Source of the DNA: an uncultured Elusimicrobia bacterium
GTDB taxonomy: Bacteria; Elusimicrobiota; Elusimicrobia; UBA1565; UBA9628
NCBI GenBank assembly: GCA_964653765.1
Contig: CAZZGQ010000001.1
Span: 5,456 to 69,455 of the forward strand
Length of the DNA stretch: 64,000 bases
Direction of reading: 5' to 3'
In this document: positions 1 through 64,000 of the stretch, piece after piece
Layout of the letters: every line of letters starts with the position of its first letter
Numbering within the stretch: the first letter of the stretch is position 1
The notes under the pieces: generated by a model
The model's database searches: none
The model's input: the letters and a program-made list of their open reading frames with translations, nothing else
Told to the model about the DNA's origin: nothing
Translations under genes and position numbers: made by a program

Positions 1-8854: not shown

Positions 8855-9580
8855 ATGCATCCACTCCAGATTGCCGTGCTCGCGGGCGGCGCGCTGCTGG
8901 CGTCGACCTTGGCGGCCGTCACGGGGTTTGGCGGCGCTGCCGTGCTGCTTCCCCTGCTCGTGTGGGTCTTCGGATTGCGCGAGGCCGTCCCCATCTTGAC
9001 CGTTGCCCAGCTGATCGGGAATGCAAGCCGAGTCTGGTTCAACCGGAAGCTCATCGACTATCGCGTCGTCGGTTGGTTCGCTCTCGGCGGCGTGCCGCTG
9101 GCGCTGGCCGGCGGCTTCTTCTTCGCGCGCGCGCCACTCGCGGCGCTCACTAGGGTGCTCGGAGTTTTCCTGCTCGTGATCGTCCTCTTGCGGCATTGGA
9201 AGCGTCTAGCGTGGCCGAGGCCGTCGCTGCGTCAGTTCGCGCTCATCGGAGCCTGCTCGAGCTTCCTGTCGGCCCTCCTGGGCAGCGTCGGCCCGCTGAT
9301 GGCGCCTTTCTTCCTGGCGTATGGCCTGCTCAAGGGAGCGTATATCGGCACGGAGGCCCTCGCCACCGTGGTGATGCACGTCTTTAAGCTGATCGCTTAT
9401 CGGCGGTCGGATCTCTTGGAATGGCATAACATCCTCATCGGGCTTCTTCTTGGCCCAATCATGGTCTTCGGCTCCTTCTGCGGCAAGAAGATCGTCGACG
9501 CCCTGCCGGAGGAGGCTTTTGTCCTCATCATCGACATCACGCTCGCGGCGGCCGGCCTCCTCTTTCTCGTCCGCGGCTGA
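8855..9580 (+). CDS. TSUP (TauE/SafE) family membrane transporter
   Basis: 241 aa, ~8 TM, with Gly-rich repeats (GFGGAAVLLPLL / GSVGPLMAPFFL). Confidence 0.75.
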   Translation: MHPLQIAVLAGGALLASTLAAVTGFGGAAVLLPLLVWVFGLREAVPILTVAQLIGNASRVWFNRKLIDYRVVGWFALGGVPLALAGGFFFARAPLAALTRVLGVFLLVIVLLRHWKRLAWPRPSLRQFALIGACSSFLSALLGSVGPLMAPFFLAYGLLKGAYIGTEALATVVMHVFKLIAYRRSDLLEWHNILIGLLLGPIMVFGSFCGKKIVDALPEEAFVLIIDITLAAAGLLFLVRG

Positions 9581-9590
9581 GTTGACCGGC

Positions 9591-10157
9591 TCATTGTACA
9601 GCGCAGAGCAGGCGCGCGAGGAAGCCAATTCCGACGACGGCGAAGACGATCGCTGCCGCCCGGTGAAGGGCGTGCATTGGAAGCCGGGATTTCGAGTAAT
9701 GCCCGATCCATGACGCAAGGCCGGCGATGGACCAAAACGCCAGAGTTGCGGGAACCGCGACCGTCCCGGCGCCGTATTTCGCCGCGAGCGCGGCCGTCGC
9801 CAATTGGCTGGGGTCGCCCCATTGGGTCAAAAAGATCATCCCGAAGGCTGTTGCGAAGCCCGAACCTTTTCTAATCGGACGCTCGGTTCCGTCTGCCTGG
9901 CGCCAGGCCCAGACGGCGAGAGCGAGAAACAGCGTGCCGACGGCGCCGTGAACGAGCTTCGCAGGAAGCAGCGCTATCAGCTTTCCCAGGGCCAGCGCGA
10001 TGCCGACGTGAATGGTGAACGCGACGCCTGCCCCAAGGAACACCGCTCCCGGGTGAGAACCGGCGGCCAGCACGATGGTTGCCAGCGTCGTCTTTCCCGC
10101 CAGCTCGGCCAGGAAGATCAGCGAAAAGGAAGAAGCGGCCGCGCGATAGTCGATCAT
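9591..10157 (-). CDS. UPF0016/GDT1-like family membrane protein (putative cation transporter)
   Basis: 188 aa, 6 TM, with two degenerate E-x-G-(D)-K/P-(T/S) repeats (ELAGKTT, QWGDPSQ). Confidence 0.45.
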   Translation of the reverse strand: MIDYRAAASSFSLIFLAELAGKTTLATIVLAAGSHPGAVFLGAGVAFTIHVGIALALGKLIALLPAKLVHGAVGTLFLALAVWAWRQADGTERPIRKGSGFATAFGMIFLTQWGDPSQLATAALAAKYGAGTVAVPATLAFWSIAGLASWIGHYSKSRLPMHALHRAAAIVFAVVGIGFLARLLCAVQ

Positions 10158-10276
10158 AGGGACGCGAACATCGGTACGATCAAGCGTGCCAGGATGGCGG
10201 CCCGACCACCCAGTTCCTCCGGAAAATGATCCGGACCCTTGCCGACAGGAGATTGGACCATTTCAGCATGGAGTCT

Positions 10277-10786
10277 TCAACGCTTGGCGACGCTGCCCAA
10301 ATCCTGCGCAATGACGCGATCAAATTCGTCGTTGAGATTGAACAGACGCCGGAGTCGGCGCTGGATCCTTGCGTCGGGCTTGCTCAGGTCGGCCTCGTAG
10401 CGGATGATCGTGAACGGCTTCACGGCAAGCATCGCGGCGAGTTCTTTGAGCTTTAGGGCGCGGCGCGTCCTGAGGTTGCGCATCCAGCCCCCGAAGGTTT
10501 TGGGAGGAAAGACGAAGTCGTATGGGTCGCCGTTTGTCTCCGGGAATGCTTGGGTAAAGCGCCCTTTCAGCGCCGGGAGCAGCCTGCCGAGAATCCGAGG
10601 CATGCTCCGGACCCTGACCTTGTCGCGCTCGACGCGGGTCAGTATGCTCTCCCAGACGCCGCTCTTCTTGGCCAAGTCGCATTGGGTCATCCCCAAGCTT
10701 TTCCGCATGTAGCGAATGCGCTGGCCGAGAGAAGCGCGTGTCGGGTCCGGAAACACGAAAAAAACGGGTTTAACGCTCCGCTGCAA
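10277..10786 (-). CDS. XRE-family two-HTH transcriptional regulator (paralog of 2219-2743)
   Basis: ~80% aa identity to the regulator at 2219-2743, including conserved 5' DNA (TTGTTACCCGCTA motif at 10794). Confidence 0.6.
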   Translation of the reverse strand: MQRSVKPVFFVFPDPTRASLGQRIRYMRKSLGMTQCDLAKKSGVWESILTRVERDKVRVRSMPRILGRLLPALKGRFTQAFPETNGDPYDFVFPPKTFGGWMRNLRTRRALKLKELAAMLAVKPFTIIRYEADLSKPDARIQRRLRRLFNLNDEFDRVIAQDLGSVAKR

Positions 10787-10909
10787 AAGGGGTTTGTTAC
10801 CCGCTACATCCCTTCTGGGACCCCAGCTTTTTTCAGTTCTGCTACGCGGCTCCTCGCCGTCGACGCCATCTGGAGCGACGGCGAGGAATCGTATACGGGC
10901 GTACGCGAT

Positions 10910-11430
10910 TCAATGCGCCGGTGGAGGCGCTTGGACCAAGGCATAAGTCCGCGCTCCAAGCACGGTACCCGCGATGGGTGCTGCCCAATACAGCCAATGA
11001 TGCGCGAAGTTCAGCGACACGAGCGCGGGCGCGAACGAGCGTGCCGGATTCATCGAAGCGCCCGAGATCGGTCCACCGAACGCCGCTTCGAGCGCGATGA
11101 GACCGCCGATCGCGATCCCCGCCATCGCACCCTCCGCCCGGTCATCGGTGGCGACGCCCATGATCGTGAGCATGAGCATGAAACTCATGATGAGCTCGAG
11201 CAGAAAGCTCTGGCCTTCGGAACCGGCGGGCAGGGTCACGCCGAGGTTGTTCGGTTGTCCCGCGAAGAGCCACCGCAGAACGAGCGACGCGGCGACGGCG
11301 CCGGCAAGCTGCGCGGCGATGTACGGCAGAAGCTCCGCCGTCTTGTGCCGTCCGGCCGAATAGAACCTATGGTCACGGCTGGATTCATATGCGCCCGGGA
11401 GGCAACGCCGCGCATCTGCTCGTTTGGCAC
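10910..11430 (-). pseudogene. Aquaporin/aquaglyceroporin (MIP family) pseudogene: 5'-truncated and frameshifted
   Basis: First NPA (AHMNPAVTIG) is in one frame (11236-11430). The rest (FYSAGRHKTAELLPYIAAQLAGAV...GVATDDR...GASMNPARSFAPAL, second NPA) is in another frame. The two are joined by an apparent 1-bp loss in a T-run near 11365. No TM1-TM2 coding sequence exists upstream. Confidence 0.6.
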
Positions 11431-11652
11431 CTCTCGCCGATGCTGGTGGTGATCCTCGCTGCCGGCGTTTTCGGGCGGCAGCTACTCGGCGGCAGGTAGC
11501 CGGGCCTTGGAGTGCCGGCGTCCGACTTTACCCTTCCCGCGGCCGGAGGCGGACAGGTGCACCTCTTACCAGGTGTCGAGCGGAGCGTCGTTCAACTTTT
11601 ACGCAGCCGTTGTTTGATGCTAACGCCCCGCCGAATAGAATGACGCTTACCC

Positions 11653-12015
11653 ATGAGAAGGAGACAGGTCATCTGGACGCTCGTGCTCGCCATGCTGGCC
11701 TCGCCCTTGCACTGCCTCAGCGAGGAGATGGCGAAGCCGCCCGTTCTCCAGCCGACTGCCTCCTTGTCGATGCCGCGCCAGAATGCCCCGGTCGTGGGCA
11801 TCAGGATGTGCTGCCACCCCACCGAAGGCGTCGTTCCCGTTGACGCGTCTATTCAGGCTCTGAAACGCGCTGCCACGGCGCTGACGCCGGTGGCGCCGCC
11901 GGTCACGCGCGGGTTCCTTATCGAACGCCGCGTCATGAGCCGCTCGCCTGGGCCGCCGGGCGATAGACTGCTAGCTGCCCACATTACTCCTCTGGTCACT
12001 CCCCTCCTCATTTAA
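11653..12015 (+). CDS. Small secreted Cys/His-containing hypothetical protein
   Basis: Signal peptide. CC-H motif (IRMCCHPTEG). Upstream of the second RND gene. Weak evidence. Confidence 0.3.
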   Translation: MRRRQVIWTLVLAMLASPLHCLSEEMAKPPVLQPTASLSMPRQNAPVVGIRMCCHPTEGVVPVDASIQALKRAATALTPVAPPVTRGFLIERRVMSRSPGPPGDRLLAAHITPLVTPLLI

Positions 12016-12109
12016 GCGCCAGCCCGAGGGCGCCGTCTCGCCGCGCCCTCTTCCTCCCCGTCCGTAGGCCATCAAGTCCCCATCGTCGAAACCCGCTGAG
12101 AGGAGAGCC

Positions 12110-15100
12110 ATGCGCCTAGCGCGAATCGCCGTTCACAACCCATACTGGGTCGTCGTCTTGACGCTCATGACAGCGCTCTTGGGCGGCGTCTGCCTGAGCC
12201 TGCTGCCCAAAGACATACTGCCCACCTTCAAGACCTCGGCCGTTCAGGTTGTCACCTTCTACCCCGGCATGCCGGCCGAGGTCATGGAGAAGGACATCAC
12301 GACAAGGCTCGAGCGCTGGACGGGGCAGTCCAACGGCATCGCCCGCCAAGAATCCAAGTCCATGATCGGCGTCTCGATCGTCAAGGACTTCTTCCGTCCC
12401 GACATCGATCCCAATACGGCGATGTCGCAGGTGACGTCTTTCGCCATGTCGGACCTGTTCTACCTGCCGCCGGGGACCATCCCGCCGATGGTGATGCCGT
12501 TCGATCCGACGGCGGCCGTGCCCTTGGCGCTCATCACGGTGCAAAACCCGCGGATGGACGAATCCAAGCTCTACGACGTGGCCTACTTCGACCTGCGCAA
12601 CATGCTCCAAGGCATCCCCGGCGTCATCGCTCCGGCGGTCTATGGAGGGAAGCTGCGCCGCATCCTGGCCTACGTCGACCCCGCGAAGATGGCCGCGCGC
12701 GACCTCTCGAGCCTGGACGTCGTGCAAGCCCTGCGCCAGTCCAACGTGATGATCCCGACCGGCGACGTCAAGCTCGGCGACAAGGACGTGCAGGTCGTGA
12801 CGGACGCTCTCGTGCCCGACGTCGGGCGCATGAACGACTTCCCGATCCGGGCGCGCGAGGGCGTCGAGGTCAGGATGAAGGACGTGGCGACGGTCGAGGA
12901 CTCGCACCAGATCCAGACCAACATCGTCCGCATCAACGGCAAGCGTCAGGTCTACATCCCGATCTACCGCCAGCCCGGCGCCAACACGATCGCTGTCGTC
13001 GACGGGATCAAGAAGGCGCTCTCGCTGATCCTGGAGCGCCTGCCCCAGGGAATGAAGTTGGACGTCGCCGCCGACCAGTCCGTCTTCGTGAGGCGCGCCG
13101 TCGAGAGCCTGTCGCATGAGCTGGTCCTGGGCGGGCTGCTCGCGGCCTTGATGGTGCTTCTCTTCCTCCGTAGCCTGCGCTCTTCCCTGGCGATCTTCCT
13201 CGCGATGCCGCTCTCGATCTTCGCCTGCTTCATCGGGCTCTACGCCACCGGGGACACGCTCAACGCGATGACCCTAGGCGGACTGGCCCTGGCCGTGGGC
13301 CGACTCATCGACGACTCGATCGTGGTGCTCGAGAACATCACGCGCCACATCGAGTCGGGCTCGACGGCGCGCGAGGCGGCGTTGAGCGCCGCCGATGAGG
13401 TCGCCATGCCCGTGTTGGCCGCGACCATCACGACGCTGATCGTCTTTCTGCCGGTCTTCTTCCTGACGGGGATGGGCAAGTTTCTCTTCGCGCCGCTGGC
13501 CAGGGCGGTGGCCTTCTCGATCGGCGCCTCCTACGTCGTGGCGATGACCGTCGTGCCGGCGTTCTGCGACAAGTTCCTCAAGGCGCGCCCGCCCCGGCGG
13601 ACGGCCAGCTCCGATCGAAGGGTCCTTATCGAGCGAGCTATCCCTGCGGTCGAGCGTTGGCTCGAGCCGGCGGTCCGCTTCGTCAGGAGCTCGTTCGGCG
13701 TTCCCCTCCCCGCGCCGCTGGCCTCGCCCGAGCTCTGCGCGGCCGTCGACAGCGTCGCCATGCTGGCGCCCGAGCCGCGTGAATGGCCCCTCTCGTACGC
13801 GGGCTTTGTCCGCGGCTATCGCCGCCTGCTCGCGCGCTCGCTGCCCCGGCGCGGCTGGATCATCGCCGGGGCGTTTGGCGGGCTGCTGCTGTCGCTTCTC
13901 TTATACCCGCGGATCGGCAAGGAGCTTTTCCCGGCCGCCGACGTCGGCCACCTGACGATCCACGCGCGCATGCCGACGGGGACTCGCATCGAGCTGAGCG
14001 AGGCCAAAGCGGCCCAGATCGAACGCGGTCTCAGGGACGTCCTGGCTTCGGACGACCTCAAGCTCGTGATCGCCAACATCGGCGTCCTCAACGACTGGCC
14101 GGCCGCGTACACTCCCAATTCCGGGCCCGGCGACATGTTCTTCGAGGTGGAGGTGGGCGAAGGCCGGCGCCTTTCTACGCAGAGCTGCGCCGACGCGCTT
14201 CGAGCCTACTTTCGCAAGAGTTTCCCGGACGTCGAGATCAGCATCGAGACGGGCGGCATGCTCACAGCGGCTCTGAACATGGGGCTGGCCGCGCCGATCG
14301 ATATCCAGGTGGAAGGCCAGGACCTCAAGGCCGCCCACGAGATCGCGCGCTCGATCGTCGATCGCGTCAAGGGCGTGCCGGGGGCCGTCGACGTGGGCAT
14401 CCAGGAGAGCGTCGACTACCCGCAGATCGCTATCGAGCTTAACCGCCCGAAGATCGCGCGCCTGGGACTCACCGTCGATGAGGTGGTCAAGAGCGTCGTG
14501 ACGGCGCTCAATTCGAGCGTCAACTTCGCCCCCGCATTCTGGATCGACCCCAAGAACGGCAACCATTACTTCTTGGGTGCCCAATACCGCGAAGATGAGA
14601 TCCGCAGCCTCGACGCGCTCAAGGCGATCGGCGTCACTGGCAGCAACCAGGAGCGAACAGTGAGACTGGGCGAGCTCGCGGACTTTCGGACTACGGTCGC
14701 CCCTTCCGAAATACGCCACCTCGACATCAAGCGCGTGATCGACGTCTTCGCGAACGTGTCCGGGCGCGACGTGGGCGGCGTCGCCTCCGATATCGCGCGG
14801 CGGCTGCCAAAGCCCCAGGAGCTGCCGCAAGGCTATCGCATCAGGATGCGCGGCGAAGTCTCGTCAATGAGAGAGGCTTTCGCCAACCTGGGCTTCGGGC
14901 TGCTGCTGGCCGTCGCTCTCGTCTATCTCGTGCTGGCGGGCCAGTTCCGCTCCTTCTTGGATCCGCTTCTGATCCTGTTCGCCGTGCCGCTGGGCCTGAC
15001 GGGCGTCTTGGCGATGCTTTGGGCCACCCGGACGACTTTCAACATCCAGTCGTTCATGGGCGTCATCTTCATGGTCGGCATCGCCGTCTCGAACGGCATC

Positions 15101-16654
15101 CTGCTTGTGGAGTTCGCCAACCGCGAGCTGGCGCGAGGGAAGAGCCCGGATGAGGCTGTCATCGAGGCGGCGGCCGTCCGCCTGCGCCCGATCCTGATGA
15201 CCTCGCTGGCTACGCTGTTGGGCCTTCTGCCCATGGCCGTCGGTGGCGGCCGCGGCGCGCAGGCGAACGCGCCGCTGGCGCGCGCCGTGATCGGCGGCAT
15301 GATGGCCTCCACCGTCCTCGTGCTGCTGCTCGTGCCGCTGCTCTATAACGGGCTGCAAAGGCTCAAGGGGCCGAGGGGCCGGTCCGCGGCCACCGCAGCA
15401 TTGTTGCTCATCCTATTCGCAGCGCCCAAGGCCTCGGCCGAAACCGCCTCGTGGGCGCTGAGCTACGACGACGCCTTGGCCATGGCGCTCAAGGACAACC
15501 CTGGCCTGCTGGCCGCCGCGGCCAGGGTGGAGCAGGCCCGGGCGGCGGTCGTGGCGGCGCAAGCCTCCTACTACCCGCGGCTTGCCGCCTCGGCGATCGA
15601 CTCGTCAGGCATGGGCGGCTCCTCCTCGGCGCTGGGGATCACTGGTCTGGTCAATTCTCCCTACCGCAAGGGCGAGGCGGCCGGCCTGGACGCGGCGTGG
15701 AACGTCTACGACTTCGGACGCACCGCCTACGGGGCCAAGGCGGCGCGGGAGCAGCTCGAGGCCGCGCGGGCCGACGTCGAGGGCTTGAAGCTCGACGTCC
15801 GCGCCAAGGCGGCCGAGGCTTACTGCCGTTGCGCCGAGCTTCAAGGCCTTGGCGCGCTCTTCGAGCGCCAGGGAAGCGACCAGGCGAAGATCGTGGGCGA
15901 GCTGGAGGTCTACGTGCGCTCGGGTCTGCGCACCCCGGTCGAGCTCGGGCTCATGAAGGCCACGCTGGAGGGCATCGGAGCGCGCCGGCAGGAGGCGCGC
16001 GCGCTCGAGGCCGTGGCGCGCGAGGACCTCGCTGCTGTCATGGGCCATAGCGGGTCCGTTTCCTTCTCCTGCGTCTCGGATACCGCCGCGCCCGTGGTCC
16101 CGGCCATCGACGAGTCCTCCGCCCTGTCGCGCCGGCCCGAGCTCGCCGCCGCCCGGCTGCGGGCCGCCGCCGCGCAGGCGCGCTGGCGGGCGGCGGGCCG
16201 GGAACGCTGGCCCGTGTTGTCGGCCGTGGCGAGCGCCGGCGTTCTCTCCGAGACGAGCCTCGTGCCCAAGCAGGAGTGGAGCGCGGGCGTCGGCCTGCGG
16301 CTGCCGCTCTTCGAGGGCTTGCGCTTGGCGTCCGAGGAGAAGGCGGCGGCGCAAGCCGCGCGAGAATCCGAGTATCGCGTCGCGGTGGAGCAGCAAGCCG
16401 CGACGCGCGACGTCAGAGCAGCGGCGGCCTGGGCCGCCGGCGCGCGCGAGAAGCGGCTGCGGTTGGACGAGGAGGAGCGCACCGTCGAGCAAGCCTACCT
16501 GCTCGCCCGCCGGCGCTACTTGACCAAGGCCGGCAGCTTCGCCGACCTGCGCGACGCTCAAGGGATGTATTTTCGGATCGCCGAGGAGGATTTGGGGGCG
16601 GGCGAGGCCGAGCGGCTCGCTGTCGAGCAGCTCAAGATAGCGGCCGGAATGTAA
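12110..16654 (+). CDS. RND efflux permease (AcrB/HAE-type, ~1085 aa) continuing in frame into a TolC/OMF-like outer-membrane-factor domain (~430 aa)
   Basis: 12-TM RND body. After ...LLYNGLQRLKGPRGRS the frame continues without a stop into a signal-peptide-like segment (AALLLILFAAPKASA/ETAS) and OEP-family repeats. No MFP gene is adjacent. Confidence 0.7.
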   Translation: MRLARIAVHNPYWVVVLTLMTALLGGVCLSLLPKDILPTFKTSAVQVVTFYPGMPAEVMEKDITTRLERWTGQSNGIARQESKSMIGVSIVKDFFRPDIDPNTAMSQVTSFAMSDLFYLPPGTIPPMVMPFDPTAAVPLALITVQNPRMDESKLYDVAYFDLRNMLQGIPGVIAPAVYGGKLRRILAYVDPAKMAARDLSSLDVVQALRQSNVMIPTGDVKLGDKDVQVVTDALVPDVGRMNDFPIRAREGVEVRMKDVATVEDSHQIQTNIVRINGKRQVYIPIYRQPGANTIAVVDGIKKALSLILERLPQGMKLDVAADQSVFVRRAVESLSHELVLGGLLAALMVLLFLRSLRSSLAIFLAMPLSIFACFIGLYATGDTLNAMTLGGLALAVGRLIDDSIVVLENITRHIESGSTAREAALSAADEVAMPVLAATITTLIVFLPVFFLTGMGKFLFAPLARAVAFSIGASYVVAMTVVPAFCDKFLKARPPRRTASSDRRVLIERAIPAVERWLEPAVRFVRSSFGVPLPAPLASPELCAAVDSVAMLAPEPREWPLSYAGFVRGYRRLLARSLPRRGWIIAGAFGGLLLSLLLYPRIGKELFPAADVGHLTIHARMPTGTRIELSEAKAAQIERGLRDVLASDDLKLVIANIGVLNDWPAAYTPNSGPGDMFFEVEVGEGRRLSTQSCADALRAYFRKSFPDVEISIETGGMLTAALNMGLAAPIDIQVEGQDLKAAHEIARSIVDRVKGVPGAVDVGIQESVDYPQIAIELNRPKIARLGLTVDEVVKSVVTALNSSVNFAPAFWIDPKNGNHYFLGAQYREDEIRSLDALKAIGVTGSNQERTVRLGELADFRTTVAPSEIRHLDIKRVIDVFANVSGRDVGGVASDIARRLPKPQELPQGYRIRMRGEVSSMREAFANLGFGLLLAVALVYLVLAGQFRSFLDPLLILFAVPLGLTGVLAMLWATRTTFNIQSFMGVIFMVGIAVSNGILLVEFANRELARGKSPDEAVIEAAAVRLRPILMTSLATLLGLLPMAVGGGRGAQANAPLARAVIGGMMASTVLVLLLVPLLYNGLQRLKGPRGRSAATAALLLILFAAPKASAETASWALSYDDALAMALKDNPGLLAAAARVEQARAAVVAAQASYYPRLAASAIDSSGMGGSSSALGITGLVNSPYRKGEAAGLDAAWNVYDFGRTAYGAKAAREQLEAARADVEGLKLDVRAKAAEAYCRCAELQGLGALFERQGSDQAKIVGELEVYVRSGLRTPVELGLMKATLEGIGARRQEARALEAVAREDLAAVMGHSGSVSFSCVSDTAAPVVPAIDESSALSRRPELAAARLRAAAAQARWRAAGRERWPVLSAVASAGVLSETSLVPKQEWSAGVGLRLPLFEGLRLASEEKAAAQAARESEYRVAVEQQAATRDVRAAAAWAAGAREKRLRLDEEERTVEQAYLLARRRYLTKAGSFADLRDAQGMYFRIAEEDLGAGEAERLAVEQLKIAAGM

Positions 16655-16670
16655 ATCAAGGAGGAATATC

Positions 16671-17132
16671 ATGAGAAAGATGTCAGCGACAGGGTTGATG
16701 CTCGTCTGCGTGGTGGTTGGCGCGAGTTGTGCGGCGGCCCAGGGCGCGCAGGAGAAGATCGAAGCCAAGGCAGTGGGTTCGGATAGCTTTACCGGCGGCG
16801 ACACAAGCGATCTCGGCCCGTACCTGACGGTGAACGCGGCCGGCGATCGCGTCGGCGTTCAATTCCGCAAATGCGAGGAGTGGGCCGAGGAAGAGGCGAC
16901 GCCTCAATGCACGCCCGGGCAGCTCGTCTACATCTTCCCGCAGCTTCGCGTCGACCCGCAAAGCAAGCAGGTCATGCTGGGCGATACTCCCGTGGCTCAC
17001 CTTGCCCTGGGCGGCGGGGTCCGGATGTCCAGTGACTACCGCTTGGACTACGCGGTCGTCTCCAAGACCGAGGACACCGGCTTCGAGCGGCGCCCATCCA
17101 AGCACGTTGAGGTGTTCTTGGAGCATCGATAG
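16671..17132 (+). CDS. Secreted hypothetical protein
   Basis: Signal peptide MRKMSATGLMLVCVVVGASCAAAQG. RBS AAGGAGGA upstream. Confidence 0.4.
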   Translation: MRKMSATGLMLVCVVVGASCAAAQGAQEKIEAKAVGSDSFTGGDTSDLGPYLTVNAAGDRVGVQFRKCEEWAEEEATPQCTPGQLVYIFPQLRVDPQSKQVMLGDTPVAHLALGGGVRMSSDYRLDYAVVSKTEDTGFERRPSKHVEVFLEHR

Positions 17133-17230
17133 GAACAGCTATGGGGTCGTCGGCCGCCGCCCGCGCATGGGACGCGGGCGGCGGCTATGGCGAATATCCA
17201 ACGCCTCCCGCTTGTTATTCTAAGGGCACC

Positions 17231-18154
17231 ATGGTTGCGATGGCGGTTGGAGCGGCGCTTTTAACCGGCTCATGTGCCGCGGCCGGCTCGCGGGATTCTC
17301 GGCCGTTTTATGCCATGAGCGAGCCCGCGATCGCCGCAAGCCTCAAGGAAATCCAGGAGCGCGATCGCTCGCTCTCGGCGCGCGTGGAGGCGGTCAGCGC
17401 CCGCTTCCTGGGTACGCCGTACAAGCTAGGCCCGCTGGGCGAAGGGCCTTCAGGGGAGTTCGATCGCGACCCGCTAACGCGTTTCGACAAGGTGGACTGC
17501 ACGACCTTCGTTGAAGAGGTCATGGCCCTGGCTCTCGATCCCGACCTCGGCCAAGCGAAGCGGACTCTTCGGAAGATCCGCTATCGCAACGGGAATGTCT
17601 CGTACGAAACACGCAACCATTTCACGAGCGCCGACTGGGTCCCCAACAACGTCGCGGCGGGCTATCTCGTCGACATCACCAGAGACGTGGCGGGAGCGAA
17701 GACCCGGATCGCCGGCAAGGAGATCTCCAAGCGTGCCTGGTACGCCGGCAAGACGTTGGACGACCTCAAGGGCTGGCGGCCTTCCGATCAAGCCGAGCGG
17801 CGAAGCCGGCTGGAGCGCTTGCGCGCGCTGGGCCGGTCCATGCCCGACCAGCGCGCGGAGTTGCCCTACGTTCCCGTCGCCGACATTCCGCGGATGCTCC
17901 AGAACATCCCCTCCGGCGTCGTCGCCAACCTCGTGCGCGAGGACAGGCCCGACAAGCCGGTGCTGGTCTCCCACCAAGTGCTGCTCATTCGCCGCGGCCG
18001 GACCCTCTACGTACGGCATGCGCGCTACCAGCGCGCAGTCGAGGATAGGCCGTTGGTCGAGTACCTGGCGATCTTCGCCGGCTCGAAGTGGCCGTTGCTC
18101 GGCCTCAACCTCGACCGCATCACCCGGCCGAGCCAGGACGGCCCGAATAAATGA
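17231..18154 (+). CDS. Conserved lipoprotein, possibly DUF1460-like amidase-fold family
   Basis: Lipobox LLTGSC. Conserved core FLGTPYKLGPLGEG...FDKVDCTTFVEEVMALAL. Family assignment is from memory and tentative. Confidence 0.45.
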   Translation: MVAMAVGAALLTGSCAAAGSRDSRPFYAMSEPAIAASLKEIQERDRSLSARVEAVSARFLGTPYKLGPLGEGPSGEFDRDPLTRFDKVDCTTFVEEVMALALDPDLGQAKRTLRKIRYRNGNVSYETRNHFTSADWVPNNVAAGYLVDITRDVAGAKTRIAGKEISKRAWYAGKTLDDLKGWRPSDQAERRSRLERLRALGRSMPDQRAELPYVPVADIPRMLQNIPSGVVANLVREDRPDKPVLVSHQVLLIRRGRTLYVRHARYQRAVEDRPLVEYLAIFAGSKWPLLGLNLDRITRPSQDGPNK

Positions 18155-18187
18155 GGCCCCTCGTTTGTTGTTCAATGAGAAGACAGC

Positions 18188-18688
18188 ATGTTTCGACAAT
18201 CGCCTGAGGCATTCGAGGAACTGCTGCGCGAGCATCTGGATTTCCTGTATCGCTGCGCCCTGCGGTTGACGCGCCAGCGACTGGAAGCCGAGGATCTCGT
18301 GCAGGAGACGGCTGCCCGCGCCTTGCGCCACTTCGACCGTTATCGGCCGGGGACCAATGCCCGGGCTTGGCTGCTGACGGTCATGAGAAACATCTTCATC
18401 AACGGATACCGCCGGAAAGCCAAGGAGCGCGAGCTCATGCGGTCCATCGAGGCGGACGCGCGCGTGGTGAGAAAGACGACCGAGCTGCCGGAGCGCGTCG
18501 AAAGGACGCTCGACGCCCTTCCGGAGGAGCAGCGTCTGGCCTTGAGCCTCTTTTACGCGGAGGGCTTCTCCTACGCGGAGATCGCGCGCGCCATGGAGTG
18601 CCCCATCGGCACGGTGATGTCGCGACTCCATGCCGGGAGAAAGAAGCTGCTGGAACAGTCGCGGGATCTCAAGAACGATGAACTGTAA
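18188..18688 (+). CDS. ECF-subfamily RNA polymerase sigma-70 factor
   Basis: Region 2 (DLVQETAARALRHFDRY) and region 4 (EGFSYAEIARAMECPIGTVMSRLHAGRKKL). Confidence 0.85.
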   Translation: MFRQSPEAFEELLREHLDFLYRCALRLTRQRLEAEDLVQETAARALRHFDRYRPGTNARAWLLTVMRNIFINGYRRKAKERELMRSIEADARVVRKTTELPERVERTLDALPEEQRLALSLFYAEGFSYAEIARAMECPIGTVMSRLHAGRKKLLEQSRDLKNDEL

Positions 18689-19430
18689 AGACGCCGAGGT
18701 GCTGTTGTCGGGCCTCATCGACAGCGAGCTGGCCGCCGAGGACAGGCGGGCGATCGAAGAGCACCTGTCCATTTGCGACGCCTGCCGGCAGGCCCTAAAC
18801 GATGTGCGGGCGGCCGACGCGCTGCTCAAAGAGCATTTCCCTCGCGAGCAGCCTTCGCATTACCTGAGAGAGAAGGTCCTCGAAAGGGCGCGGCTGGCCA
18901 AGCTGGAGCTGCTGCTCGAGAAACGGCCGTCGGGGTGGCGGGCGGTCGTGGCCGCGGCCCTCTTGGCCGCTGTCGTCCTCGGGGTCTGGCGCTGGCCCCG
19001 GCCGGCCGCCGACGACATGACGAGGGCCGCCATCCTCAACCACATCAACTCTTTGTCGGGAAGGCTTCCGGCAGAGATTCAAAACAGCCATCCGCGGAAA
19101 GTGGCCGCCTGGTTCTCGGGCAAGCTCCCGTTTCGTATCGACGTCCCCGACATTTCGCCTGAAGGTTATCACCTTGTCGGCGGCCGCCTCTGCCAACTGA
19201 AGGGGCGTGACGTGGCTTACATCGTCTACAAACGCGGCGACGAAGTCGTCTCCCTCTTCGTGGCCGACTTCTCGGGCATCAAGGCTCCCGCTGGCCACGA
19301 GGCCATGCTGGCCTCGCTCAAGGGTTACAACGCCGCCTGCTGCCGGAAGGGCGACATCGGCTACATCTTCGTCTCGGGCGTCGACCGGGGCAGGCTCGAA
19401 GCCATCGCCAAGAGGGTCGGCAGCGCTTGA
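18678..19430 (+). CDS. Anti-sigma factor (zf-HC2 type, single TM, periplasmic C-terminal domain)
   Basis: ATG overlaps the sigma gene stop (ATGAACTGTAA). N-terminus HLSICDACRQ is the zf-HC2 motif. TM helix RAVVAAALLAAVVLGVW. Confidence 0.7.
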   Translation: MNCKDAEVLLSGLIDSELAAEDRRAIEEHLSICDACRQALNDVRAADALLKEHFPREQPSHYLREKVLERARLAKLELLLEKRPSGWRAVVAAALLAAVVLGVWRWPRPAADDMTRAAILNHINSLSGRLPAEIQNSHPRKVAAWFSGKLPFRIDVPDISPEGYHLVGGRLCQLKGRDVAYIVYKRGDEVVSLFVADFSGIKAPAGHEAMLASLKGYNAACCRKGDIGYIFVSGVDRGRLEAIAKRVGSA

Positions 19431-19443
19431 GAAGCAACTCTTA

Positions 19444-20316
19444 ATGAGCAGGGTGCTTTCGTGGCTCATCGCGGGGCGCTCGCAGAAGGCCAGCCACGCT
19501 CTTTTGGCGCCCGCCGCGTTATGGCTGCTTCTCTTTCTGGTGCTGCCGGTGGCGTTTTTGCTCACCATGTCGGCGGCGCAGAGGGGCGCCTACGGCGCGG
19601 TAATCTGGCACTTCACGACAGCCAACTTCGCCCGCGCTCTCCAGCCCAAGTATCTGCCCATCCTGGTCCGGACGATCGGCTACGCCTCGGCGACGACAGC
19701 GCTCTGTCTTACGCTAGGCTTTCCAGTCGCCTACTACCTGAGCTTCCACGCCGGCGACAAGCGCGAGTTGCTGCTGGCGGCATTGATGATCCCGTTTTGG
19801 ACCTCGGCACTGGTCGCGTTGTATTCGTGGATGATCATCCTCGGCCGGGAGGGGCTGCTCAACTCGATGCTCATGCGCGCGGGAGTCCTTCGCTCGCCTT
19901 TGCATATCCTCAACACGCCGTTCTCCGTGCTGCTGGGCATGGTCTACTTCTATATCCCTTTCATGGTGTTGCCGCTCTTCGGCTCGCTTGAGAAAATCCC
20001 GCGCCAATATCTCGAGGCGAGCTACGATCTCGGAGCGGGTCAAACGCGCACCTTCCTGAAGGTGACGCTGCCGCTTTCGTTGCCGGGCGTGTTCGCCGGC
20101 TGCATCCTCACGTTCGTGCCCTGCATGGGAGACTTCTTGACCGCCGATTTTCTCGGCGGACCGAGGACCTACCTGCTCGGGAACCTGATACAAAACCAGT
20201 TCTTGATGGCGCAGGACTGGCCGTTCGGCGCCGCGCTGACCTCGCTGCTTCTTTTTACCCTGGTCACCGGGCTCTATCTGTACCAGCGCGTCGAGAGGCG
20301 GGAGGAGCTCCTATGA
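19444..20316 (+). CDS. ABC transporter permease (PotB/BPD_transp_1 family), orphan
   Basis: 6 TM. EAA-like loop ([20 protein letters not shown]). No ATPase or SBP gene adjacent. Confidence 0.7.
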
Positions 20317-22508
20317 AAGCTGTCCTGGCGGTTTCGGTCTTCCTCGTCGCGGCTTTCGGTCAAGCCGGCGAGACGGGAAAGCCCAACCACCTCATCCACG
20401 AGAAGAGCCCCTACCTGCTGCAGCACGCCTACAACCCGGTGGACTGGTATCCCTGGGGTGACGAAGCCTTCGCGAAGGCCCGGCGCGAGAACAAGCCGAT
20501 CTTCCTGTCCATCGGCTACGCCACCTGCCATTGGTGCCACGTCATGGAGCGCGAGAGCTACTCCGACCCCAAGATCGCCGCCATCATGAACAAGTATTTC
20601 GTGTCGGTGAAGGTCGACCGCGAGGAGCGGCCGGACGTCGACAACCTTTACATGACGTTGGCCCAGGCCGCCGGATGGGGCGGCGGCTGGCCGCTCAACC
20701 TTTGGCTCACCCCCAGCCTCAAGCCCTTTTACGGCGGAACGTACTTTCCGCCCGAGAGCCGCTGGGGCCGGCCGGGTCTAGCCGAGACCGCCGAGCATAT
20801 AGGGCAGCTCTGGAAGACGCGCGGCGCCGAGATCGTGGCGTCGGGCGACGACCTCGTCGAGAAGGTCTCCGGCTACATGGCCGTCCAAGGACGCAGCGGC
20901 CCGCTCGACGCCGCCGCATTGGACAACGGCTTTAGGTCGCTCGAGAAAAACTTCGACCCGTCGCGGGGCGGCTTCGGCGGCGCGCCCAAGTTCCCGATGC
21001 CGATCCAATATAACTTCCTGCTGCGCTACTACGCCCGCACGGGCAACAAGAAGGCTCTCGACATGACCGCGCGCACGCTGCGGCAAATGGCGGCTGGCGG
21101 CCTCTACGATCAGGTCGGCGGTGGCTTTCACCGCTACTCCACCGACGACCATTGGCACATCCCGCACTTCGAGAAGATGCTCTACGACAACGCGCAGTTG
21201 GCGGTCAACTATCTGGAGGCCTATCAGCTCACCAAGGACCCGGACTTCGCGCGCGTGGCGCGCGAGACGCTCGACTACGTGCTGCGCGACATGACGCACC
21301 CGGACGGCGGCTTCTTCTCGGCGGAGGACGCCGACAGCCTCCGTCCCGGCGCCGAGGAGAAGGGCGAGGGCGCCTTCTACGTCTGGGAGAAGCCGGAGAT
21401 CCTCAAGCTCGCCGGAGCCGAGGCCGGCGAGATCTTCAGCTACCGCTACGGCGTCAAGGAGCACGGCAACGCCGAGTCCGATCCCCAAGGCGAGTTCCGC
21501 GAGAAGAACATCCTCTACGTCGCCCATTCCATCCCCGAGACGGCCAAGAGGTTCCACCGGACGCCGGCGGAGATTGAAAGTGTGTTAAGGGAGACCAAAA
21601 GCACGCTGTTCGAGGCGCGCGCCCGGCGTCCGCGCCCGCAGCGCGACGACAAGGTCCTGGCGGCCTGGAACGGCCTGATGATCTCCGCTCTGGCCAAGGG
21701 CAGCCAGGTTCTGGATGAGGCGCGGTACCGGCAGGCCGCGGAGAAGGCGGCGCGCTTTGTCCGCGAGCGGCTCTACGACGCCCAGAGCCGCCGGCTCTAC
21801 CGGCGCTGGCGCGACGGAGAGCGCAAGGTGCCGGGCAACGCTGATGACTACGCCTTCCTCGCGCAGGGGCTCATCGACCTCTACGAAGCTTCGTTCGATC
21901 CGCAATGGCTCCAATGGGCCCTCGAATTGACCGAGACGCAGGACCAGCTCTTCTACGACGCCAAGGACGGGGGCTTCTACTCCACGACTCAGGGCCAGGA
22001 CAAGAACCTGTTGGTCCGCAGCAAACAGGATTCGGACAACGTCGAGCCTTCCGCCAACTCAGTGGCCGCGCTGAACCTGCTCCGTTTGGCGCAGTTCACT
22101 GATCGCAAGGAGCTGCGCGCCATGGCCGAGAAGACGCTGACGCTCTTCGGCAAGCAGATGAAGGAGCAGCCCCAATCGCTCTTGCAGATGCTGGTCGCCT
22201 TGGATTTCGACCTCGCCAAGCCCCGGCAGATCGTGATCGCGGGCGATCCGCAGGCAGCCGACACGCGGAGGATGCTGCGGCTCGTCCAATCGCGCTTCAT
22301 CCCGGTCAAGATCTTGATGCTAGCCGACGGCGGCAAGGACCAGGCGGCGCTGACGCGGTGGCTGCCGTTCATGAATGGCGTCTCGCGCCTCAAGGGCAAG
22401 GCGACCGCCTACGTCTGCGTGGACTACGCTTGTAATCTGCCCACCAGCGATCCGGGCACGCTGGACAAGATTTTGGAGTCGAAGCCGCCTGTAACAAAAT
22501 CCCGCTAA
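20313..22508 (+). CDS. Thioredoxin-domain protein of the DUF255/YyaL (SSP411-like) family, secreted
   Basis: Signal peptide. [15 protein letters not shown] thioredoxin-like motif. Long alpha/alpha toroid C-terminal region (N-acyl-glucosamine-epimerase-like). Confidence 0.8.
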
Positions 22509-22578
22509 GACGGACCTATTTCGCACCTGATGGGTGAGGCGGAAGAATAGCGAGACATGCAAGGGAGGACGCAAGCGA

Positions 22579-22854
22579 ATGGAAAAACGAAGCATGCTGG
22601 TCAAGGCAGCCGTCGCCGGATTGATGGGCGCGGCGGTGGCGGCCACGCCGAGCTTCGCCAAGGACGCGAAGGCGAAGAAGAAGACGAAGGACGAGAACGT
22701 GAAGTGTTACGGGGTCAATTCGTGCGCCGGCCACGGCAAGGACAAGAACTCTTGCAAGGGTCTGGGCTGGCTGCCGATGCCGAAGGACTCCTGCCTGAAC
22801 ATCGAAGGCGGCTCTCTTGAGCCGAAGGCCGCCGCTCCAATGGAGAAGAAGTAG
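22579..22854 (+). CDS. Cys-rich secreted RiPP precursor of the DUF2282/bufferin (BufA) type
   Basis: RBS GGGAGG. Sec signal peptide. Core VKCYGVNSCAGHGKDKNSCKGLGWLPMPKDSC has 5 Cys with KCYG/SCAG/SCKG spacing. Immediately upstream of the DUF692 and DUF2063 genes. Confidence 0.6.
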   Translation: MEKRSMLVKAAVAGLMGAAVAATPSFAKDAKAKKKTKDENVKCYGVNSCAGHGKDKNSCKGLGWLPMPKDSCLNIEGGSLEPKAAAPMEKK

Positions 22855-22866
22855 CCGCGCGAGCGC

Positions 22867-23724
22867 ATGGCTCGTAAGGACTCCATCATGACGGCGGCAC
22901 GGGGCGTGGGGCTTGGCCTGCGTCCGGTCCACTACGAGCACGCGCTCAAAGGCCGCCCCGCGGTCCCTTGGTTCGAGGTGATCTCCGAGAACTACATGGG
23001 GCTGCGGGGCGGCTCGGGCGGGCGTCCGCTCGAGGTCCTGCTCGAGGTTCGGCGGGACTATCCGATTTCCCTTCACGGCGTGTCGATGAATCTGGGCTCG
23101 GCCGATCCGCTGGATCGCGCCTATTTGAACGGGCTCAAGGACTTGATCGCCAAGATCGAGCCGGCGCGCGTCTCGGATCACCTGTGCTGGACGGGCGTGA
23201 GAGGCCGGAACACGCACGATCTGCTGCCCTTGCCCTACGACGAGGCGACCGCGCGTCACGTCGCCTCCCGCGTCCGGCAGGCGCAGGATGTACTCGGCCG
23301 CCGGCTCTTGGTCGAGAACGTCTCGAGCTACCTATCCTACTCCCATTCGAAGATGGAGGAGTGGGAATTCCTGGCCGAAGTCGCCGAGCGCGCCGACTGC
23401 GGCATCCTGCTCGACGTCAACAACATCCACGTCAGCGCGACCAACCACGGATTCGACGCTCAGGACTACCTGGCCGGCATCCCGGCGTCGCGGGTGAGCG
23501 AGATTCATCTCGCGGGCTATTCTTCGCACGACGGCTTTCTGATCGACACGCACGACCACCCCGTCTCCGATCCCGTCTGGTCGCTTTACGCCGAGGCTGT
23601 CCGACGTTTTGGAGCCATCCCTGCTCTCATCGAGTGGGATGAAAAGATACCGGCCTTCGCGCGCTTGGAGCGCGAGGCCGCGCGCGCCCAGGAGGTGCAG
23701 GATGCCGTCCTCGCCGTCGCCTGA
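22867..23724 (+). CDS. DUF692 / MNIO (MbnB-like multinuclear non-heme iron oxidase) RiPP-modifying enzyme (BufB-like)
   Basis: GVGLGLRPVHYE..PWFEVISENYM..VSDHLCW..LLVENVSSY..LLDVNNIHVSATNHGFD..IHLAGY..GFLIDTHDHPV..LIEWDEK, collinear with MbnB-family TIM barrels. Confidence 0.8.
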   Translation: MARKDSIMTAARGVGLGLRPVHYEHALKGRPAVPWFEVISENYMGLRGGSGGRPLEVLLEVRRDYPISLHGVSMNLGSADPLDRAYLNGLKDLIAKIEPARVSDHLCWTGVRGRNTHDLLPLPYDEATARHVASRVRQAQDVLGRRLLVENVSSYLSYSHSKMEEWEFLAEVAERADCGILLDVNNIHVSATNHGFDAQDYLAGIPASRVSEIHLAGYSSHDGFLIDTHDHPVSDPVWSLYAEAVRRFGAIPALIEWDEKIPAFARLEREAARAQEVQDAVLAVA

Positions 23725-24514
23725 GCTGAGAACGCTGCAAAGGACGCTCTACGATGTCCTCACGGACCCGCGTGGCGCGCGCGCCGGCGTCGCCGCGCGC
23801 CCTCAGGCGCTCGCCTGGATACAGGAGGCGCCGCCTCTCGATCGGCCGACGCGCCTGAGCGTTTACGGCGACGGGTATTTTCTGCGGCTGCTGGATTGCT
23901 TGTCGGCTGACTATCCGGCCCTTCGCCGAGCCCTTGGGGAGCGGGATTTCCGAGCGCTTGCCGCCGAGTACGGGACGCGGCATCCGCCGGCCTCCTCATC
24001 GCTGGCGGACTTCGGGGACAGCTTGCCGGCGTTCTTGACGGGGCACCGCTTCTCGCGCCGATGGCCCTTCCTCGCTGATCTCGCGCGGCTCGAGCGCGCC
24101 GTGCTCGTAGCGCTGCTCACGGACAGGCTCCCCCCGCTTGATCCGAGCGTGGTAGCGCGACTGCGGCCTGAGGCCTGGGGGCGGTCGCGCCTCGTTTTTG
24201 ATCCAACCGCGCGCTTGCTTCGGTCGAAGTGGCCGCTGGCGAGACTGTGGCGCTCGCGCGACAAGCCCGCAGACGCTCCTGGATGGCGCCTGCGCCGCGA
24301 ACGCGTCGGGCGCCTGCTCGTCTGGCGCGCCCCGAGCTGGGTCCGAGTGAGGGAACTGCCCTACGCGGAGGGCGTCCTTCTGGAGCGAGCCCTCGCGGGA
24401 TATTCCCTCGCCGCCATCGTGTCGGCCGAGCCATCGACGCGACCCGCCGCCGTGCGCCGCTGGTTCTCACGCTGGATGCGAGACGGCTTGATCAAGGGGA
24501 TCGCCCCGGCCTAA
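23702..24514 (+). CDS. DUF2063-family partner protein (BufC-like) of MNIO enzymes
   Basis: Start MPSSPSPELRTLQRTLYDVLTDP overlaps the DUF692 gene end by 23 nt. The DUF2063 N-terminal LQxxFxxxLxDP pattern is present. Confidence 0.65.
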   Translation: MPSSPSPELRTLQRTLYDVLTDPRGARAGVAARPQALAWIQEAPPLDRPTRLSVYGDGYFLRLLDCLSADYPALRRALGERDFRALAAEYGTRHPPASSSLADFGDSLPAFLTGHRFSRRWPFLADLARLERAVLVALLTDRLPPLDPSVVARLRPEAWGRSRLVFDPTARLLRSKWPLARLWRSRDKPADAPGWRLRRERVGRLLVWRAPSWVRVRELPYAEGVLLERALAGYSLAAIVSAEPSTRPAAVRRWFSRWMRDGLIKGIAPA

Positions 24515-24574
24515 TGCACTTGTTCCCTTGGCGATAACAGCCCTGAGGGCCGGCCGGCGGCTGCGTCGCGCGTC

Positions 24575-25465
24575 TTAAGCCACGGGCACCCGGCGTTCCT
24601 TGGGCAGGAATCGTCCTATCAGCAACCCGAGTCTCGCGGCCGCTTCGGCGCTGATCTTGTCCGGCCGCGTGAACACGGCCCCCTCCAGCGCGCGGCCGCA
24701 TCGACAGGTTCGCGGCTGCGACGCCGCGGCCGGCAAGGCGACCTCGAGCAGGCGGATCGCGTCGGCCACGTTGGCGTTGAGTGTCTCCACGACGCGCGCC
24801 GCCTCCACCTCCTCGCCCTCCTTCCAGCAGTCGTAGTCCGTCACGAGGCCGGCGAGCGTGTAGCAGAGCTCGGCCTCCCGCGCGAGCTTGGCCTCCGGCA
24901 GCGCCGTCATGCCGATGATCGAGCAGCCGATGCTCCGGTGGAGCGCCGATTCCGCCTTCGTGGAGAACTGCGGGCCCTCCATGCAGAGATAGGCGCCGCC
25001 CGAGCGCGCCGAGATGCCCAGGGTCCGAGCCTTTTCGGCGATAAGCCCTGATAAGCCGCCGCAGAAGGGCCTGTCGAAGGCGACGTGGGCCACGACGCCT
25101 CCGCCGAAGAACGTGCTCGCGCGGCCCTTCGTCCGGTCCACAAGCTGATCGGGAAAGACGAACTGCCTGGGCGGGATATCCTCGGCGAGCGAGCCGACGG
25201 CGCTGACGGCCACGACGCGCTCCACCCCCAGAGACTTCAGCGCCCAGATGTTCGCGCGCGAGTTGATCTCCGAGGGCAGCAGCACGTGGCCCTGGCCATG
25301 GCGCGGCAAGAACGCGCAGCCGACGCCACCGAGGAGCCCGAGGGTTACCGGGCCCGACAGAGGGCCGAACGGCGTGTCGACCGTGATCCGGCGGACCTCG
25401 CTCAAGCCCCTGATCTCATAGAGCCCGCTTCCGCCGATGACGCCGATCTTCGCTTCCTGCATCAT
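24575..25465 (-). CDS. mtnP: S-methyl-5'-thioadenosine phosphorylase (PNP/MTAP family)
   Basis: IGVIGGSGLY...GVGCAFLPRHG...SIIGMTALPEAKLAREAELCY match MTAP signatures. Confidence 0.8.
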   Translation of the reverse strand: MMQEAKIGVIGGSGLYEIRGLSEVRRITVDTPFGPLSGPVTLGLLGGVGCAFLPRHGQGHVLLPSEINSRANIWALKSLGVERVVAVSAVGSLAEDIPPRQFVFPDQLVDRTKGRASTFFGGGVVAHVAFDRPFCGGLSGLIAEKARTLGISARSGGAYLCMEGPQFSTKAESALHRSIGCSIIGMTALPEAKLAREAELCYTLAGLVTDYDCWKEGEEVEAARVVETLNANVADAIRLLEVALPAAASQPRTCRCGRALEGAVFTRPDKISAEAAARLGLLIGRFLPKERRVPVA

Positions 25466-25473
25466 GGCTTGTC

Positions 25474-25926
25474 TCAGCTCCTGCCGCCGGATTGGAACGC
25501 GTACTTCGTCGTCTTGCCGCGCTTGTCCGTGTAGAGGGCCGTGGCCGTCATCTGATCGCCGTCGACCGCGCCCGTCCAGTCCATCGTCTCGCCGCGGACG
25601 TTCTTGGCGACGGAATGAAACGTCCTCTTGCCGCCGGCCGCTTCGGCCGTGTAGGGCGAGGGCTTGAAGCCGTAGTGTCGGCAGGCGACCGAGTCGAACG
25701 TGCCGTCCTTGAAGATGAGCGTGTCCTTGTCGCCCTTCTTCTTGCCCTCGGCCGTGAGCCTACCGACGAACCTCGTGCCGTCGAGCGGCCCGCGGCTCGG
25801 CGCCTGACCCATCGTCCCGCCCTGCATCGGCGGCGTCGTCTCCGTATCCGAGCCCTGAGCCGCGCAAATTCCCGCGGCGGCGAACGTCGCTGCGAACAGC
25901 GCCAGCGTCACCCAACCTTTCTTCAT
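25474..25926 (-). CDS. Secreted hypothetical protein
   Basis: Strong signal peptide MKKGWVTLALFAATFAAAGICAAQG. Confidence 0.4.
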   Translation of the reverse strand: MKKGWVTLALFAATFAAAGICAAQGSDTETTPPMQGGTMGQAPSRGPLDGTRFVGRLTAEGKKKGDKDTLIFKDGTFDSVACRHYGFKPSPYTAEAAGGKRTFHSVAKNVRGETMDWTGAVDGDQMTATALYTDKRGKTTKYAFQSGGRS

Positions 25927-26671
25927 TGTTCTCTCCTTTTGCGAATAGTGATCCCGTCAGATAGATGCGGCGAAGCGTCGCGGCGTCCGCCAGACCGGCG
26001 CGGTAAGCAGCCAAGATGAGCCCGTTGACGACGATACGGCGCAGCGGCCGCGGCTCGTAGCGTCGGGCCGAGACGCCGATCGGCCCGACCAACGCCTTCC
26101 AGCCTTCCTGCCGGGCCAGGAAATCCGAGAAGACGACGTCGTCCAGAAACCCGAGGTCTCCGAGCTCGGCGGCGAGCTCCTGGCGGAAGAACATTCCATT
26201 GGTCCAGACGAGCTGCCGGCCCCGGCGCAGCAGGACCGCGTTCTGGAGGAAGGCATAAAAGCGCATGAGCCAAGAGGGCGAGAGGTAGCGCTTGTCGAAG
26301 CCGCCACAGGCGGCGCCGTGGGCAGCCGCCTCCCGCCATTGCGCGAGCGCCGCCGCGTCCAGGGCGCAGTCGCACGGCAGGATCAACACCTGCTCGCCGG
26401 AGCGGCCCGCAAGTCCGGCCCGAATGGTCCGGGCGATCGACGGCTGTCGTAGATTTGCCTCCACGAGGGTCCACCCATGGCGGCGACAGAGACGGCGAGC
26501 GAGCTCGACGGTGCCGTCGCGGCTGCCGGCGTCGCAGACGGCGACGTCCCAAGCCGCCTCTGGGCCGGCGTCGCGGCAAACGCGCGCGAGCCGCTCCAGA
26601 GAGGCCTCGATGATTCGCGCTTCGTTGAGGACGGGGACGACGATCGAGAGCCGGGTCATGCGGCCACCCAT
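25760..26671 (-). CDS. Family-2 glycosyltransferase (the last ~55 codons overlap the next gene and may be untranslated or frameshifted)
   Basis: LSIVVPVLNEARIIE...VCDAGSRDGT is a GT2 N-terminus. The ORF tail after ~25930 is low-complexity. Confidence 0.65.
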   Translation of the reverse strand: MGGRMTRLSIVVPVLNEARIIEASLERLARVCRDAGPEAAWDVAVCDAGSRDGTVELARRLCRRHGWTLVEANLRQPSIARTIRAGLAGRSGEQVLILPCDCALDAAALAQWREAAAHGAACGGFDKRYLSPSWLMRFYAFLQNAVLLRRGRQLVWTNGMFFRQELAAELGDLGFLDDVVFSDFLARQEGWKALVGPIGVSARRYEPRPLRRIVVNGLILAAYRAGLADAATLRRIYLTGSLFAKGENNEERLGDAGAVRSDVRRRGNLRGSGLGYGDDAADAGRDDGSGAEPRAARRHEVRR

Positions 26672-27870
26672 CGCAATTCCGAGGCGGCGGACGCTTTCCG
26701 CCTCTTATCGAGCGCCAAGAGCGCGAAGAGCGCGCCGTACTCGATCACGCGCGCCGTCACGGCGAGCTGCTTGTCGAAGAACCATAGGTAGGCGAGCCCC
26801 ACGAGAGCCGAGAAGGCGAGCCAAGCCCGGCTTCGTTCCAGGCAGGCAAAGGGCAGCAGCCAAAGCGCGTACCAAGCATCGACGACCGGTGACAGCAGCA
26901 GCAGGGCCCCGAGCGAGGAGAGAGCCGCCGCCGGCAGTCGGTCGCGGCTCGTCAATGCCCTGCACTGCATTCCGATCCAGCCCGTCAGGACGACGGCCGC
27001 GCAGGCCTTGGCCCAGGGCGTGCCGAGCGCGCCGGCCATGACGGCGAACGCGCTCGGATTGAAGCGCCAGTAGAGCGCATAAGCGCCGAGCCCTCCCAAC
27101 AACGGCTTGCCGATCATTGCGAAAGGAGCGAAAAAGAGGAAGAGGACGGCGCCTAGAACGCCCAGGCCCCGCCAGCGCCGGTCGTCGATCTTGAAGAACA
27201 GCGGCACGAGCAAGACCGGGTAAAGCTTCGCCGCGACCGCCGCGCCAAGTAGAGCCCAGGCCCCCAGGCGGGCTCGCGAGCTTACGCTCTCCGACATGGC
27301 GAGAACCGCGGCCGCGCAGAAGAACACGGCGATCGAATCGAGATGAGCCGAGTTCGCGATCTCCTTGAGGACGAGCGGATTGAGCAGATACCATGCGGCT
27401 GCGGTTGCCGGCAGGCTGCGACGCCTCAAGGCGCTCGCGATCAGTACCCCAGTTGCGAGGTCGAAGGCCGTGAAGACCAGCTTGAGCGCGAGCAGCGAGT
27501 CCCTCCACGCCAAGTGCAGGCCTGCGAACACAACCTGGGCAAGCGGCGGATAGATCGTCGGGATGGCGCTCCAGCCGATGCTCGCGCGGTATGATGTCGC
27601 CACCGCGTCGAGCTCGGGCGCGTTCGGAGCGTAGCGATAGGGGTTGACGCCGTGCGCGAGAACCCGTCCGTCCCACAAATAGCGCAGATAATCGTTCTCG
27701 AGGACGGGCGTCGAGGGGAGGACGAGCAGCCGGGCGAGGACGGCCACGGCGAAAAGGCGCGCGAAGGAGGCCTTCGATAGCCGCGGCGCCAAGGCGGCGA
27801 GAAGGCACCACTGAGTCGCGAACACCGACAGCCAGGCCAGCGGCAGCGGAAGCCCCGCGTGCCCAAGCAT
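26656..27870 (-). CDS. Polytopic membrane protein, DUF2029/GT87-like putative glycosyl (mannosyl) transferase
   Basis: Multi-TM with a DYLRYLWDGRVLAHGVNPY loop. Start set at the first ATG after the PiT gene stop, because the upstream part of the track ORF is antisense of the PiT gene. Confidence 0.45.
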   Translation of the reverse strand: MLGHAGLPLPLAWLSVFATQWCLLAALAPRLSKASFARLFAVAVLARLLVLPSTPVLENDYLRYLWDGRVLAHGVNPYRYAPNAPELDAVATSYRASIGWSAIPTIYPPLAQVVFAGLHLAWRDSLLALKLVFTAFDLATGVLIASALRRRSLPATAAAWYLLNPLVLKEIANSAHLDSIAVFFCAAAVLAMSESVSSRARLGAWALLGAAVAAKLYPVLLVPLFFKIDDRRWRGLGVLGAVLFLFFAPFAMIGKPLLGGLGAYALYWRFNPSAFAVMAGALGTPWAKACAAVVLTGWIGMQCRALTSRDRLPAAALSSLGALLLLSPVVDAWYALWLLPFACLERSRAWLAFSALVGLAYLWFFDKQLAVTARVIEYGALFALLALDKRRKASAASELRWVAA

Positions 27871-27923
27871 GTTGTAGGCGGCGCAACTGGCGAGAAACGA
27901 CAGCTCGAGGGCGAGCGTGATCG

Positions 27924-29039
27924 CTAGAACCTCCTCAGCGCGGCGAAAGACGCGTACGCGAAGGCGGCGGCGACGGGCAGCGTCACGACCCATGCCAGCG
28001 CCATGTCGCGGATCGTCTTCCAGCGGAGGCTTCCGCCGCCCTCCGAAAGGCCGATCCCGACGATCGCTCCGGTGGAGACATGCGTCGTCGAGACGGGCAC
28101 CCCGAAGCGCGAGGCGACGGCGACAAGAAACGAGGTGACGAGATTGGCCGCGAAGCCGTCCTCCGGCTCGATGCGCGTGACCTTGTTGGCGAGGGTCTCG
28201 GTGACGCGCAGCCCACCGAGGAAGCTTCCCAGGCCCATAGCAGCCGCCACGAGGACGTAAAACCTCAGTCCCCCGTATCCTCCGGCCGCGGCGACGGCGA
28301 CTCCGAGGGCCAGGATCTTCGGCGTGTCGTTCAGGCCGCGCGCGAAGCTCGTCAGGCCCGAGGTCAGCCAGTGCATGCCGTCGATCAGGCGGATGCCGGA
28401 GACGACGCCGGCCGACGGCCGGCAAGCTTCGACGCGGTCGACGACGAGTCCCGGTTGGGCGTCATCCATAGCCACCGCGGCCGCGCCCGGCGCGCTCGTC
28501 AGCGAGAGCTTGAGCGCCGGCCGCACTTGCGCGCAGACGCAGTAGCCTTGGCAGACCGACAGCGCGCGGCGCATGCCGCGGTAGACGACGAGCGTCAGGA
28601 GGAGCGCCATGACGGGGCTGGCCAACAAGGGAAGCGCGAAGGTCTTGCCGAGCGCGGCCCACTTGAGCCCTCCTGCGCCCGCCGCGTAGAGGCCGGCCCC
28701 GAAAAGGGCCCCGGTCAGGGCATGCGTGGTCGAGACCGGAAGCCCCGTGGCGCTTGCGAAGGCGATCCACAGGAACGCCCCGATCGCCACGGCGATCAGG
28801 AACAGCGGGTCTTGCGTCGGCTGCACGAGCAGGCCCTTGCCGCTGAAGGCGGCCACGAGGCCCTGCGACGCGAAGGCCGCGGCGACGGCGCCCGCCACGG
28901 TCCAGAACGTCCCCCAGGCGACGGCCGCCCGAATGCGCGTAACCCCGCTGCCCACGAGAGTGGCGATTCCCTTGGAAACGTCGTTCGAGCCGTTGGCGAA
29001 GGCCAGGCCCAGCGTCAGCGCGACGAGTATCATGGTCAT
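27924..29039 (-). CDS. Inorganic phosphate transporter, PiT (PHO4) family
   Basis: ANGSNDVSKGIATLVGSG and a second GANDVANAIG-like repeat. 371 aa, ~10 TM. Confidence 0.8.
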   Translation of the reverse strand: MTMILVALTLGLAFANGSNDVSKGIATLVGSGVTRIRAAVAWGTFWTVAGAVAAAFASQGLVAAFSGKGLLVQPTQDPLFLIAVAIGAFLWIAFASATGLPVSTTHALTGALFGAGLYAAGAGGLKWAALGKTFALPLLASPVMALLLTLVVYRGMRRALSVCQGYCVCAQVRPALKLSLTSAPGAAAVAMDDAQPGLVVDRVEACRPSAGVVSGIRLIDGMHWLTSGLTSFARGLNDTPKILALGVAVAAAGGYGGLRFYVLVAAAMGLGSFLGGLRVTETLANKVTRIEPEDGFAANLVTSFLVAVASRFGVPVSTTHVSTGAIVGIGLSEGGGSLRWKTIRDMALAWVVTLPVAAAFAYASFAALRRF

Positions 29040-29099
29040 GCCCTATGTGCCTCAAGGCGCTCAAACGTTACAGCGGATTCGTTCCAGAGCGCGGGTTGC

Positions 29100-30509
29100 T
29101 TACTCCACGCAGCAGCTCATGTGGCGCACGTCGCGCTTAAAGGCTTGCGCGGCGATCTTGACGACCTCGGAGTAGGTCGGAAAAACGTGGACCAGGTCGA
29201 TGAGGTCGGAGGCCTTGAGGCCGTGCTGGATGGCGAGGGCCGGCTCATGGATGAGCTCGGCGGCGTTGGGCGAGATGACGTGAAAGCCCAGGACCTTGCC
29301 GTCCTTGGGATGGATCACCATCTTCGCGTAGCCGCGCAGCTCGTTGGTGATAGCGGCCTTGGACACGTACTTGAGCTCGACGCCGCGGCAGTCGCAAGCG
29401 CCGAAGCGCTCGATCGCCTGGGCCTCCGTGAGTCCGACCACGGCGATCTGCGGATCGGTGAAGACGGCGGCCGGCACGGCCTCGTAGTTGATCGTGAGCT
29501 TCTGGCCGCCCAACGCGTTCTTGACGGCGTTGGCGCCCTCGCGCGCGCCGACGGTCTCGAGCCACGGCGGCCCGGCCACGTCTCCGGCCGCGTAGACGTT
29601 GCCCGCGCGGGTGCGCAGGGTCTCGTCGACCTCGACGAAGCCGTTCTTGTCCGCCTTGAGGCCCACGGAGGACAGGTTCAGGTCCTCGGAGTTTCCTTTG
29701 ACCCCGACGGCGACAAACAGCTTCTCGGCGCGGAACTCGCGCGGCTTGCCGTCCACCTCCCCGGCCAAGACGACCTCCCGCCCTTCCTGACGGACGGCCT
29801 TGGGGGTCATCTTGGCGCACAGCTCGATGCCGTCTTCCTTAAAGACGTCCTCGATCACGCGCGAGACCTCTGGCTCGGTGAGCGAAAACGGCCGGTCGAG
29901 AGCCTCGACGCAGGCGATCTTCGTGCCGAAGCGGGCGAACATCTGGGCGACCTCGAGGCCGGTCGGCCCGGCGCCGATAACGATCATGCTCTTCGGCATT
30001 TCCCTCAAATCGAAGGCCGCGATGTTGTCGAGCACCGAGCCGGGCGCCAACGTCTCCAGCCCGGGCAGGAGCAACGGCTTGTTCGAGGAACCCGTGGCGA
30101 GGAGCACGTATTCGGCCTCGAAGAGCCGGTTGTCCGCCCGGATCCGCCCGGGGCCGTCCAGGCGCGCTCTCTTCTCGACGAGCTCTACGTGCTTGAAGCC
30201 GCGCATGATCTTCTCGTATTTGGCCTCGCGGCTAGCGTGGACGATCTCTTCCTTTTCGGCGATAGCCTCGGGAAACGAGAACTCCGGTGCCCGGCACTTG
30301 ATGGCCCGGAAGCGCGGCTTGAGGACGCGCCGGCGGTCAAAGCCCGCCTCCAGCAGGACTTTGCTCGGCACGCAGCCCACGTTGACGCAGGTCCCGCCCA
30401 GCGGCAGGCCTTTGTTGAAGACGACGGTCTTCGAGCCAAGCTCGTCGGCCGCCGCGGCGGCCGCGAACGCCGCGCCCCCTCCCCCGATGATGGCCAAGTC
30501 GTAGCTCAA
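29100..30509 (-). CDS. merA: Mercuric reductase MerA (core enzyme without N-terminal HMA domain)
   Basis: TTG start 5 nt after GAGGAGGGA. FAD site LGGTCVNVGCVPSK. C-terminal Cys pair ...RHMSCCVE. Start overlaps the stop of the upstream small mer transport gene. Confidence 0.8.
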   Translation of the reverse strand: MSYDLAIIGGGGAAFAAAAAADELGSKTVVFNKGLPLGGTCVNVGCVPSKVLLEAGFDRRRVLKPRFRAIKCRAPEFSFPEAIAEKEEIVHASREAKYEKIMRGFKHVELVEKRARLDGPGRIRADNRLFEAEYVLLATGSSNKPLLLPGLETLAPGSVLDNIAAFDLREMPKSMIVIGAGPTGLEVAQMFARFGTKIACVEALDRPFSLTEPEVSRVIEDVFKEDGIELCAKMTPKAVRQEGREVVLAGEVDGKPREFRAEKLFVAVGVKGNSEDLNLSSVGLKADKNGFVEVDETLRTRAGNVYAAGDVAGPPWLETVGAREGANAVKNALGGQKLTINYEAVPAAVFTDPQIAVVGLTEAQAIERFGACDCRGVELKYVSKAAITNELRGYAKMVIHPKDGKVLGFHVISPNAAELIHEPALAIQHGLKASDLIDLVHVFPTYSEVVKIAAQAFKRDVRHMSCCVE

Positions 30510-30709
30510 GGCTCCCTCCTCGTCCAGAGCCAAAACGCCAGGATCACGAGCCCGAACAGAACGGCGCCGATCCACCAGCGTCCGCTGGCCAATCCCGCCG
30601 CTCCTCCCGCGAGCAGCGCGGGAAAGAAGGCGCAGCAGATGACGCCCACAATGGCGATCACACCCGCCGCGATCGCGGCGAAAACGCCCAGCTTGCGCCC
30701 ATCGGCCAT
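30506..30709 (-). CDS. Small two-TM mercury-transport-like protein (MerF/MerT-like CC motif)
   Basis: 67 aa. TM1 IVGVICCAFFPALL (vicinal Cys + Pro) then a second TM. RBS CAGGAGGA. Divergent from merR. Confidence 0.5.
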   Translation of the reverse strand: MADGRKLGVFAAIAAGVIAIVGVICCAFFPALLAGGAAGLASGRWWIGAVLFGLVILAFWLWTRREP

Positions 30710-30809
30710 GAGTCCTCCTGTAGCGCCAGTTTATAGCCTGTACCACGGTCCAAGGTCGGTAGCGGACGAGTCTCCCCTCCGTCACGTCCTCGCGACGGGC
30801 GCAAAGGTC

Positions 30810-30842
30810 TTGACTCTATACCTGGGTATAGGCTGTAACATG
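30810..30842 (+). promoter_or_regulatory. MerR-type promoter: TTGACT - 19-bp spacer containing dyad CTATACC-tg-GGTATAG - GTAACA, ending at the merR start
   Basis: Seen in sequence. A 19-bp spacer with a centred dyad is the hallmark of MerR-family-regulated promoters. Confidence 0.55.
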
Positions 30843-31259
30843 AGGATGAACATGAACGAGAGTGTGACGATCGGAAGCGTGGCAAAGGCGGCGGGCGTGA
30901 ACATACAAACGGTGCGCTATTACGAGCGCCGGCGCCTGCTCGAGCCGGCGAGGCGCCTTGATTCCGGCTATCGCCTCTATTCCGGAGAGGCGGTGCGAAA
31001 GCTGCGCTTCATCAAGAACGCGCAGGCGCTGGGATTTTCTCTCGAGGAGATCCGCTCGCTGCTGCGGCTGCGCAGCGGCGGCCCGGCGTCGTGCGAGCGG
31101 GTCCGGCGCAGGGCGGCCAAGCATGCGGCGGACGTGCGCGAACGCATCGCGCGTCTGCGCGGCATGGAGCGGGTGCTCCGGCAGTTGATTCGGACCTGCC
31201 AGACGCGCGGCCGGACGGACGAGTGCCCGATCCTGAAGAGTCTCGAGGGAGAGAAATGA
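30840..31259 (+). CDS. merR: MerR-family Hg(II)-responsive transcriptional regulator
   Basis: TIGSVAKAAGVNIQTVRYYERRRLLEP HTH. Cys residues at MerR-like positions (CERV, CQTRGRTDECP). Three possible ATGs at 30840, 30846 and 30852. Confidence 0.85.
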   Translation: MRMNMNESVTIGSVAKAAGVNIQTVRYYERRRLLEPARRLDSGYRLYSGEAVRKLRFIKNAQALGFSLEEIRSLLRLRSGGPASCERVRRRAAKHAADVRERIARLRGMERVLRQLIRTCQTRGRTDECPILKSLEGEK

Positions 31260-31858
31260 ACAAGAACAGAATCCTCGGCCTATCCGCGGTGCTGTCCGCG
31301 GGGTTAGCCTCCATATGCTGCGTCGGGCCGCTGCTGGTCACGGCGCTGGGCTTAGGCAGCCTGCGTCTGGCGGCGGGTCTAGCCCGGTACCGGAGCTATT
31401 TCCTGGCGCTGACCGGCGCGATCTTGGCGGCGGGCTTTTACTTCGCCTATCGCAAACGTCCGGTGCAATGCGCGGATGGAAGCTGCCGGGTAGCCTCGGC
31501 GAGCCGCGTGGCGAAGGCGGGCCTGTGGCTGGCGACAGCCTTGGCCGCCGCCGTCGCGACGTTCCCGAACTGGTCGGCCCTCGCGCTGAGGAAAAGCGGG
31601 CCGGTGATCCCGGCGGGCGCTCAGGTCCTGACGCTCAATGTCTCCGGAATGGACTGCGCCGCTTGCGCCCCGGGCATCGAGAAGTCGGTCGAGAGAGTTC
31701 CAGGCGTGCTCTCGGCGCGCGTGGATTTCGAGCACGCCCGGGCAACGGTCGTCACCGACGGCAAGGCCGATCCCCGAGCGGTCGTCGCGTCGGTCAAATC
31801 GGCGGGTTATCAGGCGACCGTCGTCGGACTGGGTGCAAATGGAAAACCCCGCTCTTGA
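31256..31858 (+). CDS. merT: MerT-MerP fusion (mercuric transport protein with C-terminal HMA domain)
   Basis: ATGA overlap with the merR stop. TM1 SICCVGPLLVTALG (MerT). C-terminal GMDCAACAPGIEKSVERVPGV (GMxCxxC HMA). Confidence 0.8.
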   Translation: MNKNRILGLSAVLSAGLASICCVGPLLVTALGLGSLRLAAGLARYRSYFLALTGAILAAGFYFAYRKRPVQCADGSCRVASASRVAKAGLWLATALAAAVATFPNWSALALRKSGPVIPAGAQVLTLNVSGMDCAACAPGIEKSVERVPGVLSARVDFEHARATVVTDGKADPRAVVASVKSAGYQATVVGLGANGKPRS

Positions 31859-32333
31859 CCACGAGGCGTGTTGCAAGACCGTCGGCGGGGCTTGCCGGGC
31901 GCAGACCGGAATAGACACCTGCCCCCGTTGCGGGAAACAGGGCCGCAAGGTCGGCGGCGTCACTTTGGATCACCATCTGTCCCCTGCCGCGCGAGCCCGC
32001 TTCGGGCAACTCGCTGGATTCTGTCCAAATCCCAAATGCGCGGTCGTCTACTTCGACGGTAAGGCTGTCGCCTTGAGAGGCGAGACCGTGCTGCCCGTCA
32101 CCCAGAAGGACTCCAGCGACGACGTCCACGTCTGCTACTGCTTCAACTTCAAGCGTTCGGATATCCGGCGCGACCTCGTCCAGAAGGGAAGCACCGACAT
32201 CCCGCAGCAGGTCAAGAAAGGCATCGCCGAGGGCCGCTGCGACTGCGAGCGCAAGAATCCCCAGGGGGCCTGCTGCCTCGGGAACATCGCCGCGGCCGTC
32301 AAGGCCATTCAAGCGGAGGCACGCCGAAAATGA
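31839..32333 (+). CDS. Cys-rich metal-binding protein: N-terminal zinc-ribbon-like CxxC...CxxxxC plus C-terminal BFD-like [2Fe-2S]-type Cys motif
   Basis: 14 Cys in 164 aa: CCKTVGGAC, CPRCGKQG, FCPNPKC, VCYCFNFKRSDIRRDL...RCDCERKNPQGACCLGN. Overlaps the merTP 3' end by 20 nt. Confidence 0.5.
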   Translation: MENPALDHEACCKTVGGACRAQTGIDTCPRCGKQGRKVGGVTLDHHLSPAARARFGQLAGFCPNPKCAVVYFDGKAVALRGETVLPVTQKDSSDDVHVCYCFNFKRSDIRRDLVQKGSTDIPQQVKKGIAEGRCDCERKNPQGACCLGNIAAAVKAIQAEARRK

Positions 32334-32396
32334 GAGGCGGCTGGGTCCTGGCGGTGCTCTCGCTCCTTATCATGCTGCTCTGCTGTCTGAGGGACC

Positions 32397-32921
32397 TCAG
32401 TAGACGATGATCCGGTCGGCCGAATCGAACAATTCGACCATCTTCTTCAACGGCAGTGGCGTCACGGCCGGAGCCACCTTGGCCGGATCGATCTTGTAGA
32501 GCAGCATCATCGTCTTGTTCCCGTAGATCTCGACGCCTTTGCCCTTCAAGAAGTCGAGGTACTCGCCATAGTCATGCGGGACTTGCTCGAGCGGCAGCCC
32601 CATCTGCTCCGCGAGGCTCTGCCGCTCCCGGTCCGGGAGCTTCGCCCGGTCCATCGCGTCGGTCTTCGAGCGCTTGTGAAGAAGCCCGTATCCCCGTGTC
32701 ACGGAGGTGACCGCGCTCGCGTCGAAGAGTATCGTGACCTTATGACCGCTGGCGAGCTCCGCGAGGGCCACGTTGGGCGCGGCGCAAATCTGGGCGTCGT
32801 CCTTCGACAGAGCGGTCTTGACGTGGATCAATATTCGTTTGTCGTTCGATTGCGCCACGGCGGCGCCTCCCGTGGACAGAATGAATGCAGCCAACGGTAT
32901 CGCGATCCAGGGTTTTTGCAT
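32397..32921 (-). CDS. Periplasmic DsrE/DsrF-like family protein
   Basis: Signal peptide MQKPWIAIPLAAFILSTGGAAVA. ILIHVKT... DsrE-like fold signature. Expressed from a MerR-type promoter. Confidence 0.4.
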   Translation of the reverse strand: MQKPWIAIPLAAFILSTGGAAVAQSNDKRILIHVKTALSKDDAQICAAPNVALAELASGHKVTILFDASAVTSVTRGYGLLHKRSKTDAMDRAKLPDRERQSLAEQMGLPLEQVPHDYGEYLDFLKGKGVEIYGNKTMMLLYKIDPAKVAPAVTPLPLKKMVELFDSADRIIVY

Positions 32922-32924
32922 AGC

Positions 32925-33016
32925 GCACAGTTTACACCGAGGACCATGGTATAGAGTCAAGTAAAAATCTCGTGATCATGCCCTTGACTCTATACTTAGG
33001 TATAGGCTGTATTATT
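32925..33016. promoter_or_regulatory. Divergent pair of MerR-type promoters sharing the CTATACC half-site
   Basis: Plus strand 32982-33016: TTGACT-ctatacttaggtataggct-GTATTA, with dyad CTATAC-ttag-GTATAG. Minus strand 32960-32925: TTGACT-ctataccatggtcctcggt-GTAAAC. Same -35/operator as the merR promoter at 30810. Confidence 0.5.
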
Positions 33017-33021
33017 GAAGT

Positions 33022-33696
33022 ATGAAGATACAGTTGCTTTGTTTCGAAGGCTGCCCGAACATGGAGACAGCCCGCGCGAATCTGCGGGCGGCATTGGCGA
33101 GAGTTGGACTCGCCGCGCGCTGGGAGGAGGTCGACCTGCGCTCGGCCGGCTGTCCGGCACGATTGCGGGGATTCCCCTCCCCCACCGTGCTCGTTGACGG
33201 CGCAGATGTCTTCACCGGCGCGAAAGAGCAGCCGGGTCAGAGCGCGTGCCGCTTCGGGGGAGCGCCGGGCGTCGGGCCGATCGCGGCGGCGCTCAAGGCC
33301 CGTTCTTGGTCCTCGATGCTCGCCCCGCTTCCGGCCGCGCTGGCCGGTCTTCTGCCCGCCACGTTCTGCCCCGCCTGCTATCCGGCTCTGGGCGGACTGC
33401 TCGGCGCGATCGGGTTAGGCGCCTATGCCGAGCGGCTGCTCGCGCCGCTGACTCTCGTCCTGCTCGCCGCGGCGTTGGTCGGCCTCGGGTTTGAAGGACG
33501 GCGCGGCGGCGACTATCGCCCTCTGGCGCTCGGCGGGTTTGGCGCGGCAGCCATGTACGCGGGCCAGTTCCTGATCGCGTCGGCGCTCGTCAAGTTCGCC
33601 GGCATCGCGGTGCTTTTGGCGGCGTCGTTCTGGAACGTTTTCCCGCGCCTCAAGCGAAGCCGCGACAGCTGCCCCGCTTGCGCGGAAGGGAGGTGA
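33022..33696 (+). CDS. merC: Thioredoxin-like domain fused to MerC-type mercury transporter
   Basis: N-terminus LLCFEGCPN...PTVLVDGADV (Trx-like). C-terminus TFCPACYPALGGLLGAIGLGAY matches MerC MGCAACFPALASFGAAIGLGFL. A second CPAC lies near the C-terminus. Confidence 0.6.
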   Translation: MKIQLLCFEGCPNMETARANLRAALARVGLAARWEEVDLRSAGCPARLRGFPSPTVLVDGADVFTGAKEQPGQSACRFGGAPGVGPIAAALKARSWSSMLAPLPAALAGLLPATFCPACYPALGGLLGAIGLGAYAERLLAPLTLVLLAAALVGLGFEGRRGGDYRPLALGGFGAAAMYAGQFLIASALVKFAGIAVLLAASFWNVFPRLKRSRDSCPACAEGR

Positions 33697-33700
33697 CGCG

Positions 33701-33976
33701 ATGGCGAAGCGAACGGTGGAAGTGTTCACGGCCGGCTGTCCCGTGTGTGAGGACGCCGTCAAAAAGGTCAACTCGCTCGCGTGCCCGGACTGCGAGGTCA
33801 AGATATACGACCTCAACCGGGGTTGCGCGACCAACGAGTGCCGCGAGAGGGGCGAGAAGTACGGCGTCAAGCGCCTTCCGGCGGTGGCGGTCGACGGCAA
33901 GCTGCTCGACTGCTGCAGCCAGGGTGGCGTGGACGTCAAGAAGCTGCAGGCGGCCGGCGTGGGCAGGAGGGCGTGA
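33701..33976 (+). CDS. Small thioredoxin/glutaredoxin-like protein (CPVC active site, additional CC pair)
   Basis: [18 protein letters not shown]...[16 protein letters not shown], Thioredoxin_3-like. Confidence 0.5.
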
Positions 33977-34053
33977 AGCGCGGCCCGGCGAAAGCCGGGC
34001 CGCCGAATTGTGACGAGGCCGGCACGCGTTCGCCGTCGCCGCGCTCTGGGGAA

Positions 34054-36351
34054 ATGACTTCAATGGGCGGAGTGATTGGACAATTGGCCAAGGACCCCGT
34101 GTGCGGGATGAACGTTGATCCGAAGACGACACCCTATCGGCTCGCGCACGGCGGCTCCGATTGCTACTTCTGCGGGAAGCGCTGTCTGGAACGCTTCCAA
34201 GCGGCTCCGGAGCGGTTCCTAACTGCACGCCCGGCAGAGCCACGAGTGGGCGGCGAATACACGTGCCCGATGCATCCCGAGGTCCGTCAGCAAGGCCCCG
34301 GCGCCTGCTCGCTTTGCGGCATGGCCCTCGAACCGCTCGAAGTCTCGGTCGAGGAGCCGGAGAACGCCGAACTGGCCGACATGCGCCGGCGCTTCTTCGT
34401 CAGCGCCGCTCTCACGGTGCCGCTCGTCGGGCTCGCCATGGCGGACATGGCGACGCGCTTGCCGCTTTCGGCGCGGCCGCGCTCGATCATAGAGCTGGCG
34501 CTCGCGTCTCCGGTGGTGCTCTGGGGCGGAAAGCCCTTCTTCGAGCGCGGCTGGGCATCCGTCGTCACCCGTCATCTCAACATGTTCACGCTGATCGCGA
34601 TGGGCACCGCCGCCGCCTACCTGTTCAGCCTGGGAGCCGTCATCGCGCCGAGCCTGTTTCCCCCCTCCTTCCGCACGGCCGAAGGCCAGGTGCCGGTCTA
34701 CTTCGAGGCCGCAGCCGTCATCACGACGCTCGTGCTCTTGGGCCAGGTCCTCGAGATCAAGGCGCGCAGCAGGACGACGAGCGCCATCCGCTCGCTGCTT
34801 GGCATGGCGCCGAAGACGGCGCGCCTGGTCGAGGCCCAGGGCGAGCGCAACGTGCCGCTCGCCGAGGTCGTCAAGGGCCAGACGCTGCGGGTTCGGCCGG
34901 GTGAGCGCGTCCCGGTCGACGGCTGCATCATCGAAGGGCGCAGCTCCATCGACGAGTCGATGATCACGGGCGAGCCGATACCAGCCGAGCACGGCCAAGG
35001 AGAGCAGGTCAAGGCTGGGACGATCAACGGGACGGGGAGCTTCCTCATGCGCGCCGAGAACGTGGGCAGCGAGACGCTGCTCGCCCACATCGTGCGAATG
35101 GTGGGCGAAGCGCAGCGCTCCCGCGCACCGATCCAGAGGCTAGCCGACGTCGCGGCGTCGTACTTCGTGCCGGCGGTGGTCGCTGTGGCCGCTGCCGCTT
35201 TCATCGGCTGGACGCTCTTCGGCCCCGCGCCCAAGGCGCTTCACGGCCTGGTCTCGGCCGTCGCCGTCCTTCTCATCGCCTGCCCGTGCGCGCTAGGATT
35301 GGCCACGCCCATGTCCATCATGGTCGGCACGGGCCTTGGAGCCACGCGAGGCATCCTCATCAAGGACGCCGAAGCCCTCGAGACCTTCGGCCGCATCGAC
35401 ACGCTCGTCATCGACAAGACCGGAACGCTGACCGAAGGCAAGCCCCGGCTGACCGCCGTATCCCCGATCTCGCCGTTCACCGACGACGAGGCCCTGCGCG
35501 CGGCGGCAAGCCTCGAGCGTTACAGCGAGCATCCCCTCGGCCAAGCGATTGCTGCGGAAGCCGAGCGGCGAAAGCTCAGGCCGGGCTCCGTTGAAGGCTT
35601 CGAGTCCCGAACGGGCCTGGGCATCACCGGCCGTCTCGACGGTCGGCGCGTCGCGGTCGGAAGCCCGGCGCTCATGCGCGAGCTCCGAGTGGACGACCGC
35701 GCGATGGCCGACGCGGCGGCCAAGCTGCGGGCCGAAGGCCAGACCGCGCTTTTCGTCGCCGTGGACGGACAGCCCGCCGGCGTGCTCGGCGTCTCCGACC
35801 CTGTCAAGGAGAGCAGCGCGGAGGCGATCGCCGCTCTGCACCGCGAGGGCGTCCGCGTCATCATGATGACCGGCGATCATCCCGCGAGCGCCGAAGCGGT
35901 GGCCAAGCGCCTCGGCATCGACGACGTGCATGCCGAGGTGCTGCCGCAGGACAAGGCGCGCGTCGTCCAAGAGCTTCAGCGCCAGGGCCGCAAGGTCGCC
36001 ATGGCCGGCGACGGGATCAACGACGCGCCCGCGCTCTCCCAGGCCGACGTGGGCGTCGCCATGGGTACGGGCACCGATGTGGCCATCGAGAGCGCGGGGA
36101 TCACGCTCGTCAAAGGCGACCTGCGGGCGCTGTCGCGCGCGCGCCGGCTTAGCCGCGCGACGCTCAGAAACATCAAGCAGAACCTGTTCTTGGCCTTCGT
36201 CTACAACGGCCTCGGCATCCCCATCGCGGCGGGGGCGCTTTATCCGGTCTTCGGTATCCTGCTCAGCCCAATGATCGCGGCCGCGGCCATGACCTTCAGT
36301 TCCTTGTCTGTCGTGGGAAACGCTCTCAGGCTGCGGAGGCTCGCCCTATAG
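34054..36351 (+). CDS. P1B-type heavy-metal-translocating ATPase with N-terminal YHS/TRASH-like Cys domains (CPC transmembrane motif)
   Basis: DPVCGMNVD...YFCGKRC, CPMHPE, CSLCGM. TM6 [29 protein letters not shown]. 765 aa. Confidence 0.9.
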
Positions 36352-36379
36352 GCGCTCCGTAGCGGCCGAACCGAGAACA

Positions 36380-36445
36380 GTGGACACTGCCGCTTCGTGG
36401 ACAGCGCCGCTGCGCTTGGACGGCTCTTCGACCCGTGCGCCGGCA
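36380..36445 (+). repeat. ~65-bp fragment of the 5' end of the ~500-bp repeated element (copy D)
   Basis: Matches GTGGACAGCGCCGCTGCGCTTGGACGGCTCTTCGACCCG of copy B (39323-39375). Confidence 0.6.
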
Positions 36446-36567
36446 CCTTCGACGGCATCATCCTCACCGGGATACTGGCCGCCTACCTCGCTTAGCTCTA
36501 GCTTCGGCGACCGACGCTCAGGACCGCATCGGAAGCCCGCACCAAGCACGCGCGCCGTGCGAAAAAC

Positions 36568-36774
36568 CTACGCGTTCTTATGCCGCCCGTCCTCCATCAC
36601 CGGCTCCGTGTTCATTCCGCCGCAATCTGGGCACTCTTGAGGGATCGGCTTAGGATTCTTGAGCTTGCCGGTAGCTGGGTCGATATCGCCCACCTCGGCG
36701 AATGTAGCGTCCTCCGGCAAATCACTGAACTCCAGCTCGCAGTCGCGACAGCGGTACATCTTCAATATCCCCAT
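36568..36774 (-). CDS. FmdB-family zinc-ribbon protein
   Basis: MYRCRDCELEFSDL...ECPDCGG shows FmdB-like CxxC...CxxC spacing. Confidence 0.45.
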   Translation of the reverse strand: MGILKMYRCRDCELEFSDLPEDATFAEVGDIDPATGKLKNPKPIPQECPDCGGMNTEPVMEDGRHKNA

Positions 36775-36983
36775 GACGCCTCCCACGTCCCGCCTCCGAT
36801 GGCCAAGGATGGGGCAGCCTGAGACAAATTTCAAGCCCGCGCGCCGGCTTCTCATGGAACCAATCGGCATCTCGATCGTAGACGAGAAGACGATTTACGT
36901 TCTACGTCACGCTCGATCCGGCGAACGATCGCAACGCTGCCGTCGCTCCAAGGCCGCGGCATTTGTCAGACTCTTGTGCGCCA

Positions 36984-37832
36984 ATGCTCCGAATCTGTCC
37001 CGGCCTTCTACTTCTTGTCATCTTCTCAGGCTGCGCCTCATGGCGGAAGCACGGCGTACGCGTCCCCCCACCTCAGAAACTGAGGGTGGCGATCCTTCCC
37101 CTGGACCTCGATTTCAAGGTGAAGAGCCCAGCGGACCTGGAGACGGTCGTCTCTTCCGGGACCGTCGCGAAGTCGGAACAGAAGCGGCAGGCGGATGCAA
37201 TCAAGGCGCGGCTCAAAGAAGAGCTTGCGGCGGCATTCGAGCTGCGGGTGTCGTCGAGCTATATCCTCAGCCCGATCTCCCACGTCGACGTTGAAAGGGC
37301 CATGGTGGCGTTGAACATCAGCACGACTGCGGCGCTTTCCCCCACGCAGTATCAAGAGCTCGCCCGAAACCTGAATGCCGACGCTGTCTTGAGGGTCAAG
37401 GTTCATGGATACGGACGGATCAAGAAAAGCTGGCTGCTATTTCTCTGGGGGACCAGCTTCGTGGAAGGAGGGGCTCAGGGCGTGGTCGTCGCCGAGGCGG
37501 CGGCGAACGTCTGGGCGGCGGCCGCCGTCGCCGCCGAGGATGTCGTTCAAGAAGCGTTCGAGTGGTTCGGAGGCGGGTATTTGTTCAACCGCTATTATGC
37601 TCCCGTCATCATCGAGGGAGATCTCTACAGCGGGCGAACCGGCAAGAACATTTGGGGACGCTGGTTCGTCGTGACGAAGAACAAGAAGGCGGCCAAGAAG
37701 CTCTCGAAGGCCGAGCAAAAGAAGAGGGAGGTCCTGCTTTTCCTGACGTTTCAAAAGGCGCGCGATGAGATGATCAAGAAACTCGAGAAAACGGTGCTCA
37801 AGAACGAGGAAGTGGAGACGGGAAGTCAATGA
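36984..37832 (+). CDS. Hypothetical lipoprotein with Lys-rich C-terminal tail
   Basis: Lipobox LLVIFSGCAS. Confidence 0.45.
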   Translation: MLRICPGLLLLVIFSGCASWRKHGVRVPPPQKLRVAILPLDLDFKVKSPADLETVVSSGTVAKSEQKRQADAIKARLKEELAAAFELRVSSSYILSPISHVDVERAMVALNISTTAALSPTQYQELARNLNADAVLRVKVHGYGRIKKSWLLFLWGTSFVEGGAQGVVVAEAAANVWAAAAVAAEDVVQEAFEWFGGGYLFNRYYAPVIIEGDLYSGRTGKNIWGRWFVVTKNKKAAKKLSKAEQKKREVLLFLTFQKARDEMIKKLEKTVLKNEEVETGSQ

Positions 37833-37949
37833 GCGCCGCGCTCGTAAAGGCCCTGGTGGCGCTGGCGCAAGCCGGCTGCTTGTCTTGGGCTCGGCGCCGC
37901 GAATAGCAAGATACCGACAGGTCGTCTCCCGTCAACTTGAGCCGATCTC

Positions 37950-38443
37950 AGATGCAACGGTGGATACCGCCGCGGCTGTGGACGGCGTGGACAACACTCG
38001 CGCGTTGACGCACCCCGCCCACAGCCTCTTGAATTGCGCCCTGCCGGGGGCGGATCGTTCCGCCGGCGCTCCTCCCTGCTTACGGCCGCAGGGACCACGC
38101 AATTCACCGTACCCACCGCCGACGGTGGCGGTTCTCTCCGCTTCGTCCGGCTGATTCCGACTTCCTCTTCGTGCTCTCTCCGTTTTCGATGATGTTCGCA
38201 CCTCCCTTCGGGCCGGCCAGGAGCCAAGCCGGCCGCGCTGCGGCATAAACGAGTCAACCCCCTCCGGCGATCCGAAAGTTCGGCCCAACCCCCGCCGTGC
38301 CCCAAACTTTCGGACGGCTCGATCCTCGAGGCCGCCAGCGTGCTTCGCGCGGGCGATCGCCCCGTGGGGACCCACTGTTTATTCCTCGCTTCGGCCGTCT
38401 TGCTCGGCGGCCCTCACCCTCCGGGCGGGGTGGAGGTGCGAAC
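37950..38443 (+). repeat. ~500-bp conserved structured element, copy A (ends at the ATG of a small gene)
   Basis: Aligns along its length with 39305-39819 and 42228-42722. Contains hairpins CCGAAagTTCGG and CCACCGccgaCGGTGG. Confidence 0.75.
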
Positions 38444-38644
38444 ATGCACAAAAACTACGGGAGCACGAAGCGGTTCGGAAACGACGGCTGGCTCTTGACC
38501 ATCCAGATCAAGGGCACGACGCGCGATGAGGCGGCGAAGGCCTTGCACAAGGTCTGCCGGCTCATTAGGGCGGGCACGATGTCGGGGGCCGACAGCACGG
38601 ACGCCCAGGCGTATATCTTCAAGTTCCAGGAGGCGGCCCGATGA
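38444..38644 (+). CDS. Small protein with conserved N-terminal peptide (MxKxxxxxKRFGxxGW)
   Basis: 66 aa. N-terminus MHKNYGSTKRFGNDGW is shared with the genes starting at 39820 and 42723. ATGA coupling to the downstream RadC-like gene. Confidence 0.5.
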   Translation: MHKNYGSTKRFGNDGWLLTIQIKGTTRDEAAKALHKVCRLIRAGTMSGADSTDAQAYIFKFQEAAR

Positions 38645-39060
38645 AAATCCGCGTGATGGTCGTGCGGGAGGGCAAGCCGTCGAAGGCCGAACTGAACAAC
38701 CCGCTGGCGGTCTTCAACTTCATGAAGCGCCGGGCTCGCGGGCTCGACCGGGAGCATTTCTGGCGGATTGATGTCGATTCGAGGTCAAAGCCGATTTCCG
38801 TCGACACGGTCTCGGTCGGGACCCTTTCGGCAAGCCTCGTGCATCCGAGAGAATTCTTCCGGCCGGCGCTGGTCTTGCCGACGGCTGGCGTTATCGCGAT
38901 CCATAATCACCCTTCGGGCGAGACGACGCCGAGTCCGGAAGACAAGGACGCGACGAACCGGCTGCGCCGTGCTGGTGAGCTTCTCGGCGTTCCCTTGTTG
39001 GACCACGTGATCGTCTCGGACACGTCGTTCTTCAGCTTCAAGGAAGCCGGGCTGCTCTAG
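38641..39060 (+). CDS. RadC-like JAB/MPN-domain protein (UPF0758)
   Basis: HNHPSGETTPSPEDKDATNRL is the JAMM motif region of RadC/YeeS. Confidence 0.75.
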   Translation: MKIRVMVVREGKPSKAELNNPLAVFNFMKRRARGLDREHFWRIDVDSRSKPISVDTVSVGTLSASLVHPREFFRPALVLPTAGVIAIHNHPSGETTPSPEDKDATNRLRRAGELLGVPLLDHVIVSDTSFFSFKEAGLL

Positions 39061-39070
39061 GAGGCGATCA

Positions 39071-39274
39071 ATGAAACGCGATGACCAGGGCTGGCTGATC
39101 TACAACGCAAGCGATAGCGTCTACTTCGATCCGAGGACCTTCGCGACGAAGGAAGAGGCCTGGGCCGCAGCGGAAGAGCATCGCGCCGCCTACGCGACCC
39201 AAGGCTACTATCTGACGGCCGACGGCTTCCGAATCGATCCGGCCGACATCGAGCTCGAGATCGTGCCTGCCTGA
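39071..39274 (+). CDS. Small hypothetical protein
   Basis: 67 aa ORF with RBS-like GGAGG upstream. Confidence 0.3.
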   Translation: MKRDDQGWLIYNASDSVYFDPRTFATKEEAWAAAEEHRAAYATQGYYLTADGFRIDPADIELEIVPA

Positions 39275-39304
39275 CCATGCGGACTCGATACCCAACGGGC
39301 TTTA

Positions 39305-39819
39305 CGTGAAGCGGTGGATACCGCCGCTCCTGTGGACAGCGCCGCTGCGCTTGGACGGCTCTTCGACCCGCCCACTCTGCCCACAGGAGCTTGGACAACG
39401 CCCCTGCGGGGGCGGCGCGTTCCGCCGACGATCCTCCCCGCATGAGGCCGCGGGGACCGCGTTGCCCACCGTACCCACCGCCGACGGCGGCGGTTTCCTT
39501 CTGCTTCTTCCCCCACGGCGCCATTCCTCCTTCCCGACTTCCCTTTTCCGCTCTCGCAGGTCTTTTTCATTTGCCCCCTCGCCTCAGGACCCCAGGAGCG
39601 AAGACCCGATCGCTGCGGCTGAAACGGTCACCCCCTCCGGCGATCCGAAAATTCGGCCCAACCCCCGCCGTAGCCCCAAATTTTCGGACTGCTCGCTGCC
39701 GCGGGCCGCCAGGCCGATGGAATCGGCGGCGGTCGCCCGGTGGGGACCCACCATTTGAATCCTCGCTCAACGGATCTTCCTCGGGGTTCCTTCGCCCTCC
39801 GGGAGTGCGGGGGTGGCAA
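39305..39819 (+). repeat. ~500-bp conserved structured element, copy B
   Basis: See copy A. Hairpin variant CCGCCGaCGGCGG preserves base-pairing. Confidence 0.75.
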
Positions 39820-39966
39820 ATGAAAAAGACCTGCGAGAGCGCAAAACGGTTCGGGAAGGCGGAATGGCTGACGGCGCAACGGAAGCTTGGAACGCTCGAA
39901 CCGATCAAGCACGACGGGGCCGGAAGGGCCGCGAAGGCGATGCTGAGCGGCTACGTCTGGCGCTGA
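39820..39966 (+). CDS. Small protein with conserved N-terminal peptide (MKKTCESAKRFGKAEW)
   Basis: 48 aa. N-terminus homologous to the genes at 38444 and 42723. Confidence 0.45.
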   Translation: MKKTCESAKRFGKAEWLTAQRKLGTLEPIKHDGAGRAAKAMLSGYVWR

Positions 39967-39974
39967 GGTTGAAC

Positions 39975-40205
39975 ATGACCACCAAGGAGAAAACCATGAG
40001 CAAGAAGAACGAAGCGAAGAAGGACAGCCAGGCTCGGGAGGAGGAGTTCAAGGGCAAGCCGGTCCTCGGACTCTACCGGAGCGCGGACGACACGTACCCG
40101 CTCAAGTTCGGGCTGTCGAAGGCGGGGCTCATCCTCGCGCACGTCGAGGAGATAAAGGCCTTCCAGGCCAAGCACTCCGGCAAGGAGGCTTCCGCGACCG
40201 CCTGA
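39975..40205 (+). CDS. Small Lys-rich hypothetical protein
   Basis: 76 aa. Followed by the 75-bp structured repeat. Confidence 0.35.
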   Translation: MTTKEKTMSKKNEAKKDSQAREEEFKGKPVLGLYRSADDTYPLKFGLSKAGLILAHVEEIKAFQAKHSGKEASATA

Positions 40206-40275
40206 TTCGACCAGGGCCCTCGGGGTTTCGGCTCCGAGGGTCCGAGCCGGGTCAGGCCCGGAAATCAAACGCATG
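40195..40275 (+). repeat. ~75-bp structured repeat (copy 1): TGAtTCGACCAGGGCCC..hairpins..GGGTCAGGCCCGGAA
   Basis: Paired with the copy at 40565-40645. Stems retained with compensatory differences. Confidence 0.6.
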
Positions 40276-40575
40276 GAGGCATCACCGATGAAAACCGGAA
40301 AGGCGTTGGGCTTCAAGAAGGGCGACTTCGTTCACACCGGGGCGTTCCCCGGCATCATCATCAGCGACGTGCACTCGTTCGCGCCGTGTTGCGAGGTCTG
40401 GGGCTTCGAGCATGAGATGGGCTCGGCCTACGCCGAGGACCTGACGGCGATGACCTGGGAGGAGTTCAAGGCCGTGGCCGAGCGCTACGGCTTCGACGGG
40501 AGCGCCTACTCCGAGGTGGCCAAGGCCGCGATCCGGCAAGCGCGGGACGGCGCGGAGGTCGCCGCGACGGCCTGA
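40273..40575 (+). CDS. Small hypothetical protein (CC motif)
   Basis: 100 aa. Ends in ...VAATA* immediately before the second 75-bp repeat. Confidence 0.35.
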   Translation: MEASPMKTGKALGFKKGDFVHTGAFPGIIISDVHSFAPCCEVWGFEHEMGSAYAEDLTAMTWEEFKAVAERYGFDGSAYSEVAKAAIRQARDGAEVAATA

Positions 40576-40645
40576 ATCGACCAGGGCCCTTCGAGGCGAC
40601 TCGGAGGGCCCGCGCCGGGTCAGGCCCGGAATCAAAACACATGGA
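40565..40645 (+). repeat. ~75-bp structured repeat (copy 2)
   Basis: See 40195-40275. Confidence 0.6.
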
Positions 40646-42170
40646 GAACACGATGACCAACCAAGAAACGAAGCAGGAAGCCGTCGCCGTCAAGGAGGTC
40701 GCGCTCGAAAGCGTGGCCATCGAGAAGATCGAGATCGTCGAGAACGTCCGCAAGCACTTCGACGCCGCCGCCATGAAGGAACTGACCGAGAGCATCCGGC
40801 ACAACGGCATCCTTGTGCCCTTGCTCCTGGCCAAGAACGGCAAGCCCGGCGTCTACCGCCTCATCGCAGGGGAGCGCCGCTTGCGGGCAGCGAAGGCGCT
40901 GGACTTGAAGAGCGTCCCGGCGCAGATCGTGGAGGCCGACGCCGCCAAGCTCGAAGAGTTGCAAGTCCTGGAGAACCTCCACCGGGCCGACCTCGGGCCC
41001 ATCGAGGAGGCGCGCGCCTTCAAGAAGCTCCTCGACGGCGGCAAACACACCATCGAGGGCTTGGCGAAGCAAGTGGACAAGTCGGTCAAGTACGTCACGC
41101 GCTCCATCCGGCTCTTGGAGCTTCCGAAGAAGGCCGTCCTGGCCATCGAGAAGGGCACGATCACGCCCGAGCATGGCCACCAACTCCTGCGCGTCCCGGA
41201 GGATCGGCGCGAGAGCTTGGTCGAGTACGCGCTGACGCCCAAGTGGGGCGGCGTCATGCGCACCATCCACGAGCTGGTCTCCGAGATCGAGAACCGGGTC
41301 GAGAAGGACCTGGCGAAGGCTTGCTTTCCGAAGGACCGGGAGTACGCAGGCCAGACGGCTTGCTTGGCCTGCCCGTTCAACACCGGCAATCAGAACGTCC
41401 TCTTCGAAGGCGCGACGGCGGGCAAATGCACCAACAGCGGGTGCTTCACGAAGAAAACCAACCTCTTCTTGAAGGAGTTCAAGGAGAAAGCGGTCAAGCA
41501 GTTCAACGGCCTCAAGTGCGTCGGCATGGGCTCGGCGGGATGGAACGGCTTGCGCGAGGTCAAAGGAGCCGTCGTGCTGACCGCCGAGGAGGCGAAGAGC
41601 CCGAAGGTCAAGGCGATGATCGACAAGGAGCCCGAAAAGTTCGGCTTCGCCGTGGTCAAGCCGTCGGCCTACAGCGGCGCGAAGGCTCCGAGCGCGGTCC
41701 TGGTCTGCCAGGACAGGGAGCTTCTCGACAAGGAAATCCGCAAGCCCGCCGAGAGCGGCGAGCGACCGCTGACGCAGGAGGATCGGGAGCGCGAGCAGTT
41801 CCTCGAAGAGGCCAAGGTCCGGGCGCTGTTCGCCGAAGGAGCGCGAGTCCTCAAGAGCATCAAGAAAAAGCACCTGATCGGCATCGTCCTGGCTCTGCCC
41901 GGCACGGACGCCGCCTACGAGGCTATCGGCGTGGCGCAAGCGGAGAACCTCCCGGCAGCGCTGGCGAAGCTGTCGGAGAAAGACCTCCTGCGGCTGGCCT
42001 ACCTGTGCGCCATCGACGCCTACAACCTCGACGAGGAGTTCGAGGAGATCGGCGTGAGCGTTCCGAAGGTCCGCAGAGAGGCCCGCAAGGCGGCGCTGGC
42101 CGAGTGGGAGCAGGCCCTCAAGGCCAAGGCCGAGAAGCCCGAGGAGAAGGAGGTAGCCGCGACCAAGTAA
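40641..42170 (+). CDS. ParB/Spo0J-like N-terminal (nuclease/partition) domain protein with long Cys- and Lys-rich C-terminal region
   Basis: ESIRHNGILVPLLL...YRLIAGERRLRAAKAL is a ParB-N motif. 509 aa. Confidence 0.7.
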   Translation: MENTMTNQETKQEAVAVKEVALESVAIEKIEIVENVRKHFDAAAMKELTESIRHNGILVPLLLAKNGKPGVYRLIAGERRLRAAKALDLKSVPAQIVEADAAKLEELQVLENLHRADLGPIEEARAFKKLLDGGKHTIEGLAKQVDKSVKYVTRSIRLLELPKKAVLAIEKGTITPEHGHQLLRVPEDRRESLVEYALTPKWGGVMRTIHELVSEIENRVEKDLAKACFPKDREYAGQTACLACPFNTGNQNVLFEGATAGKCTNSGCFTKKTNLFLKEFKEKAVKQFNGLKCVGMGSAGWNGLREVKGAVVLTAEEAKSPKVKAMIDKEPEKFGFAVVKPSAYSGAKAPSAVLVCQDRELLDKEIRKPAESGERPLTQEDREREQFLEEAKVRALFAEGARVLKSIKKKHLIGIVLALPGTDAAYEAIGVAQAENLPAALAKLSEKDLLRLAYLCAIDAYNLDEEFEEIGVSVPKVRREARKAALAEWEQALKAKAEKPEEKEVAATK

Positions 42171-42227
42171 GAGGCCCGTTGACCTGGCCCATCCGGGCGA
42201 CCGGGTGGGCCAGAGTGAGCGGGTCTA

Positions 42228-42722
42228 CGACGCGGTGATACCGCCGCGCCTATGGACGGCGTGGACGAGCCTTCGGCATCGACGCACTCCGCCCACAGGC
42301 GCTTGAATTGCGGCCTGCGGGGGCGGTGCGTTCCGCCGGCGATCCTCCCTGCGGACGGCGGCAGGGACCCCGCAATTCACCGTACCCACCGCTGGCGGCG
42401 GCGGGTTCTTCTCTACTTCTTTCGCACGGCGTCGTCCTTGCCGACTTCCCGCTCTCGCCTCCTCGGCTTTTCATGTTCCACCCCACCTCAGGCCCCAGGA
42501 GTGAAGTCCACCTCGCTGCGGCTGAAACGGTTACCCCCTCCGACGATCCGAAAATTTGGCCCAACCCCCGCCGTAGCCCCTAATTTCCGGACTGCTCTCT
42601 GCCGCGAGGCCGCCGGCTCGGCTGTGCCGAGGGCGGTCGTCCTGTGGGGCCCCAGCCATTTGATCCTCGCTCGACGGATCTTCCTCGGGCGCCTTCGCCC
42701 TTCGGGTGGGCGGAGGTGGACC
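42228..42722 (+). repeat. ~500-bp conserved structured element, copy C
   Basis: See copy A. Hairpin variant CCGCtgGCGG. Confidence 0.75.
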
Positions 42723-43307
42723 ATGGAAAAGACCTACGGCGGCGCAAAACGGTTCAGCAAGGACGGCAACGGCACGGCGGCCAGGAACGAGACTCTGGAG
42801 AGCTTCATCCGGGATGCGGGCGACAAGGCGTATCGCTTCGCCTACGACCTCTCGGGCAACAGCGACGAGGCGCGGGAGCTTGTGCAAGAGACCTGCTATC
42901 GTCTCGCGCGGAGTTGGAAGAGCTTTCAGCCGTCGAGGCCGGTGAGTTCTTGGTTCTTCACGGTCCTGCGCAACGCCTTCCTTGACTCGCGACGGCGATT
43001 CGAGCGGCGCAAGGTCGTGTCGTTGGACCTGCCTCTGGAGGACGAGGACGGCGCGTCGTTCGAGGGCATTATCCCCGACGGCGCGGAAGGCATCCCGGAG
43101 AGCCTGGAGCGCGTCGAGACGGCCCAGACGGTAAGGCGGGCCATGAGGGGGTTGACGCGAGAGCATCGGGCGGTCTTGGAGCTGTGCGACATGGGCGGCA
43201 TGGCATACGAAGAGGTCGCGCGGAGCCTTGGCGTTTCAGTGGGGACGGTCCGCTCGCGCATCTTCTGGGCGCGGGCGGCTTTGCGCGGACAACTGGCGGC
43301 ATCTTAA
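42723..43307 (+). CDS. ECF-subfamily sigma-70 factor carrying the conserved repeat-associated N-terminal peptide
   Basis: N-terminus MEKTYGGAKRFSKDG. Region 2 (YRFAYDLSGNSDEARELVQET). Region 4 (EHRAVLELCDMGGMAYEEVARSLGVSVGTVRSRIFWARAAL). Confidence 0.75.
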   Translation: MEKTYGGAKRFSKDGNGTAARNETLESFIRDAGDKAYRFAYDLSGNSDEARELVQETCYRLARSWKSFQPSRPVSSWFFTVLRNAFLDSRRRFERRKVVSLDLPLEDEDGASFEGIIPDGAEGIPESLERVETAQTVRRAMRGLTREHRAVLELCDMGGMAYEEVARSLGVSVGTVRSRIFWARAALRGQLAAS

Positions 43308-43322
43308 CGAGGAGACAATCAC

Positions 43323-43493
43323 ATGAACGAGCAAGAGAGGGAACCGACGGGGCTGTGGGAGGACGCGGAGATCATTTCGGTCTACACGCGCGCGCAGGCG
43401 TTGGAGGACGGCGTTCTCGTGGCAAGGCAGGCTGTAAGCAACCGCGCCTACGCTCTTAGGGATGAAGCGCTCGCGGCAAGTGTTCCCGAATAA
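43323..43493 (+). CDS. Small ORF (56 aa) in the anti-sigma position after the ECF sigma gene
   Basis: ATG 15 nt after the sigma gene stop, AGGAGA RBS. Too short for the ORF track. Speculative. Confidence 0.25.
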   Translation: MNEQEREPTGLWEDAEIISVYTRAQALEDGVLVARQAVSNRAYALRDEALAASVPE

Positions 43494-43923
43494 CCCGTTC
43501 CGCTTGCCGATGGCGGTTGAACAACTGCGCGTGCAGCTTCGCGTCGGCGATGACCCTCCGACCGTCCAGGTTGTCGAGAAGATCCGCGAGTTTGACCCGC
43601 ATCGCGGCGACGTTCCCCGATTGGACCAGACGCCTGATATAGCGGCGATACGTGAGCCTGGTAGGCCGGGTGAGCAGGCGGACCGCGATGAGGACCTCCG
43701 CGTGAAACCCCGCCTTCTTGAGATCAGCAAAGCTCGTCGCGGTGTCCTCTACGACGTCGTGCAGGAGCGCAGCATGCTTTTCGATCATCGGCGCCGTACG
43801 CCCGAGGCGCGCCATGACGCGCACGGGATGCCGCCAATAGGGTTTGCCGCCTATGTCCTTCTGTCCCTTGTGGGCGCGTTTGATGAACTCGATCGCTGCC
43901 GAGACCGTTGAGATCTTCGCCAT
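43456..43923 (-). CDS. HD-domain phosphohydrolase (small alarmone (p)ppGpp hydrolase-like)
   Basis: AAIEFIKRAHKGQKDIGGKPYWRHPVRV...HDVVEDT is the RelA/SpoT HD motif. Start at the internal ATG (MAKIST). Confidence 0.7.
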   Translation of the reverse strand: MAKISTVSAAIEFIKRAHKGQKDIGGKPYWRHPVRVMARLGRTAPMIEKHAALLHDVVEDTATSFADLKKAGFHAEVLIAVRLLTRPTRLTYRRYIRRLVQSGNVAAMRVKLADLLDNLDGRRVIADAKLHAQLFNRHRQAERVIREHLPRALHP

Positions 43924-44693
43924 TATTGCGCCGTCAGCCCGCCATCGATGGAGAAGATGCCGCCGGTAACCCAGGATGATTCGTCCGATGCAAGGTAAAC
44001 GGCCAGCGCGGCTATCTCGTCGGGCGTCCCAGGTCGGCCGAGGGGGCACGTCGCGAGCACCGGCGCCGCGCGCTTCCGGTCGTTGAGCAGAGAGGCCGCC
44101 ATCTGTGTATCCACGAGCCCTGGGCACACGGCATTGAAGCGGATGCCCTGCTTAGCATAGTCAACGGCGAGACTCCGAGTCAACGCGTTGAGCGCCCCCT
44201 TCGTCGCGCTGTAGGCGGCGCCTCCCGGCACCGCGACGAGGCCTCCCGAAGATGAGATGTTGATGACCGATCCGCCGCGGCGCTTGAGCATCTCTGGGAC
44301 GGCTGCGCGCGTCACGCGAAAGACTCCGGTGACGTTGACGTCCAGCAGCTCGCGCCAGTCCCGATCTGAGGTCTTATGGAGCGGCGTGTCGAACAGCCCG
44401 CGCGCGGCGTTGTTGACGACGACGTTCAGGCCGCCGAAGGCCCGCCGGGCAGCAGAGACGACCGCCCGGACGTGGTGCTCATCCGTCACGCTGCCGGCGA
44501 CAGCTCGGGCCTTCCCCCCTTCCCGTTTGATCTCCGCGACAACTCGCGCAAGCGGCGCCTTGCGGCGTCCGGTGACTACGACGGCCGCCTCCTCGCGCGC
44601 GAAGGCCCGCGCGATCGCGGCGCCAATGCCCTCTCCCCCGCCCGTGACCCAGGCCACCTTGCCGGCGAGCCGGCCCGAGACCTTCATGCCCAT
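43923..44693 (-). CDS. SDR-family short-chain dehydrogenase/reductase
   Basis: TGGGEGIG Rossmann motif, NNAA, S...YSATK catalytic tetrad. Confidence 0.85.
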   Translation of the reverse strand: MGMKVSGRLAGKVAWVTGGGEGIGAAIARAFAREEAAVVVTGRRKAPLARVVAEIKREGGKARAVAGSVTDEHHVRAVVSAARRAFGGLNVVVNNAARGLFDTPLHKTSDRDWRELLDVNVTGVFRVTRAAVPEMLKRRGGSVINISSSGGLVAVPGGAAYSATKGALNALTRSLAVDYAKQGIRFNAVCPGLVDTQMAASLLNDRKRAAPVLATCPLGRPGTPDEIAALAVYLASDESSWVTGGIFSIDGGLTAQ

Positions 44694-45445
44694 TCCGACC
44701 TCAACGGCCTCACCAGCTCCACGACTTGGCCGACGACCAGATTGGTCGTGTCTGGTAGCAGGATCTGCCCCAGGATCAAAGACGCCGACGCAACGGCGAC
44801 CACGCTGTTGAAGGCCCAGAACGAATCGCCGAGCTTCATGGCGACGATCAGGTGCAGGAAGCTTCCGCTCACGACCAGGGCCGGATAAAGAGGCGTTATC
44901 TTCGGCGGCGTTCCTTCTCTCCTGTAGAGGTCGTAGGTCTTGATGATCTGGGGCACGTTCATCACGATCAGGAGCCCCATCGCCGCCGGGAAGAGAAGGT
45001 AGGCCCACGTCGTCCTCCCAACGAGCAGGCCGCCCAGCGCCAGGATGCCCGACAGGGCGGCGGCCACCGCGCTCAGCGCGCACTTTTTGATGGCGCCCTC
45101 GAGACGCGCGTAGGCGGCGACCTGAGCCAACAGCGCGGCGCTCTCGACCACCCCGGCGACGTTGAGCAGGATGTACCAGCCGCTCGACAGCCTGATCCAG
45201 GAGACCAGGGACAGGAAGAATGCCACGAAGAACCAGATCAGCGTGGTCTCCAGGGAGACGTCCTTGGCTGAGGCCCGCTCCCTGAAGTTCTTGACGAGCT
45301 GCGGGATTCCCAAGACGCTCAGCTCGGCGCTGCCGATGACGGCGGCGATCGTTGGATGCGTGACGGCGACCAGCACCGCGGCGGCCGCCAGGAAGACAAG
45401 GATCGTCAGAGCCGCCGCGCCCGGAATTTCGTTGGAATGTTTCAT
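44684..45445 (-). CDS. 7-TM PQ-loop repeat membrane protein
   Basis: Two PQ motifs (GIPQLVKNF and NVPQIIKTY) in a 253-aa 7-TM protein. Confidence 0.5.
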   Translation of the reverse strand: MKHSNEIPGAAALTILVFLAAAAVLVAVTHPTIAAVIGSAELSVLGIPQLVKNFRERASAKDVSLETTLIWFFVAFFLSLVSWIRLSSGWYILLNVAGVVESAALLAQVAAYARLEGAIKKCALSAVAAALSGILALGGLLVGRTTWAYLLFPAAMGLLIVMNVPQIIKTYDLYRREGTPPKITPLYPALVVSGSFLHLIVAMKLGDSFWAFNSVVAVASASLILGQILLPDTTNLVVGQVVELVRPLRSEWA

Positions 45446-45504
45446 GATTGGGGGCCCGGACCGCCCCGGAATAGCGTCCAGGACGGTCCGGTCGTATCCT
45501 CCGA

Positions 45505-46680
45505 TTAGGCTTTCGTGGCGGCTCTCTCGAGGAACCAGCGCAAGGCCAGGTTCTCCAACTCGTCAGGCACGCGGACGATCCCGCTGTTGTGCGTGTTGCG
45601 GCTGTTGTGCAGCCAGCCGAAGCACAGCGTCGAGAGCGCGAAGGTCAGGTCGATGTACTCCGTCGGCCAGCCGCCGCCGAAGGCGATGTTGACCAGCTCC
45701 CCGCTCTTGAGCAGGTGGATCGTCTTGTCCGCCATGTGATACGAGTCGATCCCCGGCCGGGGCTGGGACACGGAGACGGCCGCCTCGCGCAGCTCGGCCA
45801 AGGGCAGCTCGTTGCGGAAGCAGCCGACGTTGGCGAGCGTCGCCCCGTCCTTGAGGTCCTTGAAGGACGCCTTGCCGATGGTGTCGGTCGCTCCGGTGCT
45901 CGTGACGACGAGCTCGCAACTCCGAAGCAGCTCGGGCAGCTCGACGATGTGCATGCCGTCGAAGTGGGCGTAGGTCTTGCGCTTCATGTCGAGCTCCGCC
46001 ACGTAGACGATCGCGCCGAGCTGCCGCGCCAGATTCGCGAAGCCGCGGCCGACGGCGCCGTAGCCGATCACGCCGACGCGCGCGCCGGCGACGCTCTTGT
46101 TCGTCAGCGACATGATGGCTGAGAGGCCCGACTCGCCGGTCCCGCGCGGATTGCCGACCTCGTGCTTGCAGAAAGACCGCGCCATGTCCAGGATCGGCCA
46201 GCTCGAGATCTTGTCCACCTCGTTGATGCCCGAGGTCGTGAACTCGACGCAACCCTTCACGGACGGGAACTTCTCCCGCTGGGCCGCGACCTCCTTGATG
46301 AGGATCGCGCCGTCGTCGAAGACGATGGTCGGCGCGAAGGCCTCCACCTCCGCGAACGTCCCCTTGTCCACGCCGCGCTCGATGTCGAGCGCCGTCGCCA
46401 CGGGGATGCCGAACGAGCGCACGAGCTCGACGGCGTCCTGGTGGGTGGACTCGGCGTTCGAGGGCACGAACAGGACTTCGACGCCGTGCTCCTTGAGAAT
46501 GTTGGCCCAGACGGCGGCCTTGACCTCCAGATGGGTGCCCAGCACGACCTTCTTTGCTCCCGGCGCGCGCTCGGCCAGCCATTTGGCCGCGCGCTCGCAC
46601 AGCGGCAGCTCGACGGGCGAAGCCTTGGCGCCTCCGTTTTCCCCCGCTGCCGTGCGACTTTTCAGAACCTGACTCGTCAT
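45505..46680 (-). CDS. Adenosylhomocysteinase (AHCY)-family NAD-dependent hydrolase-like protein
   Basis: THLEVKAAVWANILKEHGVEV...EFTTSGINEV...GVIGYGAVGRGFANLARQLGAIVYVAELD is collinear with SAH hydrolase substrate and NAD domains. Confidence 0.7.
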   Translation of the reverse strand: MTSQVLKSRTAAGENGGAKASPVELPLCERAAKWLAERAPGAKKVVLGTHLEVKAAVWANILKEHGVEVLFVPSNAESTHQDAVELVRSFGIPVATALDIERGVDKGTFAEVEAFAPTIVFDDGAILIKEVAAQREKFPSVKGCVEFTTSGINEVDKISSWPILDMARSFCKHEVGNPRGTGESGLSAIMSLTNKSVAGARVGVIGYGAVGRGFANLARQLGAIVYVAELDMKRKTYAHFDGMHIVELPELLRSCELVVTSTGATDTIGKASFKDLKDGATLANVGCFRNELPLAELREAAVSVSQPRPGIDSYHMADKTIHLLKSGELVNIAFGGGWPTEYIDLTFALSTLCFGWLHNSRNTHNSGIVRVPDELENLALRWFLERAATKA

Positions 46681-47090
46681 GTATCCGCTCCTCCTGAATT
46701 CTCAGCGATTGTCCGTCTCGCTTTCCGGGAGCAATTTTCGTGCCGGCCTCCTTACGCGGTCTATTCGCGCGGGAAACGCCGGCGTCTTCTCGTTCGAGAG
46801 CATTTTCCTCTCACCCGAGCAGGGCGTGCTGCCCGGCGAGGCGTTCTCGACCGGGTGTATAGGTGTATAGAGGATACCGGCGGCCGGGCGCGGGCGCGCC
46901 AAAGCCGCCGCGCCGCTGGCACGAGAATTGCTCCCGCGGCTACAATCGCGAGGACTCTGCCGCTGCAAGACGCGAGCCAGGAGAGCATGATGGGAACGTG
47001 CGCGTTCTCGGAGAAAGAGGCCGTGGGCGTTGCGGGATGGAGGAGATGTATTTCACTTCGCAAAGTATGCTTTTCAAACGAGCAGACATT

Positions 47091-48464
47091 ATGCTAGGCT
47101 CTACCCCTATGGCGAAGCTCTCGATCCTCGTGGTGGAAGACGATCCTCTCGCGCGCAAGGTCATGCAGTCCCACCTCGGAGGCCACTCCGTCGAGTTCGC
47201 CCCGGACAAACGGAGCGCCCTCGAGGCTCTGGCGGCGCGCAACCACGACCTCTGCTTCATCGACCTCAACCTCGGCAAGAACGACGACTGCTCGGGCCTG
47301 GAGCTGATTCCGGTGGCGGCCTCGAAGGGCATCTACTCCGTCGTCATGTCGGGACACGACTCGGAGACCTACATCGACAAGGCCTATCAGCTCGGCTGCG
47401 ACGACTTCTACGCCAAGGGCAACGAGGCGGACAACATCGGCAGCGTCCTGGATCGTTTCCAGCAGAAGCGCGACAAGCTGGAGACGGGCCGGCTCTTCGC
47501 CGAGGAGTTCGTCACCCAGGACGCGGTCACGCGCGCGGCGGTTCTGGAGGCGCTCAAATACGCGGGCGCGGACTTGCCGATCCTGCTGCTGGGCCCCTCC
47601 GGGACCGGCAAGACGAGCCTGGCGAGGATCATCCACGAGCGCTCCGGCCGCCAAGGCCAGTTCGTGGCCATCAACTGCGCGGCCCAAAGCGAGGACCTGC
47701 TCGAAGCCGAGCTGTTCGGCTGCCGCAAAGGGGCCTTCACCGGCGCCCATAGCGACCGCAAAGGCAAGCTCTTGCTGGCCGATAAGGGAACGCTGTTCCT
47801 GGACGAAGTCGGCTCGATGAGCCTCAAGATGCAGTCGAAGCTCCTTAAGGCCATCGAGGAGAGGTCCTTTTTCCCCCTCGGGTCGGAAAAGCCCGAGACG
47901 TCCGGCTTCCGCATCGTCACGGCGACGCTGGAGGACGTGCAGGGCCTGATCAAGGCCGGCAAGATGCGCTTCGACTTCTTCCAGCGCATCCATGGCCTCG
48001 CCGTCACGCTCAGGTCTCTCGCGCAGCGAAAGGACGACCTCTTTCTGCTCATCGCCTTCTTCACGCGCGGGAGCAAGCGCCTGTCCTTCACGCCCGAGGC
48101 CAAGGAGGCGATCCTGGGTCACGATTGGCCGGGCAACACGCGGGAGCTCCGCCGCTTCGTGGATCTCCTCGTCGCCGGCAACGAGGGCAGGGTGTCGGCC
48201 GAGAAGGTGGCCGGCCTGCTCAAGTCGATGCGCGTCGAGGAAGGAGCCGGGAGCTTCGTCACTGACGAGCAGTTCCGCTTCGCGCTCAGCCAAGGGCTTG
48301 ACGACGCCGTCGAGCGCTTCGTCGACACCATCGTCAAGCGGGCCCTGGCCAAAAACGACGGCCACAAGACCAAGACCCTGTCCGATCTTCGGATATCGAC
48401 CCGGCTCCTGTATACGTCGCTCAAGCGCTTCCGCGAGGACGCCAAGCCGGAGGCGGCGGCATGA
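47091..48464 (+). CDS. Sigma-54-dependent response regulator (receiver + AAA+ sigma54-interaction + C-terminal HTH)
   Basis: Receiver domain with FIDLNL. Walker A GPSGTGKT. GAFTGA motif. R-finger region. Confidence 0.85.
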   Translation: MLGSTPMAKLSILVVEDDPLARKVMQSHLGGHSVEFAPDKRSALEALAARNHDLCFIDLNLGKNDDCSGLELIPVAASKGIYSVVMSGHDSETYIDKAYQLGCDDFYAKGNEADNIGSVLDRFQQKRDKLETGRLFAEEFVTQDAVTRAAVLEALKYAGADLPILLLGPSGTGKTSLARIIHERSGRQGQFVAINCAAQSEDLLEAELFGCRKGAFTGAHSDRKGKLLLADKGTLFLDEVGSMSLKMQSKLLKAIEERSFFPLGSEKPETSGFRIVTATLEDVQGLIKAGKMRFDFFQRIHGLAVTLRSLAQRKDDLFLLIAFFTRGSKRLSFTPEAKEAILGHDWPGNTRELRRFVDLLVAGNEGRVSAEKVAGLLKSMRVEEGAGSFVTDEQFRFALSQGLDDAVERFVDTIVKRALAKNDGHKTKTLSDLRISTRLLYTSLKRFREDAKPEAAA

Positions 48465-48658
48465 CGGAGGCCGGCAAGGAATTGCAGTCGCTGATCCACG
48501 ACATGAACTCGAAGTGCGGCAGCCTCAAGAGCGCCATCACGCTGCTGCGAACGGCTTCGCCTGAAGAGAGGCGCGAGCTGCTCGGCCTCATGAAGCAGCA
48601 GGCGCGCGGCATCGCCCAGGACATCGCGGCGTTCGAGGCCTTCGGGGAGACCCGGTGA
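48461..48658 (+). CDS. Small hypothetical protein between the sigma54 activator and the RpoN-like gene
   Basis: 65 aa. ATGA overlap with the upstream stop, and overlapped by the downstream start. Confidence 0.3.
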   Translation: MTEAGKELQSLIHDMNSKCGSLKSAITLLRTASPEERRELLGLMKQQARGIAQDIAAFEAFGETR

Positions 48659-49728
48659 ACCTCGCCGCCATCGCCTCGGCGCGCTCCTCGGTGCACGGGC
48701 AGCTCAAGCTCGCGAGCCTCTTCGAGATGCCCGAGCGCGAGTTCGAGACCCGCGTCCGGGCGATCGAGGAGCAAGAGCTCTTCCGGCGCCTCGTCGACCT
48801 CGGAGTGGTCTCTCGCAAGCCCTATGAGAACGCGTGCTTCGCCGCGCGCCGGGCGGCCGGGCGGGAGCTGTGCGCGGGCGGCCACGGCCTTCCCGGCGTT
48901 CTCGACGGCAACGGCGAGCTGGTCGCTCTGATCTCCAGGATCGGCCAAGAGCGTTTCGAGGAGTTCTTCCTCGGCGAGATTCCCCTCTCCGACGAGGCGC
49001 GCGCCGAGAGCTGCGGACTGTCTCTTTCCGAGACGCGGCGGCTGCGAGAATTCGTCGACCGGCTCTACGTCCAGGCCGAGTTCGAGAACCCCTCCACCGA
49101 GGCCGCGCCCGCGAAGACCTTCAGCGCCGTCGCCGGCATCGAGCTGGAGGGCGGCAAGCCCATCCTCGCCTTCTTCAACCGGGAGATATGGAAGGGGCGC
49201 TACCTCATCGATGAAGCTAAGAGCGCCGCGGCCCTCGACTCTCTCGGCCGCAGGCAAGCGGCCCGGGCCGAGCGCCTCCTGGCCGAGCTGGAGTTCCTCG
49301 AACGGCGCAAATCCACCCTGTATCGCGTCCTCGAAACCTTGATCGAGGTCCAAGCCGACTTTCTGACGAGCGGCCAGGCCGGCCGCCGCCGGCCGCTGAC
49401 TCAGCGGGCCGTGGCGGCGCGACTCGACGTCCTGCCGAGCGTCCTCAATCGGCTCATCTCGAACAAGTCGGTGCGCTTGCCCTGGGGGCTTGAAGCCCCG
49501 CTCAAGGTCTTCGTGCCCAGCGGCAAGCTCATCGCGCGAGACCGCCTCTACGAGCTGGCCGTGTCCTCTCCCGGCTTGTCGGACGAGGGGCTGCGGGGCG
49601 AGCTGCGGCGGGTGCACGGATTCTCTCTCTCGCGCCGGTCGATCACTCAGTACCGCAAGGAGCTGGGCCTCGAAACGCGCGGGCTCCGTCCGGGCGCGCC
49701 CATCTACGCCGTAGGAGCCGCCGCGTGA
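48655..49728 (+). CDS. RNA polymerase sigma-54 (RpoN)-like factor, short form (357 aa)
   Basis: C-terminal HTH and RpoN box: [26 protein letters not shown] resembles [40 protein letters not shown] resembles ARRTVAKYRE. Leu-rich region-I-like N-terminus. Confidence 0.6.
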   Translation: [357 protein letters not shown]

Positions 49729-50651
49729 GGCTCAGCTCCGGCTCCGCCGCCGCGCTCGCCGCCGCCGTGGCAGCCAACGTTCTCTGGGGGTCGACGTTCA
49801 TGGCCTCGAAGGTCGTGCTGCGCGAGTGCCCGGCGTCGATGGCCATCTTCATCCGGTTCGCGATCGCCCTGCTCGCGTTCGGCGTCGTCGCCTCGCTCAA
49901 GCCGGCGTCACGCCAGTGGGACGTGGCTCGCGCCAGGGCGCTCGAGCTGTTCGCCCTGGGCGCCGTCGGCTATACCGCCCTCTACCTCCTCCAGATGATC
50001 GGGCTCGAGAAGATCGCCTCGAGCCAGAGCGCGGCGATCATGCTGCTGGCTCCGGTCTTCACGTTGCTCTTGGAGTCGACGCAGCGCAAGAGCATGCGAT
50101 CGCGCGAGGTGGCCGCGACGGCCTTCGGCCTTGCCGGCGCCGCGGCCATCCTGCTCGACCGGCACGGCATCGACATGACCGGCCTGACGCTCCGGGGGCT
50201 TTGGATGACCGTGGCCGCCGCCGGCTGCCTCGGGGTGTCCGTCGTGCAGACGCGGCGGCTGCTCGCCGCCGATGAGAGCGGCCCCGGGTTCACCGTCTTT
50301 AACCTGACCCTCTATTCGATGGCGATCGGCGTCTGCGGCCTCTTGCCCTTCATCGCCTGGCGGGGCACGGACGGCTTCGACGTCGGGCGGCTGAGCGTGC
50401 AGTTCTGGCTGTGGTCGACCTATTTGGGAATGCTCTGCTCCGTCGCCGCCTTCTTGATGTGGAACTGGGCGATCAAGCACGTCTCCCCCGCCGCCGTTGC
50501 CGTCGCGATGTACCTCAAGACCCCCGTCGCGCTGGGCTTGGGCGCGGCGCTGCTCGGCGAGCGGCTGACGCCGGCCTTCTACGGAGGAACGACGCTGATC
50601 CTCGGATCGCTGTTCGTCAATCAGCTCGCGCAGGCGAGGGCGGCGCGATGA
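49725..50651 (+). CDS. DMT-superfamily EamA-like transporter
   Basis: 10 TM, two EamA repeats. Confidence 0.8.
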   Translation: MRLSSGSAAALAAAVAANVLWGSTFMASKVVLRECPASMAIFIRFAIALLAFGVVASLKPASRQWDVARARALELFALGAVGYTALYLLQMIGLEKIASSQSAAIMLLAPVFTLLLESTQRKSMRSREVAATAFGLAGAAAILLDRHGIDMTGLTLRGLWMTVAAAGCLGVSVVQTRRLLAADESGPGFTVFNLTLYSMAIGVCGLLPFIAWRGTDGFDVGRLSVQFWLWSTYLGMLCSVAAFLMWNWAIKHVSPAAVAVAMYLKTPVALGLGAALLGERLTPAFYGGTTLILGSLFVNQLAQARAAR

Positions 50652-51052
50652 TGGGAGCCGCGCTCGCCGCGCTGCTCGTCACCGGCCGGCCGGCGGCCTG
50701 CGTCGAGCTCGCCGGACCGCCGCGACCACCTGCAACGATCGGCCGCTTCTTCGCTGCCGCGAGGCTCGAGCCGACACCGATCTCGGCCGCGCTTGAGCGC
50801 GCCGTCGACAGCGCCGGCCGCGGCGCGGCGGAGGGCTCGGTCGCGCCGGCCAAGGTGGAGGCGCCGCGCGCGCCTTTCGTGGCGGCGGGGCCGATCCTAA
50901 GCGAACCGGCGCGCGCTGGGCTCGAGACCCGGATGACAACGCTGGCTGCTGCCCTGCGCCCGCCTTCCGAACCGGCTTACGAGCTCGTTGTCTCCGCGGC
51001 CCCGCCGGCCGATCCCGCTGGGCCCGCGCCGGAGCGCCCGGCCCTCCACGCT

Positions 51053-51673
51053 ATGAGCAACACCTATACCATGCGAACCGACGTCCGACTGTCTAGCGGA
51101 GCGCGGTTCACGGTGCGTCCCGCCGAGGCCTCCGACGTCTCGCCGGTGACCGCGCTGATCCATCACGCCTTCGAGGTCTGGAAGCGCGCCGGCCTGAGCC
51201 TTGGTCCGATGCGTCAGACCGACGCCGAGACCGCCCGCCATCTCCTCGGCAAGGGCTACGTCGTCGAGGACGAGCACGGGCGGCTCGCGGCCACCTTCAG
51301 CCTCGACGAGGGCGCGATCGCGCCCGCCGGGGCCGGGGCCGTCGACTTTTACGAAGGCGCAGACGCCGCCGTGCGTTTCGCGGCCGAGCCGGGCGCGCCC
51401 ACCGCTCCCGCCGGCCGTCTGCTCGTCTTCAAGAAGTTCGCCGTCCGGCCCGATCTGGCCCACACGGGGCTGGGCTCGCGCCTCTACGCGTTGGCGGAGC
51501 AATTCGGACGGGAAGCCTACCGAGGCATGGCTCTGGAGACGGTCAAAGAGGCGCGGTGGCTCTATGATTGGTATCGCCGCCTCGGCTATCAGACGCTCGG
51601 CGCGCATCGCTACGACGGGTCGGCGCTGGACACGGTCCTGATGGCCAAGCCGCTCGCGCAAAAGACGCCATGA
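51053..51673 (+). CDS. GNAT-family N-acetyltransferase (ORF is open from 50648, giving a possible 135-aa Ala/Pro-rich N-terminal extension)
   Basis: Acetyl-CoA binding motif LLVFKKFAVRPDLAHTGLGSRLY. Confidence 0.55.
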   Translation: MSNTYTMRTDVRLSSGARFTVRPAEASDVSPVTALIHHAFEVWKRAGLSLGPMRQTDAETARHLLGKGYVVEDEHGRLAATFSLDEGAIAPAGAGAVDFYEGADAAVRFAAEPGAPTAPAGRLLVFKKFAVRPDLAHTGLGSRLYALAEQFGREAYRGMALETVKEARWLYDWYRRLGYQTLGAHRYDGSALDTVLMAKPLAQKTP

Positions 51674-52296
51674 CCATGAGCCCCACCTTCGCTCCGGACC
51701 TGATCGTCGAGGCCACCAACGCCTGCGACAAGAACTGCCTCGGCTGCTACGCGCCCAACGTCCTGGTCGGCGAATCGGCCCGGCCGGCGCGGGGCGTCGA
51801 TCACCTCTCCGTCGAGGCGCTCGAGGGCGCCTGGCCGTCGGGCGAGCTCGTCGAGACCGTGGCCGTGCGCGGCGGCGAGCCGACGCTCAACCCAGCCTTC
51901 GCCGAGCTGCTCGCGGCGCTCTCTCGGCGAGCGCGGACCGTCTATGTCGAGACGCACGGCGGCTGGATCGCCTCCGGCCATCCCCTCCTGGCGGCCCTGC
52001 GCGCCTGCGGCGGCGTGGCCAAGGTCAGCCTCGACCGCATGCACGGCACGAACGCTGATTCCGCCAGGGCCATGCTCGCCGCTCTGGCCGACTCCGGCGT
52101 GAAGACCGTCGTCGCCGTCACGGCGCCGACCCTCGAGGCGTTCGAGTCCGCGCGCGAGCGTCTGCTCGAGGGTTTCGATGGCGAGGTCGTCTGGCAGAAG
52201 ACCGCGCTGTCCGCGGAAGAGCTCGTCTCGCCGCGCATAGGCGTGATCTCGGCCAAGGGCGCGCTGACGCGCGCCCTAACCCACCGCCTCGAATGA
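51670..52296 (+). CDS. Small radical-SAM-like protein (CxxxCxxC)
   Basis: VEATNACDKNCLGCYAP, 208 aa (QueE/activase-sized). Function unassigned. Confidence 0.45.
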   Translation: MTMSPTFAPDLIVEATNACDKNCLGCYAPNVLVGESARPARGVDHLSVEALEGAWPSGELVETVAVRGGEPTLNPAFAELLAALSRRARTVYVETHGGWIASGHPLLAALRACGGVAKVSLDRMHGTNADSARAMLAALADSGVKTVVAVTAPTLEAFESARERLLEGFDGEVVWQKTALSAEELVSPRIGVISAKGALTRALTHRLE

Positions 52297-53423
52297 TCGC
52301 CTGGGTCGTACTTTCGCTGCTGCTGCCGGCGCGCGCTCGCGCCCTTGAGAAGGTCACCGTCGGCATCGCCGCCAACTTCAGCGCGATGAGCGACAGCTCC
52401 TCGAACCCGTACGCGGACTACTTCCGCGACGCCATCGGCATGGCGTTCTCAGAGAGCCAGGCCGCCCTGTCGGCCAAGGGCGTGCGCGTCGAGCTCAAGG
52501 AGCTTGACTACGGCAATGACAAGCTCAAGGTGATCGAGACCGCCCGCGCGGCGGCCGCCTCGGACGCCGTCGCTGTCATCGGCTACATCTATTCCTCGGA
52601 CGCTCTCCTGGCGGGGCCCGTGTTCTCGCAGGCGCACCTGCTGCTCGTCACGCCAACGGCGACGGCCGAGCGCGTCGAGAAGCTCGGCCGCTACGTGCGG
52701 CGCACCTGCTTCGACGACGCCTACCAAGGAAGGATTCTCGCCGACTACGCCCACAACCGCGAGATCAGGACGGCCGGCATCGTCTATGCCGCCGACTGCG
52801 CCTACTGCAACAGCCTGCGCGCGGCGTTCAAGAAGCGCTTCGAGGCGCTTGGCGGCCGCGTGCTGGTCGAGCAAGCCGTGCTCTCGAGCGACGACCCCTA
52901 CGACTCGGCGGTTTCCGTTTTCAAGAATAATCCCGTTCAGGCGATTTTCGTGCCCAACTACGAACGCGTCTCGGCGACGATCATCTCAAGGCTCATCGAC
53001 GCTGGCATCCGACCGAAACTATGGCTGGGCGGCGACGGCTGGGGCGACTCGATAGACCTGTTCAGCCGCATCATCGGCGAGCGCCCCTTCAAGGGCTACG
53101 CCATCGCCCACTGGTACCGTGATGCAACCCCGCAGTCGAAAGACTTCGTCGAGAAGTTCACTCGCCTTTACGGCAAGCCGCCCGTCGACACGGCGGTCCT
53201 CGCCTACGACGCCGCGAAGCTCGTCATTCGCGGCCTGCTGGAGGCCAAGCGGCTCGACCGCGAGGGAGTGCTCGAGGCCGTCGAGAGCATCAAGACATTC
53301 GACGGGGTCACGGGGCGTCTCATCTATCCGGCCGGGGAACGTACGCCGATCAAGCCGGCCGTGCTCATGCGCGTCGAGACCGGCCGGGGCAACGCCGTGG
53401 AACGCCTCATTGGAGAACAGTGA
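52293..53423 (+). CDS. Periplasmic substrate-binding protein (LivK-like, Peripla_BP_6)
   Basis: Signal peptide. Branched-chain amino acid SBP-like fold signatures. Confidence 0.65.
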   Translation: MIAWVVLSLLLPARARALEKVTVGIAANFSAMSDSSSNPYADYFRDAIGMAFSESQAALSAKGVRVELKELDYGNDKLKVIETARAAAASDAVAVIGYIYSSDALLAGPVFSQAHLLLVTPTATAERVEKLGRYVRRTCFDDAYQGRILADYAHNREIRTAGIVYAADCAYCNSLRAAFKKRFEALGGRVLVEQAVLSSDDPYDSAVSVFKNNPVQAIFVPNYERVSATIISRLIDAGIRPKLWLGGDGWGDSIDLFSRIIGERPFKGYAIAHWYRDATPQSKDFVEKFTRLYGKPPVDTAVLAYDAAKLVIRGLLEAKRLDREGVLEAVESIKTFDGVTGRLIYPAGERTPIKPAVLMRVETGRGNAVERLIGEQ

Positions 53424-55504
53424 AGCGGGACTCACTTAAGGCGGTCATCCTGAAGTTTGGCGTCGTCGCCTTCCTGGCGATCTGCGCCTACGTCCTAGGC
53501 ACGTATTCCGTCATCCACTATCTCGACCAGAGGCAGGCTGTCGACCTCGAAGCGGCGGAGTTGACCGCGTCGGCGCCGAAACAGGCCGAGCAGATCGTTC
53601 CCGGCCTGCTTGTCCCGGAGGAATACGGCTCGATCTCCTTGCAGCTCGACAAGCTGCGGAAAAGCGAGGGGTTGGTCAGCGCGACCTTCGTGCGGGCCAG
53701 CGAGGCCGGGGCCTCGCAGTTCTTGAAATGTCCGCGCAATGAGCAGGGAAAGACCTACGTCTGCGCCCATTACCTGCGCAGCCAGGTCATCACGGCCAGC
53801 GACGTCGGTCTGCCGGGCTCTTTGATGGGCTACTTGGTCAAGCACAAGAGCCTGGCGAACAAGCGGCGCGACGATCCGCTCAAGCTGGCCTTGGCCGCGC
53901 TCTTCGCCGGCATCGCCCTTGGCTTCCTCGGCCTCATCGTCTCCATTCTCGTCTTCGTCGAGCGGCACGTGCGCCAGCCGCTGCTCAATCTCAACCAGAG
54001 CCTCGTTCCCGTGCTCGACGGCCGGGCGGGCGAGCAGCCTCCCAATTTCGAGCTGCTTGAGCTACGCTCGCTCGCGAGCCAGGTCGAGCAGCTCGTGCGG
54101 CGCTACGAGGAGAAGAAGGCCTCCGCCGCGACGGGAGAGCTCGCGGCCCAGGTCGCCCACGATATCCGCTCCCCGCTGGCGGCGCTGGACTCCATAGTGA
54201 GCGATATCTCGCATCTACCCGAAGAGAAGCGCCTGCTCGTGCGCAGCGCCGTCGGGCGCATCCGCGATATCGCCAACGACCTCATGAGGCTGCGCCGCGC
54301 CTCGGCCGACGCGGCCGGAGAGCCGCCCTCGGCGCGGATGCTCTTCAGCCTCGTCGACTCGCTCTTGACGGAAAAGCGGCTGCAGTTCCGCGCCAGACTC
54401 GGCATCAAGATCGAAGGTAGGTTCGAGTCCGCCTACGGCCTGTTCGCCGAAGTCCAGTCGATCGACTTCAAGCGCGCGTTGTCGAATCTCGTCGACAACA
54501 GCGTCGAGGCCCTCGGTGATAAGGGGAACGTGACTATTTCCATGGCCAGCCGAGAAGGCCAAGCCTTGATCACGGTCCGGGACGACGGGAAGGGAATCCC
54601 GCCCGAGGTCCTCTCCCGGCTCGGCGAGAGGGGCGTCACGCACGACAAGCCCGGCGGCTCGGGGCTCGGGCTCTACCACGCGCGTACGAGCGTGGAATCA
54701 TGGCGCGGACGGCTCGAGATCGACTCGGCGCCGGGACAAGGCACTACGGTCAGCATCTATCTGCCCAAGGTCCCCCCGCCCGACTGGTTCGTATCGAAGC
54801 TCATTTTGCCGTCGGCCGGCGCCGTAGTCATCCTGGACGACGACACCAGCATCCATCAGGTCTGGCAAGGTCGTCTGACGGCGGCGGCCAAGGACCGGGG
54901 TCTCGAAATAGTCGATGTTTCCACTCCCCAGGAGCTCCGGGGGTGGGTGGCGGAGAATTCTACGAAGGCCGCCCGGGCGCTCTATCTGCTCGATTACGAG
55001 CTCGTCGGCTACCAGGAGACCGGCCTGAGCCTCGCCGCGGAGCTTGCCATCGCCCGCAGGACGGTCTTGGTGACCAGCCGCTACGACGATCCCGGAATTC
55101 TAGCGGAATGTCGGCGACTCGAAGCCCGGATGATTCCGAAGTCGCTTGCCGGCCTGGTCCCCATCGAAGCGCCGTCGGGCAAGACGCGCTGGGACGCCGT
55201 GCTCATAGACGACGATCCCCTCGCGCAAGCGACTTGGCGGATGACAGCGTCGAAGCTGGGCAAGAGCTTCCGCGCCTTTTCCACAGCGGCGGAATTCCTG
55301 GCCGCCGTGGAAGAGATCGATCGAGGCACGCCGGTCTACGTGGACGCCGAGCTCGCCGGCGGCGTGAAGGGCTCGCTGGAATCCCGGCGCATCCGGGACA
55401 AGGGTTTCGCCGAAGTCTACCTCGCCACCGGCCACGATCCCGCGGCCTTCGCCGATCTGGAGTACCTGAGCGGCGTCGTCGGGAAGGAACCCCCATGGTC
55501 CTAG
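53420..55504 (+). CDS. Sensor histidine kinase with N-terminal TM/sensor region and C-terminal receiver-like domains (hybrid)
   Basis: H-box AHDIRSPLAAL. HATPase N-box LVDNSVEAL, G-boxes DDGKGIP and GGSGLGL. Confidence 0.8.
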   Translation: MKRDSLKAVILKFGVVAFLAICAYVLGTYSVIHYLDQRQAVDLEAAELTASAPKQAEQIVPGLLVPEEYGSISLQLDKLRKSEGLVSATFVRASEAGASQFLKCPRNEQGKTYVCAHYLRSQVITASDVGLPGSLMGYLVKHKSLANKRRDDPLKLALAALFAGIALGFLGLIVSILVFVERHVRQPLLNLNQSLVPVLDGRAGEQPPNFELLELRSLASQVEQLVRRYEEKKASAATGELAAQVAHDIRSPLAALDSIVSDISHLPEEKRLLVRSAVGRIRDIANDLMRLRRASADAAGEPPSARMLFSLVDSLLTEKRLQFRARLGIKIEGRFESAYGLFAEVQSIDFKRALSNLVDNSVEALGDKGNVTISMASREGQALITVRDDGKGIPPEVLSRLGERGVTHDKPGGSGLGLYHARTSVESWRGRLEIDSAPGQGTTVSIYLPKVPPPDWFVSKLILPSAGAVVILDDDTSIHQVWQGRLTAAAKDRGLEIVDVSTPQELRGWVAENSTKAARALYLLDYELVGYQETGLSLAAELAIARRTVLVTSRYDDPGILAECRRLEARMIPKSLAGLVPIEAPSGKTRWDAVLIDDDPLAQATWRMTASKLGKSFRAFSTAAEFLAAVEEIDRGTPVYVDAELAGGVKGSLESRRIRDKGFAEVYLATGHDPAAFADLEYLSGVVGKEPPWS

Positions 55505-55519
55505 GCTCTGGATGGAGCT

Positions 55520-56422
55520 ATGACCACCTTCCGGTACTCTAACCGCCACGGGCTCTACCTTCCCCAGCAAGAGGATCTCTCCGCCCGTAAGGTGCCGAAA
55601 GCGTCGCTTGGCGACGCCGCAAAGGCCATCAAGAAGTTCTTCGCCGACCACGGGCAGGCCCTAAATCCGCAGAGCGGCCTAGGAAAGATCGTGCAGGCGG
55701 CCGAAAAGGCCGCACGGCTGAAACCGGATGACATCGTTTTCCCGCGCGATGCTTTCGACTCGCAGCTCGTACTTGAGATTCAGCCGGCACTCGCCGTCTT
55801 GGAGGGCCATCCGAAGGTATCCGACTACCTGGCCAAACTGGTTACGGGCTGCTTCAGCACTTACGACAAGGGGCGGAGCATCGCCAAGGATACCTATTGG
55901 GAGATCGATGTCTGTCACAAGCTGCGGAAGGCCGGATTGTCGGTGAAGTTGGATGATCCCGACGTCATATGGACCGATCAGGAGGAGCCGGTCCCGATCG
56001 AATGCAAGAAGATCTACTCCCATGCCCGCCTTGAGAAAGCTCTCTCCAAGGGCGTGTCCCAGGTGGCCAAGCGAGCCGGGGTCGGCTTCGTCGCCGTGAA
56101 CATCGACGAGCTGGTCCCGGGCACGCTTCAGGTGAAGTCTTGGCAGGCGACGGACATCCAGCCTCAGAAGCTACTCTCCGACTTCTACGCCCGGCACGAC
56201 CGGCATTTCCGAAAGTATCTTCGGCAGGGCCGCCTATCCGGCACGGTCGTCGCCTGCTTCGTTCGCGTCGAGATCATCCAATCGAACGGCCGATTGGGAC
56301 GGTTCTATACCCAGCAGTGGCAGTATTTCACCAATCCCGAGTTGCCGGCGCAGCATAGCCGGCGCGCAACACTTCTGCGCGAGGCGATTGGACGCCTGAC
56401 GGCGCCGGACGAGAGGGCGTAA
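55520..56422 (+). CDS. Hypothetical protein with possible PD-(D/E)xK nuclease-like motif
   Basis: YWEIDVCHKL ... VPIECKKIY has D...E-x-K spacing. Weak. Confidence 0.3.
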   Translation: MTTFRYSNRHGLYLPQQEDLSARKVPKASLGDAAKAIKKFFADHGQALNPQSGLGKIVQAAEKAARLKPDDIVFPRDAFDSQLVLEIQPALAVLEGHPKVSDYLAKLVTGCFSTYDKGRSIAKDTYWEIDVCHKLRKAGLSVKLDDPDVIWTDQEEPVPIECKKIYSHARLEKALSKGVSQVAKRAGVGFVAVNIDELVPGTLQVKSWQATDIQPQKLLSDFYARHDRHFRKYLRQGRLSGTVVACFVRVEIIQSNGRLGRFYTQQWQYFTNPELPAQHSRRATLLREAIGRLTAPDERA

Positions 56423-56699
56423 CAGCCCATCACCAAAGCATTTTCAATCGGCTGCTCTCCTGAAAATACTCCAAGTCCTCCCTGCCCGTACACGACGATA
56501 ATTCGACGGCCCGGTGTTGGCACCGAAATTGCTCCCGGAATCCGGACGGCCGCGGAGGACCGTCCGCCGTGTAGCCCCGCGAATACGGCGCGGGGGCATC
56601 CACGACCTGGCCGCAACCGGGTGAGACCACGGGAAACGATGAGACATCGTCTCTCGTTCTGCGCCACGGTGGCGGGAGACGGGAGGCAGGAGAGACCGT

Positions 56700-57083
56700 A
56701 TGGAGCAGCGACTGGCCGAGGGTCGCGCAGCGAGCCGCTTGCCGGCGATATTGGCGGATCGCCGCCAAGTGCCGGAGAGCGGCCAGGAGGTCGGAAAGAA
56801 GTGGTTGGACTTGTTGTTCGTCGTTCACGCCGAGCATCCCGACTGCACGATGTACGGCGTGAACGTCCTCAACGGGAATATCGTGTCCTGCGCCAGAATC
56901 CAGCGCCACATGAGGTTCGGGCTGGAGCCGGCGAAGGACGCCTCGTACTTGTTCGACAGGACCTGGGAGGCGCTGGAGACGATGTGCCGCAAGATCGGGA
57001 CCGGCCGCATCGAGGAAATCGAGTTCTCCGAGGGCCGGCCGATCAAGGTGCGGGTCAACGCGAAGCGTCGGCGCCATTTTTGA
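56700..57083 (+). CDS. Hypothetical protein
   Basis: 127-aa ORF with reasonable codon usage. No recognised domain. Confidence 0.3.
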   Translation: MEQRLAEGRAASRLPAILADRRQVPESGQEVGKKWLDLLFVVHAEHPDCTMYGVNVLNGNIVSCARIQRHMRFGLEPAKDASYLFDRTWEALETMCRKIGTGRIEEIEFSEGRPIKVRVNAKRRRHF

Positions 57084-57373
57084 GCGCCGACGCCGCAGGA
57101 GCAAGGATGAAATAGCGCGATCAACGCCAGATCTGATAGCCAAGATCAATGTGTGCGTAACCCGTATCGGCTCCGGCCGATAGAATTCTCCGACAAGAGA
57201 AGAGGCAGGGTCCCTCGCGCCTTCCGGGCCGTCGCGGCCACAAGAAGGCAAGCCGGCCATCCCCGGGCTCACCGGGATCGGTAGCCGGACAGACCACATT
57301 CCTGGCCAAGGGCATCCAGGCTCGACCTGGAGTCCTCCAAAGCCGCCCTGCCCCCGGGCAGGGTCACAGGAAG

Positions 57374-58144
57374 GTGGTCCCCATGACCCCCGTCGCAACC
57401 GCCGTCGCCGCACAGCCGCAAAGTCGTGAAGCCGTTCTCGCCCAAGAGGCTGCGTCGAAGCTCGCGGCCAGCCTGCCCCACAAGCCCGCCAGCGAGGTCG
57501 TGGAGGACTTGCTCGCCCGCCTCGCAAGAAGGCGCCGCCTGCGGGACGCCTCCGGCCTCAACCACTGGGAGTCCTACTGCCCCTCCTACCTGGAGAAGCT
57601 CGTCCGGCGCTTCCAGACCGGCGATCCGCTGCGCCAGATCATCCGGTTCATCGTGGTCAACCACGCCTCCGCGGTGGAGTTCGCGACGCGGATCACCTGC
57701 GACGCCGACCTGGCCGAGAGCGCCGTCAGCCGGACCTACATCGAGCTTCTGAAGGGCGGCACGACCATCACGCTGTTCTACCACGCACTCAAGATGAACG
57801 CGCGCAATCTGCTCGAGGCGCGCGCCAGGGAATTGAAGCGGTTCGAGCCCCTGGAAGGCCTGACCTCGGCGGCCACCCCGATGCCTGCGCCTGACGAGCC
57901 TGGGTCGGAGACGCCCGAGGCCGCCGACTTTTCCTCGCCGCGCCTGGAGGACCAGGACCCCATGGACATCCTGATCGCCCGCCAGGAGCAGCGCGAGCGG
58001 ATCGACGAGCTCGACTACGCGCTCCGTGCCGTGCGATGCCGCGGCAGCCGTTGGATTCGGCAGCAGAAATGGTGGCGCGAGTCCACGCTGTGCGCCCTGG
58101 AGAAGCGGCTGGCTGGTAGTGATTTCGCGGGGTCCGCGGAATAG
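57374..58144 (+). CDS. Hypothetical protein
   Basis: 256-aa ORF. No confident domain. Confidence 0.3.
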   Translation: MVPMTPVATAVAAQPQSREAVLAQEAASKLAASLPHKPASEVVEDLLARLARRRRLRDASGLNHWESYCPSYLEKLVRRFQTGDPLRQIIRFIVVNHASAVEFATRITCDADLAESAVSRTYIELLKGGTTITLFYHALKMNARNLLEARARELKRFEPLEGLTSAATPMPAPDEPGSETPEAADFSSPRLEDQDPMDILIARQEQRERIDELDYALRAVRCRGSRWIRQQKWWRESTLCALEKRLAGSDFAGSAE

Positions 58145-58220
58145 AAAGTGCCGGGGCACGGGAGCCGCGCGGACGAGACCGGCAGACCGGTCATAGAGGT
58201 GTAAGCCGCGGTTCCTAAAC

Positions 58221-59084
58221 GTGCCCGGGCGATTTGCGGGCGGCCTGGTGGCCAGTCAGGGAGAAACCGGGGAGCCGATTCCCCACCCGCCCGGCAACGT
58301 GGCGAAGGAGACGAGGATGAAAGGTTCGTGCGAAGCGAGAGAGGACGGCTGGCGGGTCCGGAATGGGAATCCGGGGAGCGCCGACCTGGTCTGGACGCGA
58401 TCGAGACTCGCCGTGCCGGTCCGGCGCAGCTCGCAGGCCCCGCATGAGCGCGAGGCGCGACGGCCGATCCTGACCTGCGGCCAGCTCCTGGCCCGCGAGC
58501 GTTCGGCCGGCCGCACCGTGCCGGCGCTGCTCGAGCCGGGCGAGTTCTTGAGGGTCGTGGAGGCGCTGTCGGGCCACGCCGCCGACCGGCGCGTCGCACA
58601 GTTCTACAGCTCTCCCGGGCTGCGGTTGCTGCCCCTCCCGATCTATCGCTTCCGGCACGCGGCGCATTATCTGCATCCCGAGCACACGCTGCGTCTCGCC
58701 GTCGTCCTGCGGCTGCGTCGCAAGTATTTCCTCCCTCTCCGCATGCTGCGAGATGTCCTGCAGACGCTCCATCCGGCGCATTACGGCTTCATCCTGCGGG
58801 ACGCCTTGAGCGCGGAGGACATCGTCAAGCTGGCCCGCTCGGCTAGGTCGGGACTTGAGCCGGAGGACCTGATTTTTCGCCGCGTCGCGCGGCTGCTCGC
58901 GGCCGCGGATGCCTTGGAAGGGTGGGCCGCGGACGCTCAGGCCCAGCCGGGTTTGGCCGGAGCCTTCGCGAAGTTCACGGCCTTGCTGGACACCGACATC
59001 GGACGCTCGAGCCTGCAATTCGCCCGCGCCAGGGCCGCGCGGATCGCGGCCTCGCCGCGGGTTCCGGAGCAGGTGGACGCGTAG
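58221..59084 (+). CDS. Hypothetical protein (possible MerR-like HTH segment; start uncertain)
   Basis: LTCGQLLARERSAGRTVPAL...LRMLRDVL. Weak. Confidence 0.25.
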   Translation: MPGRFAGGLVASQGETGEPIPHPPGNVAKETRMKGSCEAREDGWRVRNGNPGSADLVWTRSRLAVPVRRSSQAPHEREARRPILTCGQLLARERSAGRTVPALLEPGEFLRVVEALSGHAADRRVAQFYSSPGLRLLPLPIYRFRHAAHYLHPEHTLRLAVVLRLRRKYFLPLRMLRDVLQTLHPAHYGFILRDALSAEDIVKLARSARSGLEPEDLIFRRVARLLAAADALEGWAADAQAQPGLAGAFAKFTALLDTDIGRSSLQFARARAARIAASPRVPEQVDA

Positions 59085-59126
59085 AAATCCGGCGCGACAG
59101 CGCCAAGAAAAACGGAGGCAAGAAGA

Positions 59127-59407
59127 TGGCGAACGACACGATGACGATCGAGGATGAGGCCGCGGCTGGCCATGTGGACGAGGCCGAGCCCGGGCAGCCG
59201 AGCAGGCCGGAGGGCCGCGCGGCCAAGCTCGCGCGCTTCATCAAGCTACAGACCTACCAGCCGCTCAAGGAGGTCGTGACGCTCGATGAGATCAAGCTCA
59301 AGTTCATGAAGCAGGGCGTGGACGTCAGCCGCAGCCGGCTGATCTCCGAGGCCATCAAGCTGCTCTCTCAAGCTGTCTCGGAAGGCAAATTCGAGCTTAG
59401 GGGGTAG
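59127..59407 (+). CDS. Small acidic hypothetical protein
   Basis: ATG with RBS AACGGAGG upstream. 93 aa. Confidence 0.3.
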
Positions 59408-59643
59408 CTAGACATCGTTTCTGGCGTCGCTTCTGGCGTTGCAGAAACGAACCGGAAGACCCGAACCATGAATTCCATCGAGATTCGCTGCCGTTTTCGG
59501 TCCGCCTCTTTGGCGCCGGGGGCGCCAAAGCCTCCTGACCACACCCCCACAACGATAGTGAAAAGTAGGGTTTGGAGTGGTGGTGTGGTCAGGAGGATGG
59601 CGGACTGTAAGGCAGCGAAAGGGAAAGATCAAGGAGTCAGACA

Positions 59644-60522
59644 GTGATCAAGTTCAAGGTCAATCGGGATGGGAAGGAGTTGGAAGTAGAGGTTGGTGAG
59701 AGGACTTTCAACATTCTGAGAGTTCTAGAGAAGTGGGGTGTATTGGGACTAGCCCAGGTAAAAGGACTGCTGTTTGGGGAAGGACTGAGTGAAATCGAAA
59801 GGATGAGGTTCTTCTTCAACTGGAAGTTCAAGGAGGAGTATACCGGGGCCTGCTACAAGGCGATGAAGGTGCTGGAGGAGCTAGGGCTGATCGAGACGCA
59901 GCACTACGTGAACATGCCTTGGCTGTTCTACCTGACTAGGGAAGGGCAGGCGGTCTTGAGAAGGGCCGGCTTTCAGCAACTCGGGGAGATCCGGCGCCCG
60001 TTGTTGGACTCCCTGGTCAAGCACGAAGTGCTGGTGACGGGCATCGGGTTGACGCTGACGGAGCTTCTGCGGCTTGACGTTTCGACCGAGTTCGAGCGAC
60101 AGGTCCTGAGCCGCGGCGGCGAGCAGGACGCGCGCCGGGAACCATTTCCGCTTCCCGATCTGTGGGTCTCCGATCCGGGGCAGCCCAAGGCGATCGAGGT
60201 CGAGCGGACGCTCAAGTCGATGGCCCGCTACCGCAAGCTCTGGACGTTCTACCGAAACAATCTGCCCGGCTCGGCGGTCGTTCTTTACATCACGGCCTTC
60301 GCCAACGGGCCGCGGTTGCTGCTGGCACGCGCGCGCAAACTGATGGCGGATTTCGTCTACGTCTGCGCGCTCGAAGACTTTCAGGCCAGCTTCGGCCGGT
60401 GCGCGTTCGTGGGCTATCGCGGCGCGGAAATCCGGCTCGCGCCGCGCGCCGGCCATTCCCATGCGCATCCCCATCCTCTGGCTCCTTCCCCGTCCCTGGA
60501 AGGAGAAGGAAGGCTTCGATGA
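59644..60522 (+). CDS. Winged-helix protein, possibly replication-relaxation (Replic_Relax-like) family, ATGA-coupled to the T4 coupling protein gene
   Basis: Lower-GC gene. Location and coupling to a VirD4/TraD gene are typical of Replic_Relax. Sequence assignment is tentative. Confidence 0.35.
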   Translation: MIKFKVNRDGKELEVEVGERTFNILRVLEKWGVLGLAQVKGLLFGEGLSEIERMRFFFNWKFKEEYTGACYKAMKVLEELGLIETQHYVNMPWLFYLTREGQAVLRRAGFQQLGEIRRPLLDSLVKHEVLVTGIGLTLTELLRLDVSTEFERQVLSRGGEQDARREPFPLPDLWVSDPGQPKAIEVERTLKSMARYRKLWTFYRNNLPGSAVVLYITAFANGPRLLLARARKLMADFVYVCALEDFQASFGRCAFVGYRGAEIRLAPRAGHSHAHPHPLAPSPSLEGEGRLR

Positions 60523-62279
60523 GCCAAGGCTTCTTCCTTTTTATAGCCGGTTTGGCCGGCGCCGGCCTCGGCCTGATGGGCGCCGGCTACCGCAAGAGCG
60601 GAGCTGTCCTTTTCGCCAAGGCGACGTTCCTCCTTCTGGCGTTCCTTCCTTGGAAGACAGTTGACGCCTTGGCTCAGAGGAACAAGGGTTTCCGCCACTG
60701 GACGGCCCCGCGCATGTGCCAGATCAAGCGCGACTGGTACGCGGCCTCGGGGCTTTTCAGCCTGGGCCTCGGGCTCTGCATGGCCTTGCGCAAGCCCAAG
60801 CAGGGCCGAAAGTCAAGCTGGGACGAGCCCGCCGAGCAGCGCGGCCTCGACCGCGCCCTCGCCGATCACCTGGACTCGCCGGCCGGCTCGCGCGATACCT
60901 TCCTCGGCTTGGCCCAGGGCGGCCGGCGGGTCTGCCTGACTCCGGTCAGTCGCGAGCGGCACATGCAGATCGTGGGGCCGACGCGGTCAGGCAAGTCGCA
61001 GCTGCTGTTCGCTCTGACGGCTCAGGACATGCGCGGCGGAATGCCGGTCTTCTTCATGGAAGCCAAGGGCGACCATGGCGACTTCGATCAGTTCCTCTCC
61101 CTGGCCGAGCGCGCCGGCCGCAAGACGGACGTGCGCTACTTCAACCCGCAAGACCCGCGCTCGATGACCTTCAACCCGATCCGGCGCATGCCCGGGCAGG
61201 ACGTGACGGCCCTGGCCAACCAGCTCTCGCGCATCCTCGGCCGCGAGCCGGCCTCCAGCGGCGAGGCCCAGGAGTATTACAAGTCGGTCGACTACGCGAA
61301 GATCCAGAACATGGCCGAGGTCTTCTGGGACACCGGCCTGCAGTGCACGCTGCGCGACTGCTTCTACTACTTCAGCTACAGCGAGTGCCGCGATAAGGCT
61401 TTCAGTCTCTGCAAGGACTCGGCCTTGGTGGACATGGCCCGCCGCGAGTTCGAGGAGAACCCGAACACGACGGCGCTGACGTCGGCGATCCGTCCATACA
61501 CGACCGGGCCGCTAGGCGAGCTGCTCAACACCTACGCGCCGCAGATCAAGCTCGAGGATGTCTTCGCGCAGAAGCAGCTTGCCTACTTCGCCATCCCGGT
61601 CGGGCATCTTCCTGTTCTGGCAAACCCGCTGGGCCGCATGCTGATCTCGGGGCTTCTGTCGGTGGCGACTTGGCGGCAGCAGGAGCGGGTTAAGCCTGAC
61701 CCGGCCTCGGTCATCCTGGACGAGTTCGCCGAGTTCGCGACGCCCGCGTTCAAGTCGTTCATCGCCACTGTCGGCTCGGCGCGGTTCTGGACCGTGCTGT
61801 CCCACCAGGACCTCGGCCAGCTTAAGAACATCCAGGGCATGGACAAGGAGGCGTTCGACTCGGCCGTGTTCAACAACACGTCCGGCTGCAAGGTCTGCTT
61901 CCGCGCGCCCGACCCGGATGACGCCGAGTTCTGGTCCTCGACCCTTGGGACCTACCAGACTTTCGAGGACACGGAGCGGTTCCAGAAGACTCTGCTGGGC
62001 TCGCGCGGCACGGGCGAGATGTCCCGGCGCAAGGTGGAGCACTTCAAAGTCCACCCGAACACGCTCAAGAACCTGAGGCCCGGCTCGGCGCTCGTCTTCG
62101 CGCCTGGCCATGAGGATTCCCTGGTCCGGACCGCGAGGGTCTTCAAGCTCGTCGACGGCAAGGCTCCGCGGCTTTCGCCGGTCGTGGCCGAAGCCGAGCC
62201 GGGACTGGATCTTGCTTCTCATGTCCGACCGTCTCAGAGAAGACCCGCCGCGGTCAACGAGCAAGGGGTGCGCGCGTGA
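60519..62279 (+). CDS. Type IV coupling protein (VirD4/TraD/TraG family ATPase)
   Basis: Two N-terminal TM helices. Walker A VGPTRSGKSQ. Walker B-like VILDEFAEF. TraD/TrwB-like C-terminal region. Confidence 0.75.
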   Translation: MSQGFFLFIAGLAGAGLGLMGAGYRKSGAVLFAKATFLLLAFLPWKTVDALAQRNKGFRHWTAPRMCQIKRDWYAASGLFSLGLGLCMALRKPKQGRKSSWDEPAEQRGLDRALADHLDSPAGSRDTFLGLAQGGRRVCLTPVSRERHMQIVGPTRSGKSQLLFALTAQDMRGGMPVFFMEAKGDHGDFDQFLSLAERAGRKTDVRYFNPQDPRSMTFNPIRRMPGQDVTALANQLSRILGREPASSGEAQEYYKSVDYAKIQNMAEVFWDTGLQCTLRDCFYYFSYSECRDKAFSLCKDSALVDMARREFEENPNTTALTSAIRPYTTGPLGELLNTYAPQIKLEDVFAQKQLAYFAIPVGHLPVLANPLGRMLISGLLSVATWRQQERVKPDPASVILDEFAEFATPAFKSFIATVGSARFWTVLSHQDLGQLKNIQGMDKEAFDSAVFNNTSGCKVCFRAPDPDDAEFWSSTLGTYQTFEDTERFQKTLLGSRGTGEMSRRKVEHFKVHPNTLKNLRPGSALVFAPGHEDSLVRTARVFKLVDGKAPRLSPVVAEAEPGLDLASHVRPSQRRPAAVNEQGVRA

Positions 62280-64000
62280 GACTGGGCGCGGCCCTCGTCC
62301 TGCTGGCCATCGTCGCGCCTTCGCCCCTCTTGGCGGGCGGCTATATCCCGCAGGCCACCTTCAACCTCCCAGCCTCGACGCTGACGGGCATGGATTCCGA
62401 CGCCGTGGGCAACCTCTACCTGCTCGGCATGGCGCAAGGCACCACGACCTACCAGATCACCGGAGAGGCGACTCAGGCCATCACTCCGCAGTTCTCCTTC
62501 GATACGGGCCTCTCCTCGCCGTCCGCGTTCGCAGTGGAGCCGTCGGGAGTCATCGACGTGCTCGACTCCAAGAACGGCTTCTCGCTCATGCGCTACACCA
62601 ACCCTGGGACGTTCGTGAGTTCGACTTCCTACCTCATCGGCTACGGCACGCCGAACATGGTCGCCACCGCCATCGACAAGGTCAACCAGCGCGTCTACAT
62701 AGCCTACCAATACACCTATCACCCGTTTTACCTCCAGTGCATCGGCTGCGCCTCCGGTCCGTCAACCGTCACCAAGACGACCGTCGATCAGTTCGATTTC
62801 AAAGGCAACCTGCTCCTCTATTACTCGATGCCCGGGTCCGACGCGACGGCGGGCAACTGCTACACGCCTACGGCAGCGACGGTCGATCCGCAAGGCAACC
62901 TCTATATCGCCGACGGCCTGTGCCAGAAGGTCTTGAAGTTCTCGCCAAGCGGCAGCCTGACGAGCTCCACGCCGGCCTCCAGCTGGAGCTATAGCTTCAA
63001 CCCGCGCGGGATGTGGACTGACCCCGCCTCCAATCTTTACATCAGCCAGCCGGTCTGCGGCCCGAGCGGATGCCCGCCCAGCATCGTCAAGCTCAACTCG
63101 GGCATGTCCTTCGTCACGAGCTTCGCCGCCGATTCGGCGGCCGGCGGCGCCTGGGACAGCCGCATCCTCTATCTCAGCAGCGCCGGCTCCCAACCGCTGC
63201 GGCGGTTCGTGTACGACAGCGCGCCGTCGGTCCCGGCCGAATCCGGCCCGTTCGGCATGGTCGTGCAACATTCCTCCGCGGCCGCGCTTTCCTGGCAGGC
63301 ATCGAGCGACCCGGATGGCGACCCGGTGACCTACACGGCATATTTGGGCACCAACCCGACCCAACTTTCCCCGGCCGGTTCGACGACGCAGGCGGCGTTC
63401 ACCACGCAGCCGCTGACTTTCGGCGTCACCTACTATTGGCAGATCGTCGCGCAGGACTCCTACCTCGGCCTGCCGCTCCAGCAGACGCCGGCCCCGGTCG
63501 AGAGCTTCAACCTTAACCTGGTCAATCATCCGCCGGGAGCTTTCAGCGTCATCAACGCGACGGGAACGGCCGCGACCCGAGCCACGTCGGTTAATCTCGC
63601 CTGGCAGGAGTCCATCGACCCGGATGGCGATTCCGTGGTCTACAACATTCTTTGGGGCTCTGCGCCACAGACGATGGCGCTTCAAGGCACGACGGCCGAG
63701 ACGAACTGGCAGATATCCGGCTTGGCGTTCGGCACTACCTATTACTGGTCCGTCTTCGCCCGCGATGTCTACAACGCCGCGACCGCGGTCACGGGAAGCA
63801 CGCAGACCTATTCCCAGGTCTTCTTGGACTCGCCGCCGCCCGCACCGTCGGTCCTCTCGGGAAGCGGCGCACTGGGCGAGCATACGATGGCGCCTTCGGC
63901 GACCTTGGCCTGGAGCGCGGTCTCGAATCCGCAGGGCGATCCCATCGCCTACCGCCTCTTTGCCGGCCCCGCGGCAAACGATCTAACGCTCGTTCAGGAC
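62276..64000 (+). CDS. Secreted surface protein with NHL-like beta-propeller repeats and tandem Fn3-like domains (partial, continues beyond window)
   Basis: GTG start. Signal peptide. Repeated LAWQ.S.DPDGD.V.Y....G...TYYW Fn3-like modules. The ORF has no stop to the window end and is therefore absent from the track. Confidence 0.5.
   Translation, partial: MRLGAALVLLAIVAPSPLLAGGYIPQATFNLPASTLTGMDSDAVGNLYLLGMAQGTTTYQITGEATQAITPQFSFDTGLSSPSAFAVEPSGVIDVLDSKNGFSLMRYTNPGTFVSSTSYLIGYGTPNMVATAIDKVNQRVYIAYQYTYHPFYLQCIGCASGPSTVTKTTVDQFDFKGNLLLYYSMPGSDATAGNCYTPTAATVDPQGNLYIADGLCQKVLKFSPSGSLTSSTPASSWSYSFNPRGMWTDPASNLYISQPVCGPSGCPPSIVKLNSGMSFVTSFAADSAAGGAWDSRILYLSSAGSQPLRRFVYDSAPSVPAESGPFGMVVQHSSAAALSWQASSDPDGDPVTYTAYLGTNPTQLSPAGSTTQAAFTTQPLTFGVTYYWQIVAQDSYLGLPLQQTPAPVESFNLNLVNHPPGAFSVINATGTAATRATSVNLAWQESIDPDGDSVVYNILWGSAPQTMALQGTTAETNWQISGLAFGTTYYWSVFARDVYNAATAVTGSTQTYSQVFLDSPPPAPSVLSGSGALGEHTMAPSATLAWSAVSNPQGDPIAYRLFAGPAANDLTLVQD

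Follow-up and report, generated by a model that had tools for sequence, protein, structure and literature searches.

Can an inner-membrane RND pump and its outer-membrane channel be encoded as one polypeptide and still end up in two different membranes? The question is raised by a long open reading frame (ORF) in the 64-kb stretch of DNA analysed here (the window), for which a sequence-only reading had proposed an in-frame fusion of an RND permease with a TolC-like outer-membrane factor (OMF), with no adaptor (MFP) gene nearby. That reading rightly judged that an OMF in this position must be processed in order to reach the outer membrane, and it left several explanations for the junction between the two parts.

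Pump and channel in one reading frame

The fusion is a true one. The ORF encodes a complete RND permease, a 31-residue junction and a complete TolC-fold OMF (Table 1), and Pfam places ACR_tran (E 1.6e-213, in two stretches) and then two OEP repeats (E 2.1e-31, from residue 1119) in a single reading frame. With both halves scoring far over their Pfam cut-offs and dozens of independent sequences showing this architecture again, this is not a frame that has stayed open by chance. The OMF does follow the RND part without a stop codon as proposed, but at 404 residues its mature part is slightly shorter than the ~430 first estimated.

Table 1. Features of the fusion locus and of its surroundings in the window
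Feature	Position	Strand	Remarks
MFP (adaptor) gene	4811..5767	+	Sole one in the 64-kb window; within Czc-type OMF-MFP-RND operon 3488-8837
Small upstream gene, 120 aa	11653..12015	+	N-terminal hydrophobic segment, PLHC and RMCCHP motifs, Pro-rich, C-terminal PLLI
Proposed RND::signal-peptide::OMF precursor	12110..16654	+	Single ORF, 1514 aa plus stop
RND permease moiety, aa 1-1079	12110..15346	+	ACR_tran match, hydropathy peaks
Junction, aa 1080-1110	15347..15439	+	n-h-c layout, putative signal peptide
Predicted mature TolC-fold OMF, aa 1111-1514 (404 aa)	15440..16651	+	OEP x2, AF2, Foldseek
Secreted protein gene, 153 aa	16671..17132	+	17 nt downstream of fusion; no Pfam/NCBIfam family
ECF sigma factor	18188-18688	+	Candidate regulator pair with anti-sigma factor
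zf-HC2 anti-sigma factor	18630-19430	+	Candidate regulator pair with ECF sigma factor
Thioredox_DsbH (DUF255) protein, 731 aa	20313..22508	+	Recurrent neighbour of pump clade

The permease half matches ACR_tran (PF00873) with 711.9 bits against a cut-off of 28, one of the two stretches covering residues 4-498 (profile positions 2-498 of 1021). Its hydropathy peaks fit TM1, TM2-6, TM7 and TM8-12 of a 12-TM transporter with two large periplasmic loops, and the cytoplasmic TM6-TM7 loop is 60 residues longer than that of the closest relative, P0001. In 23 fused sequences, D401 and E408 of TM4, N995 and E1001 of TM10, and R1024 and R1026 of TM11 are invariant, and the constancy of these charged or polar TM residues means that the pump half is under selection. 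In its ACR_tran permease, in the full TolC/OprM fold of its channel and, at least in part, in the charged TM residues that would belong to the proton relay, the fusion resembles AcrAB-TolC and MexAB-OprM. It differs from them in carrying both parts in one ORF by way of a predicted internal signal peptide, in having no adaptor gene in the operon, and in two variable positions, namely the second TM4 Asp (D, N or Y) and the column that we take to be that of AcrB Lys940 (S, L, A or R). Nor does the RND half reach any NCBIfam subfamily cut-off. The best model is the generic RND_permease_2, under its own cut-off, and the scores fall short both for HAE1-type multidrug pumps (bits against cut-off: NF033617 605.5/1250, NF000282 440.5/1250, TIGR00915 372.7/940) and for the HME-RND family of CusA/CzcA (TIGR00914, 420.5 against 701.45).

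The channel half carries two OEP repeats (PF02321, 109.6 bits against a cut-off of 22). An AF2 model (pLDDT 85.7) predicts with confidence a complete TolC fold, with four beta-strands (78-86, 109-121, 290-300 and 311-318) and long helical hairpins, the helices at 125-191 and 325-392 (67-68 residues) being of ordinary length. Foldseek aligned this model with CusC, OprN, SilC, VceC, OprM and TolC at TM scores of 0.73-0.77 over about 405-415 columns. The helix-tip motifs SGL and KxG are highly conserved among the fusions; these are presumably the equivalents of the VGL/VGT tips of TolC, and such tips contact the MFP hairpins in known pumps. One Cys of the OMF is invariant (residue 1321) and a second is semi-conserved. 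A NodT-type lipoprotein is not indicated, with TIGR01845 at 99 bits against 210 and no lipobox Cys after the signal in any of the 23 fusions. The best structural matches, CusC and SilC, point to the CusCFBA and SilCFBA systems, which the locus also resembles in its metal-related neighbours and in a small exported Cys/His protein, loosely recalling CusF, that is encoded beside the pump. It departs from those systems in an RND below the TIGR00914 cut-off, in the lack of a CusB, in an OMF that is not a lipoprotein, and in a small protein for which neither Pfam nor NCBIfam gave a match, and hence none to CusF.

The junction as a putative internal signal peptide

Between PLLY1079 and ETAS, the junction reads NGLQRLKGPRGRSAATAALLLILFAAPKASA1110. 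It opens with a positively charged n-region in the cytoplasmic tail of the pump (R1084, K1086, R1089 and R1091), continues with a short hydrophobic h-region (about A1093-A1105) and closes with a P-K-A-S-A c-region, so that a signal peptidase I cut is predicted between A1110 and E1111 (nt 15439 and 15440). The same n-h-c layout is found in 23/23 fusions, with an n-region net charge of +1 to +5 and a best 10-residue hydropathy of 2.3-3.35. Position -1 is Ala in 22 and Ser in one, and position -3 is small or aliphatic (A, G, T, S, I or L). In a rule-based reading by eye (positive n-region, h-region of about 7-15 residues, small -3 and -1 residues), all 23 have the features of a Sec/signal peptidase I signal peptide, and these properties are retained even though the residues themselves vary. 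The junction also lines up with the signal peptides at the N-termini of stand-alone OMFs belonging to the same subfamily, and the likeness to a Sec signal peptide seen at the outset is borne out.

Conservation of the fusion is extensive. There are 22 full-length fused homologues with 41-66% identity, further fragments that share the fusion, and fused cluster representatives that reach down to 27%. Of nine closely related metagenome loci, eight are fused and the ninth is cut at a contig edge; P0001, whose RND core is 78% identical, has the fusion as well. Altogether the arrangement is seen in about 30 uncultivated bacteria of at least two phyla, with fused genes present in Omnitrophota and Elusimicrobia MAGs. 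In the RND tree the fused sequences fall into two clades with a very short branch between them, and a single origin across both is likely.

A probable ancestral state is found among more distant relatives. The nearest stand-alone OMFs (P0203 and P0213) directly follow an RND gene, with a 4-base GTGA/ATGA stop/start overlap and no MFP. These overlapping pairs (L015 and L016) share with the fusion an OMF of the same subfamily (281-344 bits to the fusion profile), an RND that is 47-51% identical, and the placement of the OMF gene right after the RND gene; they differ in being two genes, the OMF having its own N-terminal signal peptide. A stop codon between the two parts, which would have spoken for two ordinary genes, was thus found in orthologues, but only at this distance, the close homologues being fused. 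The fusion would have arisen from a translationally coupled RND-OMF pair of this kind, a small frame change at the overlap having removed the stop, and the pairs would then explain how it came about rather than show it to be spurious. Sister RND-MFP-OMF operons (L008, L009 and L010) have an RND about 62% identical in the core and the same accessory context (ECF sigma/anti-sigma, Thioredox_DsbH and Porin_O_P), but in them an MFP gene separates the RND gene from the OMF gene. At an identity of only about 26% (E 0.007 to 6e-6), the OMFs of these operons are not orthologous to the fused one.

The reading that we favour, with a probability of about 0.7, is that the ORF encodes a genuine polyprotein, conserved in evolution, which is cleaved at the junction to yield the two components of an efflux system. 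The N-terminal 1079 residues would form a 12-TM, proton-driven pump with a final helix ending in the cytoplasm. The next 31 would serve as an internal Sec-type signal peptide, inserting N-in/C-out like a 13th helix and threading the TolC-like protomer into the periplasm, where signal peptidase I would cut after A-S-A. The pump would then stay in the inner membrane with a short extra tail, while the freed OMF would trimerise and be inserted into the outer membrane. We infer this sequence of membrane insertion, cleavage and outer-membrane assembly from the features above. Since pump and channel are both trimers, one gene would supply them in the required 1:1 ratio.

The cytochrome b/c1 polyprotein FbcH of Bradyrhizobium is a polytopic precursor processed by signal peptidase I. 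To our knowledge, such cleavage behind a 12-TM domain is undocumented for any RND protein, and we know of no such precursor that has an RND pump as its membrane part or that releases an outer-membrane beta-barrel channel. FbcH and LtaS, while unrelated to the RND-OMF fusion, share with it a multi-TM domain followed by a signal-peptide-like segment, with release of the exported domain by a type I signal peptidase (predicted for the fusion). In Staphylococcus aureus, signal peptidase I (SpsB) cuts LtaS between its polytopic membrane domain and its exported domain (PMC12260438).

Other accounts of the junction fare less well. The fusion would be biologically meaningless if it stemmed from an error in sequencing or assembly, or from a stop codon mutated very recently between two ordinary genes, and the separate overlapping genes of distant relatives do show where one small frame change could join two such genes. 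This account is vanishingly improbable, given that independent sequences, which differ in sample, assembler and phylum, have the same in-frame architecture at 27-66% identity, with the signal-peptide properties kept throughout and the closest relative fused too; because of this conservation, the error or lost stop that had been suspected at the junction is ruled out. Separate synthesis of the OMF from a start codon within the junction, which would turn the long ORF into two cistrons overlapping in one frame, is also very unlikely. The in-frame TTG TTG pair to which attention had been drawn is present (nt 15401-15406, aa 1098-1099), and the junctions of several homologues contain Met, Val or Leu codons. 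Among nine loci, however, no conserved internal start codon was found, no Shine-Dalgarno-like sequence lies upstream of any candidate start (0/9), and two junctions (L001 and L004) lack any in-frame ATG, GTG or TTG. Initiation at the TTG of the window, for which support is thus wanting, would yield MLLILFAAPKASA, a signal peptide without a positively charged n-region, and the full-length product would remain anyway. Somewhat less remote, though still improbable, is an uncleaved fusion whose hydrophobic junction would remain in the membrane for good as a 13th TM anchor, tethering an OMF-like domain to the pump. Cleavage is predicted from sequence, and a covalent tether would guarantee that the partners meet. 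Against this, the h-region is short (about 9-15 uncharged residues), as is usual for a signal peptide that is cleaved but not for a stable TM helix, and the -1 Ala is held in 22/23 where the rest of the segment varies. The beta-strands destined for the outer membrane are conserved, and the first structured OMF element follows the junction after only about 5-10 residues, a tether that would be far too short judging from known OMF and RND dimensions. Of the options first considered, the data favour cleavage, with a predicted signal peptide and its retained -1 Ala.

The missing adaptor gene

The lack of an adaptor gene nearby was also confirmed. No MFP-like ORF was found by HMM in 14 fused loci, while the same HMM found one in 37/71 control OMF loci (Fisher p = 1.7e-4), and the difference is sharper among loci of at least 10 kb (0/12 against 29/38, p = 2.4e-6). 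Precomputed Pfam lists agree with this absence at the fused loci, and no MFP gene was found in the two overlapping-pair loci, whereas one lies between RND and OMF in 3/3 sister operons. A cognate MFP gene in the operon, the hallmark of a tripartite pump, is thus absent from all 14, and the only MFP of the window belongs to a separate, complete OMF-MFP-RND operon, whose RND (5769-8837) passes the CusA/CzcA family cut-off (TIGR00914, 753.6 bits). Comparison of the RND half with the MFP-dependent sister clade gave no fused-specific insertion or deletion and a single discriminating column only, so the pump shows nothing that visibly compensates for the missing adaptor.

How would pump and channel be connected? 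One tentative answer, credible but short of an even chance, is that the pump uses an MFP encoded elsewhere, here possibly that of the Czc-type operon, which is 6.3 kb upstream and the sole candidate in the window. The conserved RND columns are nearly the same as in the MFP-dependent sisters, and the tip motifs of the OMF are retained. However, this MFP already has an HME-type RND and an OMF in its operon, as a rule an MFP is specific for its RND, and none of the 13 other fused loci has an MFP within reach. It is also conceivable, if rather doubtful, that pump and channel, once processed, dock directly with each other and make up a two-component conduit without an adaptor. The consistent lack of MFP genes in fused loci and overlapping pairs would fit such an arrangement, as would their presence throughout the sister RND clade, which makes the loss specific, and the distinctness of the fused OMF subfamily from the sister-operon OMFs. 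On the other hand, the fused RNDs lack any additional periplasmic element, the helices of the OMF have an ordinary length, and tip motifs of the MFP-contacting kind are still highly conserved. Cross-linking and in vitro work lends some support to direct contact of AcrB with TolC (PMC4754349), but in all RND-OMF pumps solved to date an MFP hexamer bridges the two parts, as is well established (reviewed in PMC8277102). A fusion without an adjoining adaptor gene may provide a natural test of whether RND pumps can do without an adaptor.

Neighbouring genes and a possible substrate

The small Cys/His gene always accompanies the group-A fusions: it lies immediately upstream in 11 distinct loci of this group and was seen in no other of the loci examined. 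The secreted 153-aa protein encoded downstream is probably co-transcribed with the fusion; BLAST showed no similarity between it and the small genes that lie downstream in other loci. The ECF sigma/anti-sigma pair also adjoins related RND genes in L007, L008 and L010. Thioredox_DsbH homologues are found directly after or near the fusion in four loci (L001, L004, L005 and L006) and, in L008, ahead of an RND that is not fused. Metal-related neighbours include YHS and MerR/MerT/CopZ genes, and the window itself contains a P-type ATPase and a metal-resistance region. The Cys/His protein, the DsbH-like thioredoxin, the YHS/MerR/CopZ-type neighbours and the metal-resistance region together hint at a metal or thiol-reactive substrate, with the pump perhaps under ECF sigma control.

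The fusion gene and its two halves

The in-frame fusion of an RND permease with a TolC-type outer-membrane factor (OMF), as read from the sequence earlier, is borne out by profile searches. A single ORF of 1514 codons (12110-16654, + strand) matches, in one and the same frame, ACR_tran (AcrB-type RND permease, E 1.6e-213), followed by a pair of OEP repeats (TolC-type OMF, E 2.1e-31). Inspection of the DNA at 15200-15560 revealed neither a stop codon nor anything suggesting a shift of frame. Beyond the final RND helix (...VPLLY1079), the junction reads NGLQRLKGPRGRSAATAALLLILFAAPKASA and then ETAS, and the TTG TTG pair remarked on earlier is indeed present, coding for L1098-L1099.

The sequence-only reading had also allowed for a mutated stop or a sequencing error. 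Both are excluded, since the fusion has been maintained across long evolutionary distances. A database search returned 22 full-length homologues (1453-1547 aa, 41-66% identity to the window protein) carrying both Pfam domains, several of them from Omnitrophica MAGs. Further fused cluster representatives came from an exhaustive profile search with the alignment of junction and OMF, and fused lineages were as distant as 36% (P0220) and 27% (P0315) identity. Among 185,579 GTDB species representatives scanned, the OMF pattern matched four, three from Omnitrophota and one from Elusimicrobia, and in both loci examined (2 of the 4 matching) the OMF lies inside a single ORF of ~1470 aa. Metagenome loci whose OMF exceeded 450 bits on the fusion profile were fused in eight of nine cases, the ninth being cut by a contig edge, while more distant OMF loci were all unfused (71/71). 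Annotation pipelines name such fusions only "efflux RND transporter permease subunit," and the channel half is missed. One fused metagenome locus (L017) also contains a second RND-like region 3' of the fusion (6439-9479), divided between two frames that overlap (6439-8082 and 7950-9479); here too, an ORF resembling an adaptor, or membrane-fusion protein (MFP), was not found.

Both halves of the protein look functional. The predicted structure of the OMF (aa 1111-1514, pLDDT 85.7) shows the canonical set of four strands together with long helices in pairs, and it superposes over its whole length on CusC, OprN, SilC, VceC, OprM and TolC (TM 0.73-0.77). The RND half could be placed in no curated subfamily, scoring 605 bits against the generic model (cut-off 1250) and 420 bits against the CusA/CzcA model (cut-off 701). 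Invariant in all fused sequences are D401 and E408 of TM4, N995 and E1001 of TM10, and R1024 and R1026 of TM11. The second TM4 Asp (sites aa 401-402) varies among the fused sequences (D in 12, N in 7, Y in 4), and the unfused sisters have D or Q there. At the position that we take to align with AcrB Lys940 (TM10 of the fusion, aa 994), S, L, A or R occurs. The proton relay of this clade would therefore differ from AcrB's. An OMF cysteine at aa 1321 (nt ~16070-16072; column of C242 in A1, the alignment of fusions; F-x-C motif preceding repeat two) is invariant in 17/17 aligned fusions, and a second (CRCAE region, aa ~1242-1244) occurs in most of them. Conserved cysteines are unusual in OMFs, and these may be linked to the thioredoxin-like neighbours described below.

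The junction as a candidate signal peptide

The resemblance of the junction to a Sec signal peptide, noticed earlier in the window protein alone, extends to every full-length fusion. The same n-h-c-like layout, with a positive tail (net charge +1 to +5), a short hydrophobic stretch whose best 10-residue hydropathy is 2.3-3.35, and a small-x-small motif, recurs in 23/23, and a profile search aligned the junction columns to the N-terminal signal peptides of stand-alone OMFs. Position -1 is Ala in 22 fusions and Ser in one, position -3 is A, G, T, S, I or L, and an acidic or polar residue usually comes next after the motif; a lipobox Cys was found in none of the 23. The junction residues are poorly conserved, and their properties alone are maintained. 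Signal peptides evolve in just this way, by keeping properties rather than residues.

The C-terminus of an RND permease is cytoplasmic after TM12, as established for AcrB. Because the RND half would end in the cytoplasm, a following N-in/C-out hydrophobic segment would be rightly oriented for exporting the downstream part. Judging from the known dimensions of RND and OMF proteins, an OMF that stayed permanently tethered to its pump could not reach the outer membrane: the hydrophobic stretch is shorter than a stable TM helix requires, and in the predicted structure it is followed after just a few residues by the first ordered OMF element. Another means by which a separate OMF could be made is internal initiation, as had been proposed for the TTG pair. 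Across nine loci, however, an SD-like sequence was absent before any candidate start codon, and two of the nine had no candidate start codon there in the first place, so internal initiation is not a conserved alternative and was dropped.

Cleavage at such a site has been documented in the LtaS protein of S. aureus, where type I signal peptidase severs an exported domain from a polytopic membrane domain (PMC12260438). If this reading holds for the fusion, a conserved internal Sec signal peptide behind a 12-TM domain would make it a rare bacterial polyprotein, and a single gene would supply both membranes with products in fixed stoichiometry. The Bradyrhizobium FbcH cytochrome b/c1 polyprotein is a second precedent for such cleavage.

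The missing adaptor gene and the origin of the fusion

An MFP HMM was built from four MFPs (three from the sister RND-MFP-OMF operons and the Czc-type one of the window) and run on six-frame ORFs of all loci collected. MFP-like ORFs were found in none of the 14 fused loci, in neither of the 2 loci with overlapping RND-OMF gene pairs, and in 3/3 sister operons, whose own MFPs had served to build the HMM. No other MFP gene came to light in the window or the fused loci, the HMM having found only the Czc-type and the three sister-operon proteins; MFPs were likewise absent from Pfam scans of unannotated neighbours, and precomputed Pfam annotations agree. The earlier remark that no adaptor adjoins the fusion stands; in the whole 64-kb window, the Czc-type MFP is the sole match. 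In control OMF loci from the metagenome scan, an MFP-like ORF was present in 37/71, and for loci of at least 10 kb the figures are 29/38 controls versus 0/12 fused (Fisher's exact, fused versus control: p = 1.7e-4 for all loci, p = 2.4e-6 for those of at least 10 kb). This comparison indicates that local loss of the adaptor gene is real and lineage-specific. The gene has been dropped from the operon across the whole clade, fused loci and overlapping pairs together, whereas the sister clade retains it.

The closest unfused RNDs (~62% identity in the core) are located in RND-MFP-OMF operons whose accessory genes are those of the fusion loci, namely ECF sigma/anti-sigma, DsbH-like thioredoxin and Porin_O_P. 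An origin by deletion of the MFP gene from such an operon was first favoured and then dropped, because the sister-operon OMFs share a mere 26% or so identity with the fused OMF (E 0.007 to 6e-6) and the nearest stand-alone OMFs occur in overlapping RND-OMF pairs. A word-indexed search had implied that this OMF subfamily exists only in fused form, a view overturned when an exhaustive profile search found stand-alone members. The two that could be placed on contigs both lie directly 3' of an RND gene, with a GTGA or ATGA stop/start overlap; the RNDs of these pairs are 47-51% identical to that of the window, and their loci contain no MFP gene. A small frame change at the overlap would let the RND tail read into the OMF's own signal peptide, which is the product observed. 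The top "stand-alone" OMF match, P0196, starts exactly at a position internal to the junction and is probably a truncated gene call.

In a neighbour-joining tree of the RND core, the fusions form two pure clades, A (n=14, with the window) and B (n=9), separated by a branch of only 0.017, and their OMFs match one another at E 1e-38 to 1e-47. The shared OMF lineage and the short branch make a single origin of the two clades likely but not proven. The quite different RND half of P0315 suggests that the design also arose independently.

A gene of 114-123 aa precedes the fusion in all 11 distinct group-A loci having upstream sequence. Its product has an N-terminal hydrophobic segment (signal or TM), a Pro-rich middle, a conserved hydrophobic C-terminus (LLI or LRI) and a pair of conserved cysteines lying in His-rich motifs (PLHC and RMCCHP, or WDYC and HHPC), with no match in Pfam or NCBIfam. 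Among the collected loci, the gene is absent outside group A, including from group-B fusions and unfused relatives.

An adaptor is held to be indispensable for joining RND pumps to TolC-like channels, and direct contact between pump and channel has long been debated. The fusion could conceivably yield an adaptor-less, two-component RND machine, in which signal peptidase would split the precursor and trimers of pump and channel would dock directly with no MFP; we put the probability of this reading at roughly 25%. The docking step itself seems rather unlikely, even though the MFP gene is consistently absent from all loci of the lineage, the OMF lineage differs from that of the sister operons, and a limited AcrB-TolC interface is suggested by earlier cross-linking and in vitro data (PMC4754349). 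In the fused RNDs, no additional periplasmic element was found that might stand in for an adaptor, a lone column (E855 versus N) separates them from their MFP-dependent sisters, and the OMF helices are of ordinary length. The OMF tip motifs also remain conserved, and these are presumably the sites that contact the MFP hairpin in known pumps (by TolC mapping). An adaptor encoded in trans is a credible possibility, if short of probable. The small Cys/His protein might assist pump-channel docking in its own clade; as a general adaptor substitute it was rejected, being missing from group-B fusions and overlapping pairs. If an adaptor-less machine did exist, it would run counter to the view that an MFP bridge is always required in RND-OMF conduits, and it would provide a natural system for testing direct docking.

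Both components belong to well-known families, and the system is not new in kind. What appears undescribed, as far as we found and on absence of evidence only, is the combination of a single-gene RND::signal-peptide::OMF precursor that has been conserved, its likely derivation from an overlapping pair and the systematic absence of the adaptor gene. Natural RND-OMF fusions or MFP-less RND-OMF operons were not found described in the literature covered, which included one major review and was incomplete.

Neighbouring genes and possible substrates

Features of the window and of collected loci (L-numbers)
Locus	Feature	Position	Strand	Remark
Window	OMF, Czc-type operon	3488-4801		upstream of fusion
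Window	MFP, Czc-type operon	4811-5767		upstream of fusion
Window	RND, Czc-type operon	5769-8837		upstream of fusion; meets CusA/CzcA cut-off; operon complete (OMF-MFP-RND)
Window	TauE	8855-9580		after Czc-type operon
Window	GDT1 cation/proton antiporter	9591-10157	-	
Window	HTH gene		-	between GDT1 and split aquaporin gene
Window	MIP/aquaporin gene	10910-11430	-	apparently split
Window	small Cys/His gene (120-aa ORF)	11653-12015	+	directly 5' of fusion
Window	153-aa secreted protein	16671-17132		downstream of fusion
Window	AmiA-like protein			downstream of fusion, after 153-aa protein
Window	ECF sigma/anti-sigma pair	18188-19430	+	downstream of fusion
Window	permease-like ORF			downstream of fusion, between ECF pair and Thioredox_DsbH
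Window	Thioredox_DsbH (DUF255)	20313-22508	+	downstream of fusion
Window	MerR domain	28080-31259		C-terminal end of this ORF
Window	P-type ATPase	33781-36351		YHS and HMBD domains
L001	small Cys/His gene	9581-9925		
L003	small Cys/His gene	9510-9881		
L005	small Cys/His gene	9525-9893		
L006	small Cys/His gene	9518-9886		
L011	small Cys/His gene	~6416-6826		
L012	small Cys/His gene	172-540		
L014	small Cys/His gene	4161-4514		
L020	small Cys/His gene	6313-6681		
L022	small Cys/His gene	1416-1784		
L024	small Cys/His gene	6301-6678		
L001	Thioredox_DsbH (DUF255)	14368-16566		
L004	Thioredox_DsbH (DUF255)	14410-16851		
L005	Thioredox_DsbH (DUF255)	16442-18607		
L006	Thioredox_DsbH (DUF255)	14929-17070		
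L008	Thioredox_DsbH (DUF255)	5518-7929		unfused locus
L007	ECF sigma/anti-sigma pair	459-1860		
L008	ECF sigma/anti-sigma pair	4107-5440		
L010	ECF sigma/anti-sigma pair	3162-4480		
L003	Porin_O_P-type porin	8184-9425		
L005	Porin_O_P-type porin	15124-16377		
L010	Porin_O_P-type porin	10861-12216		
L012	Porin_O_P-type porin	5419-6699		
L005	small lipoprotein	14641-15051		just 3' of OMF; fused
L012	small lipoprotein	5040-5501		just 3' of OMF; fused
L010	small lipoprotein	10116-10616		just 3' of OMF; RND-MFP-OMF

The DsbH-like thioredoxin gene is close to the fusion in the window and in L001, L004, L005 and L006, and it is also found in the unfused L008, thus recurring beside this RND clade whether fused or not. 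It encodes a large protein whose C-terminal part is six-hairpin glycosidase-like, and the fusion's stop overlaps with the start of this gene in L001 and L004. The ECF sigma factors are paired with a zf-HC2 anti-sigma factor or an unclassified TM protein of ~260-280 aa, and the occurrence of such pairs beside pump genes in several lineages suggests regulation by envelope stress. In L006, a YHS-like protein is encoded directly 3' of the fusion, and L005 has MerR, MerT and CopZ genes nearby. The window itself is rich in metal-homeostasis genes (3488-10157 and 28080-36351), including the Czc operon, TauE and GDT1. Taken with the Cys/His protein, these neighbours give a weak indication of metal or thiol-reactive substrates and of control by envelope stress. 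If this reading holds, the Cys/His protein, thioredoxin, ECF pair and porin, being consistently linked, would constitute an uncharacterised envelope-stress or metal-related module of the uncultivated phyla Omnitrophota and Elusimicrobiota.

The small lipoproteins (136-166 aa) share 25-44% mutual identity, and no relation to them was detected for the 153-aa downstream protein of the window. Outer-membrane porin genes of the Porin_O_P type are repeatedly found alongside these pumps. At the porin-equivalent position of L016, one of the overlapping-pair loci, there is an unclassified 445-aa protein ending in Phe (2944-4281). Of the MIP profile, the aquaporin ORF at 10910-11239 covers just the C-terminal half (positions 128-222), and the part before it lies in a different frame (11236-11430); the split probably reflects a frameshifted pseudogene or a local error of sequence. 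An ORF at 661-2142 (- strand) that encodes an MtrA domain (tetrahydromethanopterin S-methyltransferase subunit A) and a pterin-binding DUF4346 domain is an unexpected neighbour for a region that looks bacterial (65% GC).

Follow-up and report, generated by a model that had tools for sequence, protein, structure and literature searches.

A probable Buf2-type bufferin gene cluster with a four-cysteine precursor in an Elusimicrobiota-like genome

Three adjacent genes, bufA, bufB and bufC, lie on the + strand between positions 22579 and 24514 of the window, by which we mean the whole 64,000-nucleotide stretch of DNA that was analysed. They encode proteins of 91, 278 and 270 amino acids, and the public gene calls on contigs with identical proteins give equal lengths. 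The first-pass annotation had placed a bufferin-type RiPP cluster at this span, composed of a precursor, a multinuclear iron oxidase and a DUF2063 partner, and both the span and this general reading are borne out by profile searches and by the gene order. Bufferins, or captophorins, are the largest known group of RiPPs made by multinuclear non-haem iron oxidases (MNIOs) and represent a recently recognised bacterial route to copper tolerance. We found no second bufferin, MNIO or partner gene in the window; the only additional match (41115-41168) falls inside a ParB-like ORF and is spurious.

The bufA gene (22579-22854, +) begins with ATG and is preceded by a ribosome-binding site, AGGGAGGA (22562-22569, +), read from the sequence 9 nt 5' of the start codon at 22579; a sister locus (L092) has GGGAGGA at the equivalent position. 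Residues 1-27 (22579-22659, +) have the form of a Sec-type signal peptide, as expected of a Buf2 precursor, judged by inspection and a hydropathy profile only: MEKRS is followed by an 18-residue hydrophobic core and PSFA, with cleavage predicted before K28. This segment is conserved in the alignment and has neither a lipobox cysteine nor a twin arginine, and Tat export, raised by a weak TIGR02811 match, was rejected because the twin-arginine motif is missing. The AF2 model of the precursor, made with a 29-sequence alignment, places a helix at residues 4-21, although with a pLDDT of 57.8 it is of low confidence and was used for secondary-structure consistency only. The core peptide (22660-22851, +) has 64 residues, a mass of 6.83 kDa and a pI of 9.3, and carries Cys43 (CysI; codon 22705-07, +), Cys49 (CysII; 22723-25, +), Cys59 (the equivalent of CysV; 22753-55, +) and Cys72 (the equivalent of CysVI; 22792-94, +). 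Five cysteines had been counted originally, but the 91-residue product has these four, the fifth occurring solely in an unlikely GTG-extended ORF that starts at 22534. Nor is the Lys-rich linker unusual, as had been supposed: relatives have 3-7 Lys or Arg residues in the equivalent segment, which is thus a trait of the subfamily.

The best curated match to BufA is the NCBIfam BufA2 model (NF050166), with 42 bits and an E value of 7.8e-11, which is below the cut-off of 60. The match to Pfam DUF2282 (PF10048), the family to which the precursor had been assigned, reaches 13.9 bits (E=0.055) and likewise fails its gathering threshold of 22.4, so that this assignment does not hold and the affinity is instead with Buf2 (BUF_6/12Cys, 'Cys-Lys'). 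All 29 close homologues match BufA2. The cut-off was passed by seven of the ten proteins scored individually, all seven being ordinary six-cysteine forms with 62-74 bits; below it fell an atypical protein (P0027, 47.9 bits) and an expanded one (P0029, 49.6 bits). The best non-self matches are six-cysteine proteins with about 60-70% identity, mostly from Elusimicrobiota MAGs. The nearest relatives are therefore Buf2 precursors, and BufA derives from within this family; the shortfall in its BufA2 score matches what would be expected from a missing loop, described below.

The bufB gene (22888-23724, +; a start at 22867 is an alternative, but 22888 is likelier) encodes the 278-residue MNIO. It matches Pfam PF05114 (MbnB_TglH_ChrH) with 358.8 bits and an E value of 1.9e-107, and with 377.7 bits passes the cut-off of 310 of the curated equivalog model MNIO_BufB, which upholds the original call of an MNIO (DUF692) gene and places it in the bufferin clade. 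Its match to PDB 3BWW, an HvfB homologue, has an E value of 4.7e-40. MNIOs require O2, a need that counts against a functional reading of the locus. The His, Asp, Glu and Asn motif residues of BufB, together with the Asp that aligns with the catalytic base of FonB, are invariant in the window protein and in 73-75 homologues. The residue that follows the catalytic Asp is Glu; in the family it is mostly D, E or A (also G, S or T) and never Phe, and a residue other than Phe at this position is a mark of the Cys-Lys (Buf2) MNIO type (PMC13097082).

The start of bufC (23702-24514, +), which has the ribosome-binding site AGGAGG (23690-95, +), overlaps the stop of bufB by 23 nt. It encodes a 270-residue DUF2063 partner protein with an RRE (PME type 1) and passes the Pfam DUF2063 threshold of 27.2 with 70.4 bits, in agreement with the first-pass annotation. 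Searching PDB by sequence gave no match for BufC, but its AF2 model (pLDDT 94.7) matches NGO1945 and TglI in a fold search. A bufferin-clade MNIO thus lies directly 3' of the precursor gene and is followed by a PME type 1 partner, in the order bufA-bufB-bufC. The same order, with overlapping or close junctions, occurs in about 65 of 80 related loci, and in about nine more bufB-bufC lies 5' of a bufA copy.

Taken together, the locus is very probably a working Buf2-type cluster for bufferin (captophorin) biosynthesis, as judged from sequence comparison and by analogy with characterised systems. We call its genome Elusimicrobiota-like because the nearest homologues come from Elusimicrobia MAGs. 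The observations behind this reading are the identities and order of the genes, the intact catalytic motifs, the RRE fold of BufC, the family of the precursor, and a deletion in the precursor together with its conservation.

The reading implied by the original label, a Buf1-type (DUF2282) cluster that merely lacks its DoxX gene, is extremely unlikely. It would account for the number of cysteines, four as in Buf1, and it draws on a PF10048 match to bufA precomputed in a public collection, where it is listed as 'weak', and on an hhalign comparison of the family with a Buf1 sequence that gives a 97% probability of homology. The DUF2282 score obtained locally nevertheless lies below threshold, the close relatives match BufA2 without exception, and the acidic residue in BufB is typical of Cys-Lys MNIOs. 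The comparison of cysteine spacing with that of bufferins is also instructive: while the number agrees with Buf1, the positions do not, since in the hhalign alignment CysII and CysIII of Buf1, its modified residues, fall opposite the CysIII and CysIV of Buf2 that are deleted here. The similarity data point to a precursor and MNIO pair that would lie inside the Buf2 clade. DoxX (BufD) is frequent in Buf1 clusters, albeit not universal. We found no match to it in the ORFs scanned between 17.1 and 26.7 kb, the gene 3' of bufC being a convergent MTAP gene, so that its reported absence stands for the cluster. It is not a deviation, however, because the published Caulobacter buf2ABC cluster has no DoxX either (PMC11626156), and none adjoins bufC in the Pfam-annotated relative loci L007-L011.

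The true deviation of the locus is the loss of the inner pair, CysIII and CysIV, of the six-cysteine core. In alignment A1, Cys43, Cys49, Cys59 and Cys72 are invariant, and the block containing CysIII and CysIV is missing from the window BufA and from P0002; the loop of about 9-10 residues is absent from the window copy and from one sister lineage that is 78% identical. Buf2 precursors are expected to have six or twelve conserved core cysteines, and related ORFs from GTDB and from the loci of the window clade include 80 with six and seven with twelve; the window BufA has four. In a 2025 landscape survey Buf2 precursors are likewise described with six or twelve cysteines, and Elusimicrobiota are not mentioned in its main text. 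On bufferins of Elusimicrobiota, and on associations with DUF255 or MerA, PMC12452194 and its supplements yielded only a row for Elusimicrobium minutum in the table of complete genomes, with zero counts. The first-pass annotation had also suggested a variant bufferin; the grounds it gave, the absence of DoxX and the Lys-rich linker, are ordinary, and the term is justified instead by the loss of CysIII and CysIV, which it had not noticed.

The four-cysteine form is genuine and has been maintained. At least six independent sequencing runs yielded contigs that encode an identical protein, and the architecture recurs in the sister four-cysteine lineage (78% identity); on these grounds we rejected the idea that the deletion arose in assembly. 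The codon differences between the window and the sister lineage comprise 23 synonymous and 18 non-synonymous changes in bufA and 80 and 61, respectively, in bufB. Short-loop four-cysteine forms recur in distant relatives whose nearest neighbours have six cysteines. It could be argued that the precursor is a decaying remnant in which the deletion took essential cysteines, so that no working metallophore is made: BufA scores under the curated BufA2 cut-off, it has lost the pair shared with Buf1, and a proteobacterial MAG with a four-cysteine copy (L050) also has a frameshift-like three-cysteine copy (L051/P0052). We regard this as very unlikely, given that the reading frame, ribosome-binding site, signal peptide and remaining motifs of bufA are intact, as are the catalytic motifs of BufB and the fold of BufC, that the form is common to a lineage 22% diverged at the protein level with a synonymous excess in both bufA and bufB, and that independent short-loop forms exist elsewhere.

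A more far-reaching proposal is that a four-cysteine 'mini-Buf2' is a metallophore design in its own right. It would have only the outer CysII/CysV pair of thiooxazoles, without a Buf1 counterpart. The metal site made by this pair would differ in geometry and selectivity, favouring for instance linear or low-coordinate Hg(II) or Cu(I), and in this clade it would be serviced by a co-transcribed periplasmic CXXC protein of the YyaL type in place of DoxX. We consider this a speculative and rather improbable idea; were it true, the losses of the inner loop, which recur independently in several phyla, would mean repeated selection for an alternative site. In the Buf2 reading favoured here, and judged by homology with Caulobacter Buf2 only, the retained CysII and CysV would be substrates and would jointly form a competent metal site. 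As a natural, minimal Buf2 scaffold the locus has just two of the four modifiable cysteines, neither of them shared with Buf1, and this makes it a clean test case for which of the heterocycles metal binding requires and for what determines stoichiometry and selectivity.

Upstream of the cluster, and present where the first-pass annotation had put them, Pfam and NCBIfam models identify an ECF sigma factor (18188-18688, +), a zf-HC2 anti-sigma factor of the ZAS type (18630/18678-19430, +, with 18678 the probable start) and a lone PotB-like ABC permease (19444-20316, +), co-directional and tightly packed 5' of a gene for a YyaL/DUF255 thioredoxin-fold protein (20313-22508, +; 245.9 bits to Pfam Thioredox_DsbH). 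The YyaL protein has a CHWC motif and a signal-like N-terminal segment, and its gene, which ends 70 nt before bufA, may be co-transcribed with it. As conserved neighbours the sigma/anti-sigma pair and the permease did not hold up: near bufA in 80 related loci there is no anti-sigma homologue, one distant permease match only (26%, in L023), and sporadic, weak ECF sigma matches in 12 loci (24-43%). We treat these three genes as context only for bufABC. The YyaL-bufA linkage is specific to the four-cysteine lineage; the sister lineage (L092) has the same junction with a 37-nt gap and a YyaL that is 78% identical, and among the 80 related loci just one more (L055) has YyaL in the vicinity of bufA, 4.4 kb upstream and not adjacent.

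These neighbours could be parts of a larger unit: an operon of seven genes under the control of the sigma/anti-sigma pair, in which YyaL, as a periplasmic CXXC protein, would take over from DoxX by forming disulfides in the bufferin or maintaining its thiols. All genes from 18188 to 24514 point the same way, neighbouring ones overlap or are separated by no more than 70 nt, no convincing terminator interrupts them, the YyaL-bufA adjacency is kept in the sister lineage, the CHWC motif and the signal-like N terminus suit the proposed role, and in Caulobacter the ECF sigma factor SigF controls buf operons (PMC11626156). Direction alone says little, however, because the co-directional array begins far upstream of the sigma gene, at about 12110 and probably already at 3488. 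Besides the lack of anti-sigma and permease counterparts and the rarity of YyaL near bufA elsewhere, the three closest YyaL orthologues (L096-L098) have no bufABC downstream, YyaL is very widespread (at least 8000 strong matches), and the anti-sigma factor is of the ZAS type as opposed to the NrsF type reported for buf clusters (PMC12452194). A scan for promoter and terminator consensus sequences from 18 to 25 kb gave counts at the level of shuffled sequence, and inspection by eye of the sequence 5' of the sigma gene and 5' of bufA showed no shared ECF-type motif. We therefore think the larger unit doubtful.

The wider neighbourhood is, as originally noted, a metal-resistance region with czc, mer and a second RND gene. 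It contains a CusA/CzcA-family RND pump (5769-8837; 753.6 bits against a cut-off of 701.45), a second RND (12110-16654), MerA (29100-30785; 465.5 bits against 454.45) and a MerR-like gene (30801-31259), and CopZ-like and CopA-type ATPase genes are also in the window. Genuine metal-resistance genes (the CusA/CzcA-type pump, MerA/MerR and the CopA-type ATPase) thus lie within about 5-17 kb of bufABC, although the genes between bufABC and mer, cop and czc look like housekeeping genes (MTAP, glycosyltransferases, an amidase). MerR-like and/or MerA genes occur within 8 kb in five of 14 Elusimicrobia species-level loci. In the Elusimicrobia loci L009-L011 bufABC stands directly behind merR-merT-merA on the same strand; mer genes are found at the same offsets in L027 and L028, and at 1.7 kb in L019.

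This siting raises the question of whether the metal handled in the cell is Hg(II), or a wider set of thiophilic metals, and not copper. MerA and the MerR-like gene are 4.6-6.7 kb downstream of the cluster, the mer association recurs in the loci just named, and MerC-bufferin fusions have been reported (PMC12452194). The characterised bufferins, however, are copper-selective and copper-induced (PMC11626156), the CopA-type ATPase, the CopZ-like protein and the CusA/CzcA RND are equally near, and no mer genes are seen at most of the related loci outside Elusimicrobia. A mercury ligand is on balance improbable, if somewhat less so than the larger operon, but the repeated siting behind merR-merT-merA in Elusimicrobiota is a concrete and testable lead to the idea that some bufferins handle mercury.

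A mechanism can be proposed for the Buf2-type cluster, its chemistry, export route, disulfide and metal binding being carried over from the Caulobacter, Haemophilus and Fontimonas systems. Translation of bufA would give the 91-residue precursor with its Sec signal peptide, on which a complex of BufB, the iron-dependent MNIO oxidase, and BufC, which provides the RRE recognition domain, would act in the cytoplasm with O2. The central pair, Cys49 (NSCAG) and Cys59 (NSCKG), would be converted to 5-thiooxazoles by four-electron oxidation, with a change of -4 Da each. The sources for the conversion of Cys to 5-thiooxazole and for a Cu-binding product are PMC11626156, PMC13097082 and 10.64898/2025.12.15.693703. 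In Caulobacter Buf2 all four central cysteines are modified, by -4 Da each, while the first and last are unmodified and a disulfide between them was inferred (PMC11626156); two heterocycles instead of four are expected here because the CysIII/CysIV loop is missing. Sec would export the peptide with cleavage after Ala27, and a Cys43-Cys72 disulfide would staple a beta-hairpin to a short helix. In the 64-residue periplasmic product, the nitrogen and sulfur atoms of the two heterocycles would coordinate thiophilic metal ions; the Buf1 product binds Cu with 2N2S coordination (PMC11626156). The metal would by default be copper, Hg(II) being possible given the mer context, and the outcome would be buffering of metal stress. 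The most likely product is thus a Cu-buffering, and possibly Hg-buffering, peptide of the periplasm that carries one disulfide and a pair of 5-thiooxazoles.

The locus belongs to a known kind of copper- or metal-buffering system, the bufferin 2 type, and represents a less common form of it with two of the usual six cysteines lost; it adds little to the general picture because its machinery is canonical. Caulobacter vibrioides buf2ABC (CCNA_02999-03001) likewise has three genes in A-B-C order, no DoxX, a precursor that begins with a Sec signal peptide, the core motifs KCYGVN...SCKGQG[WF]...C..[IL].GG and a DUF2063+RRE partner (PMC11626156), and with the Buf2 or 'Cys-Lys' captophorins the window shares an MNIO that passes the BufB model and in which the catalytic Asp is followed by a residue that is not aromatic and in this case is acidic (PMC13097082). 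The canonical Buf2 has six cysteines and four heterocycles, whereas four and an expected two are found here, in a precursor that at 42 bits is under the BufA2 cut-off of 60. The host is Elusimicrobiota-like and not one of the Pseudomonadota, and the cluster has YyaL upstream and mer, cop and czc genes nearby but no SigF/NrsF.

The Buf1 bufABCD clusters (DUF2282; the gig operons of Cupriavidus, Caulobacter and Bordetella) resemble the locus in a homologous precursor fold family (97% by hhalign), in four cysteines with an outer disulfide pair and two central residues expected as thiooxazoles, and in the MNIO and DUF2063 machinery; they differ in that the window precursor fails the DUF2282 threshold and has its central cysteines elsewhere, those of Buf1 aligning with the deleted segment, and in that the window has neither DoxX (BufD) nor an NrsF-type anti-sigma factor. 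The oxazolin system HvfABC of Haemophilus influenzae, gonophorin and fontiphorin (the 'Lys-Cys' EGKCG captophorins) share the MNIO and DUF2063/RRE pair, which there makes 5-thiooxazoles on the cysteines of a secreted copper-binding peptide. The window precursor has no EGKCG repeats, however; BufB (243.8 bits) and BufC (40.8 bits) fall below the HvfB and HvfC cut-offs of 360 and 142, and relative to FonB the window BufB has Glu at Phe250 and Pro at Arg16. The methanobactin system MbnABC also employs an MNIO and a partner protein on the cysteines of a ribosomal peptide to make a copper chelator, but BufB is distant from it (67.4 bits to the MbnB model, with a cut-off of 325), and methanobactin differs in its oxazolone-thioamide chemistry and in a precursor that has a leader peptide and no Sec signal.

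The locus at positions 22579-24514, read in the first-pass annotation as a bufferin-type RiPP cluster, is real and that core reading holds, with BufB above its curated cut-off, the DUF2063 threshold passed by BufC and a precursor closest to the BufA2 family. Three genes, all in one direction, fill this interval. The precursor gene bufA (22579-22854, + strand) begins with ATG, has AGGGAGGA upstream at 22562-22569 and encodes 91 residues; bufB most likely extends from 22888 to 23724 (+ strand, 278 aa), in agreement with the public gene call, with an upstream ATG at 22867 as a possible alternative start; and bufC (23702-24514, + strand) has AGGAGG before its start and shares 23 nt with the end of bufB. 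The array ends with bufC, since the gene that follows, encoding MTAP, is convergent. The exact BufA, BufB and BufC proteins are all recorded from one NCBI contig, and the identical precursor also turns up in at least six independent sequencing runs, on short contigs. The A-B-C order is not strict in the Buf2-type family, because in some relatives the precursor follows bufC instead of preceding bufB (loci L095, L033, L049, L052, L058, L070 and others); several Vicinamibacteria/Acidobacteriota loci have bufB and bufC upstream of the matched bufA, and at L095 (714-1855) a ten-Cys precursor, P0029, directly follows an HvfC_N gene.

BufB matches the Pfam MbnB_TglH_ChrH family (E=1.9e-107) and scores above the cut-off of the NCBI curated BufB equivalog (377.7 bits vs 310), while falling under that for HvfB (243.8 vs 360) and also those for ApyH, MbnB and ChrH. 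The closest solved structure is 3BWW (E=4.7e-40), a di-iron HvfB homologue (preprint 10.64898/2026.07.17.739211). When the motifs HG, DH, VEN, DVNN, EIHLAG, DTH and E-x-D were mapped on 75 BufB homologues from related loci, all positions proved invariant, and every one is present in the window BufB; they include the Asn, Asp and His equivalent to residues mutated at site 3 of HvfB. The remaining invariant motif positions we take to be iron ligands, as in MbnB structures. A residue immediately after the catalytic Asp governs substrate selectivity, being Phe in the EGKCG 'Lys-Cys' enzymes and Asp in the Buf2 'Cys-Lys' enzymes (Gadgil et al., PMC13097082). The window BufB has Glu at this position, and the 75 homologues have mostly Asp, Glu or Ala, with a few Gly, Ser or Thr and Phe in none. 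BufC passes Pfam DUF2063 (70.4 bits vs 27.2), matches 'PME type 1' partners in size at 270 aa (PMC12452194), and gives a confident model (pLDDT 94.7, 54-sequence alignment), so that both bufferin-partner domains are present.

The precursor itself differs from its initial description. It has a Sec-type N-terminus (MEKRS, an 18-residue hydrophobic stretch and PSFA/KD) with neither a lipobox nor a twin arginine, and contains four Cys (positions 43, 49, 59 and 72) rather than five, the fifth lying ahead of the real start, in a GTG-extended ORF. Nor is it a DUF2282 protein, scoring 13.9 bits against a Pfam threshold of 22.4; among curated models NCBIfam BufA2 matches it best, with 42 bits, under the cut-off of 60. 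A search of 5.8 billion proteins gave 29 relatives at E<=0.001, those carrying names being from Elusimicrobiota MAGs. All 29 match BufA2, and seven of the ten scored individually pass its cut-off (62-74 bits), all seven with six Cys. The relatives' consensus core, KCYGVNKCxGHGKCGGxGHECAGKNSCKGQGWLxMPKDSCLxIEGGSL, has six Cys (CysI-CysVI), and within this set a 9-10-residue block, CGGPGHECA, with CysIII and CysIV is missing from the window protein and P0002 alone; P0029 is the reverse case, with the same loop expanded and ten Cys. Of the features first regarded as unusual, most are ordinary in Buf2-type clusters or in this lineage; the real departure from the family as described lies in the absence of the inner Cys pair.

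Several observations bear on the reality and spread of this short form. The sister-lineage precursor P0002 (locus L092) is 78% identical and lacks the same loop, and its locus has the same yyaL-bufA-bufB-bufC arrangement. Codon differences between the two lineages are more often synonymous than non-synonymous (23 and 18 in bufA; 80 and 61 in bufB), which argues for purifying selection. In 80 GTDB species-representative loci and the window's own clade, the bufA-like ORFs include 80 with six Cys and seven with twelve; short-loop four-Cys forms occur only in the window's clade and a proteobacterial MAG (L050), the remaining four-Cys ORFs being a divergent second copy in L079 and canonical copies of Buf1. 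When 1.84 billion representatives were scanned exhaustively with phmmer, 77 matched, and a regex tally assigned 53 of them to six-Cys and nine to four-Cys forms, seven of the latter with the window-like short-loop pattern. The nearest neighbours outside the clade of most of these four-Cys proteins have six Cys, suggesting that the inner loop was lost several times independently. Six Cys in 90% of Buf2 precursors and twelve in the rest are reported by Antoine et al. (PMC12452194), and the available portion of that text does not describe four-Cys derivatives.

The upstream genes were inventoried correctly at the outset: an ECF sigma gene (18188-18688), an anti-sigma gene (probable start 18678, end 19430; H-x3-C-x2-C zinc motif, one membrane segment and a C-terminal domain), a lone PotB-like permease gene (19444-20316) and YyaL/DUF255 (20313-22508; CHWC motif, signal-like N-terminus), all on the + strand. 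From sigma to bufA, neighbouring genes overlap or stand no more than 70 nt apart; transcription could thus read through into bufA, although orientation alone is weak evidence because the same-strand array reaches far upstream. In tblastn comparisons of the window proteins with 80 related loci, bufB and bufC adjoin bufA nearly everywhere; the anti-sigma has no counterpart, the permease a single distant match and the sigma factor sporadic, weak matches, and YyaL is present in just one other locus, 4.4 kb upstream. Among YyaL orthologues that have long contigs, the three nearest (67-71% identity) do not have bufABC downstream. The YyaL linkage to bufA is thus restricted to a small four-Cys clade. 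In L096 an RND-OEP fusion gene lies directly before YyaL, and this locus thus lacks the sigma-to-permease block as well. The window has the same fusion, an uninterrupted 1514-aa ORF (12110-16654, + strand) with a complete ACR_tran domain to about residue 1082 joined in frame to OEP (residues 1119-1488); that in L096, a related metagenome contig, is called as a single 1456-aa gene (1634-6004). An inner-membrane pump fused to its own outer-membrane channel is unusual.

The cluster had been placed inside a metal-resistance region; the metal genes are real, but they are not contiguous with bufABC. A CusA/CzcA-family RND gene with its adaptor and outer-membrane protein lies at 3488-8837, and the second RND gene is the fusion at 12110-16654. 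A compact metal block (29100-36351) contains MerA (29100-30785, - strand), divergent from a MerR-like gene whose product falls below the MerR cut-off and is scored about equally by CadR, CueR and ZntR models, a CopZ-N-terminal-like Fe-S metallochaperone (31638-32333), a DF-family (seleno)protein domain joined to a weak MerC-like region (33022-33696) and a CopA-type P1B ATPase (33781-36351). Mercury genes also accompany bufABC in Elusimicrobia relatives. In L009-L011 the order merR-merT-merA-(small ORF)-bufABC is found on a single strand, and L027 and L028 have mer matches at the same offsets; the bufABC cluster of these contigs is of the six-Cys type. Gene calls for L009 (arrangement at 7044-12010) and L010 show it preceded on its own strand by merR, merT fused to HMA, merA and an ORF of 92 aa, whereas in L011 extra ORFs intervene between merA and bufA. 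Convergent downstream of bufABC in this group are an ECF sigma gene, a small ORF and an AhpC/redoxin gene. L019 has merR and merA upstream of bufABC, and L021 and L025 have a MerR-like gene close by. The mercury-gene link is seen in five of 14 species-level Elusimicrobia loci and, among the related loci, in none outside that phylum.

Elsewhere in the window, a 2'-dG-II purine riboswitch aptamer (56564-56635, + strand; Rfam 74.4 bits vs gathering 60, E=2.6e-17) and an nhaA-I RNA (10192-10238, - strand; 42.8 bits vs gathering score 37) were found. A 509-aa ParB/Srx-like protein (40641-42170, + strand), a strong AT skew (0.24 at 40-42 kb) and a second ECF sigma gene about 0.6 kb downstream (42789-43292, + strand) may together mark a mobile or plasmid-derived segment. 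A 493-aa protein (661-2142, - strand) combines a pterin-binding DUF4346 domain with a domain like MtrA, subunit A of tetrahydromethanopterin S-methyltransferase.

In Caulobacter Buf2, from a cluster without DoxX, the first and last Cys are unmodified, and taken to form a disulfide, and every central Cys shows a loss of 4 Da; modification of Buf1 needs both BufB and BufC, with the signal peptide dispensable, and Buf1 coordinates a single Cu with 2 N and 2 S atoms (Kd ~6e-15 M for Cu(II), ~7e-20 M for Cu(I)) (PMC11626156). The modification has been assigned as 5-thiooxazole (PMC13097082; 10.64898/2025.12.15.693703). If the window locus works as its homologues do, BufBC would most likely convert Cys49 and Cys59 to thiooxazoles in the cytoplasm; export by Sec with cleavage after Ala27, formation of a Cys43-Cys72 disulfide and buffering of metal in the periplasm by a two-heterocycle site would follow. 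A low-confidence AF2 model of the precursor, with a hairpin (41-50/58-67) and a helix (69-74), is consistent with the published bufferin fold, without being strong evidence for it. The bound metal may be either Cu or Hg.

What the locus chiefly offers is a minimal scaffold of natural origin, together with the lead towards mercury seen in Elusimicrobiota. The precursor family profile is related to a genuine Buf1 (locus L068) with a homology probability of 97%, and the profile-sequence alignment puts the two modified Buf1 Cys against Buf2 CysIII and CysIV; the window precursor therefore keeps the Buf2-specific outer pair, CysII and CysV, without the pair shared with Buf1. Buf1 also has four Cys, but those of the window precursor occupy other positions.

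Follow-up and report, generated by a model that had tools for sequence, protein, structure and literature searches.

The mer systems of Tn501 and Tn21 have one MerR-dependent site, at which a TTGACT -35 element is followed at once by a dyad with CCGTAC half-sites; the spacer is over-long (19 bp), and merR is divergent from the operon. In Gram-positive mer operons, e.g., those of Bacillus RC607 and S. aureus pI258, merR is promoter-proximal and is transcribed together with the structural genes from a promoter that MerR regulates, a locus may have more than one promoter under MerR control, and Bacillus MerA bears NmerA domains. An exception to the 19-bp rule is ZntR (PMC3431237).

The locus described here, located in a 64-kb stretch of DNA (the window), is a chromosomal mercury-resistance (mer) gene cluster of an uncultivated bacterium. 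It is an environmental variant of the classical mer system, widespread and experimentally unstudied, and its four adjacent promoters are probably switched on by a single MerR sensor. It shares with Tn501 and Tn21 the gene set merT, merP, merC and merA, an over-long spacer, a TTGACT -35 element directly followed by a dyad (with its centre 8.5 bp into the spacer, as in merO/PmerT of Tn501), and a MerR-family winged helix-turn-helix activator-repressor with three Hg-ligand cysteines at identical spacing. It differs in its half-site CTATAC(C), which a sequence-only reading had rightly set apart from Tn21 merO, in its spacer of 20 bp, lengthened by one base pair on the -10 side, in the position of merR at the head of an activated operon, in the presence of four sites, and in its genes, as merD, merE and NmerA are absent and accessory genes are added. 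The promoter-proximal merR and the several possible MerR promoters are reminiscent of the Gram-positive operons, in contrast to the operator sequence, the accessory genes, the MerA without NmerA and the predicted leaderless transcripts. The departure from the 19-bp rule can be likened to PzntA of E. coli, but ZntR is a Zn(II) sensor with other ligands and another regulon. The data show the anatomy of the locus, the families to which its proteins were assigned and that the operator is conserved. Our overall reading, which we regard as reasonably likely, is a chromosomal Hg(II)-resistance regulon in which one MerR homodimer acts at four promoters. The main value of the locus is that it points to accessory proteins, several of them uncharacterised and cysteine-rich. 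The features are:

27924..29039, minus strand: PHO4/PiT-family transporter (Pfam PHO4 in public gene calls)
29100..30509, minus strand: merA, 469-aa mercuric reductase core, TTG start
30506..30709, minus strand: CC67, 67-aa membrane protein with two predicted TM segments
30852..31259, plus strand: merR, 135 aa (Pfam MerR, MerR_1, MerR-DNA-bind)
31256..31858, plus strand: merTP fusion (Pfam MerT 35.4, cut-off 32.9; HMA 56.2)
31839..32333, plus strand: copZN, 164 aa, 13 Cys
32397..32921, minus strand: U174, 174 aa, Sec signal peptide, DsrE/YchN-like fold
33022..33696, plus strand: DF-merC (Pfam MerC 31.5, cut-off 27.6)
33701..33976, plus strand: trx3, 91-aa thioredoxin-like protein with 8 Cys (Pfam Thioredoxin_3 25.2, cut-off 24.8)
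33980..34003, plus strand: hairpin with a perfect 10-bp G+C stem and a GAAA loop, no U-tract
34054..36351, plus strand: P1B-1 (CopA-type) ATPase, 765 aa (Pfam YHS, HMBD, E1-E2_ATPase, Hydrolase)

The 13-mer CTTGACTCTATAC was present in exactly three copies in the 64 kb, each about 40 nt 5' of a start codon, compared to zero copies in 100 of 100 shuffled controls. The full dyad CTATAC-N4-GTATAG was found twice (P1 and P2), versus 0.12 expected copies. The promoters are:

P1, 30809..30841, plus strand: cTTGACT-CTATACC TG GGTATAG GCTG-TAACAT
P2, 32983..33015, plus strand: cTTGACT-CTATAC TTAG GTATAG GCTG-TATTAT (PWM 51.8)
P3, 32929..32961, minus strand: cTTGACT-CTATACC AT GGTCCTC GGTG-TAAACT (PWM 36.4, third-best in the window)
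P4, 30728..30760, minus strand: candidate fourth MerR-type promoter/operator, ACCGACC TTGGACC GT GGTACAG GCTA TAAACT

All three TTGACT promoters of the sequence-only reading were present, with hexamers at 30810-30815 (plus), 32984-32989 (plus; it had placed this start at 32982) and 32960-32955 (minus). TAnnnT, 20 bp after the -35 element, fits the -10 position best, because its last T, although outside of the search pattern, was T in 105 of 107 related sites; measured to this conserved hexamer, the formerly proposed spacer of 19 bp is corrected to 20 bp. At P1, with its 20-bp spacer, the dyad is a perfect 7-2-7 and exactly the proposed shared CTATACC..GGTATAG, but P2 reads CTATAC-TTAG-GTATAG, and thus its seventh dyad base is T. 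P3 has a perfect half-site next to the -35 element; its distal half is degenerate, as had been noticed before. The -35 hexamers of P2 and P3 are 23 bp apart and their dyad centres 51 bp.

A count of three promoters had missed P4, which lies 5' of the small CC protein and merA and was revealed by a PWM scan. It ranked sixth of about 128,000 positions, with only P1-P3, and P1 and P2 read in reverse, ahead of it. Its -10-proximal half-site and -10 hexamer are good, while its -35 half is degenerate and its -35 element poor (CCGACC). The proximal-half PWM score was 20.4, compared to 23.1 for P1 and 20.9 for P2, and the next match outside these promoter sites reached 8.1; GGTAYAGGCTRTA was found at P1, P2 and P4 only. 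P4 is followed by a 12-nt leader with AGGAGG and then an ATG at 30709. At P1, P2 and P3 the start codon is only 5-11 nt past the -10 hexamer (7 nt for P2, 8 nt to the U174 ATG for P3), and thus leaderless mRNAs are expected from P2 and P3 and a leaderless or almost leaderless one from P1. For merR there are alternative in-frame ATGs at 30846 and 30840.

The four promoters are arranged as two divergent pairs. P1 would drive merR-merTP-copZN and be autoregulated, P2 would drive DF-merC-trx3 with possible read-through into the ATPase gene, P3 would drive U174, and P4 would drive CC67-merA and possibly also the PHO4 gene. As P3 contains only half a dyad, the binding of MerR at P3 is presumed. It could be argued that only P1 and P2 are functional and MerR-dependent, that P3 and P4 are decayed copies left by rearrangements, and that U174 and merA are constitutive or respond to another signal. 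The missing distal half-site of P3, and the lack of a -35-proximal half-site and of a good -35 element in P4, would fit to this explanation, as would the lack of a divergent two-site arrangement in the other loci fetched for comparison and the location of U174 homologues elsewhere inside operons, without a promoter of their own. However, both P3 and P4 have retained the key promoter hexamer and a block of 13-17 nt that is (nearly) identical to P1 and P2, start codons are at the right distance from both, no canonical sigma-70 promoter with a 16-18-bp spacer was found in the region 29.0-36.6 kb, and it would be unusual for merA to have no regulated promoter. Decay of P3 and P4 is rather unlikely in our opinion, and action of MerR at all four sites is preferred.

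The dyad is no peculiarity of this locus. Its -35 register equals that of Tn501 merO, and the operator turned out to be widespread: it was found in at least 120 metagenome stretches, and the gene directly 3' of it is nearly always a merR that heads an operon. The downstream operon types are merR-(DF-MerC)-Trx, merR-merTP-CopZN and merR-merT-merA. At the 107 evaluable distinct operator sites merR was directly next in 83 cases, and the C preceding the -35 element was conserved in 94, though it is also outside of the search pattern. The same operator precedes merR homologues with 60-81% identity. In one relative (L133) it reads CAATACC..GGTATTG, i.e., the half-sites have been altered symmetrically and the palindrome has been kept. 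The comparative data show a conserved, putatively autoregulatory operator of this MerR clade.

The regulator itself had the MerR model TIGR02051 as best NCBIfam match (128.9, under the cut-off of 150.85) and Tn501 MerR (5CRL) as best solved structure. Its Cys81/116/125 align with Cys82/117/126 of Tn501 MerR, with the same 35/9 spacing. By its cysteine numbers (C79/C114/C123), PbrR has this 35/9 spacing as well, and thus the cysteine triad alone is no proof of Hg specificity. The regulator might also be a sensor for a broad range of thiophilic metals (Cu/Ag/Au/Cd/Pb) or a non-Hg sensor, and the locus a mixed copper/heavy-metal homeostasis cluster with merA as one output. The spacing in PbrR is in line with this, as are the sub-threshold MerR score, which exceeds those of CadR/PbrR and CueR by only some 20 bits, the close LpCopA homologue with Cu(I) motifs, the homology of CopZN to the N-domain of a copper chaperone, and the many relatives with the same operator that have no merA in view and P1B ATPases or RND/CDF efflux genes nearby. 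In contrast, MerR proper is both the top NCBIfam model and the top solved structure, each of the three Hg ligands has an aligned counterpart, CueR has a Ser at the position of the first Hg-ligand Cys, a bona fide merA, merT, merP-like HMA and merC lie directly under these promoters, and many related operators precede merT-merA operons. A broad or non-Hg sensor is improbable, and Hg(II) is favoured as the signal. No second merR homologue was detected in the window. The proposal that one MerR governs all units was upheld as far as the shared operator in front of three transcription units and the single merR homologue are concerned, but not for the ATPase, whose control is unproven.

The gene content claimed by the sequence-only reading was essentially borne out, and none of the described genes was missing. 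MerA indeed lacks NmerA and consists of the core only; it scored 466.5 against TIGR02053 (cut-off 454.45) and contains the redox-active GGTCVNVGC and the C-terminal SCCV. The best solved structures were the NmerA-less MerA 4YWO (273 bits) and Tn501 MerA 1ZK7. Like 4YWO it is core-only with both cysteine pairs, but it is bacterial, chromosomal and preceded by an orphan CC membrane protein. The latter, CC67, has a vicinal CC within TM1 (VICCAFFPALL), and its stop codon overlaps the merA start (TTGA). It had been called MerF-like; the two predicted TM segments and the CC pair are present, but CC67 matched no Pfam or NCBIfam family, and neither MerF nor MerE even at E<=10. Its sole relative among 1.84 billion representatives was P0250 (63 aa, 51% identity, CC kept), and CC67 is, on sequence grounds, an orphan.

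The predicted MerT-MerP fusion is present as MerT plus HMA in Pfam; MerTP_fusion was the best NCBIfam model (86, under the cut-off of 180). In the MerT part three TM segments are predicted, with CC21/22 in the first of them and C72/C77 in a loop, and the C-terminal, MerP-like HMA domain (GMDCAAC) is predicted to be periplasmic. The first 20 nt of copZN lie within the end of merTP. In CopZN a CC motif at the N-terminus is accompanied by a zinc ribbon and a cysteine cluster of the [2Fe-2S] type; the cysteines number 13 instead of 14, and the two latter elements had been recognised before, but the BFD assignment gave way to the CopZ N-terminal domain family (NF047645 CopZ_Nterm_CC, 104.9, cut-off 100; also Pfam zf_CopZ; PDB 2HU9, E=5e-9). 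Residues 27-148 correspond to the N-domain of A. fulgidus CopZ (2HU9), with zinc-ribbon Cys and the cluster Cys CxC...CxC...CC kept, but CopZN has no C-terminal HMA, has an additional, invariant N-terminal CC motif and is encoded in a mer instead of a cop operon. The cysteine columns are kept in seven relatives. In public gene calls (Logan contigs) copZN appears only as an 81-aa product.

The fusion of a thioredoxin-like domain to MerC was confirmed. The N-terminal "DF family" domain has invariant C11 and C76 (NF049942, 45.5, under the cut-off of 70; Thioredoxin_3 match weak), and CPAC116-119 in TM1 of the MerC part and CPAC217-220 at the C-terminus follow. The fusion is conserved across an alignment of 14 orthologues, and 15 full fusions were seen. 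The public gene call for DF-merC (211 aa) starts past the invariant C11. The small CPVC thioredoxin is Trx3, with six Cys invariant in 20 aligned orthologues (CPxC13-16, CxxC28-31, CC71-72), and trx3 repeatedly accompanies merR in this clade. In the alignments the DF domain, MerC, Trx3 and CopZN all have invariant cysteine pairs. In relatives merR-DFmerC-trx3 and merR-merTP-copZN are separate operons, and in the window both modules are joined under one merR.

The following account of MerR binding, of the identity of the inducer, of where transcription starts and of the order of a thiol relay is inferred from these data. A MerR homodimer would probably sit on the dyad (consensus CTATACC-N2-GGTAYAG) between TTGACT and TAnnnT, 20 bp apart. 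By analogy with Tn501 MerR, apo-MerR would keep the over-spaced promoters closed, Hg(II) would be held between Cys81 from one subunit and Cys116/Cys125 from its partner, and loaded MerR would under-wind the DNA and turn transcription on. The tethered MerP-like HMA domain, perhaps together with U174, would then capture periplasmic Hg(II), which would cross via the cysteine pairs of MerT or MerC. In the cytoplasm it would be taken over by the DF domain, the 6-Cys Trx3 and the CopZN CC motif, which could stand in for the absent NmerA, and at the C-terminal CC of MerA it would be reduced to Hg(0) with NAD(P)H. The order of the relay is conjecture. In most relatives that carry the DF-merC-trx3 module, no merA lies within several kb of it, and thus the module may not feed MerA.

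The ATPase has an N-terminal YHS (residues 13-58) and HMBD (69-94) and no HMA domain. It scored 588 against TIGR01511 (cut-off 397) and 857 bits against L. pneumophila CopA 3RFU over residues 68-765, sharing CPC, NX6YNX4P, MX2SSX5N and the HMBD region. It has an extra N-terminal YHS and its gene lies 3' of a MerR-type promoter, unlike L. pneumophila CopA. The CPC motif and the YHS/TRASH-type N-terminus had been described correctly, but as a homologue of L. pneumophila CopA the architecture is already known; judged by these signatures, the protein is an ordinary Legionella CopA-type Cu(I) pump. It is possibly also under P2. That it is an independent copper pump, merely adjacent to the MerR regulon, is a serious alternative with somewhat less than an even chance. 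The Cu(I)-type signatures point to this, as do the strong hairpin in the 78-bp gap between trx3 and the ATPase gene and the trx3 linkage, which is not conserved: in the nearest relative, L139, trx3 is followed by another gene, and in L011 a 59%-identical homologue is convergent to merR-DFmerC. However, the gap contains no recognisable promoter, the hairpin has no U-tract, the strand is shared with trx3, and P1B ATPases, of the YHS-HMBD type or others, are found repeatedly near merR genes of this clade. The hairpin, which a consensus terminator scan did not call, may serve as attenuator or terminator or may affect mRNA stability.

For U174, the DsrE-like character was recovered by Foldseek with an AF2 model (pLDDT 79, pTM 0.73), which matched 3PNX, 3MC3, 2QS7, 1JX7 and 2HY5 (E down to 5e-7, probability 1.0, TM 0.5-0.7). 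Profile searches gave no family at threshold (Pfam score 13.4, threshold 22.7). In contrast to the DsrE/DsrF/YchN superfamily, whose fold it shares, U174 is secreted via a Sec signal peptide, has its own invariant motifs DDAQxCAxPN, PHxYGEY and YGNxTMMLLY, and its genes are linked to mer instead of sulfur-relay genes. It has 713 relatives at E<=0.001, the 120 matches listed being 61-100% identical. The alignment (26 members, mean column identity 75%) revealed a single invariant Cys (C46) in addition to H33, H116 and M138/M139. Homologues were present within mer or metal clusters of L133, L135 and L137; a role in Hg(II) handling is conjecture.

The designation of the locus as an island was not supported: the G+C content does not shift, the 64-kb window contains no tRNA gene, and the flanking ORFs scanned contain no integrase or transposase domain. 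The closest mer proteins were from Elusimicrobiota and Nitrospirota MAGs. The PHO4 gene is located 60 bp 3' of merA on the same strand and may be co-transcribed with it; whether it is part of the mer system is uncertain. The mer clusters of L133 and L137 are also flanked by PHO4, and PHO4/GT87 neighbours also adjoin the mer cluster of a distant relative.

The region from 29.1 to 36.4 kb contains nine genes in four transcription units:

30709-30506, minus strand: gene for CC67, a 67-aa membrane protein (vicinal CC, two predicted TM segments); the stop codon overlaps with the start codon TTG of merA
30509-29100, minus strand: merA, core only, 469 aa, TTG start (TIGR02053)
30852-31259, plus strand: merR (Pfam MerR family)
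31256-31858, plus strand: merTP, a fusion of MerT and HMA (Pfam MerT, HMA)
31839-32333, plus strand: gene for CopZN, 164 aa with 13 Cys (NF047645, zf_CopZ)
32921-32397, minus strand: gene for U174, a secreted protein of 174 aa (predicted DsrE-type fold)
33022-33696, plus strand: DF-merC, a thioredoxin-like domain ("DF family") fused to MerC (Pfam MerC)
33701-33976, plus strand: trx3, a thioredoxin-like protein of 91 aa with 8 Cys (Pfam Thioredoxin_3)
33980-34003: perfect 10-bp G+C hairpin without U-tract, between trx3 and the ATPase gene
34054-36351, plus strand: P1B ATPase, 765 aa, with YHS and HMBD domains, after a 78-bp gap behind trx3

Four MerR-type sites were assigned to these units, i.e., P1 to merR-merTP-copZN, P2 to DF-merC-trx3, P3 to U174, and, as a prediction, P4 to CC67-merA. 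The word CTTGACTCTATAC occurs exactly three times in the 64 kb, at 30809 (+), 32983 (+) and 32961 (-), and it was absent from all 100 shuffles, so that the three promoters with a common word described in the sequence-only reading were recovered. The full dyad CTATAC-N4-GTATAG was found twice in the window versus 0.12 expected occurrences. The number of promoters had been set too low, however, because a weight matrix built from 107 distinct related sites and run over both strands of the window gave scores of 52 for P1 and P2 and 36 for P3, and, once the reverse reads of the palindromic P1 and P2 are set aside, had its next-best match at P4 (30760-30728, minus strand). P4 lies directly 5' of the CC67 gene and merA and is followed by a 12-nt leader with AGGAGG, and thus the putative promoter of the reductase gene had been overlooked. 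Its -10-proximal 17-mer is GGTACAGGCTATAAACT, and its proximal half scored 20.4, versus 23.1 for P1, 20.9 for P2 and 8.1 for the best match outside the promoter sites. As hemi-sites, P3 and P4 complement each other: P3 has retained the -35 element with its proximal half and P4 the -10 element with its proximal half, and the decayed half reads GGTCC in both. The sites are arranged as two divergent pairs, with the dyad centres 78 bp apart for P4/P1 and 51 bp (about five helical turns) for P3/P2. A promoter scan of the locus revealed no canonical sigma-70 promoter with a 16-18-bp spacer, and a terminator scan of the locus revealed nothing relevant.

P1 and P2 have full dyads and spacers of 20 bp, and not of 19 bp as had been proposed. 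In the related sites the -10 hexamer TAnnnT begins 20 bp past TTGACT; its last T, a position outside the search pattern, is conserved in 105 of the 107 sites, and a C precedes TTGACT in 94 of them. The same layout was seen in eight relative loci (L007, L008, L010, L011, L133, L137, L138 and L139), the operators of which had been located by protein homology alone, without any DNA pattern. In comparison to merO of Tn501, the dyad centre is in the same register, 8.5 bp into the spacer by our own count of the published Tn501 sequence, with the additional base pair towards the -10 element. ZntR is otherwise the exception with a 20-bp spacer among the characterised metal-sensing promoters of the MerR family (PMC3431237). 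The start codons follow the -10 hexamer after 7 nt (DF-merC), 8 nt (U174) and 5 or 11 nt (merR), and from these short distances the three mRNAs are predicted to have no leader or almost none. A possible consequence is the shortening seen in the public gene calls: the call for DF-MerC has 211 aa instead of 224 aa, since it starts 13 codons later and thereby loses the invariant C11, and CopZN is reduced to 81 aa. P2 looks like a merR-type promoter without its merR.

The operator is widespread in the MerR clade. A total of 1,519 MerR relatives was found at E<=1e-10, and in all contigs with merR homologues of 60-81% identity the operator was present upstream of merR. An exact-pattern scan of metagenomes revealed at least 120 stretches with the operator. 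Among the matches listed, merR is directly downstream in 83 of the 107 evaluable distinct sites; several of the others are wrong-frame ORF calls over merR, and a few lead directly to merT-merA, trx3 or uncharacterised genes. The recurrent operons are merR-(DF-MerC)-(Trx3), merR-merTP-(CopZN), merR-merT/P-merA and merR-Trx3, and in the window merA and two of these widespread modules are united under one merR. Six further loci have two or three operator sites each (L010, L038, L046, L065, L137 and L138). In L133, an Elusimicrobia MAG, both half-sites are altered symmetrically to CAATACC-CA-GGTATTG, and the retention of the palindrome speaks for selection on the dyad. A search of the open-access literature for the operator word yielded no relevant paper. 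At two metagenomic loci, L037 (plus strand, from about 2061) and L045 (minus strand, from about 2548), the operator lies directly before a gene for a secreted protein with the motif HCDTMDGPVV, without merR in between; with ORFs of 368 and 216 aa, respectively, it would be a further uncharacterised member of the regulon.

MerR of the window has the winged helix-turn-helix and the dimerisation helix of its family, with scores above the cut-offs for Pfam MerR (51.6), MerR_1 (68.4) and MerR-DNA-bind (71.6). With the NCBIfam equivalog TIGR02051 it scored 128.9, which is below the cut-off of 150.85, but this was still the top-scoring model; the models for CadR/PbrR, CueR and ZntR were about 20-30 bits lower (CadR-PbrR 109.5, CueR 106.3). 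The top match among solved structures was Tn501 MerR (5CRL), and in the phmmer alignment to it Cys81, Cys116 and Cys125 align with Cys82, Cys117 and Cys126 of Tn501, with the same 35/9 spacing. The Cys numbering of PbrR gives the identical spacing, and thus the triad alone is no proof of specificity for mercury; the case for Hg(II) as the inducer comes mainly from the surrounding genes. The window (64 kb) yielded no second merR homologue.

The mercury reductase was assigned with the score for TIGR02053 (466.5), which passes the equivalog cut-off of 454.45. As had been noted from the sequence, the protein consists of the core of 469 aa and lacks NmerA, which is not a defining feature of MerA. 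C41 and C46 lie within GGTCVNVGC, C466 and C467 of the C-terminal SCCV align with the C-terminal CC of 4YWO, and the top solved structures were the NmerA-less MerA 4YWO and Tn501 MerA 1ZK7. In a search of one genome per species the sole match to MerA was a 30%-identical flavoprotein of Phenylobacterium (L001), an uninformative outcome. The proposed MerT-MerP fusion was borne out by the scores for Pfam MerT (35.4, cut-off 32.9) and HMA (56.2), and it has the expected Cys pairs at 21/22 (CC of TM1), 72/77 (cytoplasmic pair) and 134/137 (HMA GMxCxxC). It reached only 86 of the 180 bits of the equivalog MerTP_fusion NF033556; the architecture is alike and the lineage is different. The MerC part of DF-MerC passed PF03203 (31.5, cut-off 27.6), and its CPAC116-119 in TM1 is invariant; the NCBIfam equivalogs for MerC were not reached (26.2, cut-off 170). 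CC67 resembles MerF and MerE in design only, with its two predicted TM segments and a CC-x-x-x-P motif. The earlier label "MerF-like" stands in that sense only, because neither Pfam family matched even at E<=10 and the word index contained no homologue; an exhaustive HMMER search revealed a sole small relative of 63 aa, in which the CC is conserved, and CC67 was thus classified as an orphan.

Three further proteins of the locus carry conserved Cys pairs. CopZN scored 104.9 with NF047645 (CopZ_Nterm_CC, cut-off 100) and 51.4 with Pfam zf_CopZ, and it aligns with the N-terminal domain of A. fulgidus CopZ (2HU9, E=5e-9). This domain of A. fulgidus CopZ binds Zn and a [2Fe-2S] cluster. The zinc-ribbon and cluster Cys columns are kept in seven relatives, and an extra N-terminal CC is invariant. 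By sequence, CopZN is a member of the family of CopZ N-terminal Zn/[2Fe-2S] domains, so that the zinc ribbon and the [2Fe-2S]-type Cys motif predicted for this protein stood, while "BFD-like" as such and the count of 14 Cys did not. The fusion of a thioredoxin-like domain to MerC had been recognised correctly: downstream of merR, 15 full fusions were found among the relatives, along with 16 hits to the N-terminal domain alone, in free form. C11, C76, the CPxC of MerC and the C-terminal CxxC are invariant in DF-MerC; its single-sequence AF2 model (pLDDT 57, pTM 0.30) was too poor for use. Trx3 passed Pfam Thioredoxin_3 marginally (25.2, cut-off 24.8), in agreement with the small CPVC thioredoxin reported before, and it has six invariant Cys in a CPxC (CPVC13-16), a CxxC and a CC.

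U174 has homologues in large number (713 at E<=0.001), and the best 120 of the 713 are 61-100% identical to the protein of the window. The family is highly conserved, with 75% mean column identity in an alignment of 26 members, a variable signal peptide and invariant C46, H33, H116 and M138/M139, and it has neither a Pfam nor an NCBIfam model. Its gene had been called "DsrE-like". Concerning the Pfam family, this was not sustained, because PF02635 gave 13.4 (gathering score 22.7), with sub-threshold matches in 12 of the 26 members (best E=0.0088). Concerning the fold it was, because the AF2 model (pLDDT 79) matches the DsrE/YchN/DsrEFH structures 3PNX, 3MC3, 2QS7, 1JX7 and 2HY5 at probability 1.0, with E down to 5e-7, and thus the fold of U174 is, as modelled, of the DsrE-type alpha/beta class. 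In the four contexts covered (the window, L133, L135 and L137) the gene (U) is linked to mer or metal genes, the clusters being merR-merTP-CopZN-HMA-U in L133, merA-U-CsoR-DsbD-ATPase in L135, a 3.9-Mb genome, and merR-CMD-U-RND in L137, a Nitrospirota MAG. Two unrelated mer clusters contain a CMD/AhpD-like gene along with the U174 homologue; in L137 (5606-6004) it directly precedes that homologue, and in L135 (2148-2525) it lies about 3.5 kb upstream, which suggests a recurrent pair; the window is without a CMD gene.

The last gene of the locus encodes a P1B ATPase with the CPC motif and N-terminal YHS and HMBD domains, matching the CPC-type ATPase with a YHS-like N-terminus proposed from the sequence. 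YHS domains on copper ATPases were already known (PMC4626032). The Cu(I) signatures of P1B-1 are present (CPC, NX6YNX4P and MX2SSX5N), as is DKTGT, the score for TIGR01511 was 588 (cut-off 397), and CopA of L. pneumophila (3RFU) aligned to residues 68-765 with 857 bits. The CopA equivalog NF007952 gave 679 (cut-off 1316), with a match that spans only positions 189-833 of the 838-position model. Judged by these signatures, the ATPase is of the P1B-1 Cu(I) CopA type. That it belongs to the MerR regulon is about as likely as not, in view of the hairpin behind trx3, of L011, where merR-DFmerC and a homologue of 59% identity are convergent, and of the closest relative, L139, where another gene follows trx3. 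Behind the operator (and behind merR where it is adjacent), P1B ATPase genes in the same orientation were also seen in L027, L047, L062, L073, L111 and L113. These ATPases have GYPC(A/V)G in TM4 versus the usual CPC, as well as N- and/or C-terminal HMA domains; NCBIfam assigned them to the generic heavy-metal P1B subfamily only, and they may be a distinct mer-linked subtype.

Taken together, the most likely reading, which we regard as probable, is that one Hg(II)-sensing MerR acts at four over-spaced promoters and induces uptake, carriers, MerA and U174. MerR would sense Hg(II) and work by DNA distortion on P1-P4. Two uptake routes, MerTP and DF-MerC, would be induced, and the cytoplasmic Cys-pair carriers would take the place of NmerA; as MerA lacks NmerA, these proteins are candidates for the delivery of Hg(II) from the membrane transporters to NmerA-less reductases. 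The MerA core and the secreted DsrE-fold protein would also be induced, and a copper-type pump may be attached to the regulon. Both the core mer genes and the action of MerR at over-spaced promoters are textbook knowledge; new are the operator variant with the 20-bp spacer, the four-promoter layout in two pairs, the predicted leaderless starts and the accessory gene set. The locus offers a concise view of an environmental mer variant not described in the open-access literature, with an operator conserved in at least 120 metagenome stretches, merR-first operons, predicted leaderless mRNAs and conserved Cys-pair proteins. The operator sequence is a simple finder for regulon members in metagenomes and also reveals gene-calling errors, as for DF-MerC and CopZN. 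A more far-reaching proposal, which we consider rather unlikely, is that U174, DF-MerC, the six-Cys Trx3 and the CC-motif CopZN make up a hitherto overlooked route of Hg(II) handling, common among uncultivated bacteria of soil and groundwater, with its own MerR clade, 20-bp-spacer operator and leaderless transcripts. If true, mercury could be handled without NmerA, and in many lineages without an adjacent MerA, e.g., by thiol- or persulfide-based capture or sequestration in periplasm and cytoplasm, or by electron delivery from the Fe-S protein.

The locus had also been called a "mer island", and the reading as a genomic island or mobile element was not supported. The G+C content is 0.64-0.69 across the locus and alike in the flanks, without a shift, no tRNA gene is present in the window, and those flanking ORFs that were scanned contained no integrase domain. 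On the left the locus is bordered by PHO4, GT87, GT2 and a phosphorylase, on the right by hypothetical genes, behind which lie genes for RadC, a ParB-like protein and an ECF sigma factor. The order PHO4-GT87-mer recurs in L133 with flanking genes that are only 29-35% identical, which points to an old neighbourhood and not to a recent insertion.

Several further observations were made in the window. Conjugation-type genes are present downstream on the plus strand, i.e., a RadC-like JAB gene (38641-39060), a ParB-like gene (40641-42170) and a gene for a TraG/TraD-type coupling protein (60162-62279). These genes hint at what may be left of an integrative or conjugative element. They are separated from the mer genes, and nothing ties the two. 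The PHO4/PiT transporter gene (27924-29039, minus strand) follows merA in the same orientation at a distance of 60 bp, and PHO4 also flanks the mer clusters of L133 (842-1834) and L137 (1112-2245), with only about 35% identity; this association may be a functional link or merely a conserved neighbourhood. Two RNA elements exceeded the Rfam gathering scores, a 2dG-II purine riboswitch aptamer at 56564-56635 (+) with 74.4 bits (gathering 60) and an nhaA-I motif at 10192-10238 (-) with 42.8 bits (gathering 37). Two RND efflux systems are encoded on the plus strand (3488-8837 and 12110-16654), one with the order OEP, CusB/HlyD-type MFP, AcrB, and the other as a single ORF of 1,514 aa with AcrB-family and OEP domains, which may represent an uncommon fusion or else a merged ORF. 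Lastly, a protein of 493 aa (661-2142, minus strand) combines a domain like MtrA, the subunit A of tetrahydromethanopterin S-methyltransferase, with a pterin-binding DUF4346, which is unusual in bacteria.

Follow-up and report, generated by a model that had tools for sequence, protein, structure and literature searches.

A repeated two-module structured element, possibly a cis-acting leader, in a small plasmid-like island of an uncultured Elusimicrobia bacterium

Within a 64,000-nucleotide stretch of DNA from an uncultured Elusimicrobia bacterium (hereafter the window), a structured element of ~500 bases recurs ahead of three operons of otherwise unrelated genes, raising the question of what kind of element this is and on which strand it acts. 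An earlier note had suggested structure in RNA or single-stranded (ss) DNA rather than plain duplication, and had considered ssDNA promoters of the Frpo/ssi kind, ECF-sigma-dependent leaders and, as a further alternative, a long cis-regulatory RNA. The last of these is the reading best supported by the present analysis, and we propose, with a confidence that falls somewhat short of even, that the element serves a small plasmid-derived island as a structured leader acting in cis.

Copies of the element and the genes they precede

The window holds three full copies, A, B and C (ATG at 38444, 39820 and 42723), together with one fragment, as the earlier note had claimed and as alignment (82% mean column identity), profile searches and covariance-model searches confirm. 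The copies are alignable end to end with pairwise identities of 80-87%, and each consists of two modules, D1 (5′) and D2 (3′), and presents GGAGG, a spacer of 6-8 nt and the ATG. Profile and covariance-model searches place their limits at 37953-38493, 39307-39869 and 42228-42772; the copies do not end exactly at the ATG, as was first thought, conservation continuing for ~45-50 nt inside the ORF. The fragment is likewise real, if shorter than the 65 bp (36380-36445) originally assigned to it: it comprises ~56 nt, copy B 39332-39370 repeats its positions 36397-36435 with 100% identity, and alignment with D1 is lost after ...CGACCCG. The features, all on the + strand, are as follows.

36380-36435, +: orphan D1 5′ fragment, B-type variant, abutting the stop codon of a P-type ATPase gene
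37953-38139, +: copy A D1, four-way junction, then GC hairpin (38113-38131) and T-rich tail (covariance model R1, 177.8 bits, E 5e-36)
38151-38493, +: copy A D2 (inverted repeat I1, structure, covariation), with pyrimidine arm (~38151-38216), invariant loop (38281-38305) and purine arm (~38421-38493), the latter containing the Shine-Dalgarno (SD) sequence (38432-38436) and ATG (38444)
38444-39274, +: operon A (ORFs), 66-aa leader-peptide protein, ATGA-coupled RadC (38641-39060), 67-aa protein (39071-39274)
39307-39501, +: copy B D1, with GC hairpin (~39473-39494) and tail TTTCCTTCT (R1 177 bits; terminator-like in consensus scan)
39515-39869, +: copy B D2 (inverted repeat I2), with arms ~39515-39583 and ~39806-39869, ATG 39820
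39820-42170, +: operon B (ORFs, Pfam), 48-aa leader-peptide protein, 76-aa and 100-aa proteins, ParB_N+HTH_ParB protein (40641-42170)
42228-42412, +: copy C D1, with GC hairpin (~42386-42404) (R1 160.6 bits; terminator-like site)
42426-42772, +: copy C D2 (alignment A3), with arms ~42426-42489 and ~42706-42772, ATG 42723
42723-43493, +: operon C (Pfam), ECF sigma factor (42723-43307), then truncated DUF6573 gene (43323-43493)

The gene content is as first described, from the 66-aa protein coupled to RadC (Pfam match, E 3.9e-37), through the 48-aa protein followed by small genes and a ParB-like protein, to the ECF sigma factor, which matches Sigma70_r2/r4_2 and carries the leader peptide as an N-terminal extension. 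The gene families of operon A are found again beside element copies elsewhere, the gene order of operon B is repeated in L058, L057, L059, L075 and L026, and a full-length DUF6573 gene lies 3′ of the sigma gene in 15 loci. DUF6573 is present on 337 plasmids (161 of them typed as conjugative) and on 0 phages; on plasmids it sits in co-directional arrays of small genes, in one case with ssb nearby. The set formed by RadC, the ParB-like protein and DUF6573 is plasmid-like, in agreement with the mobile-type character initially ascribed to the segment. In the window the island is flanked by metal-resistance and housekeeping genes, and related genomes carry it at the same chromosomal site. Neither the window nor the syntenic 20-kb loci, on contigs that are incomplete, showed a relaxase, T4SS, integrase or oriT-type context beside the island, and tyrosine-recombinase trios occur in only two loci (L021, L035), one trio interrupting the element. 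The ECF sigma of the island has no anti-sigma gene. More distant sigma homologues are accompanied by zf-HC2 anti-sigma and MucB genes and have upstream intergenic gaps of only ~170-220 nt, and a D1-only search with covariance model R1 found no D1 in three such loci (L077, L078, L080).

Relatives of the element and arrangement of its modules

The element family comprises ~60 copies or partial copies and extends beyond this genome to at least 10 Elusimicrobia-type MAGs and ~34 metagenome contigs; hence neither chance nor a local triplication accounts for it. A recent local duplication of a promoter or 5′ region devoid of structural function could draw on the close similarity of the window copies, but this wide occurrence contradicts it, as do compensatory changes in 53 of the 115 pairs of D1 and D2 together, insertions of variable length located at hairpin tips and the co-evolution of the D2 arms; plain duplication is refuted by the covariation in both modules, and the idea is exceedingly improbable. 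The comparison with Rfam proposed at the outset matched no family, cmscan of Rfam 15 at gathering thresholds and at E<=5 returning only a chance 23-bit match to P35, and a distant-mode blastn search of 72,556 plasmids and 50,697 phages showed nothing similar to the element. Judged by these searches, the element appears to be a new family, without a match in curated Rfam.

The 5′ flanks of the copies are mutually unrelated: among them are AT-rich DNA resembling promoters, a divergent promoter of the MerR type and the ends of genes, a variety that a leader situated inside operons or behind differing promoters would be expected to show. Conservation sets in abruptly at the base of a stem, with no conserved promoter upstream. 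A consensus scan of both strands detected no -35/-10 boxes within any window copy, and a column-wise scan of 26 aligned copies for TTGACA/TATAAT-like boxes gave matches only in covarying or variable stems or at improper spacing. Inspection of the element by eye revealed no ECF-type promoter motif with fixed spacing, and the ECF-sigma-dependent leaders considered earlier are not supported in that form.

D1 and D2 can occur apart from each other, each supported by covariation: D1 alone in L019, L017, L043, L037, L066 and L052, and D2 alone in L032, L039, L062, L030, L031, L037 and L051. Arrays run (D1-D2-genes)n, frequently ending in a D1-only copy, and module order differs among genomes. Moreover, where the element moves, the leader peptide goes too and becomes joined to proteins of unrelated kinds (ECF sigma, RadC, ParB-like and small proteins); in-frame fusions exist to RadC (L016, L030, L031), ParB (L050) and the 100-aa family (L031). 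Conceivably, D1 could be a cassette boundary, that is, an attC-like single-strand recombination site flanking D2 and the genes and permitting the shuffling or excision of modules; the arrays with their D1-only closers and varying order, and the orphan D1 fragment at the island edge, are consistent with such a role, and the peptide fusions would imply recombination within the element. Furthermore, attC sites, which are imperfect palindromes of 57-141 bp that carry R/L boxes (consensus GTTRRRY) and lie 3′ of a promoterless ORF, also prefer bottom-strand folding. However, D1 (165-300 nt) is 3-4 times longer than this range and conserved in sequence, no GTTRRRY box is seen on inspection of two candidate sites, and no IntI-type integron integrase lies beside the arrays, only the inserted recombinase trios. 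The DUF1874 motif, a complex structured motif in consecutive intergenic regions (PMC5737381), provides a precedent: like it and attC sites, the element is a structured motif repeated in intergenic regions of a co-oriented gene array with a bottom-strand folding preference, but it is much longer, is conserved in sequence and reaches into the beginning of the gene 3′ of it instead of standing behind an ORF. A cassette boundary, which would leave D2 and its pairing with the SD and ATG unexplained, is very unlikely.

Pairing in D2 and D1

D2 is a single giant hairpin of ~330 nt, the core of which contains an invariant 26-nt loop. Its pyrimidine-rich 5′ arm (~55 nt), including a CACCUCC anti-Shine-Dalgarno mimic, pairs with GGAGG, AUG and the first ~15 codons; hence the N-terminal peptide shared by unrelated proteins, correctly recognized in the earlier note, is the coding face of the D2 helix. 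GGAGG, its 6-8 nt spacing, the ATG and the open frame are kept in all copies. The helix TCCGAAAGT/ACTTTCGGA, which encloses the invariant loop and covaries across homologues, takes the place of the hairpin originally drawn as CCGAAagTTCGG, which was mis-paired. A local CCUCCG/CGGAGG hairpin, varying in the sense strand chiefly by G-U changes apart from a single C-A, offers a second way to hide the SD. Among the 68 pairs of D2, 32 show changes on both sides, values matched by 0/500 shuffles, and 95.4% of cells are paired, vs 42-57% when partners are slid. The arms co-evolve, the cognate duplex averaging -65.9 vs -46.3 kcal/mol for non-cognate combinations and usually being the best: the cognate arms of copy A (-64.1 kcal/mol) are the best partners in their own row and column, those of copy B reach -100.8 kcal/mol (I2, 92% complementary; RNA fold z-score -7.3) and those of copy C -60.3 kcal/mol. 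In the modelled fold, this helix would bury the ribosome-binding site and start codon within ~55 bp.

D1 is a four-way junction of ~165-185 nt that is closed by helix P1 and contains a repeated GTGGA/CCCAC motif with a conserved A-C. The 3′ strand of P1 (CCACCGCC) doubles as the 5′ arm of a GC hairpin preceding a T-run; this hairpin and T-run lie 3′ of D1 in most copies (e.g., GUUUUUUCU), correspond to the CCACCG/CGGTGG vs CCGCCG/CGGCGG hairpin noticed at first, and mark the end of the unit, which terminates directly after the sense-strand T-run. The P1 and hairpin folds differ by a mean of -0.4 kcal/mol, with single copies differing by up to ~10 either way. D1 is accordingly predicted to have the layout of an expression platform, in which P1 and the terminator-like hairpin exclude each other via the shared strand. 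Both sides have changed in 21 of its 47 pairs (again 0/500 shuffles match the observed values), and 94.7% of cells are paired, vs 37-58% with slid partners. The covariation in both modules bears out the expectation of RNA or ssDNA structure.

The folding strand and the possible mode of action

Folding as RNA and as ssDNA, an examination advised by the earlier note, gives stable structures both ways, the bottom strand being better, especially in D1. With RNA parameters the z-score of D1 is -4.2 for the bottom vs -2.4 for the sense strand, and the bottom strand is better in 24/26 copies; with DNA parameters the values are -4.66 vs -2.95 for D1 and -6.43 vs -5.77 for D2. In D2 the bottom strand is better in 18/26 copies, and its energy is lower in all copies of both modules. 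Conserved sense-strand mismatches A-C, C-C and C-T become G-T, G-G and G-A on the bottom strand. The excess of G-U over A-C and of sense over antisense stability that characterizes riboswitch-type RNAs is not seen in the aligned copies. Several of these features count against an mRNA leader: wobbles over the whole element show no overall sense-strand bias (G-T 133 vs A-C 123); in D1 they are reversed (A-C 97 vs G-U 9 in 36 copies), although three conserved sites of the GTGGA/CCCAC repeat supply 75 of the 97 A-C cells, which hence represent few independent events; and the sense strand holds 37% C vs 30% G, a C-rich composition unusual for structured RNA. Taken by module, D1 leans to the bottom strand, and D2 favors neither strand, the wobble at its SD hairpin being of the sense type. 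The island genes all lie on one strand, and their template strand is the better-folding one.

These strand properties bear on the possibility that the element is a bottom-strand ssDNA element acting like Frpo/ssi, the ssDNA promoters of the F and ColIb-P9 leading regions (Masai and Arai, 1997, as presented in PMC9849209 and PMC11541004). After conjugative entry or rolling-circle transfer, the single-stranded template would fold D1 and D2 and recruit RNA polymerase or the primosome, such that establishment genes are expressed early, and at the duplex stage read-through transcripts would be silenced by the D1 hairpin with its T-run and by D2 fold-back. The mechanism stays alive because the bottom strand folds better, with its mismatches eased, and because DUF6573 is a plasmid gene seen on no phage; the abrupt onset of conservation and the missing upstream promoter also agree with it. 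The likeness further includes several homologous stem-loops of ~300 nt (D2, at ~330 nt, has the size of Frpo) just 5′ of co-oriented establishment-type genes, with 2-3 copies per island as in Frpo1/2 and ssi1-3 (PMC9849209, PMC11541004), and a template strand that folds best. The element differs in its length of ~500 nt in two modules, in a fold lacking -35/-10/UP boxes, sequence similarity and adjoining oriT or transfer genes, in a stem that spans the SD, ATG and ~15 codons, and in its terminator-like sense-strand hairpin. Neither strand conserves TTGACA/TATAAT-like boxes, and no stem rebuilds them; a promoter has no reason to cover the SD, ATG and coding sequence; and the T-run and the G-U changes in the SD hairpin are marks of a sense-strand RNA. 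With no match to plasmid DNA, no transfer genes in the syntenic 20-kb loci and a constant chromosomal site in relatives, the homologues do not lie in recognizable plasmid or ICE leading regions, as the earlier note had thought they might; membership in Frpo/ssi is rejected, and a comparable mechanism is unlikely.

Equally doubtful is a division of labor in which D2 is a sense mRNA leader and D1 works independently of it, either on the opposite strand (as ssDNA or antisense RNA) or as a duplex DNA binding site with three GTGGA(C/T) and three CCCAC repeats as proposed protein-binding sites. The D1-only and D2-only copies, the differing strand signatures and the conserved A-C of the repeats fit this division; however, scans revealed neither promoter nor terminator for an RNA of the bottom strand, the D1 unit stops right behind the sense T-run, and the D1 covariation shows single-strand pairing, so that D1 is not merely a duplex binding site.

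The radC RNA motif is associated with radC and other DNA-handling genes. It is listed (RF01754) as a 5′ cis-regulatory candidate of Proteobacteria (PMC2864571), and the authors of the same survey discuss an RNA-versus-ssDNA ambiguity, common to the present element, for STAXI (RF01728), a tandem motif near ssb, integrase, topoisomerase and antirestriction genes (Weinberg et al., 2010). Unlike these motifs, neither of which gave a covariance-model match even at E<=5, the element occurs in another phylum, is much larger and contains a translation start.

We therefore return to the mRNA leader, which we tentatively suggest, at slightly under an even chance, controls whether the first gene of each operon is translated and probably also whether it is transcribed. 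In the sense transcript D2 would keep translation off by default, and the choice in D1 between P1 and the hairpin would constitute a transcription attenuator or insulator. The genes would most likely be kept off until some signal; given the lack of an anti-sigma gene, the output of the island sigma would be set at D2. Release would require a trigger recognizing the invariant core, e.g., the loop CGGCCCAACCCCCGCCGUAGCCCCAA; a ligand or a protein could play this part, as could an RNase III-type activity cleaving the long stem. Like riboswitch and attenuator leaders, the element has a multi-stem junction, a closing helix competing with a hairpin and U-run, SD/anti-SD pairing and an invariant unpaired core; a covariation-supported junction, SD sequestration and mutually exclusive P1 and hairpin are the riboswitch-type properties that the models assign to it. 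Unlike such leaders, it is multi-copy within a mobile-type island, has no sense G-U bias and extends its SD helix over ~55 bp into the ORF, the -60 to -100 kcal/mol of which far exceed known reversible SD-sequestering switches and count against this reading. In the transposase mRNAs of IS10 and IS50, the RBS and start codon are paired with an inverted repeat lying upstream, which leaves read-through transcripts untranslated. The upstream arm of the element pairs likewise, but no internal promoter was found between its arms, which are far longer and surround a conserved 230-nt structured core.

A proposal slightly less probable than either the Frpo/ssi-like element or the division of labor is a two-state switch, with an ssDNA initiation site on entry and an RNA-level off-state in the duplex. 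As the template strand enters, its D1 junction and D2 stem-loop would form a non-canonical ssDNA initiation site without sigma-70 boxes, from which the ECF sigma, RadC and ParB-like genes would be expressed in a burst; at the duplex stage, the same sequence read as RNA would terminate transcription at the D1 hairpin and U-run, and D2 would fold back over the RBS, rendering the island silent. If true, a candidate phylum would have a mechanism resembling that of Frpo, but one that carries its own off-state at the RNA level.

Copies of the element and their homologues

The island (~36380-43500) consists of operons A-C, each headed by a full copy of the element (copies A, B and C, before the ATGs at 38444, 39820 and 42723). 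The three copies are genuine: they align from end to end with a mean column identity of 82%, and each carries at its 3′ end a GGAGG, a spacer of 6-8 nt and the ATG. The earlier note had the copies ending exactly at this ATG; the start codon is indeed present in all of them, but the similarity extends into the ORFs by a further ~45-50 nt and thereby gives all three proteins the sequence M-x-K-x-[YC]-x-[SG]-x-KRF-G. The same note's orphan fragment also exists, directly 3′ of the stop codon of the P-type ATPase gene, but is ~56 nt long (36380-36435) rather than 65 bp; its positions 36397-36435 are identical to copy B. The downstream genes are as described: copy A precedes a 66-aa ORF to which RadC is ATGA-coupled, copy B a 48-aa ORF with small genes and a ParB_N+HTH_ParB protein behind it, and copy C an ECF sigma factor. 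After the sigma gene comes a truncated DUF6573 gene.

Two further structures accompany the copies. Another intergenic repeat, ~100 nt long and spanning a gene end, GC hairpins, SD and ATG, lies between the 76-aa and 100-aa genes and between the 100-aa and ParB genes of operon B (40178-40278 and 40548-40646, both +; 84% identical). Furthermore, a strong GC hairpin without a T-run, GGCCCATCCGGGCGACCGGGTGGGCC, separates the ParB stop codon from copy C (42185-42212, +) and is kept in a related contig, L026, upstream of its copy at 5553.

An exact-pattern scan using one genome per species recovered 16 loci, mostly in groundwater Elusimicrobia MAGs, and a metagenome scan added 40 more; a profile derived from the copies detects ~60 of them, complete or partial. 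Homologues outside this genome do exist, and the repeats are no local triplication. Pattern matches in MAGs labelled Planctomycetota, Verrucomicrobiales and Streptomyces had no profile match and are due to chance, as are all 15 matches of a 16-mer core in viral contigs, including a look-alike inside a CCA-adding-enzyme gene. The covariance-model search against Rfam proposed in the earlier note yielded no match to the element either at gathering thresholds or at E<=5, and blastn against 72,556 plasmids and 50,697 phages returned none. The element falls within none of the sequence-defined families; the structured elements form a real family of their own that had not been catalogued before. Elsewhere in the window, two Rfam families score above their gathering scores: a 2dG-II purine riboswitch aptamer (RF03165; 56564-56635, +; 74.4 bits), with a 127-aa ORF downstream (56700-57083), and an nhaA-I RNA motif (RF03057; 10192-10238, -; 42.8 bits).

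Architecture and covariation of modules D1 and D2

The element is built from two modules, each of which also occurs without the other:

37953-38139, 39307-39501 and 42228-42412 (+): D1, ~185 nt, a four-way junction with closing helix P1, GGUGGAUAC/GUACCCACC
D2, ~330 nt: a single long imperfect hairpin

On the 3′ side of D1 lies a GC hairpin, CCACCGCC-loop-GGCGGCGG, followed by a T-rich tail that in many copies is a clean run (e.g., GUUUUUUC); D1-only units stop ~10 nt past this hairpin. The outer helix of D2 (~55 bp) pairs a pyrimidine-rich arm (80% C+T) with a purine-rich arm (72% A+G), and the latter contains the SD, the ATG and ~15 codons. Within it lies a middle helix, of which the segment AUAAA/UUUAU is invariant, and the tip of D2 is a branched region, one hairpin of which bears an invariant 26-nt loop, CGGCCCAACCCCCGCCGUAGCCCCAA. 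The sequence CCGAAagTTCGG, previously taken for a hairpin, is in fact one half of the helix enclosing this loop, which covaries as GAAAAU/AUUUUC, GGCGCU/AGCGCC, UAAAAC/GUUUUA and GGCGGC/GCCGCC. Large insertions in some homologues are located at hairpin tips. A coding ORF within the element was rejected, as its indels do not come in multiples of three and the in-element ORFs form only a small cluster.

The covariation is extensive in both modules. In D1, 21 of 47 pairs have changed on both sides and 94.7% of cells are paired, against 37-58% when the partners are slid; the corresponding values for D2 are 32 of 68 pairs and 95.4%, against 42-57%. For neither module did any of 500 shuffles reach the observed values. 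Moreover, cognate D2 arms form duplexes averaging -65.9 kcal/mol, compared with -46.3 when arms are swapped between copies, and the best-pairing arm is usually the cognate one; the long-range arms of D2 thus co-evolve. Folded singly as RNA, copies A, B and C have z-scores of -5.9, -7.3 and -0.45, respectively. The claim that structure rather than plain duplication underlies the repeats is therefore borne out: duplication alone is excluded by the covariation and is scarcely credible.

Leader RNA or single-stranded DNA

The SD, AUG and early codons are meaningful in mRNA only, and they pair with an arm bearing an anti-SD mimic, CACCUCC. A second means of hiding the SD may be a local hairpin, CCUCCG/CGGAGG, in which variation is mostly of the sense G-U type with one C-A exception. 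The hairpin and T-run of D1 constitute the signature of an intrinsic terminator on the sense strand. The 5′ arm of this GC hairpin is also the 3′ strand of P1, so that the two compete; the folds differ on average by -0.4 kcal/mol (up to ~10 in single copies), and riboswitch expression platforms likewise have two alternative folds close in energy. The fold, the pairing of SD and AUG and this competition are shown. The sequences upstream of D1 are unrelated among copies: some are the ends of preceding genes, L020 and L061 have a divergent promoter of MerR type with a palindromic operator, and L017 and L022 have AT-rich DNA resembling a promoter. Such variety fits a leader that stands either inside an operon or behind one of several promoters. 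In the MerR-type loci a divergent MerR-family gene and the operator (…TATACCTAAGTATAG…) lie directly 5′ of D1 (L020 ~6700-6790; L061 ~1870-1950), suggesting that some copies sit behind a MerR-type promoter. A (CTGG)n tetranucleotide run lies just 5′ of the copy in another locus (L021 ~530-590).

The best-supported mechanism, which we favor tentatively, is accordingly an mRNA leader. D2 would hold off translation of the first cistron by means of an unusually long helix that takes in the start of the ORF, D1 would act as an added attenuator or insulator, and release would come via a factor reading the invariant core; here, we infer what the folds do in regulation, what triggers release and which strand of D1 acts.

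Folding preference points to the bottom strand, that is, the template strand of the island genes. Across the entire element, G-T and A-C occur equally often (133 and 123), making the test ambiguous between strands; in D1 the pattern is reversed, with 97 A-C against 9 G-U (36 distinct copies, covariance-model alignment). Three conserved A-C mismatches within D1 helices, at D1 alignment columns 63:211, 81:116 and 131:202, alternate with A-U, which on the bottom strand would be a neutral G-U/A-U interchange. All three belong to one repeated motif, GUGGA opposite CCCAC; they count as only a few independent events and may serve in recognition. The remaining conserved mismatches are C-C, C-U and U-U on the sense strand and G-G, G-A and A-A on the bottom strand. 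The bottom strand of D1 has the better z-score in 24 of 26 copies (-4.2 vs -2.4 with RNA parameters; -4.66 vs -2.95 with DNA parameters), and that of D2 in 18 of 26 (DNA parameters); the sense strand is C-rich. UNCG/GNRA tetraloop counts, used as an RNA-versus-DNA test (28 vs 17 and 29 vs 30), do not discriminate between strands. SD/AUG sequestration and the hairpin with its U-run, both sense features, conflict with the bottom-strand folding preference. A division of labor, with D2 acting as RNA and D1 on the other strand or as DNA, appears unlikely.

Of similarly low probability is a purely ssDNA, Frpo-like mechanism on the bottom strand, which is the sole current reading that predicts bottom-strand folding and is also consistent with conservation starting abruptly, with islands having several copies each and with the genes being of plasmid type. 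Frpo/ssi elements are defined by an ssDNA stem-loop rebuilding canonical -35/-10 boxes, similarity to known Frpo/ssi, a leading-region position by oriT and genes templated by the transferred strand (PMC9849209, PMC11541004). The island genes are compatible with such templating; the other three features were tested, and none was found. Sigma-70 -35/-10 boxes are absent from either strand in any stem arrangement, and, unlike Frpo/ssi, the element lacks plasmid DNA similarity and adjoining transfer genes (no relaxase, T4SS or integrase adjoins the island in the window or in syntenic 20-kb loci). It therefore does not belong to the Frpo/ssi family, as the earlier note had suggested it might. Candidate ECF-type (GGAAC...CGTC/TCnAA) and sigma-54 motifs, looked for by eye, all had wrong or variable spacing. 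A combination in which the bottom-strand fold drives expression at the ssDNA stage, while the sense-RNA terminator and fold-back silence the island in its duplex state, is coherent but unproven. Among known systems, those nearest to the element are Frpo/ssi, the radC and STAXI motifs, riboswitch-type leaders and IS10-type fold-back inhibition.

Gene content and context of the islands

Islands are (D1-D2-genes)n arrays, all on the same strand, some ending in a D1-only copy and some starting with a D2-only copy. The commonest downstream family is an ECF sigma followed by DUF6573; the second comprises a 58- or 66-aa protein, RadC and a 63-70-aa protein, and the third a 48-aa protein, 76-aa and 100-aa proteins and a 505-aa ParB-like protein. 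Several loci have the leader peptide fused in frame to otherwise unrelated proteins (RadC in L016, L030 and L031; ParB in L050), an obvious internal native start being present in several; hence, the peptide belongs to the element. Its occurrence on unrelated proteins is explained by its being the coding half of a helix. An attC-like cassette boundary would account for D1-only ends, variable module order and fusions but comes with no integrase and leaves D2 unexplained, and we consider it very improbable.

Some loci bear insertions. Three consecutive tyrosine-recombinase-like genes (recombinase-in-trio) adjoin a sigma-DUF6573 module (L021 2368-5600), and such a trio is inserted within a D2 module near its ATG (L035 377-4028). 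A ParB-like gene is interrupted by ~2.3 kb encoding 514-aa and 253-aa proteins of IS21-like sizes (L026 1992-4280), with a D1 P2-like fragment at the right edge (4283-4411, 62 bits).

The left flank of the island in the window is a metal-resistance cluster:

29100-36351: mer/cop metal-resistance cluster, abutting the island

It encodes a pyridine-nucleotide disulphide oxidoreductase, possibly MerA-like, a CopZ-type zinc-binding protein, a MerC-like protein and a YHS/HMBD P-type ATPase. The cluster is absent from the syntenic locus L075, so this flank is variable. A related genome has the same island, with an EamA/efflux flank on one side and, on the other, the HD/SDR/PQ-loop/AdoHcy-hydrolase flank of the window; in another genome, the flanks are a helicase-methylase pair and OLD-type nuclease and UvrD-helicase genes, the latter two perhaps a Gabija-like pairing. 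Elsewhere in the window are a single 1514-aa ORF with AcrB/ACR_tran and outer-membrane-factor (OEP) domains that looks like an RND pump fused to its OMF (12110-16654, +) and a RiPP-modification enzyme gene of the MbnB/TglH/ChrH family (22867-23724, +; E 1.9e-107).

With PHROGs and PADLOC, only RadC, ParB and sigma were recognized among the island proteins, with no defense-system match. DUF6573 homologues are encoded by 337 plasmids (161 conjugative, 83 mobilizable) and no phage, and sit in co-directional small-gene arrays, with ssb close by in one case; the island gene set is therefore of the plasmid-establishment type. In the nearest non-island sigma relatives (L077, L078), an RpoE-like gene precedes genes for zf-HC2 anti-sigma and MucB/RseB. 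The three contexts of distant sigma homologues examined are ordinary RpoE/anti-sigma loci with short upstream gaps, and a covariance model for D1 found no D1 in L077, L078 or L080; these homologues were set aside as a source of further copies. The island sigma is without an anti-sigma gene: it has lost the zf-HC2 and MucB/RseB partners, and DUF6573 is in their place.

The element is thus a strongly covarying structure of ~500 nt, outside Rfam and in a poorly studied phylum, that recurs before every operon of a plasmid-derived island and suggests how an ECF sigma without an anti-sigma partner could be controlled. The conflict between its sense features and its folding makes it a test case for telling structured RNA from structured ssDNA, an old problem also posed by the radC, STAXI and DUF1874 motifs, and it bears on the question of gene expression at the ssDNA stage beyond Proteobacterial plasmids.
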